DNA of 64,000 nucleotides from Spirochaetia bacterium (GTDB lineage Bacteria; Spirochaetota; Spirochaetia; SZUA-6; Bin103), in contig CBDBOV010000003.1 of the NCBI GenBank assembly GCA_965208575.1, forward strand, positions 1 to 64,000, in the 5' to 3' direction. Both the position numbers and the translations under genes were made by a program. The notes beneath the pieces are model-generated. The model worked only from the letters and a program-made list of their open reading frames with translations, did no database searches and was not told where the DNA came from. Below are positions 1-64,000 of the stretch, in pieces. The first letter of the stretch is position 1. Each line of letters starts with the position of its first letter.

Positions 1-1572
<1,572 letters not shown>

Positions 1573-1581
1573 ACGAGGACC

Positions 1582-2499
1582 ATGGATCACTATCCCCACC
1601 CGACCTTCCCGGGAACCGAGCGCGTCAACCTGGACGACGTGCTACAGAAACTGCGGACGTTGCAGAAGGTGCTGTTCCGGCGCTTCGGCGCGGAGGCCGA
1701 GATTCAGGACCTGCCACGCGCGCTGTCCCACAAGACCGAAGTGCTGAATCGGCTCAAGCAGAACTACGTGGACCGGAACGACCTGTACAACCGGACTCGC
1801 GATCACATAGGCGAGTTGCGCCAGCGCGCCATCGACGCGGAACGGGAGCGCGAACGCTACGAAGGCCAGATGGACGCCATCCGCACCCAGCGCGAGTACG
1901 AGGCGCTCGACAAGGAGATCAACGACGCCAATCTGCGCGAGGCCGAGGTGCGCCGCGAGCTGCAGCGCGAAGAGTCGCGCCTCGACGAGATGACCGTGGC
2001 CCTGGAGCAGGAGGAGCAGCGCATCGCCAAGCAGGATCAGGAGGTGGCCGATGAACGGCAGCGCATCGACACCGAAATCGCCGAGCGCAAGATGATTCTG
2101 GAGGAGCTGGTGGCCGAGGAAGCCAGCATCACACCCGGTCTCGACGAGGAAATGCTGTTCAAGTTCGAGCGCATCATTCGCAACAAGGAGGGGCTGGGCA
2201 TCGTTGCGCTGCGAGCCGGCGTGTGCACCGGTTGCCAGATGATTCTGCCGCCGTTCTTCGCCAACCGCGTGCGCATCGGCGAGGAGATCATGTTCTGCCC
2301 CAACTGCAGCCGGATCGTGTTCTACGGTGGTGACGACGAATTTCAGTCCGATCCGTTCGATATCTCCACCGCCGAGTTCGACGACGAAGACTTGATGTTC
2401 GATGACGACGACGAGCCGGAGGAGATCGAGGCCGCCGTGGATGGGGCGGTGGGCGCGGACGCCGGTGCCGCGACCACCGGCAGCCACGAACAGGAATAG
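1582..2499 (+). CDS. Coiled-coil protein with C-terminal C4 zinc ribbon (DUF164/CdsZ-like) and acidic tail
   Basis: Long coiled coil with REYEALDKEI, then CTGC...CPNCSRI; GAGG RBS. Confidence 0.88.
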   Translation: MDHYPHPTFPGTERVNLDDVLQKLRTLQKVLFRRFGAEAEIQDLPRALSHKTEVLNRLKQNYVDRNDLYNRTRDHIGELRQRAIDAERERERYEGQMDAIRTQREYEALDKEINDANLREAEVRRELQREESRLDEMTVALEQEEQRIAKQDQEVADERQRIDTEIAERKMILEELVAEEASITPGLDEEMLFKFERIIRNKEGLGIVALRAGVCTGCQMILPPFFANRVRIGEEIMFCPNCSRIVFYGGDDEFQSDPFDISTAEFDDEDLMFDDDDEPEEIEAAVDGAVGADAGAATTGSHEQE

Positions 2500-2514
2500 C
2501 GGACGAACAGGAAT

Positions 2515-2987
2515 AGAGGCGGACCGGCGCATCGCCGCGTGCCGGCCCCGTGGGGACCGGCGGCGCGGAGGAAAGTCCGGGCTCCGCAAGGGCATGGCGC
2601 CGGGTAATTCCCGGGCCGCGGCGCATGGCGCGTCCGCGGACAGAGAGTGCCACAGAAAACATACTGCCGGCGGCGGCGCTGACGCGGCGTGTGCCGGTGA
2701 GGGTGAAAAGGTGGGGTAAGAGCCCACCGCGCCGCTGGCGACAGCGGCGGCACGGCAAACCTCGCCAGGAGCAAGGCCAAGCAGCAGGCGGACGGCCCGT
2801 CCAGGAGTTCGCTCCAGCCTGCGGGTAGGCTGCACGAGCCGTCCGGAAACGGCCGGCCCAGATAGATGATGCGCACCAGGGGGTGCCTTGGTGCCCGGGA
2901 GATGCAGAATGCCGAAAGGCATTCTGCGGTACCTTGGGGCGCCGCAGGCGCCCCAAGGTCCAGGACCCGGCTTACAGGTCCGCCTCT
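2515..2987 (+). ncRNA. rnpB: RNase P RNA, type A, with expanded P19 region
   Basis: GAGGAAAGTCCGGGCT, AGTGCCACAGAAA, GGGTGAAAAGGTGGGGTAAGAGCCCACC, GGCAAACC..GGAGCAAGGCC, AGATAGATGAT, ACCCGGCTTA; P1 pairing of AGAGGCGGACC (2515-2525) with GGTCCGCCTCT (2977-2987). Confidence 0.96.
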
Positions 2988-2995
2988 TTTTTTTT
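2977..2995 (+). terminator. Probable transcription end of rnpB (P1 3' strand followed by a T9 run)
   Basis: T9 tract at 2987-2995, overlapping and following the P1 helix. Confidence 0.45.
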
Positions 2996-3077
2996 GCCCC
3001 GGTATCGGTTACTGTGTCGCGGAGGCGTTGGGTTAGGGAGCGTGCGGCGTGGCTCGGTCCGGGGCAAGGGGTATCGC

Positions 3078-4019
3078 TTGCAGAACAAGTACCACTACGT
3101 TCGGCGGCGCCCCGTCTGGTTGAAGCTGCTGCCGATCCTGATTCTCGCATGCGGCGCCCTGATCACGATATTGTTTACTATGGGATTCCTGGACCGTGTC
3201 GACCCGGTACGCCTTACGCAGTTTCTCCGTCCGAGTCGGCAGCCTGCGCTGCGTGAACTGTCCAACGAGGGGCGCTACCCGGAGGTGCTCAATTGGAGCG
3301 CGGAAATTCTGGCCGACAAGCCGCTGGATTCAGAGGCCTGGCTGTTTCGCGGCATTGCCCACTTCTACCTGGCGCTGGCGGCGGATGACGCCGATGCCGG
3401 CGCCGGGCTGGACTCGGCGATCGCCGCGTTGCGGCGTGCGCGGCTGGACGAGGACCTGCGCTACGGGAGCGAATCGGCCTACCTGCTCGGCAAGGCGTAC
3501 TACCACAAGGGTGGGTTCTACTACGGCGTAGCGATCCGCCACCTCACCGAGGCGCTGCACGGCGGGCACGAGCCGCCCGACGTGCGCGAGTACCTGGGGA
3601 TGGCCTACGTGCGCCTGGGCGATCTCGATACCGGCATGGAGCACTTCGCCACCGCGCTGCAGCGGCAGCCGAACGCGCTCCTGTTTCTCTCGGTGGGACA
3701 GTTGCTGGCGCGCATGAACCGGCCGGATGACGCGCTGGAGCATTTTCGCGCAGCCGTGGATGCGGCGGCCGAGCAGGAAGTGGAGGTCCGTGCGCGACTG
3801 ATGCTCGGTAAGGTACTATTGGAGCATGGCCGGTACGGCGCGGCGCGGGATCAGTTTCAGCAGGTCCTGGAGATCGTGCCGGGATCGGCGGATGCGTTTG
3901 TGTTCCTCGGCGATGCCTACGCCGGATTGGGGGACATCGTTCAGGCACGCGCGCAGTGGCGGCGGGCGCGCAGCATGAATCGTCAGCATCATGGCGCCAA
4001 TCTGCGCCTGCGCGGATGA
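3078..4019 (+). CDS. Membrane-anchored tetratricopeptide repeat protein
   Basis: N-terminal TM segment, TPR motifs (AYLLGKAYY, YLGMAYVRLGD, FVFLGDAYAGLGD); start moved to TTG 3078 because the longer ORF overlaps rnpB. Confidence 0.85.
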   Translation: MQNKYHYVRRRPVWLKLLPILILACGALITILFTMGFLDRVDPVRLTQFLRPSRQPALRELSNEGRYPEVLNWSAEILADKPLDSEAWLFRGIAHFYLALAADDADAGAGLDSAIAALRRARLDEDLRYGSESAYLLGKAYYHKGGFYYGVAIRHLTEALHGGHEPPDVREYLGMAYVRLGDLDTGMEHFATALQRQPNALLFLSVGQLLARMNRPDDALEHFRAAVDAAAEQEVEVRARLMLGKVLLEHGRYGAARDQFQQVLEIVPGSADAFVFLGDAYAGLGDIVQARAQWRRARSMNRQHHGANLRLRG

Positions 4020-4124
4020 CGCGGTGGCACGGTCGCCCCGTGGCCCGGCAAACGATGCGCATCGCTGCACAAGCATCGTCGGTTGGCCGACAGTTCCGGG
4101 CCAGCCGCCGGCGAGGAGGCGAGC

Positions 4125-5150
4125 GTGAGCATATTTGGTAATTTTGCGATGGACATAGGGATAGATCTGGGGACGTGCAACACCCTGGTACACGTCAAGG
4201 GCAAGGGAATCGTGCTCTCGGAGCCGTCGGTGGTGGCGGTGGAGCGGAGTACCAAGAACGTCGTGGCGGTGGGCAAGGAAGCCAAGCGCATGCTGTGGAA
4301 GACGCCCGAGGACATCGCGGCCATCCGTCCGCTGCAGGACGGCGTGATCGCGGACCTGGAGCACACGGAAAAGATGATTCGCTACTTCATCAGTTCCGTG
4401 ACGCAGCGGCGCTGGCTGGTGAAGCCGCGCATGGTGATCGGCATTCCCACCAGCATCACCGAGGTGGAGCGGCGCGCGGTGCGGGAGAGCGCGGAGCAGG
4501 CCGGCGCGCGCGAGGTGTACCTGATCGAGGAGTCGATGGCCGCCGCGATCGGTGCCGACATCCCGTTCCTGGAGCCGGCCGGCCACATGGTGTGCGACAT
4601 CGGCGGCGGCACCACCGAGGTGTCGGTGATCTCGCTCGGCGGCATGGTGGTATCGAGCGCAATCCGGATCGGCGGCGACGAGTTCGACGACGCCATCATC
4701 AAGCACGTGCGCACGGTGCACAACCTGATCATCGGCAACGAGACCGCCGAAAAGGTCAAGATCACCATCGGCAACGCAGCGCCCGACAAGAAGATCGAAA
4801 AGATGGAGATCATGGGCCGCGACGCGATTACCGGACTGCCGCGCCGCCTGGAAGTGGACTCCGTGGAGATACGCGAGTCGCTGACCGAGATCACCAATTC
4901 GGTGGTGGAGGAGATCAAGCGCAACCTCGCCAAGACGCCGCCCGAGTTGGCCGCCGACATTATCGAGCGCGGCATTACGATGACCGGCGGCGGCTCGCTG
5001 CTGAAGGGATTGCCCAACCTGATCCACCAGGAGACCGGCGTGCCGGTTTCGGTGGCCGAAAACCCGCTGCTGTGCGTCGCGCTCGGCGCCGGGCGCTTCC
5101 TGGAAAGCATGCGCGACCGGGACCGCAAGTACTTCAACTACCGCAACTGA
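4125..5150 (+). CDS. mreB: Rod shape-determining protein MreB
   Basis: [31 protein letters not shown]; GAGGAGG RBS before GTG. Confidence 0.97.
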
Positions 5151-5156
5151 CCTGCG

Positions 5157-6023
5157 GTGGAAGCAAACGGGAGTCGGCGGGCGGTCAACTCCTTCGTATC
5201 GAGCCACCGCGCCGGGGTCGTCCTGGTGGTCCTGCTGGCGCTGGGCACGGTGATGATGATCCTGTCCCATCGCCCGGTGGCGGCCGCGTCGGAGCGGATG
5301 GGACGCAGCGTGTTCTCGTCGCTTCAGTTGGCCATGCACGAGGTGGCCGCCTTCTTCGGCGGTTCCTGGAACACCATTGCGGAGTTGCGCCGGATGCGGG
5401 TGGCGCTGGAGGCGGCACGGCAGCGTCTGCTGGAGTTGGAGCAGTTGTCCAGCGACATCGACGAACTGGAGCGGCAGAACGCCGAGTTGAGGAGCCAGCT
5501 CGGATTCGCCGCGCCCGCCACCTTCCGCCACGTGCCCGCCGAGGTGATGGCGCGCGCGCCCGGCAACCAGTTTACCAACCTGACCATCAACCGCGGGACC
5601 GGCGACGGCGTGCGCGCCCACATGGTGGTAGTGGCGCTGCAGGACGGCGTGCAGGGGCTGGTGGGACGGGTGATCGAGGTGGACGAGCGCAGCGCGCTGG
5701 TGCAGCCGATCAGCGCGCGGGCATCGTTCGTCGCCGGCCGCCTGCGCGACATCCGCTATGACGGCCTGGTGCAGGGACTCGGGTCGGGATCCAACACCCT
5801 GCTCATGCGCCACGTGAACAGTGCCGCCGGCGACCTGATCGCGGCGGGAGAGCAGGTCATTACCTCGGGGCTGGGCGGAGTGTTCCCGGCCGGAATACTG
5901 GTCGGCGAGGTGCGCGAGGTGCGCACCGAGACCCACGGCAATGCGCTCGACATCGAGCTGAACCCGGCAATCGACGTGGCGCGGCTGGAGTACCTGTTCG
6001 TGATCATTCCGCGGGAGGGCTAG
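5157..6023 (+). CDS. mreC: Rod shape-determining protein MreC
   Basis: TM segment, coiled coil, INRGTGDGV, GLVGRV, VITSGLGGVFPAGILVG. Confidence 0.93.
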   Translation: MEANGSRRAVNSFVSSHRAGVVLVVLLALGTVMMILSHRPVAAASERMGRSVFSSLQLAMHEVAAFFGGSWNTIAELRRMRVALEAARQRLLELEQLSSDIDELERQNAELRSQLGFAAPATFRHVPAEVMARAPGNQFTNLTINRGTGDGVRAHMVVVALQDGVQGLVGRVIEVDERSALVQPISARASFVAGRLRDIRYDGLVQGLGSGSNTLLMRHVNSAAGDLIAAGEQVITSGLGGVFPAGILVGEVREVRTETHGNALDIELNPAIDVARLEYLFVIIPREG

Positions 6024-6551
6024 TTGGCCGGCAGCTCGGCGGTTGATCATCGTCCGATCATTCTGACCATCCTGCTGCTTGGCGCCGCGGTGCTGCTGCA
6101 GACCACGGTATTGGAGTTCGTGGCGGTGTTCGGGGTGAAGCCCGACCTGCAATTGATCCTGGTGGTGTTTCTGGCACTGCGCCGCGGGTCGATGAGTGGG
6201 CAGATCGCCGGCTTCGTGGGCGGCCTGCTGGAAGACGTGGTGACCCTTTCGCCGCTCGGCTTCCACGCCATCGTGAAGGCCCTGGTGGGGTTCTGTGCCG
6301 GCCTGCCGTACGGGCTGATCCGGGCCAGCGCGCTGGTGGTGCCGGTGCTGCTGGTGACCGGCGCGGCGCTGATCAAGGGCGTGGCCAGCGGCTTGCTGTC
6401 GCTGGCGTTCCAGATTCCGCTCGACGCCCACCTGCTGGAGGAGCGGTTCTGGATCGAGTCGGCCTACAACGTCGCCCTGTCGCCGCTGCTGTTCGCGCTG
6501 TTGAGCCAGGTGCGGCTGTTGCGCACCACCAGTCCCCGGTCGACGCCATGA
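6024..6551 (+). CDS. mreD: Rod shape-determining protein MreD
   Basis: Hydrophobic, KPDLQLILVVF, GFVGGLLED; located between mreC and mrdA. Confidence 0.92.
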   Translation: MAGSSAVDHRPIILTILLLGAAVLLQTTVLEFVAVFGVKPDLQLILVVFLALRRGSMSGQIAGFVGGLLEDVVTLSPLGFHAIVKALVGFCAGLPYGLIRASALVVPVLLVTGAALIKGVASGLLSLAFQIPLDAHLLEERFWIESAYNVALSPLLFALLSQVRLLRTTSPRSTP

Positions 6552-8494
6552 GCGATATCGAGCACCGGGTCATGCTCAAGCGGCGCGCCATCGGCTTTGC
6601 CGCCGGCATCGGGGCCGCGCTGCTGCTGGTCGGCGGCTACCTGTTCTTCCTGCAGGTGATCCGCGGCGTCGAGTTCCGCACCCGCGCCAGCAGCGTGGCG
6701 CGCCGCGAAATTCCGATCCACGCCCAGCGCGGCAAGATTTTCGACCGCACCTACAGCCAGGTGCTGGTGACCAACCGGCCGGCGTTCTCGGTGGACCTGG
6801 TGCCCGGCGAGGTGCCGGCCGGCATGCTGCCCGACCTGCTTGAACGGCTCGCCGCCAACCTGGGAGTGGAGCCGCACCGGTTGGCGGAGCGGGTACCGCG
6901 CCACATGCGCCACCTGTTCCGCTCCGTCGAGCTGAAGCGCAACGTGGACTTCGCCACCATCGCCACGCTGGCGGAACAGATCGACGCGTTTCCCGGCGTC
7001 GCCTGGCACAGCGAGCCGGCGCGCGATTACGGCGCAATCGGTTCGCTCGCGCACGTCACCGGCTACGTGGGCGACGTGACCCGCGAAGAACTGCAGGTGC
7101 TGTTCAACGAGGGCTACACGGCGGGCGACGTGGTGGGCAAGAGCGGTGTCGAGAAGCGCTACGAGTCGGTGCTGCGCGGGAGCGACGGCGTCGGACACCG
7201 CACCGTGGACGTGCACGAGCGCGCGGTTACCGACGTGTGGCAGACCGCGGTGGCGCCGCGGCCCGGCTCCGACATCGTGCTGACCATCGACGCGCGCCTG
7301 CAGCGCGCGGCGGAGGTGGCGCTCGGCCCGCGCATCGGGTCGGTCGTGGTGTTGCGGCCCACCACCGGCGAGATTCTCGCCATGGCGTCCTACCCGTGGT
7401 TCGATCCGCAGAGCTTCATCGGCGACGGCGGTCCGGCGGCGTTCAGTGCGGCGGCTTCCGATCCCGCGTTTCCATTCGTCAATCGCGCCATCCGCGCCGC
7501 CTACGCGCCGGCGAGCGTGTTCAAGATCCTGATGATGACGGCGCTGCTCGAGGAACGCACCTACTCGCCGTTTCGCTCGGTGATGTGCCGCGGCCGGTTC
7601 GCCTTCGGCGACCGGATTTTCAAGGACTGGGTGAAGGAGGGGCACGGCCGCATCGACATGGATGACGCGCTCGCGCAGTCCTGCGACATCTACTTCTACC
7701 AGGCCGGGCTCGCGCTCGGCATCGGCAACATAGCGGACTACTCGCTGGCGTTCGGCCTCGGTGCGGCGACCGGAATCGACCTGCCGGGGGAGACGGCGGG
7801 ATCGGTGCCGACGCCGGCGTGGAAGCTGCGCGAACGCGGCACCTCGTGGGTGGGCGGCGACACGGTAAACCTGTCGATCGGCCAGGGCTACATCACCGTA
7901 ACCCCGCTGCAGGTCGCCAACCTGATCGCCATGGTGGTGAACAACGGCGAAGTCTACCGCCCGCACGTGGTCAAGGAGATCCGTGACGGTGAAACCGGCG
8001 AGATTCTGGAGCACACCGAGCGCGAGCTGCTGCACCGCGCCGAGATCAGCGACGCGACGTTCTCCGCCGTGCGCGACGCCATGCGGCTGGTGATAACGGA
8101 TGGCACCGCGAAGCCGGTCATTACCACCGACGCGGTGGCGGTGGCCGGCAAGACCGGCACCGGCGAGGTGGGGCTGGAGGACCAATGGCACTCCTGGTTC
8201 GCCGCCTACGGGCCGTACGGCGCCGCCGACCCCGAAGACCGGATCGTGGTGGTGGTGATGGTGGAGGCGGTGAACGTGTGGGAGTGGTGGGCCGCCAAGG
8301 CGGCGAACCTGATCTTTCACGCCGCGTTCTCGGGCCAGACGGTGGCGGAAGCGGTGGATTACCTGAAGCCGTGGTACGGCGATGCGGTGTTCAATCCGCT
8401 GCGCCATGAGGAGGAGGAGGAAGAGTCCGCCGAAGAAGGCGGCGGGCAGCCCACCGGCGAGGGCGATGGCGAAGGCGAGGGGGAGCCGGCATGA
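6548..8494 (+). CDS. mrdA: Penicillin-binding protein 2
   Basis: RGKIFDR, SxxK (ASVFK), KTGT; the SxN motif reads SCD. Confidence 0.95.
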   Translation: MSDIEHRVMLKRRAIGFAAGIGAALLLVGGYLFFLQVIRGVEFRTRASSVARREIPIHAQRGKIFDRTYSQVLVTNRPAFSVDLVPGEVPAGMLPDLLERLAANLGVEPHRLAERVPRHMRHLFRSVELKRNVDFATIATLAEQIDAFPGVAWHSEPARDYGAIGSLAHVTGYVGDVTREELQVLFNEGYTAGDVVGKSGVEKRYESVLRGSDGVGHRTVDVHERAVTDVWQTAVAPRPGSDIVLTIDARLQRAAEVALGPRIGSVVVLRPTTGEILAMASYPWFDPQSFIGDGGPAAFSAAASDPAFPFVNRAIRAAYAPASVFKILMMTALLEERTYSPFRSVMCRGRFAFGDRIFKDWVKEGHGRIDMDDALAQSCDIYFYQAGLALGIGNIADYSLAFGLGAATGIDLPGETAGSVPTPAWKLRERGTSWVGGDTVNLSIGQGYITVTPLQVANLIAMVVNNGEVYRPHVVKEIRDGETGEILEHTERELLHRAEISDATFSAVRDAMRLVITDGTAKPVITTDAVAVAGKTGTGEVGLEDQWHSWFAAYGPYGAADPEDRIVVVVMVEAVNVWEWWAAKAANLIFHAAFSGQTVAEAVDYLKPWYGDAVFNPLRHEEEEEESAEEGGGQPTGEGDGEGEGEPA

Positions 8495-9924
8495 GAGCGG
8501 CCACGGGCACCGCCAAGCGCGGTGGCGGCGCCGGCATCCTGGGGTCGGGCTTCAGCGCCCTGCGCGCGGTCGACCCCATCCTGCTGCTGCCCAGCCTGGC
8601 GCTGGTGGGTACCGGCATTCTGTTCGTGTACTCCAGCGGGGTGAACTCGGCCGGGGTGTCGGTCTCCAACGAATGGATCAAGCAGATCGTGTGGGCGTCC
8701 AGCGGCCTGGTGCTGATGGTGGCGTTCGCGGTTACCAATCACCAGCGCTACAAGGCGCGCACCCCGTATATCTTCCTGGCCGCCCTGGCGCTGCTGGTGG
8801 TCACGCTGATGTTCGGGCGCCAGGTGAACGGCGCGCGTTCCTGGCTGGGCATCGGCGACCTGGGCATCCAGCCGTCCGAGTTCGTCAAGATCGCGACCAT
8901 CCTGTTCCTGGCCGCCTACCTGTCGGAGATAGGCAACGGCGTCGCGGAACTGCCGCGCTTCCTGCTCGGGCTGCTGGTGGTGGTGGCGCCGGTGGGGCTG
9001 ATCGTGCTGCAGCCCGACATGGGCACGGCGCTGATCTACTGTCCGATCTTTCTCACCATGGCGCTGATGGCCGGGGCGCGCATCCGCCACCTGCTGTTCG
9101 TGACGCTGCTGGGCTTCCTGACGCTGGTGCTCGCGGCCATCCCGGCGATGCAGGCCCTGCTCGCCACCGGCGAGCCGGGCGTGTGGCGGCTGGTGACCGA
9201 CCCCGACGTGGCGCGCTACTCGCTGGCGGTGCTGGCGGTGGTGGCGGTGCTGGCGGCGGTCGGCCAGCGGCGCTACCGGCGCGGTTACTACTACTGGATC
9301 CTGTACGGGGCGGCGCTGCTCGGCCTGGCGGTGGCCGGCGGCCTGGCGATGTCGATGGTGCTCAAGGAGTACCAGATCATGCGGCTGGTCATCTTCGTGA
9401 ACCCGTGGGTGGATCCGCGCGGGGCGGGCTGGAACATTATCCAGTCGGTCACCGCGGTCGGCGCCGGCGGGTTGTCCGGCACCGGCTTCCTGCAGGGCAC
9501 GCAGAGCCACCTGCGCTACCTGCCGCAGCAGAGCACCGACTTCATCTTCTCGATCCTTGCCGAGGAGTCGGGCTTTCTCGGTGGCGTTCTGGTGCTGCTG
9601 CTGTTTGCGGTGATGCTGGCGCGCGGCCTGGTGATCATGTACGCCGCGCGCGACCCGTTCGCCACCCTGATCGCGGCCGGAGTGGTGGCGATGATCCTGT
9701 TCCATGCGCTGGTGAACATCGGCATGGCGATGGGGGTGCTGCCGATAACCGGCATCCCGCTGATGCTGGTGTCGTACGGCGGATCGTCGCTGTGGACCGC
9801 GATGATCGGCATCGGACTGCTGATGAACGTCGGCATTGCCCGCGCCCGGGGACGGCGTTCGCCCGGCTGGTTCCCGGGCCGCGCGCTGCGCGACGCCAAG
9901 CGGCTCACCCGCCGCAAGGCATAG
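8491..9924 (+). CDS. rodA: SEDS peptidoglycan glycosyltransferase RodA
   Basis: GARSW, IQPSEFVK, QPDMGT, TDFIFS, PITGIPL..SYGGSSL; ATGA overlap with mrdA. Confidence 0.95.
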   Translation: MRAATGTAKRGGGAGILGSGFSALRAVDPILLLPSLALVGTGILFVYSSGVNSAGVSVSNEWIKQIVWASSGLVLMVAFAVTNHQRYKARTPYIFLAALALLVVTLMFGRQVNGARSWLGIGDLGIQPSEFVKIATILFLAAYLSEIGNGVAELPRFLLGLLVVVAPVGLIVLQPDMGTALIYCPIFLTMALMAGARIRHLLFVTLLGFLTLVLAAIPAMQALLATGEPGVWRLVTDPDVARYSLAVLAVVAVLAAVGQRRYRRGYYYWILYGAALLGLAVAGGLAMSMVLKEYQIMRLVIFVNPWVDPRGAGWNIIQSVTAVGAGGLSGTGFLQGTQSHLRYLPQQSTDFIFSILAEESGFLGGVLVLLLFAVMLARGLVIMYAARDPFATLIAAGVVAMILFHALVNIGMAMGVLPITGIPLMLVSYGGSSLWTAMIGIGLLMNVGIARARGRRSPGWFPGRALRDAKRLTRRKA

Positions 9925-9933
9925 AACCCGCCG

Positions 9934-9986
9934 TACTCCACGAAACGGTCGAGCTACTCGACGAAACGGTGGAGTTACTCCACCGT
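9934..9986. repeat. Imperfect 21-bp tandem repeat (about 2.4 units) of palindromes between convergent rodA and glmS
   Basis: TACTCCACGAAACGGTCGAGC / TACTCGACGAAACGGTGGAGT / TACTCCAC. Confidence 0.8.
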
Positions 9987-11825
9987 CACGCTCTTGGCGA
10001 GGTTGCGGGGGCGGTCGACGTTGTGGCCGCGCGCCAGCGCCGCGTAGTAGGCCAAGAGCTGCAGCGGAATGCTGGTGACCAGCGGCGACAGCAGCGGGTG
10101 GGTCTTGGGCACGTAGATGATGGCGTCGGCCAGTTCCGCCAGGTGGCGGTCGCCCTCGGTGGCGATGGCGATAATGCTGCCGTCGCGTCCCTTCACTTCT
10201 TCTATGTTGGCCACCACCTTGTCGTAGGTGTGATCGTGCGGCGCCACCACCACGACCGGCATGCCGCGGTCGATCAGGGCAATCGGCCCGTGCTTCATCT
10301 CCGCGGCCGGCAGCCCCTCGGCGTGGATGTAGCTGATCTCCTTCAGCTTGAGCGCGCCCTCCAGGGCCACCGGATAGTTGACGCCGCGGCCCAGGTAGAG
10401 CCAGTTGTGGCGCTCGACGTAGCGTTCGGTGAGGTCGCGGATGGCGTCCGCCATGGCCAGCACGCGCTCGATCTTGGCCGGTATCGCGTCGAGCTGGGCG
10501 AGCAGGTCGGCGGTGCGCTCGGCGGACAGGTGGCGGCGGCGGCCCATGTTGATCGCCAGCAGGGCCAGCACGGCCACCTGGCCGGTGAACGCCTTGGTGC
10601 TGGCCACGCCGATCTCCGGGCCGACGTGCAGGTACACGCCGGCGTCGGTGTCGCGCGCAATCGTGGACCCCACCACGTTGACGATGCCGAGGGCGGTGGC
10701 GCCCTTGAGTTGCAGCTCGCGCAGGGCGGCCACCGTGTCGGCGGTCTCGCCCGACTGGCTGAGCACGATGCCGAGCGTGTTGCGCGGAATGACCGGGTTG
10801 CGGTAGCGCAACTCGCTGGCATACTCCACCTCGGTCGGCACGCGCGCCAGCTCCTCGAACAGGTACTCGCCGATCAGGCCGGCGTGCCAGGCGGTGCCGC
10901 AACCGGTAAGGATGACGCGCTGGTAGCGGGCCAGCTCGCGTTCGCGGTCGGCCAGTCCGCCCAGCACCACCTTGCCCTCGGCCAGGTCGACGCGCCCGCG
11001 CAGCGTGTTGCGCAGCGCCGCGGGCTGCTCGTGTATCTCCTTGCTCATGTGGTGGCGGTGCCCGTCGAGCTCGATCTCCTGCAGCCGCACCTCGAGGGTG
11101 CTGACGTGCTTGCTCAGCGGTATGTCGTCGATGGTGGAGGCGCGCAGGCCGTCGCGGGTCAGCAGCGCGACTTCATTGTCGTCCAGGTAGACCACCTGGC
11201 GCGTGTGCTCGATCACCGCGGCGCCGTCGGAGGCCACCACGTGCTCGCTGTCGCCGACGCCGACCAGCACCGGGCTGCCACGGCGGGCGGCGATGATCTG
11301 GTCCGGATGGTCGCGGCTCAACACCAGCAGGCCGAAGGTACCGCGCACGTCGTGCAGCGCGCGCCGCACGGATGCGAGCAGGTTGCCCGACTCGCCGTTG
11401 CCGCCGTCGTGGTACAGGAAACCGATAAGCTGCGCGAGCGCCTCGGTGTCGGTATCGCTGGCCGGCTCAATGCCCTGCTCGGTGAGGAAGGCCCGGATCG
11501 AGCGGTAGTTCTCGATAATGCCGTTGTGCACCACGGCGATGGTGCCGCCGGCGTCGAGGTGTGGATGAGCGTTGCGCTCCGTGGGAGCGCCGTGCGTCGC
11601 CCACCGGGTGTGCGCGATGCCGGTAGTGCCGGGGGCGCCGTCGGTGGCCACCTTGCGCGCCAGGTTGTCGACCTCGCCCACCGCGCGATGCCGGTGCAGC
11701 ACGCGGTCGCCGTCGAGGGTAGCTATTCCCGCCGAGTCATAACCCCGGTATTCCAGGCGCCGCAGCCCGGTTACCAGCAGCTCCGCCGCCGGACGCGGCC
11801 CGACGTATCCCACGATCCCGCACAT
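9975..11825 (-). CDS. glmS: Glutamine--fructose-6-phosphate aminotransferase
   Basis: MCGIVG, LEYRGYDSAG, HTRWATHG, SQSGETADT, PRNLAKSVTVE. Confidence 0.98.
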   Translation of the reverse strand: MCGIVGYVGPRPAAELLVTGLRRLEYRGYDSAGIATLDGDRVLHRHRAVGEVDNLARKVATDGAPGTTGIAHTRWATHGAPTERNAHPHLDAGGTIAVVHNGIIENYRSIRAFLTEQGIEPASDTDTEALAQLIGFLYHDGGNGESGNLLASVRRALHDVRGTFGLLVLSRDHPDQIIAARRGSPVLVGVGDSEHVVASDGAAVIEHTRQVVYLDDNEVALLTRDGLRASTIDDIPLSKHVSTLEVRLQEIELDGHRHHMSKEIHEQPAALRNTLRGRVDLAEGKVVLGGLADRERELARYQRVILTGCGTAWHAGLIGEYLFEELARVPTEVEYASELRYRNPVIPRNTLGIVLSQSGETADTVAALRELQLKGATALGIVNVVGSTIARDTDAGVYLHVGPEIGVASTKAFTGQVAVLALLAINMGRRRHLSAERTADLLAQLDAIPAKIERVLAMADAIRDLTERYVERHNWLYLGRGVNYPVALEGALKLKEISYIHAEGLPAAEMKHGPIALIDRGMPVVVVAPHDHTYDKVVANIEEVKGRDGSIIAIATEGDRHLAELADAIIYVPKTHPLLSPLVTSIPLQLLAYYAALARGHNVDRPRNLAKSVTVE

Positions 11826-11916
11826 AAGTTCCCCCCGGCCGCAATGCTACGCACATCCGCCGCCTCCGTCTACGTCCGCGACAGCCGCGCTCAGCCGCGC
11901 CGCGCTCCGGGCCGGG

Positions 11917-13464
11917 TCAGGGAAGCTTCCGGCAGAGGACGAGAATCTCCTTCGCACGGTCATCAAGCTCGTCGAGCCGCTGCTCCCACCGTCCCGCTCG
12001 AACCGGTCTCGTCCACACCACTTCCAAGCCGGCGTCGCTGCACAAGGTGGCTATCTCGCCCGCGGAGAAACGCCGGTCGCGCACGATCAATTCGGTTGGG
12101 AGATCCGATCCCCTGGTGAACTGCTCCTTCCGGTATACGACGTTGCTGTCCTCGTCCAGCATGTAGTAGTCGGCGTCGAAGATGTCCCCCGTGGCCTCCA
12201 TGATGTCGCTTGCTGGAAGCTGCAGGAGCCGGTCTGGTTCTTCCGCCATCGAGAACACCTGTCTGGCTCTGCTCCTGGTCAACGCAAGATTCATGACCGA
12301 AACCAGTGCAAGACCGCCCGGCTTCAGGTGGTGTGCAAGATTGATGAGTACCCGTGAGTTGGATTCCAAGTCGGCGTACGTGCCGACCACATCGTATACG
12401 CACACGGCAGCGTCGAACACTTCGTGTAGCTGTACGTCCCGACAATCGGCATTCACAAAGCGGGTACCCGGCACGCCCAGTTGCTGTGCCCTTGATTCGG
12501 CCGTTTCGACGAATTCCCCCACGTAGTCGACACCGGTAACCCGTACGCCCGCCGCCGCGAGTTCGATGGCGTGTCGGCCGGAGCCGCAGCCAAGATCAAG
12601 AACAGCCTGGCCGGGTTCGAGGCGGCAGTACTCGATGATTTCCTGGCTCTCTTTCGCGGTGTGGCGTGCCCAGCGGTGGTCGTGATCCAGCGTCATCCGT
12701 GCGTATGCCTGCCGGGTGATTTGGTCCGATGCCTCCAACATCGTGGCAATCTCCGTGGAACTCAGTTGGAGCTGATCCTGATCGGAGAAGGTAAACGCGA
12801 ACCACTCCCATCCTTCCGGCAGGGAGCCCAGCAACCACGGCTTGTCGTCCGAACTCGCTCGGGCAATCATCGCGCACAGGTCGGAGTGGTCCAGAAAGAA
12901 GTCGGTCCGGATACGAGACCGCCCGGGGCCAACGTCGACCTCCGTCCGTTCGTTGACGTACCCTACGTGCTCGCATCCGAGCTTGTGCAGCCTCCGGTTG
13001 CTTCTCTTGATGCGGGCCGGCCGACAGCGCCGTCGGGTGGCTTTTTCGAGTGCCCGTACCGCATAGGGGTTCGCCGTCACGAGGCCCCACGCGTAGTGGT
13101 TGGACATTCCCCAGATCGAGAACAACAGCCGCTTCCCCACGTGCCGGCGCCGGTATGATTCGTGGACGACGAGTTGTGTAACCCAGGAGACAACTCCGCA
13201 TCGAGGGGCTTTCATCTGGCCGGCAATGGCGTATCCGATCAATTCGGAGCCGGCCCGCGCCACGGCGATCCGGGAGTCGTCGGAGTCGAACCACCGCTTG
13301 AGACGCGCTGCCGACAGGCGTACGTGCGAGCCCGGCGAGCCCGGCGGGGGCGCCTGAGCGCTCCATGTGCCATAGTGGTTCGAGTAGAGCGCCGCGCACT
13401 CCTCCAGCAGACCGGGATCGGCGCGAGCGAAGCAGCCGGGAAACCAACCAAATTCCAGATTCAT
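11917..13464 (-). CDS. Fusion of an N-terminal GNAT-like domain and a C-terminal class I SAM-dependent methyltransferase
   Basis: WVTQLVVHESYRRRHVGKRLL (GNAT motif A); VLDLGCGSGRHA, GVDYV, FVNADCR; ATG 13464 chosen because the longer ORF overlaps cysQ. Confidence 0.8.
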   Translation of the reverse strand: MNLEFGWFPGCFARADPGLLEECAALYSNHYGTWSAQAPPPGSPGSHVRLSAARLKRWFDSDDSRIAVARAGSELIGYAIAGQMKAPRCGVVSWVTQLVVHESYRRRHVGKRLLFSIWGMSNHYAWGLVTANPYAVRALEKATRRRCRPARIKRSNRRLHKLGCEHVGYVNERTEVDVGPGRSRIRTDFFLDHSDLCAMIARASSDDKPWLLGSLPEGWEWFAFTFSDQDQLQLSSTEIATMLEASDQITRQAYARMTLDHDHRWARHTAKESQEIIEYCRLEPGQAVLDLGCGSGRHAIELAAAGVRVTGVDYVGEFVETAESRAQQLGVPGTRFVNADCRDVQLHEVFDAAVCVYDVVGTYADLESNSRVLINLAHHLKPGGLALVSVMNLALTRSRARQVFSMAEEPDRLLQLPASDIMEATGDIFDADYYMLDEDSNVVYRKEQFTRGSDLPTELIVRDRRFSAGEIATLCSDAGLEVVWTRPVRAGRWEQRLDELDDRAKEILVLCRKLP

Positions 13465-13681
13465 CGAGTCAACGAGGCACCACGCAGGCAGTTCATGCGG
13501 AGGGCAGTCGGACGGCACACAACCAGTCAGACGCCGGAGTCGTTCTTGACCCCATGCTAATCCGTTCCCGAGGCTCCGTAAACCGTCACCGCCATCGCGA
13601 TCGTGTGCTCGGTCGCCGAGCGGAGCGCTGCTGTGGCCGGGGCCACCGGTAGCCGTGTCGCGCCGGGCGCACAAACCGGAT

Positions 13682-14542
13682 ATGGTGAGGAGCGTGGGTG
13701 GCGGTACGGTGCGGCTCCTGGAGTGCGCGATGCGGGCGGCGGTGCGCGGCGGTGCGGTGGTGCTGCAGCACCGGCGCGGATCGTTGGCCGTGCGGCGCAA
13801 GGCGGATGACACGCCGGTGACGCAGGCCGACGAGGCGGCGCAGACGGCGCTCGAAGAAGTGCTGTCGAAGGCCGCGCCGGAGATTCGGGTGGTGAGCGAG
13901 GAGGGCCACATCGCGGCCGCCGCGGTGCGCCGTTCGTGGCGGCGGCTGTGGCTGGTGGACCCGCTGGACGGCACCAAGGAGTACATCCGCGGCGGCAACG
14001 AGTTCTCGGTGAACGTCGCTCTGTGCGAGGCGGGCGTGCCGTGGCTGGGGGTGATCTACGCGCCGGTGCGCGACCACCTCTACTATGGTGCCGTGGGGTG
14101 GGGGGCGTACCGGTTGCGAGACGCGAGCAGTCGCGCACTTGCAGCGGGCAGCGGAAGCAAGCTGGATCCGGGTGGGCCGGCGGCGCGGCGGGTACCGGTG
14201 GTCGTTGCCAGCACCAGCCATTTCGCGGCCAACACCGAACGCCTGGTCGGCCGGCTGCGCGCAGCCCACGGCGGGCTCACCATCAAACGCCTGTCCAGCG
14301 CGATCAAGCTGGCCATGCTCGCCGCCGGGGACGCGGACTACTACCCGCGCTTCGGCCCCACCATGGAGTGGGACACCGCCGCCGGCGACGCCCTGCTGCG
14401 CACCGTCGGCGGCAGCATCGTGCAGGCGCGCACCGGCCGCCCCCTCCGCTACAACAAGCACGACCTCCACAACCCGCCCTTCCTCGCCATCGGCCCCGGC
14501 TGGCCGCTACCCGCCGGCCTCCTGCGCCCGACCGGAGTGTAG
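13682..14542 (+). CDS. cysQ: 3'(2'),5'-bisphosphate nucleotidase CysQ (inositol monophosphatase superfamily)
   Basis: KADDTPVTQAD, VSEE, WLVDPLDGTKEY, YPRFGPTMEWDTAAG, PLRYNK. Confidence 0.92.
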   Translation: MVRSVGGGTVRLLECAMRAAVRGGAVVLQHRRGSLAVRRKADDTPVTQADEAAQTALEEVLSKAAPEIRVVSEEGHIAAAAVRRSWRRLWLVDPLDGTKEYIRGGNEFSVNVALCEAGVPWLGVIYAPVRDHLYYGAVGWGAYRLRDASSRALAAGSGSKLDPGGPAARRVPVVVASTSHFAANTERLVGRLRAAHGGLTIKRLSSAIKLAMLAAGDADYYPRFGPTMEWDTAAGDALLRTVGGSIVQARTGRPLRYNKHDLHNPPFLAIGPGWPLPAGLLRPTGV

Positions 14543-14937
14543 CCGCAACTGCCGCGTTATCGCGTGTGGAGGCGCATGGTCTTTGCCGGCGAGTCGCTCC
14601 CCGTTCGGGCCACCATCGTCTACGCATGGGCAGCGGACGAAGTCAGTGCCTTCGGGGTGTCCGGGAACACGCCGCGCAGGCGGGTGCCGCAACCTGCCGG
14701 AGCCGGCGGCAGGCAGAGTGGCGGTCAGAAGTTCATCGTATCATCACTTAGTTCATCGAAACCGATATCGAATGGGACTCAACGGGTTTCTATACTGGAC
14801 GCTATGTGAAGCTTCGGATCGTTGTCCCCGAGTCCTCCGGTCCTTCGAACTCGGACTCAACGGCGACTTCAATGCTGTGGTGGTGGTGACCAGACTCGCC
14901 CGCGCTGCTTGATCTGTCCTGCAGCAGGGTTGAACCG

Positions 14938-17274
14938 ATGAACGAACACGATCAGTTGACGCAACAGTCCATTGCGCTGTACGAACGCATCTCGCAACTC
15001 AACGCCGCCATGCTCCGCATCACCGCGAGCCTCGATGTGGGCACCGTGCTGCGCGAGACGGTGGAGAGCGCCCGCACGCTCACCACCGCGCGCTACGGTA
15101 CCATTACCGTGGTGGATGCCGCCGGGTCGATTGAGGACTTGGCCCATTCGGGTTTCGCGCCTGAGGAGTTTCACAGACTCCTGAAATGGCCCGATGGAAC
15201 GCGGTTCTTCGAGCACCTGCGAGATCTCGACGGTCCGATGCGGATGAGCGACCTGCTCGCCTACGTGCGCTCGCTCGGTTTCTCCTCCGAGCCGCTGCTG
15301 TCGAAGACGTTCCAGGTTACCCCGATACGTCACCGCGGCATGCATGTCGGTAATATCTTCCTCGCCGAGAAGGAGGACGGACAGGAGTTCACGACCGCGG
15401 ACGAAGCGATCCTGGAATTGTTCGCCACGCTGGCGGCGGCGGCGATCGCCAACGCCCGCACGCACCGCGAGGAGCAGCGTGAGCGCGCGGCTATCGCAGC
15501 CCTGATCGAGACCTTGCCGGTCGGGGTCATGGTGTTCGAGGCGAGGACCGGCACGCCGGTCTCGTTCAACCGGGAGGCGTCGCGGATCGTGGAGGCTCTT
15601 TGGATGCCGGGGCAACCATCCGAGAAGTTGCTCGGCTCAATCACCTGCCGGCGCGCCGACGGACGCGGGTTCGCGCTTGATCAGGTCGCGCGCGCGCATG
15701 AGTTGCGCACTGCAACGACGGTACGCGCCGAGGAGATCGTGCTCTCGGTTCCCGGCGGGCGCAGCATCCGAACGCTTGCCAACGCGGCCCCGATCCACTC
15801 CGCGAACGGCGAGGTCGAGACGGTGGTGGTCACCATGCAGGATCTCGCTCCACTTGAAGATCTTGAGCGGCTGCGCGCGGAGTTTCTGAGCATGGTGAGT
15901 CACGAGCTGCGCACGCCGCTGACGTCGATCAAGGGCTCCGCCTCAACGGTGTTGGATTCGGCCCGCGGAGTGGATCCGGAGGTGCTGCAGTTCTTCCGCA
16001 TCATCAACGACCAGGCCAACCTCATGGACAGCCTGATCAGCGACCTGCTCGATGCAGGCCGGATCGACGCGCGCACGCTCTCGGTCGCGCCCGAGCCCAC
16101 GGTGCTCGCGACGCTCGTGGAACAGGCGCGAACCACCTTCCTTTCCGGCGGCGGCCGGCACGCCGTGGTGATCGATCTTTCCACGGAGCTCCCGAAGGTG
16201 ATGGCCGATCGGCGGCGCGTCGTCCAGGTTCTCAACAACCTGCTGTCCAACGCCGCCCGGCACTCGCCCACGTCCTTTCCCATCCGGGTGTCCGCCGAGC
16301 GCGACGCGGTGTTCGTCGCGGTGGCGATCTCCGACCAGGGCCGCGGCGTCGCACCGGAGCTGCTGCCGCGTCTGTTCCAGAAGCACACCGTCGGCGACGA
16401 CGGACTGTCGCGGACCGGCCTCGGACTCGCCATTTGCAAGGGGTTGGTGGAGGCCCACGGTGGGCGCATCCGGGCCGAGAGTGACGGGCCGGGCCGGGGC
16501 ACGCGAGTCACCTTCACCATCCCGATTGCCGACGAGGGCAGCGCCGCGCCGGCGAGCGCTTCCAACCGCCCCGGAGCAACCTGCCCCCCTCGCGAGCCGG
16601 CACCGATCGTCGTGGTGGACGACGACCCTCATACGCTGCGCTTCGTTCGTGACGCCCTCAAGGGAGCGGGCTACGCCTCCGTGGTGACCGGCGATCCCGC
16701 GGAACTCTCGCGCATCATCGCGGCCGATGATCCGCAGTTGGTGCTGCTCGACCTGATGTTGCCCGGAACCAACGGGCTCAAACTGCTGGAGAGCGTCCCC
16801 GAGCTCTCCGAACTCCCGGTCATCTTCATGTCCGGCTACGAACGGGGCGAGACTGTCGCACGGGCGCTGGAGCTCGGCGCATCCGACTACATCGTCAAGC
16901 CGTTCTCGGCGTCGGAGCTGACCGCGCGGGTCGGCGCCGCGCTTCGCAAGCGGGCCGAGGCCGAGCCGTTCGTGCTCGGAGACCTCGTCATTCGCTACGA
17001 GGACCACCACGTGACCGTTGCCGGGCGCACGGTGCGGCTGACGGCCACCGAGTACGAACTGCTGCGGTTGCTCGCGGTCAACGCCGGACGGACATTGAGC
17101 TACGAGTCGCTGCTGCGCCGGATCTGGCGCGGGCGGGGCGATCCCGACGTGCAGCGCCTGCGCACGTTCGTGAGGACGCTGCGCCGCAAGCTCGGCGATG
17201 ATGCAACCACCCCCGCCTGGGTCATCAACGAGCGCGGCGTCGGCTACCGCATGCCGCGGCCGGGCCGGGCCTGA
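14938..17274 (+). CDS. Soluble hybrid kinase/regulator: GAF-PAS-HisKA-HATPase-REC-OmpR wHTH
   Basis: SHELRTPLTSI, QVLNNLLSNA, DQGRG, GLGLAI; REC VVDDD/LLDLMLP/KPF; LTATEYELL...NERGVGYR. Confidence 0.9.
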   Translation: MNEHDQLTQQSIALYERISQLNAAMLRITASLDVGTVLRETVESARTLTTARYGTITVVDAAGSIEDLAHSGFAPEEFHRLLKWPDGTRFFEHLRDLDGPMRMSDLLAYVRSLGFSSEPLLSKTFQVTPIRHRGMHVGNIFLAEKEDGQEFTTADEAILELFATLAAAAIANARTHREEQRERAAIAALIETLPVGVMVFEARTGTPVSFNREASRIVEALWMPGQPSEKLLGSITCRRADGRGFALDQVARAHELRTATTVRAEEIVLSVPGGRSIRTLANAAPIHSANGEVETVVVTMQDLAPLEDLERLRAEFLSMVSHELRTPLTSIKGSASTVLDSARGVDPEVLQFFRIINDQANLMDSLISDLLDAGRIDARTLSVAPEPTVLATLVEQARTTFLSGGGRHAVVIDLSTELPKVMADRRRVVQVLNNLLSNAARHSPTSFPIRVSAERDAVFVAVAISDQGRGVAPELLPRLFQKHTVGDDGLSRTGLGLAICKGLVEAHGGRIRAESDGPGRGTRVTFTIPIADEGSAAPASASNRPGATCPPREPAPIVVVDDDPHTLRFVRDALKGAGYASVVTGDPAELSRIIAADDPQLVLLDLMLPGTNGLKLLESVPELSELPVIFMSGYERGETVARALELGASDYIVKPFSASELTARVGAALRKRAEAEPFVLGDLVIRYEDHHVTVAGRTVRLTATEYELLRLLAVNAGRTLSYESLLRRIWRGRGDPDVQRLRTFVRTLRRKLGDDATTPAWVINERGVGYRMPRPGRA

Positions 17275-17298
17275 CGGCCGCGCGTCGGGAACTACCGG

Positions 17299-20250
<2,952 letters not shown>

Positions 20251-20317
20251 GATGCCCCAAACCGAGCCGGCTGACCGTACCGCCTCCGGGCTCGGTGAGC
20301 GGCATGCGCCCCGCGCA

Positions 20318-21868
20318 CTACTCCGCCGGCGGAAAATTGAGCGGTATGGCAAGATCGGCTTCCGCTTCGCGGTACACGCGGCCGGTACCATACTGCTCGC
20401 CGTGCCCGGTCATGCGTACCCGAAAGATCTCGTTGCCGGTGGGGTCCACCTCGCTCACCGCGATGGTCGGGCCGTTGTTGCCCCAGGTGATCAGCCAGTT
20501 GCCGTTCGTCATGGCGGTCACTCCACCCCCGGAGATGGCAAAGCCGTCCCCCTCCGGCAGCCGGTACTCGCGCACGAAGCGCGCCTCCGTACCGGAAGAG
20601 ATGTCGTACTCCACGATGCGGCTCACCGGCGGCAGATCCTTGCGCGGCCCCAGGCAGTGGTTGCCGTTGTCGAACATCAGTACCGACCCGGCCGGCGTTG
20701 CGGTCACGTGGTGCTGGCCGCAAAACTCGCCCAGCGGATCATTCTCGGCCACCGGCAGGTATCGCGCGGCGCCCACGGAGGACATCGGGCGGTCCGCGCG
20801 CAGCGGCAGTGTGCCTCCCATCTGCCACACCACGGCGCCGGTAGCGCGCTCGATGCGCAGCACCTGCGCACAGCCCCGCAGGCCCGCCACGATGTCGCCT
20901 TCCAGCTCGTGCAGCGAGTTCAGGTGCGCGTAGTCGTCCGGGAAGCGGTGGATCGTGCAGTCCGCGATCTTGACGTGGTACCAGGAGTTCCAGCGGAACA
21001 CTTCGCCGCCGCCGGGGGTCACCTCCTGAATGACCGAGTCGCCGGCCGGTTCCCTGGACGTGCACGGTCGGGACGAACCGTCCTCGTCAGGGCAGGTGAA
21101 GCCGCTGAGGTCGCGCTCCGCCGGATAGTAGGACATTTGCAGGTAGGTACCGTTCTCGGTGATCAGAAAGTCGTGGCCGCCGGTGTGTTCGGGCAGTAGC
21201 GGGGCGACCAGGGTGGCGGTGTCGATACGCTCGAAGGCGGCAGACAGGATCACCGTGCGTTCGGTCCCCGCGGCGTCGCGTTCGGAGAAGGAGTAGCGGC
21301 CGTCGGCGTAACGCCGGAAGTTGCGCGCACGCACGTCGGGCCGCATCACCCAGCGCGGCACGCCGTTGTTGTCCACGATGGCCAGGAACGACTTGTCGGA
21401 GCGGCGCACGCTCGGCGTCATCAACAGCAGGCCGTCCGACACCGCGGCGGTGCGCGTTTCGATGGTGATGTCGGGAAAGTCGGGAGGAATACAATGCAGG
21501 TAGTAGGTGGTGGTGGTGCGGCGCCGGTGGCTGACCTCGATAGCCAAGTCATGGCCGCTGTTCACCGTCATGGCATCCTCCACGGAACCGGTGGCGGTGC
21601 GGGCGTTGTGCAGCAGGCGCACCGTGGCGTCCTCCTGTTCGGCCTGCGCGGTCACCTGCAGGGTGGTGCCGTCGGCGCAGCGCACCGAGTAGTGCAGCAC
21701 GTCGGCATCGAACGACGGGTACATTCCCTCGCCGCCGGTCACCTGCAGCGCGCTCAACCGAGCGAGGTCGGCCCGCGCGTCGCCCCCCGGCACCTGGCAA
21801 CCGGCGAGCAACAGCGACACGCACACGGCACCGAGCGCTGCCGAACCGTGGCGCCAACGGGCGCTCAT
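20318..21868 (-). CDS. Arylsulfotransferase (ASST)-family lipoprotein
   Basis: LLAGC lipobox; GGHDF, WNSW, YAHLNSL, GLRG, FCGQH, FDNGN; ATGA overlap with the upstream gene. Confidence 0.85.
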   Translation of the reverse strand: MSARWRHGSAALGAVCVSLLLAGCQVPGGDARADLARLSALQVTGGEGMYPSFDADVLHYSVRCADGTTLQVTAQAEQEDATVRLLHNARTATGSVEDAMTVNSGHDLAIEVSHRRRTTTTYYLHCIPPDFPDITIETRTAAVSDGLLLMTPSVRRSDKSFLAIVDNNGVPRWVMRPDVRARNFRRYADGRYSFSERDAAGTERTVILSAAFERIDTATLVAPLLPEHTGGHDFLITENGTYLQMSYYPAERDLSGFTCPDEDGSSRPCTSREPAGDSVIQEVTPGGGEVFRWNSWYHVKIADCTIHRFPDDYAHLNSLHELEGDIVAGLRGCAQVLRIERATGAVVWQMGGTLPLRADRPMSSVGAARYLPVAENDPLGEFCGQHHVTATPAGSVLMFDNGNHCLGPRKDLPPVSRIVEYDISSGTEARFVREYRLPEGDGFAISGGGVTAMTNGNWLITWGNNGPTIAVSEVDPTGNEIFRVRMTGHGEQYGTGRVYREAEADLAIPLNFPPAE

Positions 21869-22470
21869 CGGCAGTAATACCCAAACGGATCGTCCGGCGT
21901 TGGCGGACACTGCGCGTTGGCGAGTTCGACGGTGAGTTCGTAGGGGCCGGTCGAGCCGTTCTCTCCTGTCACGCGGATGTAGTAAGTGCCCGTGGAGAGG
22001 CTCCCCTCCCAGAGGAAGTTGTTCGACGCCGCCATGGTGTTGAACTTCCACGAGCGGTCCGGATTCGGCGTGTCGATGTTCGCATCGGCCCCCCATACGC
22101 AAGGGGCCTCAGCCTCGTGCCGTTCTCCCCGGCACTCGGTAGTGATCGGGATACGGTCCTGGTCTTCCACCTGCCCCGCGGTGTCCGTGGCGCCGGTGGT
22201 CATCACCACGACGGTATTGAAGTCGTTTGCGAGGACCAACTCGAAGTAGTCGATGTCCTCCGCTCCGTCGATGCTGCCTTCGGCTCTATAGTCGGGGCCC
22301 GTCGCGGCATCCGGAGAGATCACCAGGGGAGTCGGCGTGAACTTCAAGGTCGCACTGCTGCAGCCGATCAACAGCGGGATGATTCCGAGCGCCAATCCCG
22401 CCGCAAACAACAGTTTTTCCAGGGTGCCATCGAATAGTGGTGGTCGTGCCGTCGCGCGGTTGCCTGACAT
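21865..22470 (-). CDS. Lipoprotein with PPC-like (pre-peptidase C-terminal) domain
   Basis: LLIGC lipobox; GSIDGAEDIDYF, TTGATDTAG, LSTGTYYIRVTG...TGPYEL. Confidence 0.7.
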   Translation of the reverse strand: MSGNRATARPPLFDGTLEKLLFAAGLALGIIPLLIGCSSATLKFTPTPLVISPDAATGPDYRAEGSIDGAEDIDYFELVLANDFNTVVVMTTGATDTAGQVEDQDRIPITTECRGERHEAEAPCVWGADANIDTPNPDRSWKFNTMAASNNFLWEGSLSTGTYYIRVTGENGSTGPYELTVELANAQCPPTPDDPFGYYCR

Positions 22471-22480
22471 GATGTCTAGT

Positions 22481-24620
22481 TTAGACACCGCAGAAACACT
22501 CTTCGATATCGGTTTTGATAAAGACTGCGATGTTTTGATGAACTTCGGTGCCGCTTTTTGGAGGTCGGGCACTACCAGTTACGGCAGGTTCAGCGAGTAA
22601 ACATCTTCCTCTCCCGATTGCGGTTCGAGTTCCTCTATCCCGAGGTTTGAGAGGCCGTTCTTGTAACTGTTTCCTATTACAGGAATTAGCGTGTTCATGG
22701 GTGTAAATCGTGTCCATGTAAATAGTCCTGTGGTTCAGCGTTAATTTTCTCTCATCTGGTTGACATGTAATTATTAAATGATCTACCATTCCCTCCGTAG
22801 GGTGCCCATGTACATCGACACCGTCCCCAACCGCAACTCTCCCCCAGCCGTCCTCCTCCGCGAGTCCTTCCGCCAGCACGGCAAGGTCAAAAAACGCACC
22901 ATCGCCAACCTCTCCAAGTGGCCCGATCACCTCGTCGAGGGTTTGCGCGTCCTCCTCAACGGCGGTATCGCTCTGCGCTCTCCCAACGAACTGCTCTCCA
23001 TCTTGCGCAGCTATCCCCACGGCCACGTCGCCGCCGTCCTCGGTTCCCTCCGCAAGCTCTCCCTCCATTCCCTCGTCGCTCGTCCCGCCTCCCGTGAACG
23101 CGACCTGGTCGTCGCCATGATCGTCGCTCGCGTCGTCGACGCTCGCTCCAAACTCGCCACCGCTCGCGGCCTCAACCCCGAAAGCGCCGTCTCCTCCCTC
23201 GGCCACCTGCTGCAGTTGGGAGCCGTCGACGAGAATGAGCTGTATGCCGCCATGGATTGGCTGCTCGCTCGCCAGCACGGCATCGAGCAGCGCTTGGCCA
23301 AGCGCCATCTGCATGACAACACGCTCATGTTGTACGACCTGACTTCCAGTTACTTCCATGGCCACACCTGCCCGTTGGCGCGCCGTGGTCACAGCCGCGA
23401 CGGCAAACGCGGCACCTTGCAGATCGTGTTCGGCCTGCTGTGTACCGCAGACGGCTGTCCCATCGCCGTCGAGGTATTCGAGGGCTCCACCAGTGACCCC
23501 AAGACGGTCGCCGCTCAGGTCGACAAGATTCGCAACCGTTTCGGCTTGCAGCGCGTCGTGCTGGTCGGCGACCGCGGCATGCTCACCGGCGCGCGCATCC
23601 GCGAGGACCTGCAGGGGATCGACGGCCTGCGCTGGATCACGACCCTGCGGGCGCCCACCATCCGCAAGCTGATCGAGGCCGGCGAAGTGGCGCAGACCAT
23701 GTTCGACGAGCGTGACCTGGCGGAGATCAGCTCACCCGAGTTCCCCGGCGAGCGGCTGATCGTGTGCCGCAACCCGATCCTGGCCGAGCAACGGCAGCGC
23801 AAGAGGCAGAAGTTGCTGGCCTCCACGGAGGAGGAACTGACGCCGATCGTGACGGCCACGCAGCGCGCCAAAAAGCCGCTGCGCGGCGCCGCCGCGATCG
23901 GCCTGCGGGTGGGCAAGGTGATCAACCACTACAAGGTGGGCAAGCATTTCACCACCACCATCACCGACGACTCGTTCTCGTTCGTGCGTGACCTGGACAA
24001 GATCGCGGCCGAGGAAGAACTGGACGGGCTCTACATCGTGCGCTCCAACGTGGAGCCGGAGCTGTTCGACGCCGAGCAGACGGTGACGGCGTACAAGGAT
24101 CTGGCCAAGGTGGAGCGCGCCTTCCGCAGCATGAAAACGGTGGATCTGAAGGTGCGACCGATCTATCACCGCAGTGCTGACCGGGTGCGGGCGCACGTGT
24201 TCCTGTGCATGCTGGCCTACTACGTGGAGTGGCACATGCGCAGCAAGCTGGCGCCGGTGCTGTTCGACGACCACGACCGCGCCGCCGGCGAGGCGCTGCG
24301 CGAGTCGGTGGTGCAACCGGCGGAACGCTCACCGGCCGCACACCGGAAGGCGGCGAGCAAGCGTACCGACGACGGTCTGCCGGTGCACAGCTTTCGCAGC
24401 CTGATGAGCGAGTTGGGGACGCTGACGGCCAACCGCGTGCGGATAGTGGATAGCGGCGCCACGTTCACCATGCACAGCGAACCGACCGCGCTGCAGCAGC
24501 GCTGTTTCGATCTCCTGGAGGTCAGCGCCCAAGTGTAGCCAGTAACGGACATCGGCTGTTGAGCGCAATTTTCAGATCAATAACGAATTAACAAGATTCC
24601 CGCTCTGGAACTTCGGTCTA
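22481..24620 (+). mobile_element. IS1634-family insertion sequence (left end uncertain)
   Basis: Contains the transposase; AT-rich flanks; right end GGAACTTCGGTCTA abuts a truncated ATPase fragment; no target duplication found. Confidence 0.65.
22808..24538 (+). CDS. IS1634-family DDE transposase
   Basis: VPNRNSPPAVLLRES, YDLTSSYF, GHSRDGK, VGDRGM, VERAFRSMK..DL.VRPIYH, RVRAHVFLCMLAYY. Confidence 0.93.
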   Translation: MYIDTVPNRNSPPAVLLRESFRQHGKVKKRTIANLSKWPDHLVEGLRVLLNGGIALRSPNELLSILRSYPHGHVAAVLGSLRKLSLHSLVARPASRERDLVVAMIVARVVDARSKLATARGLNPESAVSSLGHLLQLGAVDENELYAAMDWLLARQHGIEQRLAKRHLHDNTLMLYDLTSSYFHGHTCPLARRGHSRDGKRGTLQIVFGLLCTADGCPIAVEVFEGSTSDPKTVAAQVDKIRNRFGLQRVVLVGDRGMLTGARIREDLQGIDGLRWITTLRAPTIRKLIEAGEVAQTMFDERDLAEISSPEFPGERLIVCRNPILAEQRQRKRQKLLASTEEELTPIVTATQRAKKPLRGAAAIGLRVGKVINHYKVGKHFTTTITDDSFSFVRDLDKIAAEEELDGLYIVRSNVEPELFDAEQTVTAYKDLAKVERAFRSMKTVDLKVRPIYHRSADRVRAHVFLCMLAYYVEWHMRSKLAPVLFDDHDRAAGEALRESVVQPAERSPAAHRKAASKRTDDGLPVHSFRSLMSELGTLTANRVRIVDSGATFTMHSEPTALQQRCFDLLEVSAQV

Positions 24621-24790
24621 TCGCCTCGTCGACGATCTCAAGGCGGTTCTGTACCGGTGCAAACCTGAGCCGGTACCTCAACGGCCTGCCAGTCGGCGTG
24701 TTTTCTCCCAATTGGACGTCAACTTCCGCATGGTTCAGAGGGCCGCTCCCTCTCCACAACCGCTCGTTGGGCAAGCCGCCGTCCCGCTTA
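24621..24790 (-). pseudogene. Internal fragment of an AAA/SMC-like ATPase, truncated by the IS
   Basis: RDGG...LWRG...PLRYRLRFAPVQNRLEIVDEAI resembles the post-Walker-A segment of AAA_21 ATPases; it ends at the IS boundary. Confidence 0.5.
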
Positions 24791-24937
24791 TGGTCCTCAC
24801 CTCCAATCTCCTTGTGCGCTATGCTCTATGACCCGGGTCAACGGCTCAAACGTGCCTGGTAGGCGCGCTGGGTGGTGGCGTACGTCTCGGGGGGTGCCGA
24901 GGTCGTACCGGGTCGCCGGCGGCGAGCGGAATGGCGG

Positions 24938-26080
24938 TCAGGGGGTCGGTTCGCTCACCCGGACGGGGGCGATGGCGAAACCTTCCGCGCGGTAGGCGGC
25001 GCCGATCCGCTGCAGGTGGCCGGCGTCTTCGAAGGTGCCGATCGCCGCGCCGCCGGAGCCGGCGAACTTGGCGTGCGCGCCCTGCTCGCGGGCAATGTCG
25101 ATCATGCGTACCTGTTCCGGCGGCAGGTCGTACACCGAGCGGCGCAGGTCGAAGTCGCGGTCCATGATCGGCCCGAGGCGGGCCGGGTCGCCGTGGTGCA
25201 ATGCCGCCAGGGCCTCGTCCACGAGTGCGGCCTTGCCGGCCATCGCCTGCGCGACGGCAGGATCGTGGTCAACCTCGGCCCGGTAGCGCATCACGTTGTG
25301 AATCGCGCCGGAGGACTTGGAGAGCCCCTCGTGCCAGGCGATGAACAGCGGCGGCAGCAGGTGCGCCGGAAGCGGGCGGTAGTCGCCGTGGCGGCCGCCG
25401 TTGCCGGCATACGCGGCCGCGGTGAAGTCCATCGCCACGACGCCGCCGTACACTGCCACCACGCGATCCTGCGGCCCGGCGCTGATGCCCAGCTCGATGG
25501 TCTCGGCCTCCAGGATGATGTTGGGCTGCTCGGCCTTCGGTATGTCGCGCTCGGTGAGCTCGTAGAACTGCATCAGCGCCTTGAACACGGCGGTGATGAT
25601 CGCCGATGAGCCGCCGAGCCCGACGCCGAACGGGATGTCGGAGTGGTACTCGATCGTGAAGTTCCGGCGCGGCAGGGTGATGCCGCGGGTCTGGCAGCAG
25701 TGGTGGAAGCGGACCAGCAGGGCCTCGATCAGGCGGATGCCTCCGTAGTAGCCGTACTGGTGGCGGTAGCGGGCGAGTGCGGCCACGTCCGGGAAGCTGG
25801 TGGTGTCGCGCGCATTGGGCACCACGGTCACGCACGCCGACTCATACAGCGTCACGCCGGCGGAGAACGCGTCGAACAGCAGGGAGATCACCTTGCCGCC
25901 GAACAGGTCGGACGGATTGCCCACCAGGCCCGAGCGGGCACCGACGGCGGTGCGGATGCGCGTGGCGCCCGATTCATCGCGGGGTGCCGCGCGGGTGTCG
26001 CCCGCGCCGGGGAGGGTCTCCCCAACGCTCCCCGATTTCGCCGCCGGCGTGCGCGGCTCCACGCCCATCGCGCCGGTCAC
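24938..26080 (-). CDS. GHMP sugar kinase, glucuronokinase-like
   Basis: GLVGNPSD, GYYGGIRL, IPFGVGLGGSSA, ELGISAGPQDR, AKFAGSGGA. Confidence 0.85.
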   Translation of the reverse strand: MTGAMGVEPRTPAAKSGSVGETLPGAGDTRAAPRDESGATRIRTAVGARSGLVGNPSDLFGGKVISLLFDAFSAGVTLYESACVTVVPNARDTTSFPDVAALARYRHQYGYYGGIRLIEALLVRFHHCCQTRGITLPRRNFTIEYHSDIPFGVGLGGSSAIITAVFKALMQFYELTERDIPKAEQPNIILEAETIELGISAGPQDRVVAVYGGVVAMDFTAAAYAGNGGRHGDYRPLPAHLLPPLFIAWHEGLSKSSGAIHNVMRYRAEVDHDPAVAQAMAGKAALVDEALAALHHGDPARLGPIMDRDFDLRRSVYDLPPEQVRMIDIAREQGAHAKFAGSGGAAIGTFEDAGHLQRIGAAYRAEGFAIAPVRVSEPTP

Positions 26081-26985
26081 GCGGCGAACAGCGCGAAGGC
26101 GAAGTTGGGCGCCGGCGCGGTCATGTCGCTGCGCCCCTCCAGGTAGCGCCGTGCCTGCTGCTCGGGAGACACGTGGTCGATCTCGGCGAAGCCGGAGCGG
26201 CGCATCTCGGCGTTCAACTCGTCGGGCGTGAACATCGACAGCATCGGTTCGCCGCGCTTGGCGACGAACTGGTCGAGCTTGTCGGCGAACAGCAGGCCGT
26301 CGGCGGGCACGAGATGGCGAGGGTACTTGTAGTCGAGAGCGATTCGGGTGCCGGGCGCCGCCACCGCGGCGATGCGGCCGAACGTGTCGCGGACGGCGTC
26401 GCGCGTCAGGTAGTAGGAGGTACCCAGCCAGGAGAAGAACGCCGGCGCCGCGGTGTCGTAGCCGGCCCGTGTGAGTGCCTCGTCAAGCCGCTCGGTCTCG
26501 AAATCCACCGGGGTAAACACGAGGTTTGCCGGCAGGTGGCCGTTTATGCTGAGCAGCTTGTCGCGTTTCAGGTCCTGCGACGCCGGACGATCGACCTCGA
26601 AGATGCGCAGCCGGTCGGCGAGGTCTCCCTGGCGAAGGCAGAAGGAATCGAGGCCCGCGCCGAGGATCACGTACTGCCGGGCGCCGGCGGCGACCGCCTC
26701 GCGCAGGTGGTCCTCGGCGAAGCGCAGGCGCAGGATGTTCTCGGTGTGTATCGGTTTGAACTGCTTCAGGAGCCGATGCACGATGATCCTGTTCATCGCC
26801 CAGTTGTTGGCGACCAGCCGCCAGAACGGAGTGATCATGTGGATCGCGTAGGTGTCGGCGACAATCGGGGGCTGGTGCCAGCGCAGGTGGCTGGCGCGGA
26901 TCGCCGCCGCGAGCACGGCCGTCGTACTGGCGCGTTTGGCGCGCGTTTCCTGCCTGCTGTCGGACGCCACGGCCTTACTATCCAT
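26077..26985 (-). CDS. Class I SAM methyltransferase, LCM/YktD family
   Basis: ASTTAVLAAAIRA, QYVILGAGLDS, IFEVD.PASQ..K, VDFE, FSWLG..YYL; GTGA overlap with the kinase. Confidence 0.85.
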   Translation of the reverse strand: MDSKAVASDSRQETRAKRASTTAVLAAAIRASHLRWHQPPIVADTYAIHMITPFWRLVANNWAMNRIIVHRLLKQFKPIHTENILRLRFAEDHLREAVAAGARQYVILGAGLDSFCLRQGDLADRLRIFEVDRPASQDLKRDKLLSINGHLPANLVFTPVDFETERLDEALTRAGYDTAAPAFFSWLGTSYYLTRDAVRDTFGRIAAVAAPGTRIALDYKYPRHLVPADGLLFADKLDQFVAKRGEPMLSMFTPDELNAEMRRSGFAEIDHVSPEQQARRYLEGRSDMTAPAPNFAFALFAA

Positions 26986-27062
26986 AGCCGAATCCGCCCA
27001 CCCTGTACAGCACCGCGCACCGGACGACAACTCGGCCACGCTGCGTGCTGCGATGCAGCAGA

Positions 27063-27559
27063 TCGTAAGGATTGGCTGGTCGGTGCCCCTTACGACCTGT
27101 CGTTCGTCGTGGGGTCGGCCGTCTTGTTGCTCGTGTCGCACGCCGTCCACCACCTGGGGCCCGGCGCTGCAGAACCTGGACGTGGCATTCCAGGACCTGA
27201 ACACCTGGCACTCCTTCCAGAACCTGGACGTGGTGATCTTCCTCAACCGCGACCGGCAGGTCCACATGATCGGCTCCGCCCGGGTTGCCCTTTCGCCTCC
27301 CGCAGTTGAGGCATGTACGCGTTCGGCATCGGGACGACTGCCGCCTGCGGCGCCATCTACCTCGTCCTGCGCGGCCTCGTGCTCCTGATCGGCGCTTGGC
27401 CAGCCGACGTGATGCCGCAGCACTACCTCTGCTTCTACGTCTCCGTGCTGTCCGCCCTCCTCGTCCCCCCACTCCTTCGGCCACTTCCTGTTCCTCCGCA
27501 TCGACGACATCATCACCCCTGCGCGGGCGAGATCCGCTGGTCGCGTGCCCGTGTCTGAA
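27063..27559 (+). pseudogene. Fragmented His-motif membrane protein (possibly a di-iron membrane enzyme)
   Basis: Pieces in different frames: WLVGAPYDLSF; VAFQDLNTWHSFQ; YVSVLSALLV; HSFGHFLF; duplicated CAGAACCTGGACGTGG. Confidence 0.4.
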
Positions 27560-27631
27560 GCGCGGAATCATCCGCTCACCTCCACGGCCGGGTAGCTTCT
27601 CGGGGACGGTCACGGTCGGTCGGAACTCAAT

Positions 27632-27659
27632 TTGCTTCGACCCCTATCGGGAGTATACT
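27632..27659 (+). promoter_or_regulatory. Sigma70-type promoter for the ATPase remnant
   Basis: TTGCTT-16-TATACT, 9 nt before ATG 27669. Confidence 0.5.
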
Positions 27660-27668
27660 TACCAGCTA

Positions 27669-27929
27669 ATGACAGGCGCGCGGCAATTCGAAAGGCTCGA
27701 GATTCGTGGGTTCCGGGGGCTTTCGGGCCTCGAACTCAGTGGCTTGGGTACTCTCAACATACTGTTGGGTGCCAACGATGTAGGAAAGACTTCGATATTG
27801 GAAGCGATTTTTTTGGGTCTGTAATCCGTCCGCGCCATACAGCGACACAAGAGCGACGGAGTGCGCTCATATCGATACGATTACGATCAATTCGATCATT
27901 GCATCAGAAACGAATTGGAGATTCGTTAA
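27669..27929 (+). pseudogene. AAA_21/ABC-type ATPase with most of its interior deleted
   Basis: N-terminus FRGL...LNILLGANDVGKTSILEAI (Walker A) joined out of frame to a C-terminus RYDYDQFDHCIRNELEIR*. Confidence 0.72.
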
Positions 27930-27934
27930 TCAGC

Positions 27935-28182
27935 ATGGCTTGTTCAGTGTTCGTCGAAGGGAAGCCGGACAAAGCGTTGATAGAGTGTATTCTGAACTTC
28001 AGGAATATCTACAACGTAGAGGTTGATATGGTTGAGGGTGGCGTGTCGAAGCTCGGCCGTGTAGCTAATCAGATTAGGCGCCGACACGACAGCGGGAGAA
28101 CCATCGCGCTGATTCTGGATGCCGATGGAGACTTACACCAAGCGCGCGCCGATTGTCAAGAAGCGGTGGATTCTCATGAGCT
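27935..28182 (+). pseudogene. N-terminal part of a TOPRIM-like (DUF3226-like) ATPase partner
   Basis: VFVEGKPD and LILDAD motifs; breaks off at about 28183. Confidence 0.62.
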
Positions 28183-28398
28183 GGGCGGCTGGACATGGCG
28201 GTGCGCGCCGCCGGCCACGTCTACCTGTTCGAGTTCAAGGTGGCCGAGATGGCTCCGCCCGGCTCCGCCCTCGCCCAGTTGCGGGAGCGCCGCTACGCCG
28301 AGAAGTACCGCGCCGGCGGCGAACCGATCCACCTGATCGGCGTCGAGTTCAGCCGCGCCACCCGCAACATCACCGCCTTCGAATCAGCCGACGCCTGA
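28183..28398 (+). pseudogene. C-terminal PD-(D/E)xK nuclease fragment (AAA-ATPase-like/PDDEXK_9 family)
   Basis: GRLDM...YLFEFK...ALAQLRERRYAEKY...PIHLIGVEFS. Confidence 0.75.
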
Positions 28399-28524
28399 CC
28401 GCACTGCCCGTGCCGCGCGGTGTACGCGTCGTCCGCAACATCTTACCGGCGCGCCCGCATCTTCTGTCGCAAACCGACAACCGCTGCCCGGGCGAGCGTC
28501 GGGTCCGCCACGGCTGGCAGAGTG

Positions 28525-28773
28525 TCAGGACGCCTGAAGCATCTTCAGGATCGTATTGGAGTAGTCTCGCCCACAGGTGGGCTCCGGAAGCGGCCTCCCG
28601 TCTTGCTGGTAGAGCGAAATCGTCTCTTCGACGATCTCGCACAGTTCGGCAAATACGGCCTTCTCGTCATCGCCGTGGCACCCACCGTAGAACAGGCCGG
28701 GACAACTCCCGACAAAGCACCGGTCTTCGTTCGACCACTCGACAATCTTTACGTACTGACTGCCTGCATTCAC
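28525..28773 (-). CDS. hicB: HicB-family antitoxin
   Basis: YVKIVEWSNED.CFVGSCPGL..GCHGDD...GRPLPEP. Confidence 0.8.
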   Translation of the reverse strand: MNAGSQYVKIVEWSNEDRCFVGSCPGLFYGGCHGDDEKAVFAELCEIVEETISLYQQDGRPLPEPTCGRDYSNTILKMLQAS

Positions 28774-28890
28774 TGCTGAGCCTCCCGAATGGCAGATCTG
28801 ACCGCCATCTCCTGGTACGCCTTGGCATCGCTGTCCTGCGGACTGGCGAGCGTGACCGGCTTGGCTACGTCCAGATGCACGAAGTACGTA
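28770..28890 (-). pseudogene. hicA: 3' half of a HicA toxin (not in the ORF track)
   Basis: FVHLDVAKPVTLASPQDSDAKAYQEMAVRSAIREAQQ*; GTGA overlap with hicB; N-terminal half including the GSH motif is absent. Confidence 0.65.
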
Positions 28891-29781
28891 TCAATCAAGG
28901 GTGGGATCCAGTTGCCTGATCACGTCGGCGTCGTCGAGCATGCCCTGCACGTCCAGGACGTCGTCCGGATACGGGTGCGGATGCCTGACGCCCGAGAAAG
29001 CTGCTGTCAGCCGGTGCGGGCGCCCGCCGTTCGGGGGCAACCGGCCCACGTCGACGAACGTGTACTCGAATTTGTTCCAACCCTCGGTTACTTGGCGTGG
29101 CGTCCAGGCGGGGAGGCCGTTGTACAGCAGCACCGGCACGATCAGCGGAGGTTCTTCCTCGACGCTGCGCGATCGGCGCAGGTCCGCGGACAGTAATGTT
29201 GCGTAACGGCGCAGGCGTTGTACCACTCTGGGGTAGGGATGCGTCAGCAATTCGATCATCAGTACCGTCGTTCCCCAGGGCCGGCGTCTACCCGGCAGGT
29301 AGTCCGCGCTCCAAACTGCATCGATGTGTATCTCGCCGCGGAGCAGGTTCTGATCGATACAATTGCCCGGCAACTTACTCAGATTCCAGATGTCGAGATC
29401 ACTGGTGAACTCGCGCGGCAGGAACCCCATAATACTCCGGACTGTCCTCGGGTCAATGAACCCGTAACTGATCGTCACTTCGCGCGGTAACGATTGCGCA
29501 GCCGCGTCGGATTCGATTCCAATCGCGTCGGCGCTCCGGCAGTCCTGACAGATGCCCTGCCGCAAGTCCTCGCCGCGATCCCAACAGTAGTAGCAGATGC
29601 CGAGGCGCTGGCCCACGCCGGCGAGCACTTCTCCGGGGTTGCCGTCGTGGTGCCGGGACAGCGCCATGGCCCTTCGTATGAAACTGAGCGTCCGTTCCTT
29701 ACCGATGGCCGCGAAGAACGAATCCGCCTCCAGCCTGATCAGAACGTCATTCAGCAGGAAGCTGTTGAAATGATGGGACAC
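28891..29781 (-). CDS. C4 zinc-finger-like domain fused to a degenerate Rpn/YhgA-like nuclease domain (possibly a pseudogene)
   Basis: DGNPGEVL..G.RLGICYYC...CQDC; then DLDIWNLSKLP, IDAVW, RLRRY, PLIVPVLLYNGLPAW. Confidence 0.6.
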   Translation of the reverse strand: MSHHFNSFLLNDVLIRLEADSFFAAIGKERTLSFIRRAMALSRHHDGNPGEVLAGVGQRLGICYYCWDRGEDLRQGICQDCRSADAIGIESDAAAQSLPREVTISYGFIDPRTVRSIMGFLPREFTSDLDIWNLSKLPGNCIDQNLLRGEIHIDAVWSADYLPGRRRPWGTTVLMIELLTHPYPRVVQRLRRYATLLSADLRRSRSVEEEPPLIVPVLLYNGLPAWTPRQVTEGWNKFEYTFVDVGRLPPNGGRPHRLTAAFSGVRHPHPYPDDVLDVQGMLDDADVIRQLDPTLD

Positions 29782-29805
29782 GCAGCGCAATCCTGAAGTA
29801 GCCGG

Positions 29806-30060
29806 TTACCGGGCGCGGCATGAGACACATGCCCCGTATTCCAGATCGTCGCTTCGCCGGCAGCATTGATAACAGATACCGAGGCGCTCTCCGATACCGT
29901 CCAGAACCTCGCCGGGGTTGCCGTCGTAGTGTCTCGCAAGACCAACGACATGGGCGACGAACTCGGTGGTCTTGTCTGGCCCAATCTGGGCAAAGTACGA
30001 TTCCCGTTCGAGCATGACGAGCAAGCTGTTCAACAAGTGACTACCACTATGATTGGACAT
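29806..30060 (-). CDS. Small C4 zinc-finger-like hypothetical protein, paralog of the N-terminus of the downstream gene
   Basis: MSNHSGS...YDGNPGEVLDGIGERLGICYQC...GACVSC; GAGG upstream. Confidence 0.7.
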   Translation of the reverse strand: MSNHSGSHLLNSLLVMLERESYFAQIGPDKTTEFVAHVVGLARHYDGNPGEVLDGIGERLGICYQCCRRSDDLEYGACVSCRAR

Positions 30061-31326
30061 CTTGTTCGCCCGCACCTCCAGGTGGCAATCGCTCAGAGCG
30101 CGATCGACAACGCCCGCCGTTCATCAGACCTGATTGTCTCCAAGGCAGGCACGCGGGTCAAGCCCGGGGAGGTGGAGCGTGGTGGAGCGTCTCTCTCCAG
30201 ACCCGTGAGGTGCGGCAAACCTGTACCGGGTCTCAATGCCATGGAGGTGACGAACCCGACCTTCGACCTGCGCGGCATCGCGGGTTGGGACGACATCCAG
30301 CCGTTGCCAGACCGACCTTGATTCAACTCGGCATGCGGCCGGATGGCGACCCTCTCCTCCCGCACGCGAGACGCGGCCGGCGGGAGCGCTGTCGTGTTCA
30401 CCGCTGCACACATCACGAATTCCGCCAGCCACGCCTGGTGCGCACCACAGGCGTGGGCCGAGGCCGGCACCAAGCCCTGCCCCGCGCACACCGGCTCCGG
30501 CCACCTGCAGGTGCCGGCGGCGCGTCGCGGTCCCGCGTGGCGCCGCCGCCGCCGGTCCTCCGCCTCGACGGCGACATCACCTCCATGAGTGACGCCACCG
30601 ACGGTGGAGCCCCCCGCCTCGGGTCCACGACGCTCACCTCGGACGGCCAGACGAGCAGTCACCGCGAGGGGTAGCGAGCGGCGGTCCGACGTAGCTGGTG
30701 GATCCCGTTGCTCGGGGTCGCGGGATTGATATGAGCTGGCATGGCTCGCTGGTGGGTTGATCTTTCGCAAGAAAGTCGGTCTTATCGAAGCGACGCTGAG
30801 CCAATGAGGACGTGCGGTGGAGAAGGTAGCGACGATGAGCTGGGTGCACGACGGGGATCCGGCAAGTTCACGATGCGCCCCACGCTGGGTGGAAGCACGC
30901 TCGCCTCGTGACGAGTCGCCCGGGGAGGTGGCGAGCGACTGCGTCAGTCGCCAAGCACTAAACAAGGATCCGCGGCGTCTATTGGTACCGGTGATCGTGT
31001 GTCTGAGCAGTTCGACGAGTGTTGAGTCAGTCGTTCCCGACGTGCTGCGGCGGTACACCGTCAGTGCGAAGCCGTTCGAGGGGAGAACCGTGGTAACCGT
31101 AAGAATCACATCGAATATCGATATCCCAAGTATGCGCGTCGTCGGGTCTCCCTTTGAGACGGCGTCGCGCTGGCGTGACTGGCGTCTGGACCGAAGGACG
31201 GTCCTGCACAGACGTCTTCAGCTGTCCGCAGTTTCTACACTGTGTGTACGCCTATAACTATGCCGTATCTATGGCTGTGTCGGCAGATCGCGTCCAATCG
31301 CTGGCTGGCGTCCCTCGTATAAGGCT

Positions 31327-32706
31327 TTGTCGACCTCGGTTTACAGCAAGATCAGGGCTAGGGCGACGGTCTACATGGCCGTCGTGTACGGACGTGTGAT
31401 CCATCATGTACACCGTTTACTTGCTGCTACTTTTGCCATACGTAGCGACGTAGTCACTGTATTCTGCGTTGTCGTATTCTTGTTGCCGCTCGTGGACGGG
31501 ATGCTTCGAATCCGAATTGGAGCCGGATGGGAGTACTATATTCCTCTTGTGATGCTTGTCTCGGCGTCTATGGTAGCTCGTCATAGCTTACGATACCGCG
31601 TACGAATCAACCGCTACTTCGCATACTATTTCGCGGGATCAGTCTTGGTTTCCATCTCCAACATCGCCGGTTTGGTCCGTGTGGAAGGAGTCGAACTGGA
31701 CCCGGTCATAGTTTCGCAGGTCCATAGTCCGATTGCTCGCATGATCGTGGAGACGATCCGACTCTGCGCTTCTGGCTTGGTGCTGCTACTGTGTGTTACG
31801 TTGGTCGATAGCTGGACGCGTCTGCGACGGGTACTCCAAGCATTTATATACGGGGCGCTGCTACAGGCATCCTACGGAATATATGAAGTAGTAGTAAAGC
31901 TGTTTGCGATTGGACTGCCTCTTGTCAACACAAGAAGTATCGAGCGCAGCAATATTGTGAGATCTTACGGTACGTTCTACGAGCCTTCTCAGTTTGGTCA
32001 ATTCATGTTGATAGCACTCTTATGTTTCGGCTTGTTTCAGGCGATCTACGGCTCTCATAGTGAGTTGAAGTTGGTCCGTTGGCGCGGTGTTGCGTTTGGT
32101 TTGCTTGTCGCAGGTTTGGTGGTGAGTCTGTCACGTGCTGCATTTATTGTAGGGTCTGGATGCCTTGTATTGGTGTTCGTATTACAAAAGGATGGTCGAG
32201 GATTACGAAGAACGCTTTTGCTTGTGGTCGGTATCTTGGTAGTGTTCGGTGGCGCAATGGTCCTATATTGGAACTCTCGTGATGAGGGAGATTTCGGAAG
32301 GTGGCTAGACCTTTTTGTGACTCAGGGAGCGTACGAAAATCTCGTGATGAGCCGGATTCTAACGATGGGCGAGACACTAGGGAGATCGGCAGCGGACATG
32401 ATTCGAAATCCACTCGGTATTGGGACCGGGATGGCGATTTTCGAATACAGTACCATAGGTGCCCCGTTTCGTTTCATCGTCGAGTACGGCGTCGTGCTTA
32501 CGATTGTGGGGGCGATCCTATTTCTTCGCTACGGATGGACGATGTGGCGGGGGCGGAGTGGGCGCTCCGGCGACCGCTTGGCCGTGCTTTACATTGCGTT
32601 TACGGCGATTCTGTTCAATTACAATTCGGTGACCCACGCCTGGACGTGGTTGGTGGTCGGTATTATGATGGTGGCGTCACGGATTCTGCGGTTGGAACGC
32701 GATTAA
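31327..32706 (+). CDS. Wzy-type polymerase / O-antigen ligase family membrane protein
   Basis: Multi-TM; YGIYE, RSYGTFYEPSQFG, SLSRAA, PLGIGTG; start uncertain. Confidence 0.78.
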   Translation: MSTSVYSKIRARATVYMAVVYGRVIHHVHRLLAATFAIRSDVVTVFCVVVFLLPLVDGMLRIRIGAGWEYYIPLVMLVSASMVARHSLRYRVRINRYFAYYFAGSVLVSISNIAGLVRVEGVELDPVIVSQVHSPIARMIVETIRLCASGLVLLLCVTLVDSWTRLRRVLQAFIYGALLQASYGIYEVVVKLFAIGLPLVNTRSIERSNIVRSYGTFYEPSQFGQFMLIALLCFGLFQAIYGSHSELKLVRWRGVAFGLLVAGLVVSLSRAAFIVGSGCLVLVFVLQKDGRGLRRTLLLVVGILVVFGGAMVLYWNSRDEGDFGRWLDLFVTQGAYENLVMSRILTMGETLGRSAADMIRNPLGIGTGMAIFEYSTIGAPFRFIVEYGVVLTIVGAILFLRYGWTMWRGRSGRSGDRLAVLYIAFTAILFNYNSVTHAWTWLVVGIMMVASRILRLERD

Positions 32707-32709
32707 CGG

Positions 32710-34044
32710 ATGAGTTTTTTGAAGCTCTCCGGCCTCAGGAAGTTCATGTGCGCTCGGTTGGCCATTCCGAAAACGGTGAGTATAGATGCGCTCGTGACAT
32801 ACGTGGCCCATGGTGCTCCACTTGGCGCGGGGTTGGGTTTGATGTATTTGATCAACACATATTCCGGCGTAGACACCTATGGGAGACTTGCGATTTTGGT
32901 GGCGTCCACCAGTTTCGTCGGGAATCTGCTTGGGGCGCGGACCGGTGCAGCTGTTGTAAAGTTCTACGTCCGTGAGTCGATGTCTGGGAACAATGGACGC
33001 GCAAAGAGCATCGTATTCGTGAGTGTGTTTGTGGACCTTGTTCTCGCCGGCGTGGCGCTCGGGTCGGTCGCTGCAGCCAGTGGGTTGGTGGCGACGAAGT
33101 TATTGCAACAGCCTGAACTAGCGGGTCTGGTTGTCGTCCAATCGTTTGTCGTCGTGGCGCGGCATAGTCGTCGCAGTATGCTTGGATACCTCGAAGCACA
33201 TCGGCGCTTCGGCGTGGTCAATCTGTGTCAGATATTGGAGGCCGTGATGCGGGTGGGTCTTGTGGCTTGCTTCTTTCTAGTATTACGAGATTCGCGGTTG
33301 CATGGTGTCGTAATTAGCTATGTGATAGCCGCGGCGATTGCTACGCTGCTGGTGATCAGCGCATTTGCCGTGCACAGCCGTCGGGAGTTTAGAGGCATCC
33401 GTACCACGGCGTCGTGCGGCCTGATGGCAGAGTACGCGCGCTATAATCTGAAATGGTTCTGGTCGTCAACGGTCGCTACAGGTTGGGAGCATGCTCAGCA
33501 GATTATTTTGGCAATCATCGCAACTCCAGCGGTGGTAGGGACGTATCAGATCATCAAGAACTTCCTCGCTCCACTACACCTGATAGGGACGCCATTTAAT
33601 CTCCTGACGTTCCCGACAATGTCACGGCTGTACGCTGCGGGTAGGATGGACGAAATGAAGCGATATATGCATCGACTCACTTGGATTAGTGTGCCGCTAG
33701 CGGGTTTCGTCGGAGCTTCTCTTAACGCGATGATAGCCCCGCTGGTGGGGCTCTTCGGAGTAGTGGTAGATTCGGCAATTCGGATGAGTTTTGCAGCTAT
33801 TTCGTTGCGCTCAGCAGCCCGATTGTATGTGTGGTGGGCGCGCAACATTAGCAGCTTAGTCGATCCAATGATCGACTTCTATAGGAATGTAATCAACGCG
33901 TTGTCGTTTCTCTGTATCGCGATGGTGGCGTGGTGGGTGCTGGAGGATTCTGTTCATCCGCTGTTGTTGATCAGTTTGGCGAGTTTGGTGGCTAATGTAC
34001 CGGCATATGTCTACGCGCTACGGGTTTACCACTCGCGCCTATGA
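32710..34044 (+). CDS. Wzx-type polysaccharide flippase
   Basis: Multi-TM MOP-like pattern (GVDTYGRL, PAVVGTYQI, FPTMSRLY); locus context. Confidence 0.8.
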   Translation: MSFLKLSGLRKFMCARLAIPKTVSIDALVTYVAHGAPLGAGLGLMYLINTYSGVDTYGRLAILVASTSFVGNLLGARTGAAVVKFYVRESMSGNNGRAKSIVFVSVFVDLVLAGVALGSVAAASGLVATKLLQQPELAGLVVVQSFVVVARHSRRSMLGYLEAHRRFGVVNLCQILEAVMRVGLVACFFLVLRDSRLHGVVISYVIAAAIATLLVISAFAVHSRREFRGIRTTASCGLMAEYARYNLKWFWSSTVATGWEHAQQIILAIIATPAVVGTYQIIKNFLAPLHLIGTPFNLLTFPTMSRLYAAGRMDEMKRYMHRLTWISVPLAGFVGASLNAMIAPLVGLFGVVVDSAIRMSFAAISLRSAARLYVWWARNISSLVDPMIDFYRNVINALSFLCIAMVAWWVLEDSVHPLLLISLASLVANVPAYVYALRVYHSRL

Positions 34045-35216
34045 ATTTGATCTACATCTCAAATACAAGGATGCCGTCCGAGCGAGCAAACACCCTTCAG
34101 TCCATGAATATGTGTGAGGCATTGGGGCGGATCGTTCCAGGTTTGGTGTTTCTGCTTCCACGTAGACGTAACACACGCGCGTTGGAGCGGGTGGTAGATC
34201 CATACCGCTACTATGGCGTGCAACGGACTTTTGTGCTGCGACGGCTTCCGTGCTGGGACTCTCGCTGGTTGTATCGACGAAGCCAGCGTGTGTGGTTCTT
34301 ATTACACTCGGTCACGTTTGGCCTGGCATGCGTGTGGATGCTTTTTGGCTCCGGTCGGGCGGTGTGCGTACTAACCCGCGATACGGTCGGCTTCCGCGTC
34401 TTGGCTCTTGCCAAGCGCTTGGGTCTCCTGCGTTGTCGGCTATTCTACGAAATTCATGACTTCAGGCGACTCATGAGGCTATTTCTTCCGGGAGCGGAGG
34501 GCACAATAGTGACGAACCCATTTCTTGCTAAGCGAGTTCGGAGCGTGTCCGCCGTGAGGGTGTGGATGAGCCCGAACGGAGTGCATTCGAAGAGGTTCGT
34601 GCCGATGGACAAGATCGTGGCGCGACGGGAGATCGGGCTACCCGATTGTGGCAAGGTCGTGATGTATGTGGGGCGGTTCCAAACGCTAGGTTTGGAGAAG
34701 GGGATCGAAGACATGATCGCTGCGTTACCGTTCTGCGCGACGCGGGAGGTCAGCATGATCTTTGTCGGAGGACCACTGCAAGCAGTAGTTTCGTATTTGA
34801 ACCATGCTATATTGGTGGGGCTCGACACGACGCGGCTGATCTTCCACGATTGGCAACCACCGGAGTCGGTCCCGAAGTATCTCGCGGCGTCAGATGTTCT
34901 GGTGATTCCGTACCCGCGGCTCCGCCGATACGATTACGGGATCAGTCCGGTCAAGCTTTTTGAGTACATGGCTAGCGGCAGGCCAACGGTGGCGAGCAAC
35001 TTGGCGTCGATCGGGTTGTACGTGGAACATGGAGTCAACGGCCTTCTGTTCGAACCCGGGGATAGCCGTGATTTAGCGCGGCAGATCGACCACGCTCTGA
35101 GCAGGAGCGGGAGCCAGCTCGCTCACGCGGCGCGCGCACGAGCGCGCGCATACACATGGGATCGTCGGGCTGCGGGGATTGTCTCGTTTATGCTGAGGGG
35201 AGAGAAGACGTCGTGA
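34041..35216 (+). CDS. Glycosyltransferase family 4
   Basis: YVGR..KG, SDVLVIP, SPVKLFEYMASGRP. Confidence 0.9.
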   Translation: MNLIYISNTRMPSERANTLQSMNMCEALGRIVPGLVFLLPRRRNTRALERVVDPYRYYGVQRTFVLRRLPCWDSRWLYRRSQRVWFLLHSVTFGLACVWMLFGSGRAVCVLTRDTVGFRVLALAKRLGLLRCRLFYEIHDFRRLMRLFLPGAEGTIVTNPFLAKRVRSVSAVRVWMSPNGVHSKRFVPMDKIVARREIGLPDCGKVVMYVGRFQTLGLEKGIEDMIAALPFCATREVSMIFVGGPLQAVVSYLNHAILVGLDTTRLIFHDWQPPESVPKYLAASDVLVIPYPRLRRYDYGISPVKLFEYMASGRPTVASNLASIGLYVEHGVNGLLFEPGDSRDLARQIDHALSRSGSQLAHAARARARAYTWDRRAAGIVSFMLRGEKTS

Positions 35217-36532
35217 TTACCCTACGGGCGCTGCGCGATCGGTCGTCGAGCATCGGTGTCGTCGGGCTCGGCTACGCGGGAACGCCGTTGTTAATGGCGC
35301 TACAAGACTGTTTTTCCGTGTACGGATATGACAGTGACGAGGAGCGAATTCAGGAGTTGCGCACGGGCGCGGATCACACGGGGTCCACATCAGCAAGGGA
35401 GCTTGAAGCTTCAAGCGCATGCCTCTCATCGGACCCCACGGTCCTGAGACAGTGCGGTATGGTAATAGTCACCGTACCTACACCGCTCGCACTCGATCAC
35501 CGTACACCAGACCTTGGACCGCTAGAGAGCGCTTCTTCCGCCATAGGAAGGAATCTCAGCCTAGGAGCACTTATCGTTGTGGAGTCGACGGTCTATCCGG
35601 GTGTGACACAAGGGGTCGTCGGTCAAATCATCGCGCGTGAGAGCGGGTTGGAACCGGGTGCAGGTTTCCACCTGGGTTACTCCCCGGAGCGTATCAACCC
35701 GGGCGACAAGCTCCATACGCTGAACCAGATTACCAAGGTTGTGGCTGGTGAGGACAACGCCGTTACCGAGCTGATGAGCGCCGTCTACGGGGCCGTGAAC
35801 GGTGGTCAAGTTTACCAGGCGGCCAGTATCCGAACGGCCGAGGCCGCGAAGGTTTTTGAGAACGTGCAGCGGGACGTCAACATTGCACTCATGAATGAGT
35901 TGGCCATGATATGTCATCGACTTGGAGTCGATACGAGAGAAGTAATTCGGACCGCGGGGACGAAGTGGAACTTTGTCCCGTTTGAGCCGGGACTCGTTGG
36001 CGGTCATTGCATTGGCGTTGACTCCTACTACCTCACACATGCCGCCGAGGCGGCAGGATACTCGCCGCGCATGATTTCCACAGGCAGATCGATTAACGAC
36101 TCGGTGAGCGGCTATGTGGCGGACCGAACCGTTGCGCTGATCAGGTCCGTCCGCAGTGGCCAGGTACCGATCAGAGTACTGGTATTGGGTTTTGCATTCA
36201 AGGAGAATGTCCCGGACGTGCGCAACAGTCGGGTAGCGGACCTCGTTGTTGCGCTGCAAGAACGAAAGATCGAGTGTTCTGTATTCGATCCTGTAGTCGA
36301 CCCGGACGAAGCCCGTAGACAGTGTGGCGTTGACCTTGTCGACAGAGTCGATTTCGGAGCACCGTATGACGCGATTGTCTTGGCGGTGAAGCATGACCTC
36401 TTTCTCTCGACCTATTCCCTTTCGAGAGTACGAGAGTTGGCGGTTGCATCGGGTGCTGTTCTGGTTGACATAAAGTCCGTATATGATCGTCAGGCGGCGC
36501 AGGCCGCCGGCTTCGTCTATTGGCGCTTGTAG
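35213..36532 (+). CDS. Nucleotide-sugar dehydrogenase, TviB/WbpO-like (UDP-HexNAc C6 dehydrogenase)
   Basis: VVGLGY, ESTVYPG, YSPERINPGD, AEAAKV.EN.QRD, KWNF, PGLVGGHCIGVD, FKENVPD.RNS. Confidence 0.9.
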   Translation: MITLRALRDRSSSIGVVGLGYAGTPLLMALQDCFSVYGYDSDEERIQELRTGADHTGSTSARELEASSACLSSDPTVLRQCGMVIVTVPTPLALDHRTPDLGPLESASSAIGRNLSLGALIVVESTVYPGVTQGVVGQIIARESGLEPGAGFHLGYSPERINPGDKLHTLNQITKVVAGEDNAVTELMSAVYGAVNGGQVYQAASIRTAEAAKVFENVQRDVNIALMNELAMICHRLGVDTREVIRTAGTKWNFVPFEPGLVGGHCIGVDSYYLTHAAEAAGYSPRMISTGRSINDSVSGYVADRTVALIRSVRSGQVPIRVLVLGFAFKENVPDVRNSRVADLVVALQERKIECSVFDPVVDPDEARRQCGVDLVDRVDFGAPYDAIVLAVKHDLFLSTYSLSRVRELAVASGAVLVDIKSVYDRQAAQAAGFVYWRL

Positions 36533-36540
36533 CTCCGTCG

Positions 36541-37626
36541 ATGCGAGTATGTTATTTCGGAAGCTACGATTCGGAGTATGCGCGCAACGCGATCATTCGC
36601 CGCGGATTGGACATGGCCGGAGTCCAGGTCTACGAGTGTCGAGCGGATCTCGGCCTTTCGAAGGGACAGCGCTATCGTGAACTATGGCGACTGCAAAGTG
36701 GGCTTCCTGGATCGTTGGACGCCATTGTAGTGGCTGAGGTCAATCAGTATCAGATGCCTCTTGCGCGGTACGCCGCACGTCGGCTCGGTGCTCGTCTAGT
36801 CTTTGATCCATTCATATCGCTCTATGATACTGCCGTTCAAGATCGAGCACTTGTGAGTTCTCGTTCAATTAGAGCGGGGGTATATCGTGTGGCCGATCGG
36901 GTGGCCGTGAACTTGGCAGATGCGGTGTTCGCGGATACCGAGGAGCATCTCAAGTTCTTTCGCGGGTTTGTTCGGCTTCGGAAGCCGGGCTTCGTCGTTC
37001 CTATCGGTGCGAACGAGGCTGTTTTTGACGCAAATAGATTCCTTGGTACGGGTGTTAGTACCGACAAGTTTAGCGTGCTATTCTGGGGAAAGTTTATCCC
37101 GTTGCAAGGCGTAGATACCATTCTGAGAGCGGCGAAGTTGCTGGAGCGGGAGACTGGGCTTACCATAACGCTTATCGGGAGCGGCCAGATGCTATCAAGC
37201 GCGAAGGACTTGGCGCGTCGGCTAGAGTTGGCGAATGTTCAGTTTCCGGGATTCGTACCACTCACCGAGCTTCCGGTGCGAATCGCGTCCGCGGACGCGT
37301 GCCTGGGCATATTCGGGACGACGGAAAAGGCGCTTCGGGTGGTTCCGAATAAGGTCTACGAGGGCCTGGCGATGCGGAAGCCAGTGATTACCGGCGCGTC
37401 ACCGGCCATTGAGGAGGAGTTGGAGCCAGGGCTTCATATTCTGACCGTGCCGATGGGAGACGCTGAGGCGATTGCAGAAGCCATCATGCGGATCAGGCGA
37501 GATCGAGTTTTCGCGCAACGGCTGGCGGCAGAAGGGTATGAGATTTTCCGTACCACATTCACGGCAGCACATATCGGGCGGCGGGCCAAAAATGCCCTGG
37601 AGCAGGCGATTGATACGCGCCCGTAG
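36541..37626 (+). CDS. Glycosyltransferase family 4
   Basis: FWGKFIPLQG, CLGIFGTTEKA.RVVPNKVYEGLAM. Confidence 0.88.
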   Translation: MRVCYFGSYDSEYARNAIIRRGLDMAGVQVYECRADLGLSKGQRYRELWRLQSGLPGSLDAIVVAEVNQYQMPLARYAARRLGARLVFDPFISLYDTAVQDRALVSSRSIRAGVYRVADRVAVNLADAVFADTEEHLKFFRGFVRLRKPGFVVPIGANEAVFDANRFLGTGVSTDKFSVLFWGKFIPLQGVDTILRAAKLLERETGLTITLIGSGQMLSSAKDLARRLELANVQFPGFVPLTELPVRIASADACLGIFGTTEKALRVVPNKVYEGLAMRKPVITGASPAIEEELEPGLHILTVPMGDAEAIAEAIMRIRRDRVFAQRLAAEGYEIFRTTFTAAHIGRRAKNALEQAIDTRP

Positions 37627-38833
37627 TAGCGGCCGAGCATCGGGGGCGTTACGAGTCTTGTCGCTGGGGTATACGCGCGACCTCTGGGATGGTGCTCGGC
37701 GTTCGTTCGGAGACACCCGGGCGAGGCTGATGAGATATGCGGACGCAGTTGAGGAATACCACGTGGTGGCACACTCGCTGATCCGGCACAGGCTGGAACG
37801 AAAGATCAGACTGGCGGGTGGGTTTTGGGCCTATGCGACTGGCGGCCGGGGGCGAGTGCACTCATGGCTCGTGATGATCACAATCGGTGTTCGCATTGCG
37901 CGCCAGCGCTCGATTCACGTCATTCAGAGTCAGGACCCACTCGTGACTGGTAGCGCTGCACTTGTGGTGAAGCTGTTGACGGGCCGGCCCTATAACGTGT
38001 GTGTGTACGGCCCCAACCCGTTCGATCGACACTGGCGCCGATCTCATCGTCTACACGGGCTTGTTGCGCCACTGATGGGCTGGGTCCTGAGACAGGCCGA
38101 TGGGATTCAGGTTGACGGAGATCGTACCGCACGCTCCATCCGGCGGCGATTACCCGGCGTCCCACTCGTGGTGAAGCCCATGGTCCCCCTGAACATTGCT
38201 CGCTTTCTGGAAGCGGACTCAGTTGCGGCGTTGCGAAGGCGGCTGAGTGCGAACGGACGTTATACGTTCGTCGGCGTGTTTGTCGGACGCGTGGTCGCCC
38301 AGAAAAACATTGGCTTGCTACTAGCCGCGGCGGCGATCGTGAGGGCGACTCGATCCGACATCGTCTTCTGGGTGATCGGCGCCGGCAGCGCGCTACCTGG
38401 ATTACGGCGGGTGGCGGCGCGGAGGCAACTAGCGGATACTGTCCACTGGCATCCACCGGTCTCGCACCACGAGGTGCCTGCAATCATGGCCAGTGCCGAT
38501 TTCGTGGTTCTCACATCGGACTATGAGGGTATGCCGCGTGCCGTGATTGAGGCGGCCGCGACGGGTACCAAGATCGTAATGACTCACGTGAGCGGCAGCG
38601 ACGAAGTGGTTGTACCCGGCGAGACAGGTTGGGTTGTTCCGGTAGGCGATGCCTGCGGCATTGCCCGGGCAGTGGCCGACGCAACTGCAGATGGCGGAAG
38701 GACACCTGACGCGGCGGCCCGTGCGCGCACGCAAGCACGCGATTTCGTGGCCCGCCACGCCGACCCGTTGCGCCAGATTCGCTGGTGGGAAACGATTGTG
38801 GAGAGTCATCGGAATAGCCAAAGCGTTACCTGA
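37610..38833 (+). CDS. Glycosyltransferase family 4
   Basis: FVGRVVAQKN, TSDYEGMPRAVIEAAA; start uncertain. Confidence 0.85.
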   Translation: MIRARSSGRASGALRVLSLGYTRDLWDGARRSFGDTRARLMRYADAVEEYHVVAHSLIRHRLERKIRLAGGFWAYATGGRGRVHSWLVMITIGVRIARQRSIHVIQSQDPLVTGSAALVVKLLTGRPYNVCVYGPNPFDRHWRRSHRLHGLVAPLMGWVLRQADGIQVDGDRTARSIRRRLPGVPLVVKPMVPLNIARFLEADSVAALRRRLSANGRYTFVGVFVGRVVAQKNIGLLLAAAAIVRATRSDIVFWVIGAGSALPGLRRVAARRQLADTVHWHPPVSHHEVPAIMASADFVVLTSDYEGMPRAVIEAAATGTKIVMTHVSGSDEVVVPGETGWVVPVGDACGIARAVADATADGGRTPDAAARARTQARDFVARHADPLRQIRWWETIVESHRNSQSVT

Positions 38834-38848
38834 ACGACACCTCGTTCG

Positions 38849-39847
38849 TCACTGTTGCCACGATGACGGCAGATTCCTGGGAATCTCTATGTCGTCGAAC
38901 GGCGCGCTACTCCTGGAACCCGCACGGCGTACCCAGTTCGCCATGCGCTGCAGGCCCTCGTCCAACGGTGTTTGCCTGCCGCGACCGAACACATCATTCA
39001 ACTCCGTATGGTCGCAGTACGCGTTCTTTACCTCGTTTCGCTCGGGCAAATGAACCACCGGGTGCTGTGGCGAATCCATGGCGCAAGCGACCGCTTGTGC
39101 GAGATGATTCACTGTATACGGCATATCGGCTCCGACGTTAAACACTCTCCCACGGGCACGACCGACCTCTACCGACCGCACTATAGGATCAACGATGTCA
39201 CCAATGTAGCTGAATGCCCGTTGTTGTTGCCCGTCCCCGAAGATCGTCATCGGTTGGGATTGCAGAATCTGATTCATGAAGATCCCGACGACATTGCGGT
39301 AGCGATCGCCAATGTTCTGAAATTCGCCGTACACGTTGTGGGGTCGGAAGATCACGTAGTCTATCCCGAACATCTCATGTGCGCACGAAAGATCGAGTTC
39401 CACGGCATACTTTGCTACACCGTAAGGGTCTTCGGGCTTTGGTGCCATTTCCTCTCGAAGAGGTACTTGACCGGCACCGTAGACGGCAATTGAACTAGCA
39501 AAAACAAAACACTCGCATTCGGTCATTACCGCTTCATTGATGAGGTTGATGCTGCCCAGCAGATTATTCTGGTAATTGAAACGCCGGATGAAGTGACTGA
39601 GCCCCTCTGCCGCATAGGCGGCGAGATGATAGACGTACTTGAATCTGTGCTTTGCAAACAGCTCCTGTACGGCTCGGCGGTCGACAACGCTTGCCTCAAC
39701 GAAGGTAACAGACTCGGGAAGATTTTCGCGGAACCCTCCCGACAGATCGTCTACCGCTACCACATCGTGCTCACCTCGCTGGATGAGAGCGTGAGTGACG
39801 TGGGCGCCAATGAAGCCGGCAGCTCCAGTTACCAGCACACTACTCAT
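38849..39847 (-). CDS. NAD-dependent epimerase/dehydratase (extended SDR)
   Basis: VTGAAGFIG, HLAAYAAEGLS, YGVAK, HNVYG. Confidence 0.9.
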   Translation of the reverse strand: MSSVLVTGAAGFIGAHVTHALIQRGEHDVVAVDDLSGGFRENLPESVTFVEASVVDRRAVQELFAKHRFKYVYHLAAYAAEGLSHFIRRFNYQNNLLGSINLINEAVMTECECFVFASSIAVYGAGQVPLREEMAPKPEDPYGVAKYAVELDLSCAHEMFGIDYVIFRPHNVYGEFQNIGDRYRNVVGIFMNQILQSQPMTIFGDGQQQRAFSYIGDIVDPIVRSVEVGRARGRVFNVGADMPYTVNHLAQAVACAMDSPQHPVVHLPERNEVKNAYCDHTELNDVFGRGRQTPLDEGLQRMANWVRRAGSRSSAPFDDIEIPRNLPSSWQQ

Positions 39848-39954
39848 AAAACCGTCCTCGTTCCACTGAACATTACAATTCGTTGTTGTACATATGCCGT
39901 CGTTGGGCGATACTTGTCAAGACAGTCAGCGCTGCAATCACTCCGTGGCGCACC

Positions 39955-40711
39955 TATCAAATTCAGGAGGATCCATCTCGGTGCTCGACGCGTTGCTTCA
40001 GTCAGGACTCATTGGCATCACACGTCTGGTGGTCGCCAGCAGCTTGGTCTACAGTGCTGCAACATGATGCCGGCGCCGGCGACGCACCAGTGCGATCCCC
40101 GGTCTCCCGACACCCCTTGCCAGAGTCATCAGGGAGCAGTGGTGCGTTCTGTTCCACCGGCTATATGGACTCGACGTAGTCCCGTTGTGGTACTTCATCG
40201 TTTTCGGTCCGGGTTTGCTGATAGGTGATGCTTATTCGACCGTCGAGCTGCGGCGGGTCGCTGCTCGGCGATGCGTTGCGCACGGTGCACGACGACGTGT
40301 TCGACGTTGTGACGTTGTGAGTGCATGGCTCTTTCACTTGTTCGTTGACGGCTCCTACAGGCCTATTAGGGGGGGGGGATGGTAACCACTCGCGTGATTC
40401 TTGTTACGTGGACAACGTGGCACGGGCCAACGTCGCCGCGATACCGCGACGGCGAGGCTTCGCTACCGATGTGTTCAACGTGGCTCAAGGCAGCGCTCAC
40501 ACGTTGCCGCATGTCAAGGAGGTCTTGGAGCGGATCGCGGGCCGGTGTCTTTGACTTGAAGCGGCGCCGACCGCGCCGCGGCGATCTGTCCTACGCATTG
40601 GCCAACACTACGCGGGCTCAGTTCGAGTTGAGATTCGACGCGTCGAACGGTTTTCGCGCGCCGCTCTCTCATTCGACGGCCTGGATCCGGGACTTAGGCG
40701 CCAACTCATGA
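39955..40711 (+). pseudogene. Decayed WbpP/TviC-like nucleotide-sugar 4-epimerase
   Basis: Frame-broken pieces RLVVASSLVYS; LFHRLYGLDVVPLWYFIVFGP; GDGNHSRDSCYVDNVARAN..VFNVA; RRGDL..ALAN; contains G10 at 40369-40378. Confidence 0.65.
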
Positions 40712-41796
40712 GGCTGTTGGTATTCAACTTGGCGACCGATGAAGACGACCCGATTCTTGGCTTCGCTACCGACTGGATACGTGCGTTGGCAGTTCACTGC
40801 GAATCACTCCACGTGGTCACGATGCGGCGCGGCCGTGTTGCCTTGCCGAGTAACGTGAGCATCTTCTCGGTCGGCAAAGAGCGTGGATTCAGCGAGATCC
40901 GACGAGGGATTCGATTCTACCGTCATCTTGGACGCCTGCTCCTCACGCGGTCGTTCGACGGGTGTTTCGCCCACATGATGCCATTGTTCGCCCTCATGGG
41001 CGCACCGCTTCTTCGGTTGCGGGGCGTGCGTACGATCTTGTGGTATGCGCACAGCGCTGTCACTCCGACACTGAAGGCGGCAGCGCGTGTCGTCGAGTGC
41101 ATCATTACTGCGTCACCGGAAAGCTGTCGGTTGCATAGCCCGAAGGTCAAGGTCACTGGACACGGGATTGACTCCGTTTTGTTCGTGCCACCTCCGGTAG
41201 ACAACCGCTGGCCTCCTAGCGAATTACGTCTCGTACACGTAGGCCGCATCGCACCGATCAAACGTCTCGAGATACTGATTTCCGCGGCCCGGAAGTTGAG
41301 GACGTGTACAGGGAAATTACGCCTTGATCTAGTTGGTCCTGTTGGTGATGAACGATATGCCCGCATGCTACGTGAAACAGTCGAACGAGATGGGTTGGCG
41401 CGCGTTGTGCACTTTGCCGGTCCGCTGGAACGACACAAACTGACGGCGATCTATGGTCAGGCTCATTTCATGTTGAATGCTTCGGCAACCGGCAGTCTTG
41501 ACAAGGCAGTACTGGAAGCGATACTGTGCGGTGCTTTGCCGGTTACTTGTAATGACGCTTTTGCGGGGTACCTGAGCGCTTTAGATCCGCTCCTTTACGT
41601 TGAACGCGGCTCCGGGGCGGAATTAGCAGAACACATAGCGGCACTCTGTCGACGTGATAGCGAAGAACAACGTCGTCTTGTTCAGCGCTGCCAAGAGTCC
41701 GTCCTAGCGACTCACTCCCTTGATAGACTCACGCATTGCGTAGTGAAGATGTTCAAGAACGTAGCGCGGCGTTCCTCGACACCGAGGCATGTATGA
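40708..41796 (+). CDS. Glycosyltransferase family 4
   Basis: [26 protein letters not shown]. Confidence 0.87.
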
Positions 41797-42737
41797 GTAA
41801 GCGTATCCTGGTGACCGGTGGAGCCGGCTTTCTGGGCTCTCACCTTTGCGATCGTTTGCTTCGCGATGGGCATGAAGTACTTGCTGTAGATAACTACTTC
41901 ACGGGCCGCAGGCACAATCTTAGTCATCTGGTGGGGAATCCGCGATTCGAAGCGATGCGCCATGACATTTGTTCTCCGCTCTACGTCGAGGTCGACGAGA
42001 TCTACAACCTCGCGTGTCCTGCCAGTCCCGTGCACTACCAATACGATCCGGTGCAGACTACGAAGGTCAGTGTTTTGGGTGCTATCAACATGCTGGGACT
42101 TGCGAAACGGTTGGGTGCACCGATCCTGCAAGCGTCCACCAGCGAAGTATACGGCGATCCGGAGTGGCATCCACAGACCGAGGACTATTGGGGGAATGTC
42201 AACCCGATTGGCCCTCGTGCTTGCTACGATGAAGGCAAGCGTTGTGCGGAGACCCTGTTCTTCGACTATCGCCGTCAACATGATCTTGAGATCAAGGTCA
42301 TACGCATATTCAATACCTACGGGCCACGAATGCGGCATGACGATGGTCGCGTGGTGAGTACATTCATTACGCAGGCATTACGAGGCGAAGACATCACGGT
42401 CTTTGGGGATGGTATGCAGACACGTAGTTTTTGTTACGTAGACGACCTGATCGATGGGATCGTCGCAATGATGGCATCGCGCCCTGGATTCACCGGGCCT
42501 GTGAACCTCGGAAATCCAACTGAGTCTACCATGCGAGATCTAGCCGAATTGGTCGTCAAGCTCACCGCCTCCCGTTCGCGCATAGTATACCGACAGCTTC
42601 CCGAGGACGATCCACGGCGGCGGTGTCCAGCGATTACACTTGCGTGGGACGTGTTGCGTTGGCGTCCGCGGACCAGCCTGCAGGACGGACTCAGGTCCAC
42701 GATTGACTACTTTGGCGCAAAACGCTTTCCGGCGTAG
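41793..42737 (+). CDS. uxs: UDP-glucuronate decarboxylase (UDP-xylose synthase)
   Basis: [52 protein letters not shown]. Confidence 0.93.
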
Positions 42738-42859
42738 ACTGCCTCGTACGAGTGTTCTCCGGTGGCGTCGACTTGGTTCGTTTCGAAAGTGGCAGACAGA
42801 GCCGGACGCGTGTCCGTAGTGCCGCACTTGTGATCAGAACTGACTCGCCGATGACAGAG

Positions 42860-43852
42860 CTAAGCGGTCTTCGGCCTGCCTTGGCGGCTACGATGATATG
42901 AGATCGTATCATCAACTATTTCGTTGAGTTTCAGTACCGGCAAGTAATCGACTAAGCGCTGCAACCTGTCAACACAAGGCACGCGCCGCTCTATGTCTTC
43001 GAAATCTCTAGGAAAGGCCACATCGTAAGGAATCAGCCTAATGTCTGATCCACTGCGTGTCTTCTCTCTAATCATCCGAGCCAGCTCGATTATCGAGGTT
43101 TCCTCGATCCCTCCAACGTTTACGACCTGTCCGACTGAGGCGGGTGTGTCTATCAACTTACGCATTGCTGTCACGACATCCCGCACGTGGACAAAGGTAC
43201 GTGTTTGAGTACCGTCTCCGTAAACCGTAATTGGCCGATTCTCCAAAGCCTGCTGCACGAACCGCGGTACGACCATGCCATAGCGCCCGGTCTGCCGCGG
43301 ACCCACCGCGTTGAATAGTCGTACAATGATCACGGGAAGGCCCTTCGTATTGTGGTAAGCGAGAGCAGTGAACTCATTGACGACCTTGGAGGCTGCGTAA
43401 CTCCAGCGAGGCTTCGTAGACGGCCCGTACAAACAGTCGTCTGTTTCCTCCAGTGGAACACGCTTTTGCTTGCCGTAGACTTCAGATGTGGACGCAATCA
43501 GAACCCCTTTGCCAGCCTGACTACAGACATCCAGTAAGGTCTCGGTGCCATATACGTTCGTCAGAATCGAAGACAACGGGTTATCAATGATATATCGTAC
43601 GCCGACGGCGGCCGCCAAGTGAACGACATAATCAGAGCGCCGCACAAGTCTGGAAAGGACGTCCTTATTGAGGACAGAATCAACAGTAACTTCCAATCGC
43701 TGCCTCTCGTAAGTACTCAAATGACCGAGATTGTCTAGCGAACCGGTAGAAAGATCATCAACAATGTCGACCTTTACGCCGTCCCGTAGATAGCTCTCAG
43801 CCAAATGAGAACCAACGAAGCCGGCGCCACCCGTGATCAAAACCCTGTTCAA
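42860..43852 (-). CDS. NAD-dependent epimerase/dehydratase
   Basis: ITGGAGFVGSH, HLAAAVGV, RWSYAASK, RLFNAVGPRQTGRYGMVVP. Confidence 0.9.
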   Translation of the reverse strand: MNRVLITGGAGFVGSHLAESYLRDGVKVDIVDDLSTGSLDNLGHLSTYERQRLEVTVDSVLNKDVLSRLVRRSDYVVHLAAAVGVRYIIDNPLSSILTNVYGTETLLDVCSQAGKGVLIASTSEVYGKQKRVPLEETDDCLYGPSTKPRWSYAASKVVNEFTALAYHNTKGLPVIIVRLFNAVGPRQTGRYGMVVPRFVQQALENRPITVYGDGTQTRTFVHVRDVVTAMRKLIDTPASVGQVVNVGGIEETSIIELARMIREKTRSGSDIRLIPYDVAFPRDFEDIERRVPCVDRLQRLVDYLPVLKLNEIVDDTISYHRSRQGRPKTA

Positions 43853-45003
43853 CTGCTGCTCCTCGCCAACTGATGTACGAGCTCAAAGTATCGCGTTGCC
43901 ACGGATGATACGTCAAGACTCGCGACGCGTCGCTGCGCCTCAGACCGGATACGCTTGTTCATCGTGGAATTCATTATCACTTCCTCGATCTTCACGCTAA
44001 GTGTTCGCGCGTCGTCGATCGGAACAAGAAGTCCGTTCAGTTTGTCACTAATCAGATAAAGCGCGCCATCTGTCTCGGTAGCTACGACGGGTAGACCGAG
44101 TGCCATGGATTCTGCGATGGCAATGCCGAAGGTCTCCCACCGAGACGAGCTGACTACGACGTCCGCCGATGCGATCCAAGCATAGGGATTTGATGAGTAA
44201 CCGACAAAATACACTCGGGAATCCAACCCGGGAAGACTACGCACCAAGCCCTCGAGCGTCCCTCGCTCTTCACCATCTCCGACTATACAGACTTCGAGAT
44301 CGATGCCACGCGATAGAGTCAAAGCCAACGCCCGAATCAATACGTCGGTGCCCTTAGCATAGTGCAACCGACCGACACTCACCAATCGGTAAACGGCACG
44401 CTTTGCAAGAATGCCGAAGGAGATGGCGGATCGTTCTCTGATGAACGCCCGATCGATCGAGTTGGGAATTAAGGTAAATCGGTTGGAGGAGATCCCTAGC
44501 AACTTCATCGTAGTTCTCTGAATCCCGGGCGAAACGGCGACAAAATGCTCTACGGAAATCGAAAACACAACGGAAATCAATTGCCTAACGATACGGCGCA
44601 ACAGTGTCTTGTTAAGATGCTTGTACAAGTCACTTTGAACGCTCCACACCAGAACCGGACGTCGCTTGAGGAAGAATAGAGCAAGCGCGGATAGAAACAC
44701 GGGTAGCCAAAGAAATCCGATTACGACATCGTGTGGATGCTGACCTAGGAAGGTCCGAAGTCGACCGATGGTACGAACCGCCCACCAGACTTTCGAAACT
44801 ACAGTCTGCGGGGCACTATCAGACAGGTAGTGGACGCGCTCCCGGATGTATGGGAGGGGACGCTCGTTTAGCCAGACGCCTTGTCGTTCGAGCAATAGCA
44901 ACGATGAGTCGCGTCCCGCAGTGCACCATTGCTGGAGGATCTGTAGCAACTGCCGTTCGGCTCCACCGCTGTGGAGGTTGGTGTTAAGCAAGATACACTT
45001 CAT
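43849..45003 (-). CDS. Glycosyltransferase family 4
   Basis: GGAERQ, VGRL..AKG, SSRWETFGIAIAESMALG. Confidence 0.9.
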   Translation of the reverse strand: MKCILLNTNLHSGGAERQLLQILQQWCTAGRDSSLLLLERQGVWLNERPLPYIRERVHYLSDSAPQTVVSKVWWAVRTIGRLRTFLGQHPHDVVIGFLWLPVFLSALALFFLKRRPVLVWSVQSDLYKHLNKTLLRRIVRQLISVVFSISVEHFVAVSPGIQRTTMKLLGISSNRFTLIPNSIDRAFIRERSAISFGILAKRAVYRLVSVGRLHYAKGTDVLIRALALTLSRGIDLEVCIVGDGEERGTLEGLVRSLPGLDSRVYFVGYSSNPYAWIASADVVVSSSRWETFGIAIAESMALGLPVVATETDGALYLISDKLNGLLVPIDDARTLSVKIEEVIMNSTMNKRIRSEAQRRVASLDVSSVATRYFELVHQLARSSS

Positions 45004-45149
45004 TGTTGGACAGCGGACGGAATAAGAGTGTTGACTGATAGCATTTCGTCGAGAGCGCAACCGTTGACCCCTGATGCCGAGTCGGTGAACTCGGTGAGAT
45101 CAGGTCGAGCCCAAGTGGAGATTACCGAGATATAGAACAATGTCAAGTG

Positions 45150-46292
45150 CTAAACTGGGTTGTTGGCCGATAGAGAGGTCAGCGCGACTTCGGTTTCGCA
45201 GCACATGATGTCGCGCTTGAATTGCGACGCGAGCAGCGTGGTCGCGTTCTCGGTGTGGCGGACTCGCCTGTCGTCCGACAGAATCGTTCCGACGGCTGCC
45301 TCGAGATCCGCCGGAGAAGCGGGCGGGATGAGGCAGCCGGTCTCACCGTCTCGGACGAGTTCGCTAGTGCCTCCAGCGTTGGTGGCGACGACGGGGATGC
45401 GTAGCGCAAAGGATTCGAGAACCACATGCGGCAACCCCTCATACGTGGAGTTCAGTACGAAGACATCGGCGGTCGACATCAGCGCAGCGAGGCGGTGCCG
45501 GCTGAGATTGCCATAGAATCGTATCCGGTCAGCGCACCCGAGGTTCGCGGCGAGTGACTCGTAGCGCTGGCGCTGGGGTCCATCTCCGGCTACCGACAGC
45601 AGCCAGTCATGATGCGTGGAGACCACACGAATGAGGTCGTCCACGCCCTTCCAGGGTACCAGACGGCAGGCAGTGACAAGATGTGCGTAGTCGGACGGTA
45701 CTCTATACTCGGCTGGATCGGCGGGTGAGACACGCTCGAACGAGTTGTAGATTACAATCAGCCGGGAGGGATCTATGTGCCAACCCGACACGAGATGCCG
45801 AAGATAGTACGACGGAACGACAATCCGGTCGGCAGTGCGCAGCGGGAGATTCCGGAGGAACTTCAAGAGTGCAAGCTTCGGGTTGTGCTGCGGACGCTGG
45901 AATTGCTCGATGGTCAACGTGGTCATGGCCCGGGTAGTCGCACGCTCCCAGGCCCAATCACCGACTACTTTCGCCGCGAGCGGCTTGCGCATCACCAAGT
46001 TCGCAACGAAGGACTCCAGTGCGAGCCCGTTGACATAGATCAACTCTGCCCAGCTACGTTGTGCGACGAGAACGCGCACGACGGCAGTGAATCTCCAGAG
46101 CAGTGGCAGTGTCCGCGATATACGCGTAACTGCGAACGGGAACCGGTCACGAGTCTCGGGTTCGCCGTCGGCCAGGGTCACGGTACGAACTTCGTGCCCG
46201 GCGGTTACGAGGTGCTCAGCCATGACTGGCACGTAGCTGGCGGGCCCGCCGACGTCAGGGGGGAAGATACCGGTCACTATGAGAATGCGCAC
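45150..46292 (-). CDS. Glycosyltransferase family 4
   Basis: GIFPPDVGGPA, RLVPWKG, STYEGLPHVVLES. Confidence 0.9.
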   Translation of the reverse strand: MRILIVTGIFPPDVGGPASYVPVMAEHLVTAGHEVRTVTLADGEPETRDRFPFAVTRISRTLPLLWRFTAVVRVLVAQRSWAELIYVNGLALESFVANLVMRKPLAAKVVGDWAWERATTRAMTTLTIEQFQRPQHNPKLALLKFLRNLPLRTADRIVVPSYYLRHLVSGWHIDPSRLIVIYNSFERVSPADPAEYRVPSDYAHLVTACRLVPWKGVDDLIRVVSTHHDWLLSVAGDGPQRQRYESLAANLGCADRIRFYGNLSRHRLAALMSTADVFVLNSTYEGLPHVVLESFALRIPVVATNAGGTSELVRDGETGCLIPPASPADLEAAVGTILSDDRRVRHTENATTLLASQFKRDIMCCETEVALTSLSANNPV

Positions 46293-46395
46293 AGTGCCGA
46301 TCCTGCATACGAAGGCGCGCGGCAGCCCAGTAAGCAGCCACTTGTCAGTTCATGCACAAGACATTCCCGCGTTGCGCTGGGAGCCGCAATCCCAT

Positions 46396-47526
46396 TCAGG
46401 TCGCACCGTCCGAAACCGCCCTCATAATCTCGTCCCAAAGGTCTCGGTTCACCTCCTCCGCGTCAAATCGACATACTGCAAGCTGTCGACTTCGCAATCC
46501 CATGGATCTGATCTGCTGATGTTTGCCGATCAGTCGCCTCATCGCGGCTGCAAGCTTTACCGCATCACGAGCAGGCACGATATAACCATTGTGTCGATCG
46601 ATTACGGTCTCACGACAACCCGGCGTATCAGTGGTGATCACCGGTTTGGCCATGGCCATGGCCTCAAGTGTCGACACTGGGGTGCCCTCTCGATACGACG
46701 GCAGCACGAAGACGTCAGCGTCCGCAAGGTACGGACGTACATCCGTGGTGGCGCCCCTATAGCTTACTATGCCTCGATCCTGGTAAGAGCGAAGCGTAGC
46801 AGGATCGATGGCCGACGGGTGATCGTCGAACGGTCCGACCAAGACCGCTTCAGCCGGATGTCCCTCCTGCTTGAGGATAGCCGCGGCTTCGAGATACTCC
46901 AACACTCCCTTGTGTTTCAGCAATCGAGCGATCATCAGGAAGGTGGTCGTGTCCTTGGCCTTGCGGGCGGGCGCCGGTACGAAGTGCCGCGTGTCGACAC
47001 CACTGCCGTAGACCCGGAAGGTGCGGGACCGAGGCAGGATACCCATGCGTACAAACATATCCTGGTCGTCCGGATTCTGAAAGAACACCATTACGTTTTT
47101 ACTTAGAGCGAAGCGCAGTGCGAGATGTAGTACAGGTCTGATAATCGCCATCATCCGACCATCATCGGTAAACAGGAAGCCAAGCCCGGTGATCACGCTG
47201 AACACGCTGCTAGTCCGCGTGGAGCGCGCCGCTATGGAGCTGTAGATTACGACCTTTGGTGTAAAGTTCAAAATGATGTCAGGTCGCAGATTTGCCAGTC
47301 GCCGCCGCAGCCGGCCGATGGCTAGCACTTCCCGAATCGGATTCGCACCGCTTCGGGAAACAGGCCAGTCAACCAACGACACGTTCATACGTCGCAGGTC
47401 GGAAGCCGCGGAGTCGAGCGCACACACGACAGAGATGCTATGTCCGCAGCCCTGCAGAAACCGAATCAGATTAGACCGAAGCGTGCTCACGCCGGACGCG
47501 CTATTCATGATTATAGCGATGTGCAC
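46396..47526 (-). CDS. Glycosyltransferase family 4 (CapM/PglA-like)
   Basis: FQNPDD, GSGVD, ARLL.HKG..EY, PSYREG.P...LEAMAM.KPVITTD.PGC. Confidence 0.9.
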   Translation of the reverse strand: MHIAIIMNSASGVSTLRSNLIRFLQGCGHSISVVCALDSAASDLRRMNVSLVDWPVSRSGANPIREVLAIGRLRRRLANLRPDIILNFTPKVVIYSSIAARSTRTSSVFSVITGLGFLFTDDGRMMAIIRPVLHLALRFALSKNVMVFFQNPDDQDMFVRMGILPRSRTFRVYGSGVDTRHFVPAPARKAKDTTTFLMIARLLKHKGVLEYLEAAAILKQEGHPAEAVLVGPFDDHPSAIDPATLRSYQDRGIVSYRGATTDVRPYLADADVFVLPSYREGTPVSTLEAMAMAKPVITTDTPGCRETVIDRHNGYIVPARDAVKLAAAMRRLIGKHQQIRSMGLRSRQLAVCRFDAEEVNRDLWDEIMRAVSDGAT

Positions 47527-47716
47527 GGAAGCAGCTGCTCCTTCAATGTTTGCCGTCTATCCTTGAGATCGAGATCCAATAGAGGTCGCCACTTGCGCAT
47601 ATGAGGAACCGAGGTGGTAATGCGTTGATCGCAGACCACCACTATATCACTACTGCATCGACCTGGCAATAAACAAAGCATTGAGTCTCGCAGGAGACGA
47701 GAACGCGCGGGCTCTA

Positions 47717-49099
47717 CTAGGTCACATTGTCCACCGTGGCAGCCCTGCGACTGTACGACCCGCCGGCCAGATCAGTCCGAATGCGGTTCAGCTTGGCGGT
47801 TTGCTTCGGATCGGTGATCAAGTTCCGCCAATACTCAAAAAAGAATGCAAGAAGTGTCGACAGTCCGAACACGATTACTGTCCCGATCTGGCAGATCCGT
47901 GAACGGCTTGGCCTAAGTTTGGTAGTGGGGATCTCCGCAGGCTCGATGATGGTGAACGCAGGGATGGTCGCCCGTGCGTTGATCGCTTGTGCATGTTCGC
48001 TGCGTAGCCAGTCGTGGATTCTCAAGTGAAAGTCCAGGTCCCGACGTAATTCGCGGTAGCGAGCGAGCATCCCCGGGAACTCACTCTCTGGAATTGTCAC
48101 AGCCGAGAACTCGTTGAAACCTGCGTGAAGCTCATCCACTGCTCGACGTAAGATATCGGTTTCGCTCTCCAGCGTTACGATCGTCGGATCGCTTTCCGGA
48201 AATGTGCCGCGTAGAGAGCGTAACTGCAATTCGTTAGAGAGTACCCGTTCCCTGAAACTCGAAGCTAGATTCGTGGCCAAGGCTCGTTGTTCACCGGGGT
48301 GGATGAACCCGCTTGTTACTTGGAATGCTTGCAGGCGCGTCTGTGCAACTCTTTGAACGTCAGCAACTATCCGCAACCGGTCTTCGATGTGTCGTCTTCT
48401 TTCTTTTTGTGGTTCCTCGAATACTGTGCGGAGACGTTCACCAAGAAGTACAAGAGCACGCTCTAGCACCGCGGCCGAGAGTTGCGCGGATGTTGACTCG
48501 TATGAAATCGTCATTACGGAAGAGCTCTCATCGAATCGACTCCGTAGCGAATCGTTGAGCATTTGACGAGCGCGAGCCCTGTCGTTCACCCCCGAGGGGC
48601 CGATGAAGCCAAAATCGTCGATGATCTGGTCTTGAATCGTACGTCCCGCGAGCAGCTCAGTCGCCAATGCTGCGGTCCTCTTGACGCTCCTCGAAGTCAC
48701 CGTCCTCGCAGAGGGTCTCACTCGAGATCCGAAAGGAGTCCTGTCGGAAGCCAGCGAATATTGGCGCGAATCAGGGTAATCCAATAGCAAGACGCTAGCC
48801 TCGGATCGGTAAATGTTGGGTAGCAGATTCCAAGGGCTCGAGCTGGGAAGATAGAGAGTTAGAAGCGCGTACGAAAAGATCAATACAGCTCCGATGGTGG
48901 TGCTGGCGACGACGAATCGAAATCGTTCGAATGGGACTCGCAGTAGGTCGTACAGCGAAATGGAGTCATCGGGTACCGTATCACCGCCGACCGGCTGACC
49001 GAGTTCATGGACGCGTTGGTCATCCATACGCTGCTGGCTGGTCGTTAGGTGGTCGAACTCACGTTGGAACTCGTCGCGTGAGCGCCGCGTACTCGCCAC
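47717..49099 (-). CDS. Polysaccharide co-polymerase / chain-length determinant (Wzz/GumC-like)
   Basis: ISLYDLL, two TM segments flanking a coiled coil, IIEPAEIP..K.RPSR. Confidence 0.8.
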   Translation of the reverse strand: MASTRRSRDEFQREFDHLTTSQQRMDDQRVHELGQPVGGDTVPDDSISLYDLLRVPFERFRFVVASTTIGAVLIFSYALLTLYLPSSSPWNLLPNIYRSEASVLLLDYPDSRQYSLASDRTPFGSRVRPSARTVTSRSVKRTAALATELLAGRTIQDQIIDDFGFIGPSGVNDRARARQMLNDSLRSRFDESSSVMTISYESTSAQLSAAVLERALVLLGERLRTVFEEPQKERRRHIEDRLRIVADVQRVAQTRLQAFQVTSGFIHPGEQRALATNLASSFRERVLSNELQLRSLRGTFPESDPTIVTLESETDILRRAVDELHAGFNEFSAVTIPESEFPGMLARYRELRRDLDFHLRIHDWLRSEHAQAINARATIPAFTIIEPAEIPTTKLRPSRSRICQIGTVIVFGLSTLLAFFFEYWRNLITDPKQTAKLNRIRTDLAGGSYSRRAATVDNVT

Positions 49100-49157
49100 C
49101 GTCTCAGCTCCAATCTCCGGTGGTCGCGCCTAAACCGGACGACGTACGTTCGCCCGG

Positions 49158-50267
49158 CTACTTGGTGGGCTGGCTGTCTGGACGAACGGCGACCGGGGGA
49201 CAACTGGCACCCTGGTACTGAGGGTCGCCATCGGGGATATTGCGGAGATACCAGGCAACGAATCGGTCTACGCCCTCGGTAAGCGAGGTGTGGACCTTGT
49301 GTCCGATTTCTTCTTGCAGCGCGGTGGTGTCGGCCCAGGTGCGGGGGACGTCGCCGGGTTGGATGGGGACTTGACGGGTTACGGCTTTCTTGCCCAAGGC
49401 GTTTTCGAGGGCGGCTACCAGGTCGAGGACCGAGACGGGGTCGCCGTTGCCGATGTTGTAGACGCGGGCAGGGGCCGGGGAGACGGCGGACTGGCGGCCG
49501 TCCCAGTCGGCGGCGCCTTGGGGCCGATGGTCGATCACGCGGTGGATGGCTTCGACGACATCGTCGATGTAGGTGAAGTCGCGTTCCATGTCACCGTGGT
49601 TGTAGAGGTCGATCGGGTCGCCGTTCATAATGGCGCGGGTGAAGGAGAACAGCGCCATGTCGGGGCGGCCCCAGGGGCCGTATACGGTGAAGAAGCGCAG
49701 GCCGGTTGACGGGATGCCGAACAGGTGCGAGTAGCTGTGCGCCATCAACTCGTTGGCGCGCTTGGTGGCGGCGTACAGGCTGACGGGATGGTCGGCGGCG
49801 GTGGACTCGGTGAACGGAACGTGGCGGTCGAGGCCGTACACCGAGCTGGACGAGGCGTAGACCAGGTGTCGCACCGGGGTCTTGCGGCACGCTTCGAGCA
49901 CGCTCAGGAAGCCGTGCACGTTGTTCGAGGTGTAGGCGAACGGGTCGCTGAGCGAGTAGCGGACGCCGGCTTGCGCGGCCAGATGGCATACCACGTCGAA
50001 GCGTTGTTCCGCGCACAGGGCCGCAACTGCGTCGGCGTCCGCAAGGTCGAGGCGTCGGAAGCGCAGTCCCGACTCGGCGGTGAAGGTTTCGGGACCGCAT
50101 GTCTCGTTGCAGACGATTCCGAGTTCATGCAAGCGGTCCAGCTTGAGCTGGACGTCGTAGTAGCGGTTGAGGTTGTCGATCCCAAACACGCGGTGGCCCA
50201 ACTCGACCATGCGGCGTGCGAGGTGGAAGCCGATGAAACCGGCAATTCCGGTAATGAGAATCTTCAC
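49158..50267 (-). CDS. UDP-glucuronate 4-epimerase (WbnF/CapI-like)
   Basis: HLAAQAGVRYS, SLYAATK, RFFTVYGPWGRPDMA, RDFTYIDD, QPGDV. Confidence 0.92.
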   Translation of the reverse strand: MKILITGIAGFIGFHLARRMVELGHRVFGIDNLNRYYDVQLKLDRLHELGIVCNETCGPETFTAESGLRFRRLDLADADAVAALCAEQRFDVVCHLAAQAGVRYSLSDPFAYTSNNVHGFLSVLEACRKTPVRHLVYASSSSVYGLDRHVPFTESTAADHPVSLYAATKRANELMAHSYSHLFGIPSTGLRFFTVYGPWGRPDMALFSFTRAIMNGDPIDLYNHGDMERDFTYIDDVVEAIHRVIDHRPQGAADWDGRQSAVSPAPARVYNIGNGDPVSVLDLVAALENALGKKAVTRQVPIQPGDVPRTWADTTALQEEIGHKVHTSLTEGVDRFVAWYLRNIPDGDPQYQGASCPPVAVRPDSQPTK

Positions 50268-50296
50268 AGATCGCATTATGAGCCCTCAGGCGCTTA

Positions 50297-51735
50297 GGGG
50301 CAACAGGGCAGGGGGGGTGCGAACGCCGAAAGCGGTAGCAAATCATTGACTCTGAGGCGGAAAAAAGGTCTACCTACCCCACGACACCACACCATGGGGA
50401 GGTAGACCATGAATACGGAAGGACTTATAACGGCCGCCGAGGGCCTTGTCAAGGAGTTGCAAGGGCGCATCAACGGCGGCCGGATGGATCTCCAGGAGGC
50501 GGAAGCCAAGATCCTTGAGATGGTGAACTGGATCGGCGACGAGATGGTGCAGGAAGTGGTAGCCGGACTCGCGGAGCCGACATCCGCCAACCAGATCACG
50601 GTTGGCGGTGAGGTGGCAGTGTTCGAGCGGGTGCGTAACCTGCGGTTCATCAACCGCTTCGGCGAAGAAGTGGTGCACCCGCGGCGCTGCTACCGGTACC
50701 GGCACCGGAGCGGAGGCGTGGCGCCGCTGGATGTGAAGCTGGGGATCGACGGGTGCTTCGGATTCTCACCGCTGATGACGTACCTGATCTGCATGCTGGG
50801 CGCGGATGAGTCGTATGCCGGTGCAGCGGCAAAACTGGAGGCGATGCTCGGGTTCAAGGTGAGCTCGACGGCGGTGCAGCGCACTACCGAGAAGACGGGA
50901 GAGCGGATACCCGATACCCCCGACGATCTAATTGATGAGCAGCGTCAGCGGCAGCCATGTTCCCTGATGGTGGTCGAGGTAGACGGAACGACGAGCCCGC
51001 AGATCACGGAGCAGGAAGGGATTACTGGTCTTGCCAGCCTCCGGGCGCCGACCTGTTACAAGGAGTGCAACCTGATAGTCATCGAGAAGCACGATGATGG
51101 CAAGGTGATCGACCGCTGGACCGGAGGACGCTATGGACCACGCGGTGAGTTTGCCGGCTACGCCGAGCAGGCTGGACTGCGAATGGGCTTCCTGGACGCT
51201 CCACGAACGCTGTTCCTCGGTGATGGTGCACACCACAACTGGGAACTGCAGCAGACCCACTTCCCCGGCGCGATACCGATCCTGGACTACTACCACGCGG
51301 CTGAGCACCTCGCCGATTACTGCAAGCTGCTGTCTGCTACGCTACGCGATGCCGTCGAGCGCAGCTTGTCCACGATGATGTGGGAAGGCGAGGTGCTGCA
51401 GATGATCCACGAGATGAAGCGTTCACTGTCGAAGGTCACCGATACTGACGAAGCGTGGAAGCAGATCAACTACTTCACGAACAACCAGGACCGTATGGAC
51501 TATGCCCGTTACCGCGATCTCGGGTGGCCGATCGGCAGTGGCTTGGTCGAAGGGCAGTGCAAATTGGTTGTCGGTCGACGCTTCAAGGGCAACGGGATGA
51601 GATGGCGACCGCACGACAACCGCTGCGTGCTACGCACCCGTCTGGCTCTGCTCAACGGCGACCTCAAGCGCTATTTCAGTCCTCCTGACGACTGCGAGAT
51701 CAAAGCGGCCTGATCGTGTCAACCCCTGTTACCGC
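50297..51735 (+). mobile_element. ISKra4/ISLre2-like insertion sequence
   Basis: Imperfect terminal IRs GGGGCAACAGGG (50297) and CCCTGTTACCGC (51724-51735) around the transposase; no target duplication seen. Confidence 0.65.
50409..51713 (+). CDS. Transposase, UPF0236/ISKra4-like
   Basis: EVDG, LGDGA..NW, LDYYHA.EHL, YF.NN..RMDY, IGSGLVEGQCK..V..R.K..GMRW. Confidence 0.88.
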   Translation: MNTEGLITAAEGLVKELQGRINGGRMDLQEAEAKILEMVNWIGDEMVQEVVAGLAEPTSANQITVGGEVAVFERVRNLRFINRFGEEVVHPRRCYRYRHRSGGVAPLDVKLGIDGCFGFSPLMTYLICMLGADESYAGAAAKLEAMLGFKVSSTAVQRTTEKTGERIPDTPDDLIDEQRQRQPCSLMVVEVDGTTSPQITEQEGITGLASLRAPTCYKECNLIVIEKHDDGKVIDRWTGGRYGPRGEFAGYAEQAGLRMGFLDAPRTLFLGDGAHHNWELQQTHFPGAIPILDYYHAAEHLADYCKLLSATLRDAVERSLSTMMWEGEVLQMIHEMKRSLSKVTDTDEAWKQINYFTNNQDRMDYARYRDLGWPIGSGLVEGQCKLVVGRRFKGNGMRWRPHDNRCVLRTRLALLNGDLKRYFSPPDDCEIKAA

Positions 51736-51824
51736 TTTTGGCATTGGCACCCGGCAGGGGACTCGTCAGTCGCCTACTCGCTCGCTCGTACACGGTGATC
51801 AATCATTTCCTCACTATCGCTTGC

Positions 51825-51953
51825 TCAGATCGACCGGAGTCGCAAAGCGAGGGGCAGCAACCGGCTGGCTCGAAGCCGGCACCGTCGCCGGTCAACTTGT
51901 CGTGCACTGATGAATATGTTGGAGTCGTCCCAATAGATGAAAACCTTGTCCAT
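51825..51953 (-). pseudogene. Collapsed NYN (PIN-like ribonuclease) gene remnant (not in the ORF track)
   Basis: MDKVFIYWDDSNIFISARQV joined out of frame to LTGDGAGFE, the N- and C-terminal acidic motifs of NYN domains. Confidence 0.62.
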
Positions 51954-51980
51954 TTCGAGTTCGGATCACTGCCTCAAGTG

Positions 51981-54028
51981 TCAGCGGTCGAACCAGAGTT
52001 GGTCGGCCCAGTACATCAGGTTGCCTTTCCAGTCGGTGTTGGAGACCGGGAACTCGGTGGGCACGTTGCGCAGGTCGTTGTTGGTGAGCAGGACGGCCGG
52101 GGCTTCGCCGACGGTGCCGATCACGAACACGTTGTTGCCGGTGAATTCGAACATCTGCTGGGCCAGCTCGAACCACTCGTCGGAGCCGAACTCGGACAGC
52201 CTCAACTGGCGCCGCCAGTCCGGAACTGGCGCTGCCAGTCGAAGTAGCGCTTCCATTCCGCGGGCGGCTCGGTGCCCGGCAGCTCGCCGCCGTAGTCGGA
52301 CAGCTTGCGTTCGCCGCGCTCGATCAGCCGGCGCGCCTGCTCCCACTCGTCGTAGCTGCCGGTCATGTTGAAGTCGCCGTGCAGGCCGACGCCGCCGGAG
52401 CCGGGACCGTCGTTGATCCAGTTCCAGAACTCGGTGATGGCGTCGATGCCGCCCGGCTGCAGCATGAACTCGTCGGCGGCGATGTTCTCGCCCCAGGCGG
52501 CGTCGTCCACCAGCCGCGGCACCACGCGCAGGTCGACCTCCGCCCACTGCGCGATCTCCAACTCGAACAGCTTGCTGATGTCCACCGGGCCGCCGGTGCG
52601 CGCGGCGACCTGGATGGTCAGGTTGGAGCCGTCCGGGAAGGTGCGGAAGCCGTCGCGGTCGCGCCCGCTCAGGCCCACTTCGTCGAGCAGGCTGCCCGCC
52701 TGCTCGGGGTCGTGCTCGGCCCACAGCCACTGCCACTCCGGTTTGTAGAAGCGCGCGGTGGAGTGGATGGTGGCCGCGGTGGGCCGGCCAAGCCCCAGGA
52801 AGTACACCTCGTTCAACTCGTCGCGGTCCAGGGCCAGCGACATGGCGCGGCGGAAGCGCACGTCGTTGAACAGCGCGCGGTAGTTCTCCTCCTTGTAGGT
52901 GGGGTTGAACCCGAACGCGCGGCCCACGTCGACGCCGGGAATCAGCGAGATGGTGTAGTTGCCGCGCTCCTCGTTCTCCTTGTAGTCGGGCAGGGAGGCG
53001 AAGTTGGTCATGGTAATCGCCCAGTCCACCTCGCCGGCGATCGCCTTCAGGTTGAACACCTCGGTGTCGGCGCTCGGGGTGGTGAGGATGCCGTCGATGT
53101 AGGGCAGTTGCTGGCCCTCGGGATCGACCTTCCAGAAGTAGGGATTGCGCTCCCAGCGCTCGACCTGGGCGCTGATCTCCTTCGCGATCCACGGCATCAT
53201 GGTGGGAGTCTCCAGGCCGACGCCGCGGATAATGTCCCAGTGCGCCACCAGCGCCTCGGCCCAGGTGTCGTAGCCCTCCTCCTCGGCCAGCTTCTGGGCG
53301 TCCTCGTTGTAGCGGATGTGCCACTTCTTGAGATAGTTGCTCGGCGCGTACTGCACGTAGTTGCCGCCCTTCCAGGTAGTCCAGCCGGGAATGACCACGT
53401 AGTCGATCTGCGACATGTGGAACTGCATGGCGTGGTCGTCGATCTTGGTGATGCTGACCGCGGTGGTGGGCGTCTCGCCGGCGCGCCAGCCGGGGTCGAC
53501 GCGGTCGTCCCACTTCATGTCTTCCATCACGAACATCAGGTCGTCGACGATGAACGGGTCGCCGTTGGACCACCTGGTGCCGGGGCGCAACTCCAGGGTG
53601 ACGGTGAGTCCGTCGTCCGAAACCGCGTAACCGGCGGCGATGTTGGGCACGATCTCCAGCGTCTCCTGGTGCATGGTCAGCAGGTAGATGTCGAGCATCT
53701 GGGTGGTCATTTCGCCGCCGCGCTGGTTCATGAAGCCGACCGCCTCCGATACCCGCAGCGTGCCCCCGTACCTGCCGACGCCGTCGGCGAGCATCTCCTG
53801 CACCACCGGATCGAACGGGATGCGCTCCTCGACCGGCGGCAACTCGCCCGCGGCAACCCGCGCCGCCAGCATCGGCGCCTCGCTGAACCGCCCGCTCATC
53901 GCCGCGCCGGCCCCGGCGGAAGCGCCCTGCTCCGCCTCGCCGGTAGCGAACGCCGCCACCGGCAACGCCAGCAGCAGGACGCCCGCCGCCAGCCACCGCC
54001 ACGTCATTGCAATCTTCGCCACAGACAT
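51981..54028 (-). pseudogene. ABC transporter substrate-binding protein family 5, copy 1, frameshifted by a 20-bp duplication (premature stop at 52202)
   Basis: EAPMLA..V..GELPPVEER.P, G.YGGTL, LR.G..WS.G.PF, ERNPYFWKVD..G.QLPYID; tail continues intact in the shifted frame to 51981. Confidence 0.88.
52201..52240. repeat. Imperfect 20-bp tandem duplication with palindromic core
   Basis: CTCAACTGGCGCCGCCAGTC CGGAACTGGCGCTGCCAGTC; copy 3 has only the second unit. Confidence 0.93.
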
Positions 54029-54040
54029 GCTCCGCGCCCA

Positions 54041-54068
54041 ATTGTATCAAACTTGGGCCGACGGTCAA
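54041..54068 (-). promoter_or_regulatory. Sigma70 promoter of SBP copy 1
   Basis: TTGACC-16-TACAAT with extended -10 TG; same boxes upstream of copy 2. Confidence 0.7.
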
Positions 54069-54253
54069 CGGCTACAACGCTGCCACCCGCTACGGCGCCG
54101 CAACCGGAGTAGGGAGCAAGCGCCAGCGCCAACAGCGGTACGCCGACTGCGCCGCCGTTGGTTGACATAACGGAGCAAGTTCGTGTCATTGTATCATGGT
54201 TGGCCGGTCGTCGAGCCGCACCACCAAACAGCGGCCGTCGCGGAGGTATCCTG

Positions 54254-54598
54254 GTGCAGAACGGAACCGCAGTGCCGGTTCAGGACGACGAAGGACTGAA
54301 ACAGATAGCGACAATCGCCCGGGAGGGCCTGGAGCAGTACAAGGTTCGGTTCAAGTTTCAGGTAGTGGTGGACCGCGAGTCGAACGACTACGGTGACAGC
54401 GACGGCGAACCGTACTTGGATATCGCTATCATATGTGATGTCAATAACGTCGACGAATTAGGAGCATCTGATCTGGTTGGTTACTTGATGACGCTGCGAG
54501 ATAAGCTGGTCGAGATCGGCGTGGAGGAGTTTCCGGTGCCGTCATTCTTTTTGAAATCAGAGTGGGAGGGGCTGAACAAGCACAGTGGATCCCCATAA
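54254..54598 (+). CDS. Small acidic protein, probable divergent MNT-like antitoxin
   Basis: GGAGG RBS; D.DGEPYLDIAII...FPVPSFF..SEW; overlaps the HEPN gene. Confidence 0.6.
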   Translation: MQNGTAVPVQDDEGLKQIATIAREGLEQYKVRFKFQVVVDRESNDYGDSDGEPYLDIAIICDVNNVDELGASDLVGYLMTLRDKLVEIGVEEFPVPSFFLKSEWEGLNKHSGSP

Positions 54599-55043
54599 GC
54601 TCTTGGCGGCGGCACGGGACCTCGTTCACTCGGGTATACAGGGCAACAGAGTAACTGATGAGTACCTTCGGCGATCTGTCAGCACGATCTACTATGCGCT
54701 ATTCCAGTGTTTGTCGAGATCCAATGCCGATGCGTTGGTTGGCGGCCCAAGGGCGCGGCGTGATCAGGAAGAGTGGGATTTGGCTTACCGTGCGATGGAT
54801 CACAGGAAGGCACTCAATCGTTGCCGCAGAAATGACGAGGTGAAGAGGTTCCCAGTAGAGATTCAGAGGTTTGCCAACCTGTTCTGTATAGCACAGGAAC
54901 AGAGGATCAAGGCGGACTATGATCCGCACGCAAGGTTTTCAGGCGGTTCGGTTCTGGTCGCGATAACATTCGCCACCATTATCATACAAAGATTCCGCGC
55001 GCTGCCGCGTCATAGTCGACGGGCGTTCGCGATTTATTGCTGA
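54585..55043 (+). CDS. HEPN-domain protein
   Basis: LRRSVSTIYYALF, AYRAMDH, QEQRIKADYDP. Confidence 0.8.
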   Translation: MDPHKLLAAARDLVHSGIQGNRVTDEYLRRSVSTIYYALFQCLSRSNADALVGGPRARRDQEEWDLAYRAMDHRKALNRCRRNDEVKRFPVEIQRFANLFCIAQEQRIKADYDPHARFSGGSVLVAITFATIIIQRFRALPRHSRRAFAIYC

Positions 55044-55076
55044 TCGACAAGAGGCGGGGATAGCGGCGTCCCTCTG

Positions 55077-57124
55077 TCAGCGGTCGAACCAGAGTTGGTC
55101 GGCCCAGTACATCAGGTTGCCTTTCCAGTCGGTGTTGGAGACCGGGAACTCGGTGGGCACGTTGCGCAGGTCGTTGTTGGTGAGCAGGACGGCGGGGGCT
55201 TCGCCGACGGTGCCGATCACGAACACGTTGTTGCCGGTGAATTCGAACATCTTCTGAGCCAGCTCGAACCACTCGCCGGAGCCGAACTCGGACAGCCTCA
55301 ACTGGCGCCGCCAGTCCGGAACTGGCGCTGCCAGTCGAAGTAGCGCTTCCATTCCGCGGGCGGCTCGGTGCCCGGCAGCTCGCCGCCGTAGTCGGACAGC
55401 TTGCGTTCGCCGCGCTCGATCAGCCGGCGCGCCTGCTCCCACTCGTCGTAGCTGCCGGTCATGTTGAAGTCGCCGTGCAGGCCGACGCCGCCGGAGCCGG
55501 GACCGTCGTTGATCCAGTTCCAGAACTCGGTGATGGCGTCGATGCCGCCCGGCTGCAGCATGAACTCGTCGGCGGCGATGTTCTCGCCCCAGGCGGCGTC
55601 GTCCACCAGCCGCGGCACCACGCGCAGGTCGACCTCCGCCCACTGCGCGATCTCCAGCTCGAACAGCTTGCTGATGTCCACCGGGCCGCCGGTGCGCGCG
55701 GCGACCTGGATGGTCAGGTTGGAGCCGTCCGGGAAGGTGCGGAAGCCGTCGCGGTCGCGCCCGCTCAGGCCCACTTCGTCGAGCAGGCTGCCCGCCTGTT
55801 CGGGGTCGTGCTCGGCCCACAGCCACTGCCACTCCGGTTTGTAGAAGCGCGCGGTGGAATGGATGGTGGCCGCGGTGGGCCGCCCGAGCCCCAGGAAGTA
55901 CACCTCGTTCAACTCGTCGCGGTCCAGGGCCAGCGACATGGCGCGGCGGAAGCGCACGTCGTTGAACAGCGCGCGGTAGTTCTCCTCCTTGTAGGTGGGG
56001 TTGAACCCGAACGCGCGGCCCACGTCGACGCCGGGAATCAGCGAGATGGTGTAGTTGCCGCGCTCCTCGTTCTCCTTGTAGTCGGGCAGGGAGGCGAAGT
56101 TGGTCATGGTAATCGCCCAGTCCACCTCGCCGGCGATCGCCTTCAGGTTGAACACCTCGGTGTCGGCGCTCGGGGTGGTGAGGATGCCGTCGATGTAGGG
56201 CAGTTGCTGGCCCTCGGGATCGACCTTCCAGAAGTAGGGATTGCGCTCCCAGCGCTCGACCTGGGCGCTGATCTCCTTCGCGATCCACGGCATCATGGTG
56301 GGAGTCTCCAGCCCGACGCCGCGGATAATGTCCCAGTGCGCCACCAGCGCCTCGGCCCAGGTGTCGTAGCCCTCCTCCTCGGCCAGCTTCTGGGCGTCCT
56401 CGTTGTAGCGGATGTGCCACTTCTTGAGATAGTTGCTCGGCGCGTACTGCACGTAGTTGCCGCCCTTCCAGGTGGTCCAGCCGGGAATGACCACGTAGTC
56501 GATCTGCGACATGTGGAACTGCATGGCGTGGTCGTCGATCTTGGTGATGCTGACCGCGGTGGTGGGCGTCTCGCCGGCGCGCCAGCCGGGGTCGACGCGG
56601 TCGTCCCACTTCATGTCTTCCATCACGAACATCAGGTCGTCGACGATGAACGGGTCGCCGTTGGACCACCTGGTGCCGGGGCGCAACTCCAGGGTGACGG
56701 TGAGTCCGTCGTCCGAAACCGCGTAGCCGGCGGCGATGTTGGGCACGATCTCCAGCGTCTCCTGGTGCATGGTCAGCAGGTAGATGTCGAGCATCTGGGT
56801 GGTCATTTCGCCGCCGCGCTGGTTCATGAAGCCGACCGCCTCCGACACCCGCAGCGTGCCGCCGTACCTGCCGACGCCGTCGGCGAGCATGTCCTGCACC
56901 ACCGGGTCGAACGGGATGCGCTCCTCGACCGGCGGCAACTCGCCCGCGGCAACCCGCGCCGCCAGCATCGGCGCCTCGCTGAACCGCCCGCCCATCGCCG
57001 CACCGGCCCCGGCGGAAGCGCCCTGCTCCGCCTCGCCGGTAGCGAACGCCGCCACCGGCAGCGCCAGCAGCAGGACGCCCGCCGCCAGCCATCGCCACCT
57101 CATCCCGATCTTTGCCACAGACAC
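55077..57124 (-). pseudogene. ABC substrate-binding protein family 5, copy 2, with the same 20-bp frameshifting duplication (premature stop at 55298)
   Basis: Near-identical to copy 1; duplication at 55297-55336; intact tail to 55077. Confidence 0.88.
55297..55336. repeat. Same imperfect 20-bp tandem duplication as in copy 1
   Basis: Identical to the 40-mer at 52201-52240. Confidence 0.93.
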
Positions 57125-57136
57125 GCTCTGGCCCCG

Positions 57137-57164
57137 ATTGTATCACACTTGGGCCGGCGGTCAA
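57137..57164 (-). promoter_or_regulatory. Sigma70 promoter of SBP copy 2
   Basis: TTGACC-16-TACAAT with extended -10 TG. Confidence 0.7.
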
Positions 57165-57473
57165 CGGCTGCGACGCTGCCACGCATTACGGCGCCACGGC
57201 CGGGGTAGGGATTGATCCGAGAACTACCGCGTCCACGTTTTCGCGCAGCCAGGCGGGGTGGTCCGCCGGCGATGGCCATCGAGGCTCGGCACCGAGACGC
57301 CCGATCGTTGCCGCAATCGGGTGAAGCATGAACTTGACACTGCCGTTGGCGGACTACGTTCGGTGCCCAGCCCGATGGCGAACGAGGGGCAGCGGAGCAA
57401 CTGGCACGGGCGAGCCGGAGAAGGCGAATCGGCCAGCCGCGCGACAAGTACTTCCAGCGGGGTGTTCTCGAGA

Positions 57474-57986
57474 TCACACACTGCTCTGCGAGCTCAACCG
57501 AATGATCGGGGAATTCGGAAAACTGAGGTTCCACGTTTGCATGTTGAACACGCCAACACGGCGCACGAGAGGTCTCCGCCACTTCTGGCCCTTGGGCCCA
57601 AGACGAGGAAGCTTTCTTCTCAATTCGGTGTGTCTTTGGAGCAACAGGGGTTTCGGAATACCGGTGATTATCACGAAGTAGTCTATCGGCTTGGCGGCCT
57701 TACCGGAGGCCCATTCATAGAGAAATGTATCGCGAAACTTGTACGTGAGCGAGTCGTCAAGAACACCGCTCTTGAACTCGCCCATGAAGCGCTTTAAACT
57801 GGGAACTGATGTCTGTGGGTTGCGGGGGTCCTTCAGTTCGATGAACTGATAGTGCCGCTGCATCTCGACAACGAAGTCGACAGCCTTCATGCAGTGACTG
57901 AGTCCGTGCACAAGAGGGTCGTCGAATCTACGCGCGTTCAGCGGGTTATTGAACGTAATCTGCAGGTCCCCCTCTACCAGGGTCAC
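57474..57986 (-). CDS. Hypothetical protein with PD-(D/E)xK-like nuclease motif, partner of the ATPase
   Basis: MKAVDFVVE...FIELKDP...KFRDTFLY; GTGA overlap with the ATPase stop. Confidence 0.7.
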   Translation of the reverse strand: MTLVEGDLQITFNNPLNARRFDDPLVHGLSHCMKAVDFVVEMQRHYQFIELKDPRNPQTSVPSLKRFMGEFKSGVLDDSLTYKFRDTFLYEWASGKAAKPIDYFVIITGIPKPLLLQRHTELRRKLPRLGPKGQKWRRPLVRRVGVFNMQTWNLSFPNSPIIRLSSQSSV

Positions 57987-59005
57987 GGCGTCTGTGCTCC
58001 GATTGTCCGCTCGATCTCCCGGTCATAGAGGTCGTCGAATGTAGCGGCAATCGCATTGGGATCGATGTAATCGAACTGGGCGGTCGAGTGACACATGATG
58101 TCACCCGTGTCAACGTCACGGTACAGTGAATGGTACATTATCTGGTCACCCTCCTCAGTGCGTAGGTCAAGTTCCTTGAGAATGACGTAGTCGTGGGTAG
58201 CCAGCAGTACTTGGAGACCGGTGCGCTGCAACTCCAGCAGAACGTCGATAACGGTGCCGAACAGCCCCGGATTCAGGTTCGTTTCCGGTTCGTCCCACAT
58301 TAGCACGGTGCCATCCCGGAGAGTGCCATTCTGGACAAGTATCCAGAGCAAGGCCAGTTTGCGTGTACCTTCTGCGAGGAGCGAGAACTCGATATTCCCG
58401 TGTCTGCTGGAAAGAAAGAACTCTTCATTCTTTACCGTGACGCGACCACCTATTGCCTTATTGAAGGTACGAAGAACACGCTTGTGAACGGCGTCGACAG
58501 ACTCGCGTAGTGGCGGGACATATGCACGATCGATAATATCTGCGTAGGTGTCGTCGAAGTGTATCTCTCGGGAGGCATGGAGGGAACGGAACCCCGGTGC
58601 GTTCGCGAGCAATTCCTTGACGGGTATGTAAACGCTATTGAGAGGATCGGTGCGCCAAATCCGCGCACGTTGTGCCTTAAGTGACGATGTAGAAGTGGTG
58701 TGGTTGGAGAACTTCAGGACCATCCTGTGCGTTCCCCGAAATACTCTTATGGTTGCGCTATTGCTGCCACTCTTTCGAGTGACAAGTCGACCTATGGAAC
58801 TACCGGACGGAAGAAATACTCGCACGAGTTTTTCGGCAAACCGAGAGTCCTGTCGGTATGCTTCGCAAGCAGCGTAGCACACCTTCATGAGATGAGTCTT
58901 GCCAGTACCGTTGGCTCCTAGCACGACGTTGATTCCTGGCGAAAGGTCAAGTGCAAGTTTGGAAAATGCGGTGAAGTTCTCCAGTTCTATTCTCGTTAGT
59001 GGCAC
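57983..59005 (-). CDS. ABC-type (AAA_21/AbiEii-like) ATPase
   Basis: Walker A GANGTGKT, degenerate signature LAEG.RKL, Walker B LMWDEPE, H-loop ATHD; GGAGG before GTG 59005. Confidence 0.88.
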   Translation of the reverse strand: MPLTRIELENFTAFSKLALDLSPGINVVLGANGTGKTHLMKVCYAACEAYRQDSRFAEKLVRVFLPSGSSIGRLVTRKSGSNSATIRVFRGTHRMVLKFSNHTTSTSSLKAQRARIWRTDPLNSVYIPVKELLANAPGFRSLHASREIHFDDTYADIIDRAYVPPLRESVDAVHKRVLRTFNKAIGGRVTVKNEEFFLSSRHGNIEFSLLAEGTRKLALLWILVQNGTLRDGTVLMWDEPETNLNPGLFGTVIDVLLELQRTGLQVLLATHDYVILKELDLRTEEGDQIMYHSLYRDVDTGDIMCHSTAQFDYIDPNAIAATFDDLYDREIERTIGAQTP

Positions 59006-59145
59006 GTAATTGCCTCCACTCGGATGTGCGCTCCCAGCACCAAAGGTCAAGCACCGGTGTACCGGGTTGCCGGGCACCAGGAACGGCGACAACCCTCACA
59101 ACCGGACTGGGAGCGCTCAGACGCTTCCGGGCAGCGCGGGATTCG

Positions 59146-61164
59146 CTAGCGGTCGAACCAGAGTTGGTCGGCCCAGTACATGAGGTTGCCTTTCCAGTCG
59201 GTGTTGGAGACCGGGAACTCGGTGGGCACGTTGCGCAGGTCGTTGTTGGTGAGCAGGACGGCGGGGGCTTCGCCGACGGTGCCGATCACGAACACGTTGT
59301 TGCCGGTGAATTCGAACATCTTCTGGGCCAGCTCGAACCACTCGTCGGAGCCGAACTCGGACAGCCGGAACTGGCGCTGCCAGTCGAAGTAGCGCTTCCA
59401 TTCCGCGGGCGGCTCGGTGCCCGGCAGCTCGCCGCCGTAGTCGGACAGCTTGCGTTCGCCGCGCTCGATCAGCCGGCGCGCCTGCTCCCACTCGTCGTAG
59501 CTGCCGGTCATGTTGAAGTCGCCGTGCAGGCCGACGCCGCCGGAGCCGGGGCCGTCGTTGATCCAGTTCCAGAACTCGGTGATGGCGTCGATGCCGCCCG
59601 GCTGCAGCATGAACTCGTCGGCGGCGATGTTCTCGCCCCAGGCGGCGTCGTCCACCAGCCGCGGCACCACGCGCAGGTCGACCTCCGCCCACTGCGCGAT
59701 CTCCAACTCGAACAGCTTGCTGATGTCCACCGGGCCGCCGGTGCGCGCGGCGACCTGGATGGTCAGGTTGGAGCCGTCCGGGAAGGTGCGGAAGCCGTCG
59801 CGGTCGCGCCCGCTCAGGCCCACTTCGTCGAGCAGGCTGCCCGCCTGTTCGGGGTCGTGCTCGGCCCACAGCCACTGCCACTCCGGTTTGTAGAAGCGCG
59901 CGGTGGAATGGATGGTGGCCGCGGTGGGCCGCCCGAGCCCCAGGAAGTACACCTCGTTCAACTCGTCGCGGTCCAGCGCCAGCGACATGGCGCGGCGGAA
60001 GCGCACGTCGTTGAACAGCGCGCGGTAGTTCTCCTCCTTGTAGGTGGGGTTGAACCCGAACGCGCGGCCCACGTCGACGCCGGGAATCAGCGAGATGGTG
60101 TAGTTGCCGCGCTCCTCGTTCTCCTTGTAGTCGGGCAGGGAGGCGAAGTTGGTCATGGTAATCGCCCAGTCCACCTCGCCGGCGATCGCCTTCAGGTTGA
60201 ACACCTCGGTGTCGGCGCTCGGCGTGGTGAGGATGCCGTCGATGTAGGGCAGTTGCTGGCCCTCGGGATCGACCTTCCAGAAGTAGGGATTGCGCTCCCA
60301 GTGCTCGACCTGGGCGCTGATCTCCTTCGCGATCCACGGCATCATGGTGGGAGTCTCCAGGCCGACGCCGCGGATAATGTCCCAGTGCGCCACCAGCGCC
60401 TCGGCCCAGGTGTCGTAGCCCTCCTCCTCGGCCAGCTTCTGGGCGTCCTCGTTGTAGCGGATGTGCCACTTCTTGAGATAGTTGCTCGGCGCGTACTGCA
60501 CGTAGTTGCCGCCCTTCCAGGTAGTCCAGCCGGGAATGACCACGTAGTCGATCTGCGACATGTGGAACTGCATGGCGTGGTCGTCGATCTTGGTGATGCT
60601 GACCGCGGTGGTGGGCGTCTCGCCGGCGCGCCAGCCGGGGTCGACGCGGTCGTCCCACTTCATGTCTTCCATCACGAACATCAGGTCGTCGACGATGAAC
60701 GGGTCGCCGTTGGACCACCTGGTGCCGGGGCGCAACTCCAGGGTGACGGTGAGTCCGTCGTCCGAAACCGCGTAACCGGCGGCGATGTTGGGCACGATCT
60801 CCAGCGTCTCCTGGTGCATGGTCAGCAGGTAGATGTCGAGCATCTGGGTGGTCATTTCGCCGCCGCGCTGGTTCATGAAGCCGACCGCCTCCGATACCCG
60901 CAGCGTGCCGCCGTACCTGCCGACGCCGTCGGCGAGCATCTCCTGCACCACCGGATCGAACGGGATGCGCTCCTCGACCGGCGGCAACTCGCCCGCGGCA
61001 ACCCGCGCCGCCAGCATCGGCGCCTCGCTGAACCGCCCGCCCATCGCTGCACCGGCCCCGGCGGAAGCGCTCTGCTCCGCCTCGCCGGTCGCGAACACCA
61101 CCACCGGCGCGAGCAGCAGGACACCCGCCGCCAGCCATCGCCACAACATCCCGATCTTGCCCAT
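59146..61164 (-). CDS. ABC substrate-binding protein family 5, copy 3, intact (672 aa)
   Basis: Same motifs as copies 1 and 2; single 20-bp unit at 59366-59385; uninterrupted frame. Confidence 0.92.
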   Translation of the reverse strand: MGKIGMLWRWLAAGVLLLAPVVVFATGEAEQSASAGAGAAMGGRFSEAPMLAARVAAGELPPVEERIPFDPVVQEMLADGVGRYGGTLRVSEAVGFMNQRGGEMTTQMLDIYLLTMHQETLEIVPNIAAGYAVSDDGLTVTLELRPGTRWSNGDPFIVDDLMFVMEDMKWDDRVDPGWRAGETPTTAVSITKIDDHAMQFHMSQIDYVVIPGWTTWKGGNYVQYAPSNYLKKWHIRYNEDAQKLAEEEGYDTWAEALVAHWDIIRGVGLETPTMMPWIAKEISAQVEHWERNPYFWKVDPEGQQLPYIDGILTTPSADTEVFNLKAIAGEVDWAITMTNFASLPDYKENEERGNYTISLIPGVDVGRAFGFNPTYKEENYRALFNDVRFRRAMSLALDRDELNEVYFLGLGRPTAATIHSTARFYKPEWQWLWAEHDPEQAGSLLDEVGLSGRDRDGFRTFPDGSNLTIQVAARTGGPVDISKLFELEIAQWAEVDLRVVPRLVDDAAWGENIAADEFMLQPGGIDAITEFWNWINDGPGSGGVGLHGDFNMTGSYDEWEQARRLIERGERKLSDYGGELPGTEPPAEWKRYFDWQRQFRLSEFGSDEWFELAQKMFEFTGNNVFVIGTVGEAPAVLLTNNDLRNVPTEFPVSNTDWKGNLMYWADQLWFDR

Positions 61165-61182
61165 GTCCACCCTCAAGATGAC

Positions 61183-61210
61183 ATCATAACGGACCACCCG
61201 CGCCCGTCAA
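61183..61210 (-). promoter_or_regulatory. Sigma70 promoter of SBP copy 3
   Basis: TTGACG-16-TATGAT, then GAGG and ATG 61164. Confidence 0.65.
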
Positions 61211-61253
61211 CCGGTCGTCGCGATCCGCCGCGGTCGCGGCTCGGCTGGGCGGT

Positions 61254-61904
61254 TCAGGAGCCGCTGGCCAGGTAGGGGGAGGACTCGTCGACGAACGCGC
61301 GCCACAGTTGGTACTTGGGGTTCTGCAGGCGCTCGGCCACGGTCGGGTTGGTGCGCGGCTTGGTGGGCTTGCGGCGCAGGCGCATGTTGGCGCCCTGCGG
61401 GGTACGGCCGCCCTTGCGGGAGTTGCACGGCACACAGGCGCTGACCAGGTTGTCCCAGGTGTCGCGGCCGCCCTGCGAACGCGGCACGATGTGATCCACG
61501 GTAAGGTCGCGGGTGGTGAACCGCTTGCCGCAGTAGTGGCAGCGGAACAGGTCGCGGGCGTGGATGTTGCGCCGCGTCAGGCGCACCTCGCGCTGCGGGC
61601 GCCCGGTGTAGTGCAGCAGGCGGATCACGCGCGGCACGGCAATCGCCAGGCGCGGCGTGTGCACCCAGTCGGGCGGTTCGTGGCCGTTGCCGTGCCGCGG
61701 CGGATTGTTGGAACGCACCAGGTCCGACCACAGCATCCACGCCGCCAGGTCGTAGGTCCGGAACTGCCCGTCGTCCGTGGTAACGACTTCGGCCGCCTCC
61801 CGGATGAGCAGAATGAACGCACGGCGGGCGTTGGTGATGCGGATCGCGGTGTATCCGCTGTTCAGGACCAGCACGTTGGATTCGAGAATTGCCAGCTTGC
61901 CCAC
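61254..61904 (-). CDS. HNH endonuclease (McrA-like)
   Basis: VLVLN..Y, VPRVIRL, TRRNI.ARD...CHYCG, TVDHIVPRSQGG..TWDNLVSAC..CN.RKG. Confidence 0.92.
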   Translation of the reverse strand: MGKLAILESNVLVLNSGYTAIRITNARRAFILLIREAAEVVTTDDGQFRTYDLAAWMLWSDLVRSNNPPRHGNGHEPPDWVHTPRLAIAVPRVIRLLHYTGRPQREVRLTRRNIHARDLFRCHYCGKRFTTRDLTVDHIVPRSQGGRDTWDNLVSACVPCNSRKGGRTPQGANMRLRRKPTKPRTNPTVAERLQNPKYQLWRAFVDESSPYLASGS

Positions 61905-61984
61905 GACGCCTCGCTCGGCGGTGATCTAGACACGTTTGCCGATTCAAGTCGATACCGCCGCCGTATCGGGTGTACCATCGGCGC

Positions 61985-63088
61985 ATGGCCGATCCCCGTT
62001 ATCAGCGTCTCGCCGACGTTATCGTGCACCATGCCTGCCGGGTGACCGCGGGCGACAAGGTGCTCATCGAGGCCTTCGACATGCCGGAGCGGTTTCTCGT
62101 GGTGCTCATCGACACGGTGGCCGCCGCCGGCGGCCATCCCCTGTGCATGACCAAGAGCAACCGCGTGCTGCGCGCGCTGTACCGCAACGCCACCGAGCAG
62201 CAGATGGCGGTGTGGGGCAGCGTCGAACGGCGCCAGATGGAGCAGGTGCAGTGCTACGTGGGCCTGCGCGGCAGCCTCAACAGCACCGAACTCGGCGACG
62301 TGCCGCACGACCGCTATGCCCATTACTCGCGCCACGTGTGGCACGCCGTGCACACCTCGCTGCGGATCAAGAACACGCGCTGGGTGGTGCTGCGCTGGCC
62401 GACGCCGTCGATGGCGCAGCAGGCGCAGATGAGCACGGACGCGTTCGAGGACTTCTACTTCGACGTGTGCACGGTCGACTACCCGGCGATGGCGCGCTCC
62501 ATGGAGCCGCTGCGCGAATTGATGGAGCGCACCGACCGGGTGCGCATCCAAGGGCCGGGAACCGACCTGAGCTTCTCGATCCGGGACATCCCGGTGGTGG
62601 GCTGCTCGGGCGAGCGCAACATTCCCGACGGCGAGATGTTCACCAGTCCGGTACGCGACTCCGTGCACGGCACGCTTGCGATCAACACCCCCAGCCTGAA
62701 CCGCGGCATCGTGTTCGACGGCATCCGCCTCGAGTTCGACAACGGCCGCATCGTGGCGGCGGACGCCAATCATCGCGGCGACCTGAACCGGATTCTGGAC
62801 ACCGACGACGGTGCGCGCTACGTGGGCGAGTTTTCGCTCGGGTTCAACCCGCGCATCATGCAGCCCATGCTCGATACCCTGTTCGACGAGAAGATCGCCG
62901 GATCGTTCCACTTCACGCCGGGCCAGGCGTACGAGGAGGCGGACAACGGCAACCGCTCCGAGGTGCATTGGGACCTGGTGGTGATTCAGCGCCCCGAGTT
63001 CGGCGGCGGCGAGATCTGGTTCGACGATCGCCTGATCCGCAAGGACGGGTTGTTCGTGGTGGACGAGCTGCTGGCGCTCAACCCATAG
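61985..63088 (+). CDS. Aminopeptidase, M29 (AmpS/AmpT) family
   Basis: GPGTDL, NIPDGE.F..P, GARYVGEF, LFDEKIAGSFH, N.SEVHWD. Confidence 0.92.
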   Translation: MADPRYQRLADVIVHHACRVTAGDKVLIEAFDMPERFLVVLIDTVAAAGGHPLCMTKSNRVLRALYRNATEQQMAVWGSVERRQMEQVQCYVGLRGSLNSTELGDVPHDRYAHYSRHVWHAVHTSLRIKNTRWVVLRWPTPSMAQQAQMSTDAFEDFYFDVCTVDYPAMARSMEPLRELMERTDRVRIQGPGTDLSFSIRDIPVVGCSGERNIPDGEMFTSPVRDSVHGTLAINTPSLNRGIVFDGIRLEFDNGRIVAADANHRGDLNRILDTDDGARYVGEFSLGFNPRIMQPMLDTLFDEKIAGSFHFTPGQAYEEADNGNRSEVHWDLVVIQRPEFGGGEIWFDDRLIRKDGLFVVDELLALNP

Positions 63089-63208
63089 ATGCCCTGGCCG
63101 GCGACCGCCGCCGGCTGGAGGAGATTCTGGCCCGCTATTGCCGCCGCTTCCTGGGAGCGGCCGGCCACCGGCCCGAACTCGGGGCCGCGATCCGGGGATT
63201 GCAGTGCG

Positions 63209-64000
63209 CTACCCGGCGTGCGGTGCCTGTTCGTCCGGCGCGCCGGATCCTGGAGCGCCGCCGTCCGGCGCTGCATCGTCCACGGCGTGTTCGCCGTCCG
63301 TGCCGTTCGGGTCCCCGTGGCGCACCGCGAACTGTTCCCACAGGATCACCGCCAGGGTGGCGATCACCGGTCCGACGATGAAGCCGATCAGGCCCAGCCA
63401 CACCAGGCCGCCGAGCGTCGACACCAGCACCAGCGCCGGGTGCAGGCCGGCGCGGTCGCCCACCAGCTTGGGCCGGATCAGGTTCTGGCTCACCACGGTG
63501 CCGGCCACGCCCACGGCGATCAGCCCGATGCCGCGGCCCACGTCGCCGAGAATGATGGCGATGATGCCGGCCGGCACGATGATGACGTTGATGCCGAGCA
63601 GCGGGAGCACCGACATGATCACCATGACCACGCCCCACAGGGTGGGCGACGGGAAGCCGAACACCGCGAACAGTACCGCTCCGAAGGTGCCTTCGATGAT
63701 GCCGATGAACAGGGTGCCGAGCACGGTGGCGTCCAGCGTGTTGGCGGCACGCTGCAGCAGTTCGCGGGAGTGCGCGCGGTCGAGCGGCAGCAGGCGGTAC
63801 ACGTACTGGATCAGCTTCTCGCCGTCGACCAGCAGGTAGATCACCAGGTAGATCACCACCACGCCGCGCAACGCGATGCCGGCGGCGCTCTGCAGGGCGG
63901 CGCGCGACGCGCTCAACGCCTGCGCGGCGGCGTCGCCGATCAGCGCCGAGATGCGCTCCTCGATCTGGTACTCCGCCATCAACTCCCGCACGCCCGGCAG
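63209..64000 (-). CDS. AI-2E family transporter (5'-truncated by window edge)
   Basis: YLLVDG, NLIRPKLVG...LHP.LVLVSTLGGL...G.IGFIVGPVI. Confidence 0.9.
   Translation of the reverse strand: MPGVRELMAEYQIEERISALIGDAAAQALSASRAALQSAAGIALRGVVVIYLVIYLLVDGEKLIQYVYRLLPLDRAHSRELLQRAANTLDATVLGTLFIGIIEGTFGAVLFAVFGFPSPTLWGVVMVIMSVLPLLGINVIIVPAGIIAIILGDVGRGIGLIAVGVAGTVVSQNLIRPKLVGDRAGLHPALVLVSTLGGLVWLGLIGFIVGPVIATLAVILWEQFAVRHGDPNGTDGEHAVDDAAPDGGAPGSGAPDEQAPHAG

Follow-up and report, generated by a model that had tools for sequence, protein, structure and literature searches.

In the 64,000-nt stretch of Spirochaetia DNA analysed here (the window), three copies of an SBP gene alternate with foreign modules of lower GC: a HEC-02 pair, a HEPN-like pair and the remnant of an NYN gene. 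The features, from the left flank of this array to its right flank, are as follows.

61254..61904, minus strand: HNH endonuclease gene, conserved left flank (Pfam HNH 3.9e-17, HNH_5 5.5e-17)
61183..61210, minus: promoter-like site of copy C (TTGACG, 16 nt, TATGAT; 10/12 consensus matches)
59146..61164, minus: SBP copy C, the sole intact copy, with a signal-peptide-like N-terminus
57983..59092, minus: HEC-02A, ABC-type ATPase, after copy C on the SBP strand (PADLOC PDLC04213)
57474..57986, minus: HEC-02B, NERD-like PD-(D/E)xK nuclease, 4-nt overlap with HEC-02A (PADLOC PDLC04229, E 8.5e-55)
57137..57164, minus: promoter-like site of copy B (TTGACC, 16 nt, TACAAT, TG extension; 10/12 consensus matches)
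55077..57124, minus: SBP copy B, frameshifted; N-terminal ORF 55298-57124, 608 aa
55298..55317, minus: 20-nt tandem duplication in copy B, creating an in-frame TGA (A/B/C alignment)
54585..55043, plus: HEPN-like protein, 152 aa, after copy B and convergent with it
54158..54598, plus: small partner gene of the HEPN-like protein, 14-nt overlap with its gene; 9 homologues
54041..54068, minus: promoter-like site of copy A (10/12 consensus matches)
51981..54028, minus: SBP copy A, frameshifted; N-terminal ORF 52202-54028, 608 aa
52202..52221, minus: copy A's 20-nt tandem duplication, same sequence as in copy B
51825..51953, minus: NYN-gene remnant, after copy A; homology left at 51894-51953 only
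50315..51752, plus: ISKra4-family insertion sequence (IS), transposase 50409-51713
49158..50276, minus: NAD-dependent epimerase/dehydratase gene, conserved right flank (Pfam Epimerase 3.2e-59)

A sequence-only reading of this DNA had described three near-identical direct SBP repeats, and we confirm them: each is 2.05 kb long and on the minus strand, and they share 97.5-99% identity, a value that polishing in long-read assembly could have inflated. With copy C as BLASTN query, copies B and A match at 97.7% and 97.5% in a 2034-column alignment that contains a 20-nt gap, and no fourth copy is found in the window. Segments of 50 nt are mostly 96-100% identical within the repeat and 4-54% identical outside it. 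The start-to-start spacing is 3096 nt from A to B and 4049-4069 nt from B to C. The family 5 label holds, with Pfam SBP_bac_5 matching copies C and A (E 2e-43 and 9e-44), and the gene is an orphan as had been claimed, since neither BPD_transp nor ABC_tran matches any of the 66 window ORFs (sets of 21, 14 and 31, the first two having two ORFs in common). The cargo is indeed lower in GC, at 51-57% versus 63-72% for the repeats.

Only copy C has a full open frame, of about 672-683 aa; its longest ORF has a GTG start at 61197 and encodes 683 aa. The 20-nt duplication, which that copy lacks and the sequence-only reading overlooked, shifts the frame in A and B and ends the protein at 608 aa, and in copy B the final ~75 codons are out of frame.

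As first reported, homology goes no further than the stop codon, ending within TGA (A and B) or TAG (C). On the upstream side, A and B remain similar over some 95 nt ahead of the start, and C departs near the start codon. Of four promoter-like sites in 50200-62000, three precede the SBP copies, one each (the mean for shuffled sequence is 1.9 sites), and a site equivalent to that of copy C is kept upstream of every full SBP copy in two relatives, L001 and L002. Each of the three SBP units spans the stretch from just upstream of the promoter-like site to the stop codon.

The cargo modules are unrelated to one another. The first, labelled an ABC-ATPase plus PD-(D/E)xK pair by the sequence-only reading, proves to be HEC-02A/B: HEC-02A matches its PADLOC profile with E 1.4e-123 over positions 3-335 of 337 and Pfam AAA_21 with E 5e-19, and a D...ELK motif is readable in HEC-02B. 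The HEC-02 report (bioRxiv 10.1101/2024.01.29.577857) describes its discovery as an embedded module and states that it lowered plaquing in tests, with both genes required. The second module had been called an MNT-like/HEPN pair, of which the HEPN part is tentatively supported and the MNT-like part is unconfirmed. For the 152-aa protein, which has 40 homologues of about 157 aa each and an AF2 model with pLDDT 93.7, there is weak-to-moderate support for a HEPN identity from a profile match to 2hsb (AF0298, UPF0332/HEPN; E 7e-4), also its best Foldseek match (E 0.078, TM 0.48/0.57). Its partner gene probably starts near 54254, with homologues of 111-116 aa; the partner's model has low confidence (pLDDT 65) and gives no significant fold match. 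The two proteins are predicted to bind each other, with a score of 0.78 versus 0.01 for the best control. The NYN remnant also deserves its name, because it matches residues 1-20 of the NYN protein of L002 at 90% (tblastn), and the L002 gene is intact (Pfam NYN 7.4e-8) at the same SBP junction. Cargo orientation is mixed: HEC-02 runs along the SBP strand and the HEPN module opposite to it.

Two related complete Spirochaetia genomes, L001 and L002, carry an array between the same flanking genes. The HNH protein has 91% amino acid identity to L001:6950-7600, which adjoins the L001 array. The epimerase gene, the first in a polysaccharide cluster, has 87% (L001) and 83% (L002) nucleotide identity and directly follows the array in both. 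The sequence-only reading supposed that units are gained, lost or shuffled in the interval from the HNH gene to the polysaccharide cluster, and SBP copy number, cargo and cargo order do vary among relatives, where "variable" describes the few points given by three genomes and one 2.7-kb contig. L001, which matches 64000-61254 and 50266-49249 of the window on either side of its array, has one full SBP and a 150-nt SBP piece with a homologous HEPN pair in between. L002, whose locus sequence is cut at its upstream end, has one full SBP and seven partial pieces in uniform orientation (12 BLAST segments), the last ending at the epimerase gene. These pieces separate four cargo groups: an ADP-ribosylglycohydrolase with a TmtA-like helicase; the NYN gene; UvrD-DarT-ADP-ribosylglycohydrolase; and a HEPN remnant with a methyltransferase. 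NYN precedes HEPN in L002 and follows it in the window. L008, a further sequence, independently shows the order SBP 3' end, HEC-02, SBP sequence at 94-97% identity, with amino acid identities of 96.6% for HEC-02A and 92.9% for HEC-02B.

Decay is found in all three genomes. Each, L001 and L002 included, retains one intact SBP with a full-length open frame, and its other copies have suffered a frameshift or lost sequence in microhomology deletions. The joints of the internal deletions seen in L002 and L008 overlap by 5-17 nt, and a 20-column gap is needed to align L008 with copies A and B. The cargo decays too, NYN being truncated in the window and HEPN in L002.

The SBP copies group by genome and not by cargo in a tree. 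Over the last 300 nt, the window copies are 98.3-98.7% alike and the three best-kept L002 copies (full, f13255, f19000) 96.1-97.2%, versus 93.2-93.6% between these two sets; two other L002 pieces are more diverged (f9440, 92.7-93.9%; f21095, 86.5-87.7%). The copies are thus closer within a genome than between genomes, even at common SBP-cargo junctions. Identity falls at the 5' edge: in the promoter and signal-peptide region (219 nt) it is 92.7% for A-B and 78-82% for C-A/B, against about 99% in the gene body. The copies differ at 21 sites in the gene body, 17 synonymous and 4 non-synonymous (P <= 8.6e-6). Since the differences private to A or B are 13 synonymous to 3 non-synonymous (P <= 1e-4), the divergence of A and B was not that of pseudogenes; they have one frameshift in common though they differ elsewhere. 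Because of the grouping by genome and the 17:4 synonymous excess, the comparison points to concerted evolution of the SBP copies by gene conversion. Recombination among the copies, which the sequence-only reading had supposed, is borne out by that grouping, by the drop in identity at the 5' edge and by the common frameshift. Independent duplications with independent gain of homologous cargo could also give the grouping, but this is unlikely because SBP-cargo junctions are shared between genomes: the SBP|NYN and SBP|HEPN junction sequences are common to the window and L002, and SBP|NYN, SBP|HEPN and SBP|HEC-02 are seen again across L002, L001 and L008. Transfer of units between lineages could account for shared junctions as well.

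We suggest that the locus is probably a chromosomal defence island in which repeated copies of an orphan SBP gene, each with its promoter, form the scaffold and homologous recombination reshapes the array. RecA-type recombination among the repeats would keep the SBP copies alike through gene conversion, which would also have carried the frameshift from one of A and B to the other. Units would be duplicated, deleted, swapped and permuted as repeats cross over unequally or loop out and as incoming DNA pairs with them through its SBP homology. The sharp unit borders would be a legacy of earlier selection that kept SBP copies and their promoters working, insertions being tolerated only in the short stretch that separates one stop codon from the promoter that follows. 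The extra SBP copies would then be substrates and by-products of recombination, not protected goods. The model covers remodelling of existing units; the first entry of new cargo into a spacer lies outside it.

Of the cassette-array idea, variation in copy number, cargo and order and recombination among copies are supported, and the likeness to integrons and the protection of extra copies are not. The strong form of that idea, which we regard as unlikely, has [SBP + cassette] circles of 3.1 and 4.1 kb looping out and re-entering through SBP homology in the same or other cells, with TA-like cargo stabilising the extra copies. The unit structure and its spacings agree with this, as do the order of cargo permuted between the window and L002 and the HEC-02 unit bracketed by SBP sequence in L008 too. 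HEPN-pair identity of 40-52% at the protein level across genomes, versus 91-94% for the flanking SBPs, fits cassette exchange. The locus is also integrase-free as claimed, with no integrase in the 66 window ORFs and 48 ORFs of L001 and L002. However, duplication and then deletion could permute the order without a free intermediate, and copies that group by genome give no sign of recent import. "Integron-like" holds as an analogy only: no attC-like inverted repeats occur at the array, no capture mechanism is visible, and the HEPN module is antisense to the SBP genes and their promoters, so that there is no common expression logic. Protection by addictive cassettes is argued against because the extra SBP copies and the cargo both decay, one intact copy being left per genome.

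It is rather improbable that a trans-acting recombinase or nuclease, possibly the neighbouring HNH enzyme, targets the very end of the SBP gene as a site-specific hotspot where small elements insert, the SBP pieces being target duplications carried by these elements, for which islands at tRNA gene ends are a parallel. Nine distinct downstream sequences begin within about 10 nt of an SBP stop codon, several with the same short motif, and such precision would fit a site-specific process. The array-adjacent HNH gene is conserved, and many L002 pieces are truncated at the 5' end yet keep the 3' end. Promoter-bearing full copies and 5'-only or internal pieces nevertheless misfit a carried 3' target copy, the cargo is just 1-2 kb and has no mobility genes, and no integrase, resolvase or att-like repeat was found in or near any unit. 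The sequence-only reading also proposed a survey of the genes downstream of SBP paralogs for defence cargo, and an MNT or MNT/HepT module does lie directly downstream in 2 of 5 loci elsewhere, but these modules follow a terminator hairpin and not the stop codon.

An assembly artefact is very improbable: a 2-kb repeat with about 99% identity is well known to cause misjoins, here of separate single-SBP loci, and polishing may homogenise copies, but every copy is set apart by substitutions of its own and by unique sequence on either side, the same junctions recur in L002, L001 and L008, and two independently assembled complete chromosomes have the same multi-copy layout between the same flanks. 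Least probable, and disfavoured, is amplification of the SBP for dosage or spirochaete-style variation from silent donors with incidental cargo. One intact copy beside broken ones under gene conversion, each retaining a promoter-like site, does resemble an expression-site/silent-cassette system, but 21 body differences of which 17 are synonymous leave almost no protein diversity to donate, and with two of three copies truncated and relatives keeping one intact copy, dosage is not maintained.

The defence island that we propose has partial counterparts among known systems. Like integron cassette arrays, it is one-directional, with unrelated small modules, often of defence or TA type, split by a repeated element, and content and order vary among relatives. 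Unlike them, it has no IntI-type integrase, attI or attC sites, its repeats are 2-kb genes, each with a promoter-like site, its cargo orientation is mixed, and exchange would rely on general homologous recombination. T6SS effector-immunity and Rhs/CdiA orphan arrays likewise use a conserved upstream gene as a homology anchor and no integrase; new modules join beside the anchor and displace the older ones further along the array, where remnants of the anchor's 3' end often precede them. Homology-facilitated illegitimate recombination is proposed for such sequential-displacement arrays in one study (PMC5361080). Their variable part is an in-frame C-terminal toxin domain with an immunity gene, whereas here homology does not extend past the stop codon and the cargo is made up of separate genes from unrelated defence families, to which the transport-type SBP anchor has no link; the anchor genes are duplicated whole, promoters included.

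Defence islands, hotspots and embedded defence genes similarly cluster unrelated defence modules at one chromosomal spot between conserved genes, but the usual hotspot flanks are single-copy, and here copies of one flanking-type gene recur between modules and evolve in concert. The minimal mobile elements of Neisseria are cassettes free of mobility genes that are swapped by homologous recombination in conserved flanking genes, as could happen here; they have two different flanks and one cassette per site, while this multi-unit array repeats the same flank. The tuf genes and rRNA operons undergo concerted evolution, with identity higher within than between genomes and lower at repeat edges, as in the SBP copies. 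Unlike the SBP array, those repeats are all functional and have no foreign cargo between them.

Beside the array, with the NYN remnant on one side and the epimerase gene on the other, lies the ISKra4-family IS, which the sequence-only reading did not mention. Its transposase scores 198.8 bits against NCBIfam ISKra4, below the cut-off of 205; it has 26-nt inverted repeats, and it is flanked by the 8-bp direct repeat GGCAGGGG at 50307-50314 and 51753-51760.

Between an HNH endonuclease gene and an epimerase gene, the window carries an array of units, in which copies of a gene for a family-5 solute-binding protein (SBP) alternate with cargo. The features of this array are as follows.

50315-51752: complete insertion sequence (IS) of the ISKra4 family (transposase 50409-51713), between the array and the epimerase gene
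51825-51953, SBP strand: stump of an NYN gene after copy A, recognized by tblastn-type homology to the NYN gene of the relative L002
51981-54028, minus strand: SBP copy A (SBP_bac_5), direct repeat of about 2.05 kb
52202-52221: 20-nt tandem duplication in A that shifts the frame
54158-54598, opposite strand to SBP: first of two overlapping ORFs after copy B, the small partner
54585-55043, opposite strand to SBP: second of these ORFs, the HEPN-like protein
55077-57124, minus strand: SBP copy B (SBP_bac_5), direct repeat of about 2.05 kb
55298-55317: 20-nt tandem duplication in B, the same as in A, with the same frame shift
57474-57986, SBP strand: HEC-02B, a NERD-like PD-(D/E)xK protein (PADLOC E 8.5e-55, near full-length profile)
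57983-59092, SBP strand: HEC-02A, an ABC-type ATPase (PADLOC E 1.4e-123, near full-length profile)
59146-61164, minus strand: SBP copy C (SBP_bac_5), direct repeat of about 2.05 kb

The three SBP copies are near-identical direct repeats, as the sequence-only reading had noticed. C is 97.7% identical to B and 97.5% identical to A over 2034 columns, with a 20-nt gap counted (BLASTN). The SBP_bac_5 domain (Pfam, family-5 solute-binding protein) is present with an E value of 2e-43 at residues 133-532. Beyond the repeats, identity drops to background inside a single 50-nt window. On the 3' side the limit of homology falls within the stop codon (TGA for copies A and B, TAG for copy C). On the 5' side the likeness of A and B extends about 95 nt before the start, and C shares the promoter hexamers only. 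Three of the four sigma-70-like sites in 50200-62000 precede the SBP copies, so that each unit has its own promoter-like site; each of these fits the consensus at 10 of 12 positions, and shuffled sequence has a mean of 1.9 sites. The GC content is 63-72% in the repeats and 51-57% in the DNA between them. A search with C (BLASTN) found no extra copy or fragment elsewhere in the window. It had also been noted that no transporter partner lies near the SBP copies, and this holds for permease and ABC ATPase partner genes among the 66 window ORFs scanned. The 20-nt duplication in A and B ends the protein after 608 residues and leaves the last ~75 codons out of frame. C is the only intact SBP copy in the window.

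The array is not confined to this genome. Our SBP scan of genome contigs returned 31 stretches, 13 of them encoding relatives, which gave eight loci; seven of the eight come from Spirochaetia/Spirochaetaceae MAG records. One relative, L001 (OZ242313.1), is syntenic with the window (88% on the HNH side, 87% at the epimerase). In a second, L002 (OZ253572.1), the array finishes at the same epimerase gene and the upstream end is cut. The HNH and epimerase flanks are conserved, with 83-88% nucleotide identity, and between them the window, L001 and L002 each have different contents. In L001 a phosphoribosyltransferase-like gene, a 150-nt SBP piece, homologues of the HEPN-like pair (40% and 29% amino acid identity, antisense like those of the window), a full SBP gene and polysaccharide genes follow one another. 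L002 holds one full SBP gene and seven partial pieces, all in a single orientation (12 BLAST segments). Its first unit carries an ADP-ribosylglycohydrolase gene and a gene for a 1570-residue TmtA-like helicase, its second an NYN gene, its third genes for a UvrD-like helicase, DarT and an ADP-ribosylglycohydrolase, and its fourth a truncated HEPN homologue and a methyltransferase gene. NYN comes first in L002 and HEPN comes first in the window. A 2728-nt contig, L008 (JAAXGO010000463.1), comprises an SBP 3' end, HEC-02 and an internal SBP segment at 94-97% DNA identity. The 20-nt duplication is absent from L001 and L002, where the frame is open at full length, and also from L008, which shows a 20-column gap when aligned with A and B. 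In these three genomes and one short contig, copy number and cargo vary across the HNH-to-polysaccharide interval, as expected from the idea of an array. L008 is labelled Rhodothermales and is probably a mis-binned contig; its cargo-SBP join is unlike that of the window and has a 6-nt overlap at the joint.

SBP copies of one genome resemble each other more closely than they resemble those of another genome, and they evolve in concert. In a tree, they group by genome and not by neighbouring cargo. Across the final 300 nt, identity is 98.3-98.7% among the window copies, 96.1-97.2% among the three best-kept L002 copies and 93.2-93.6% between these two sets. Two further L002 pieces are more diverged (92.7-93.9% and 86.5-87.7%). 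The likeness within the window decays at the 5' edge: in the 219 nt of promoter and signal-peptide sequence, A and B are 92.7% identical and C is 78-82% identical to them; for the gene body the figure is about 99%. Of 21 gene-body substitutions, 17 are synonymous and 4 non-synonymous (P <= 8.6e-6 versus random substitution), and among those private to A or B the numbers are 13 and 3 (P <= 1e-4). These counts show that A and B did not diverge as pseudogenes, yet they carry one common disabling duplication. The grouping by genome, the decay at the 5' edge, the synonymous excess and the shared frameshift are together characteristic of gene conversion that makes the copies evolve in concert, in which the frameshift would have been copied from unit to unit. 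An antigenic-variation reading was ruled out, since the copies lack protein diversity. The SBP|NYN and SBP|HEPN junction sequences are common to the window and L002. Because these junctions are shared, at least these two units either are older than the split of the lineages or were exchanged between them.

As a mechanism, we propose that homologous recombination between the SBP repeats homogenizes them, and that unequal exchange or loop-out, together with incoming DNA anchored on SBP homology, would duplicate, delete, swap and permute the units. The unit borders are sharp, running from the stop codon to just before the next promoter. They would most simply be explained by past selection on once-functional copies, because only the short spacer could take insertions while the copies worked. 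The mostly synonymous differences agree with such a long functional past. New cargo may first have entered a spacer by homology-facilitated illegitimate recombination, which would also explain why some SBP pieces are truncated on the 5' side but retain the 3' end. Passages of one paper (PMC5361080) propose this process for the effector-immunity arrays of the Vibrio cholerae T6SS. Internal-deletion joints in the SBP pieces of L002 overlap by 17, 12 and 5 nt. At L002:9406-9615 a partial SBP copy without a stop codon reads four codons further, and a separate 64-nt scrap of the SBP 3' region lies ~110 nt past it, suggesting that insertions and deletions occurred repeatedly, one inside another. The sequence-only reading had also proposed that addictive cassettes protect the extra SBP copies from collapse. 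This is contradicted by the array itself, as surplus SBP genes and cargo decay in all three genomes.

Alternatively, a site-specific process may insert cargo at the SBP 3' end. It would fit the nine distinct downstream sequences, all of which start no more than about 10 nt from the stop codon; past selection on functional copies is the simpler account of these sharp borders. Several otherwise unrelated cargo segments open with a TGA[CT][GA]GA motif right after the SBP stop (55070-55079 in the window; near 13253, 18998 and 21093 in L002). The motif may be a remnant of an ancestral spacer between copies, or part of a target site. There is no tRNA or tmRNA in the window and therefore no tRNA-type island target, and a search of Rfam over 49000-64000 at E <= 0.1 gave no matches. 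A plasmid-borne array was ruled out by a megablast of 51753-61253 against a plasmid collection, which returned no match. Beyond the recombination between SBP repeats that we favor, it is conceivable, if rather unlikely, that the SBP gene is the recombination scaffold of an integrase-free cassette system. It would then be no passive leftover but a kilobase-scale functional analogue of attC, where RecA-driven exchange would let a lineage of Spirochaetia take up defence modules, excise them as circles, permute them and trade them between strains, and gene conversion would keep the scaffold competent for recombination even once the surplus copies no longer serve in transport.

The array is not an integron, because it has no integrase and no attC-like sites and its cargo is of mixed orientation: HEC-02 and the NYN stump lie on the SBP strand and the HEPN-like pair lies on the opposite one. 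No IntI-type tyrosine recombinase, Phage_integrase match or other recombinase was found among the 66 window ORFs, nor any of these, an integrase or a resolvase among 48 ORFs of L001 and L002, which were picked by a codon-position GC filter that may miss small or atypical genes. We looked for attC sites by inverted repeats only, without an attC covariance model, and found none of 40 nt or more in 45000-64000; six junction segments had arms of 10-15 nt only, a size expected by chance. Of the earlier description as an integrase-free, integron-like array, the first term stands and the second is an analogy. The array does qualify as a defence island or variable hotspot, with at least two defence or toxin-antitoxin-type modules clustered and with contents that vary between conserved flanking genes. 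In its working it most resembles polymorphic-toxin arrays, which are likewise integrase-free and homology-anchored. In the orphan-module arrays of Rhs and T6SS, the variable module extends the conserved gene in frame at its C-terminus, and an immunity gene follows. The array differs from these, as its homology does not run past the stop codon and the cargo genes have start codons of their own.

The cargo after copy C is the best defined. HEC-02A and HEC-02B are neighbouring and co-directional with a 4-nt overlap, and a D...ELK motif is readable in the HEC-02B translation. Judged from these features, we take the pair to be a bona fide HEC-02 system, and the PADLOC matches bear out the ABC-ATPase plus PD-(D/E)xK-like pair recognized earlier. 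Passages of a preprint report that a HEC-02 homologue lowered phage plaquing and that both genes were required (bioRxiv 10.1101/2024.01.29.577857). The stump after copy A was rightly read as the remnant of an NYN RNase gene, since over the first 20 residues it shares 90% identity with the intact NYN protein of L002 (Pfam E 7.4e-8), with the same junction. The nearby IS matches the ISKra4 family with 198.8 bits, slightly below the curated cut-off of 205. It has 26-nt terminal inverted repeats that are 85% complementary, is flanked by the 8-bp target duplication GGCAGGGG, and looks like a clean, separate and recent insertion. As a cause of the NYN truncation it was ruled out by its intact inverted repeats, the 8-bp duplication and the 140 nt between it and the end of NYN homology. 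Defence-type genes in the relatives include those for DarT, a TmtA-like protein and a UvrD/GajB-like protein. The DarT-like gene of L002 (L002:13696-17797) has the UvrD-like helicase gene before it and an ADP-ribosylglycohydrolase gene after it. The usual partner of DarT is the macrodomain protein DarG. The downstream ADP-ribosylglycohydrolase gene gave no macrodomain match, and its product may replace DarG. The second ADP-ribosylglycohydrolase gene of this relative, beside the gene for the 1570-residue TmtA-like helicase, is in a different unit (L002:2242-3741).

The cargo after copy B had been described as an MNT-like/HEPN pair. The HEPN half of this description has weak to moderate support. 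The 152-residue protein belongs to a conserved family of ~157 residues (40 matches), its model has a pLDDT of 93.7, and its profile matches 2hsb (HEPN/UPF0332) with E 7e-4 and 9xbd with E 1.4e-3. In the fold search 2hsb is again the best match, a weak one (E 0.078, TM 0.48/0.57), and HEPN entries also appear at ranks 3, 5, 7 and 9. The Pfam HEPN model matches five of 35 family members, at best with E 0.023. The canonical catalytic motif of HEPN proteins is Rx4-6H, which is absent here. What is invariant in the family is R107 and Y112, within an R-x-x-A-D-Y-D-P stretch; the next His of the window protein comes eight positions past that Arg, and other family members do not conserve it. The MNT-like half is unconfirmed. 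MNT proteins are marked by a nucleotidyltransferase fold and a G-S...D-x-D motif, and this motif is not evident in the alignment of the partner family. The 146-residue partner has no match in Pfam, NCBIfam or PADLOC and no assignment from a PDB sequence search, and its best Atlas score is 0.87, to unnamed clusters of ~100 residues. Its model is of low confidence (pLDDT 65), the top folds are OsmC/Ohr and KH-like (E about 0.01), and the putative nucleotidyltransferase 1ylq ranks 17th with E 0.03. Modelling supports binding between the two proteins. The predicted complex scores 0.78, against 0.01 for the best of three controls; among reference pairs, 116 of 157 solved complexes and two of 215 mismatched pairs attain the mark, a rough calibration in which own alignments were used. 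At least 92% of the contacts agree between runs, the pLDDT of the partner is at least 77, and in the modelled interface the HEPN-like protein contributes residues 105-113. Likeness to solved HEPN-MNT complexes may account for some of the score.

Defence islands are usually hotspots between single-copy core genes, or the cargo of mobile elements that bear recombinases. In this array, copies of an entire host gene stand between the modules and evolve in concert, and unit number, content and order vary among related genomes without a visible recombinase. Word searches of open-access texts, which are weak evidence of absence, gave no account of a defence island whose scaffold is a repeated non-defence gene that evolves in this way. 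If general recombination on repeats builds and reshuffles the island, this would be a simple way to obtain a modular immune locus with no dedicated enzyme. If this is true, the space between near-identical tandem paralogues provides a search pattern for new defence genes, as illustrated by the HEPN-like pair and by several ORFs of L001 and L002 that carry no annotation. In addition, the locus is a clear example from bacteria of gene copies that evolve in concert and among which a disabling mutation has spread.

Five further loci (L003-L007) hold, around their positions 6000-15000, SBP paralogues with 78-85% protein identity, which show this type of SBP gene in its ordinary, operon-like setting. 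The paralogue is preceded by FG-GAP/ASPIC genes, two each in L003-L005 and one in L006, and the upstream flank of L007 is outside the locus. A strong GC-rich hairpin follows the stop codon in the paralogue loci and is absent from all array copies. In L006 and L007, the genes downstream include one for an F420H2-dependent quinone reductase and, 2 kb away, those for OppB/OppC-type permeases. An MNT gene directly follows the SBP gene in two of the five loci (L005, with a HepT-like partner, and L006, alone); no defence-like gene was recognized directly after it in the other three. In this small sample, this hints that the spot downstream of this SBP attracts such modules. L003 also has a candidate PDC-M38 defence pair (L003:3814-5349; an AAA_21 ATPase, PADLOC E 6.7e-77, and a DUF3226 protein) ~5 kb upstream of its SBP paralogue, past the FG-GAP genes.

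On one flank of the array, the HNH endonuclease gene is followed by genes for an M29 peptidase and an AI-2E transporter. The HNH gene (61254-61904, with a zinc-finger-like motif) lies immediately next to the first SBP unit, and its counterpart at L001:6950-7603 shows 91% conservation. It may belong to the core genome, serve in defence or make breaks that stimulate recombination in the array. On the other flank, the epimerase gene leads into a lower-GC polysaccharide cluster (about 31000-50300) with genes for glycosyltransferases, epimerases, a UDP-glucose dehydrogenase and flippase-like and chain-length determinant-like proteins. Because its GC content is 52-60% versus 65-70% in the core, this cluster abutting the array is probably itself a variable, horizontally exchanged region. 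Only two transposase genes, of the ISKra4 family and of DDE_Tnp_1, were found among the ORFs scanned. The latter (22778-24538, Pfam E 5.5e-15) adjoins two genes with arylsulfotransferase domains (17299-22102), one of which also has Calx-beta domains.
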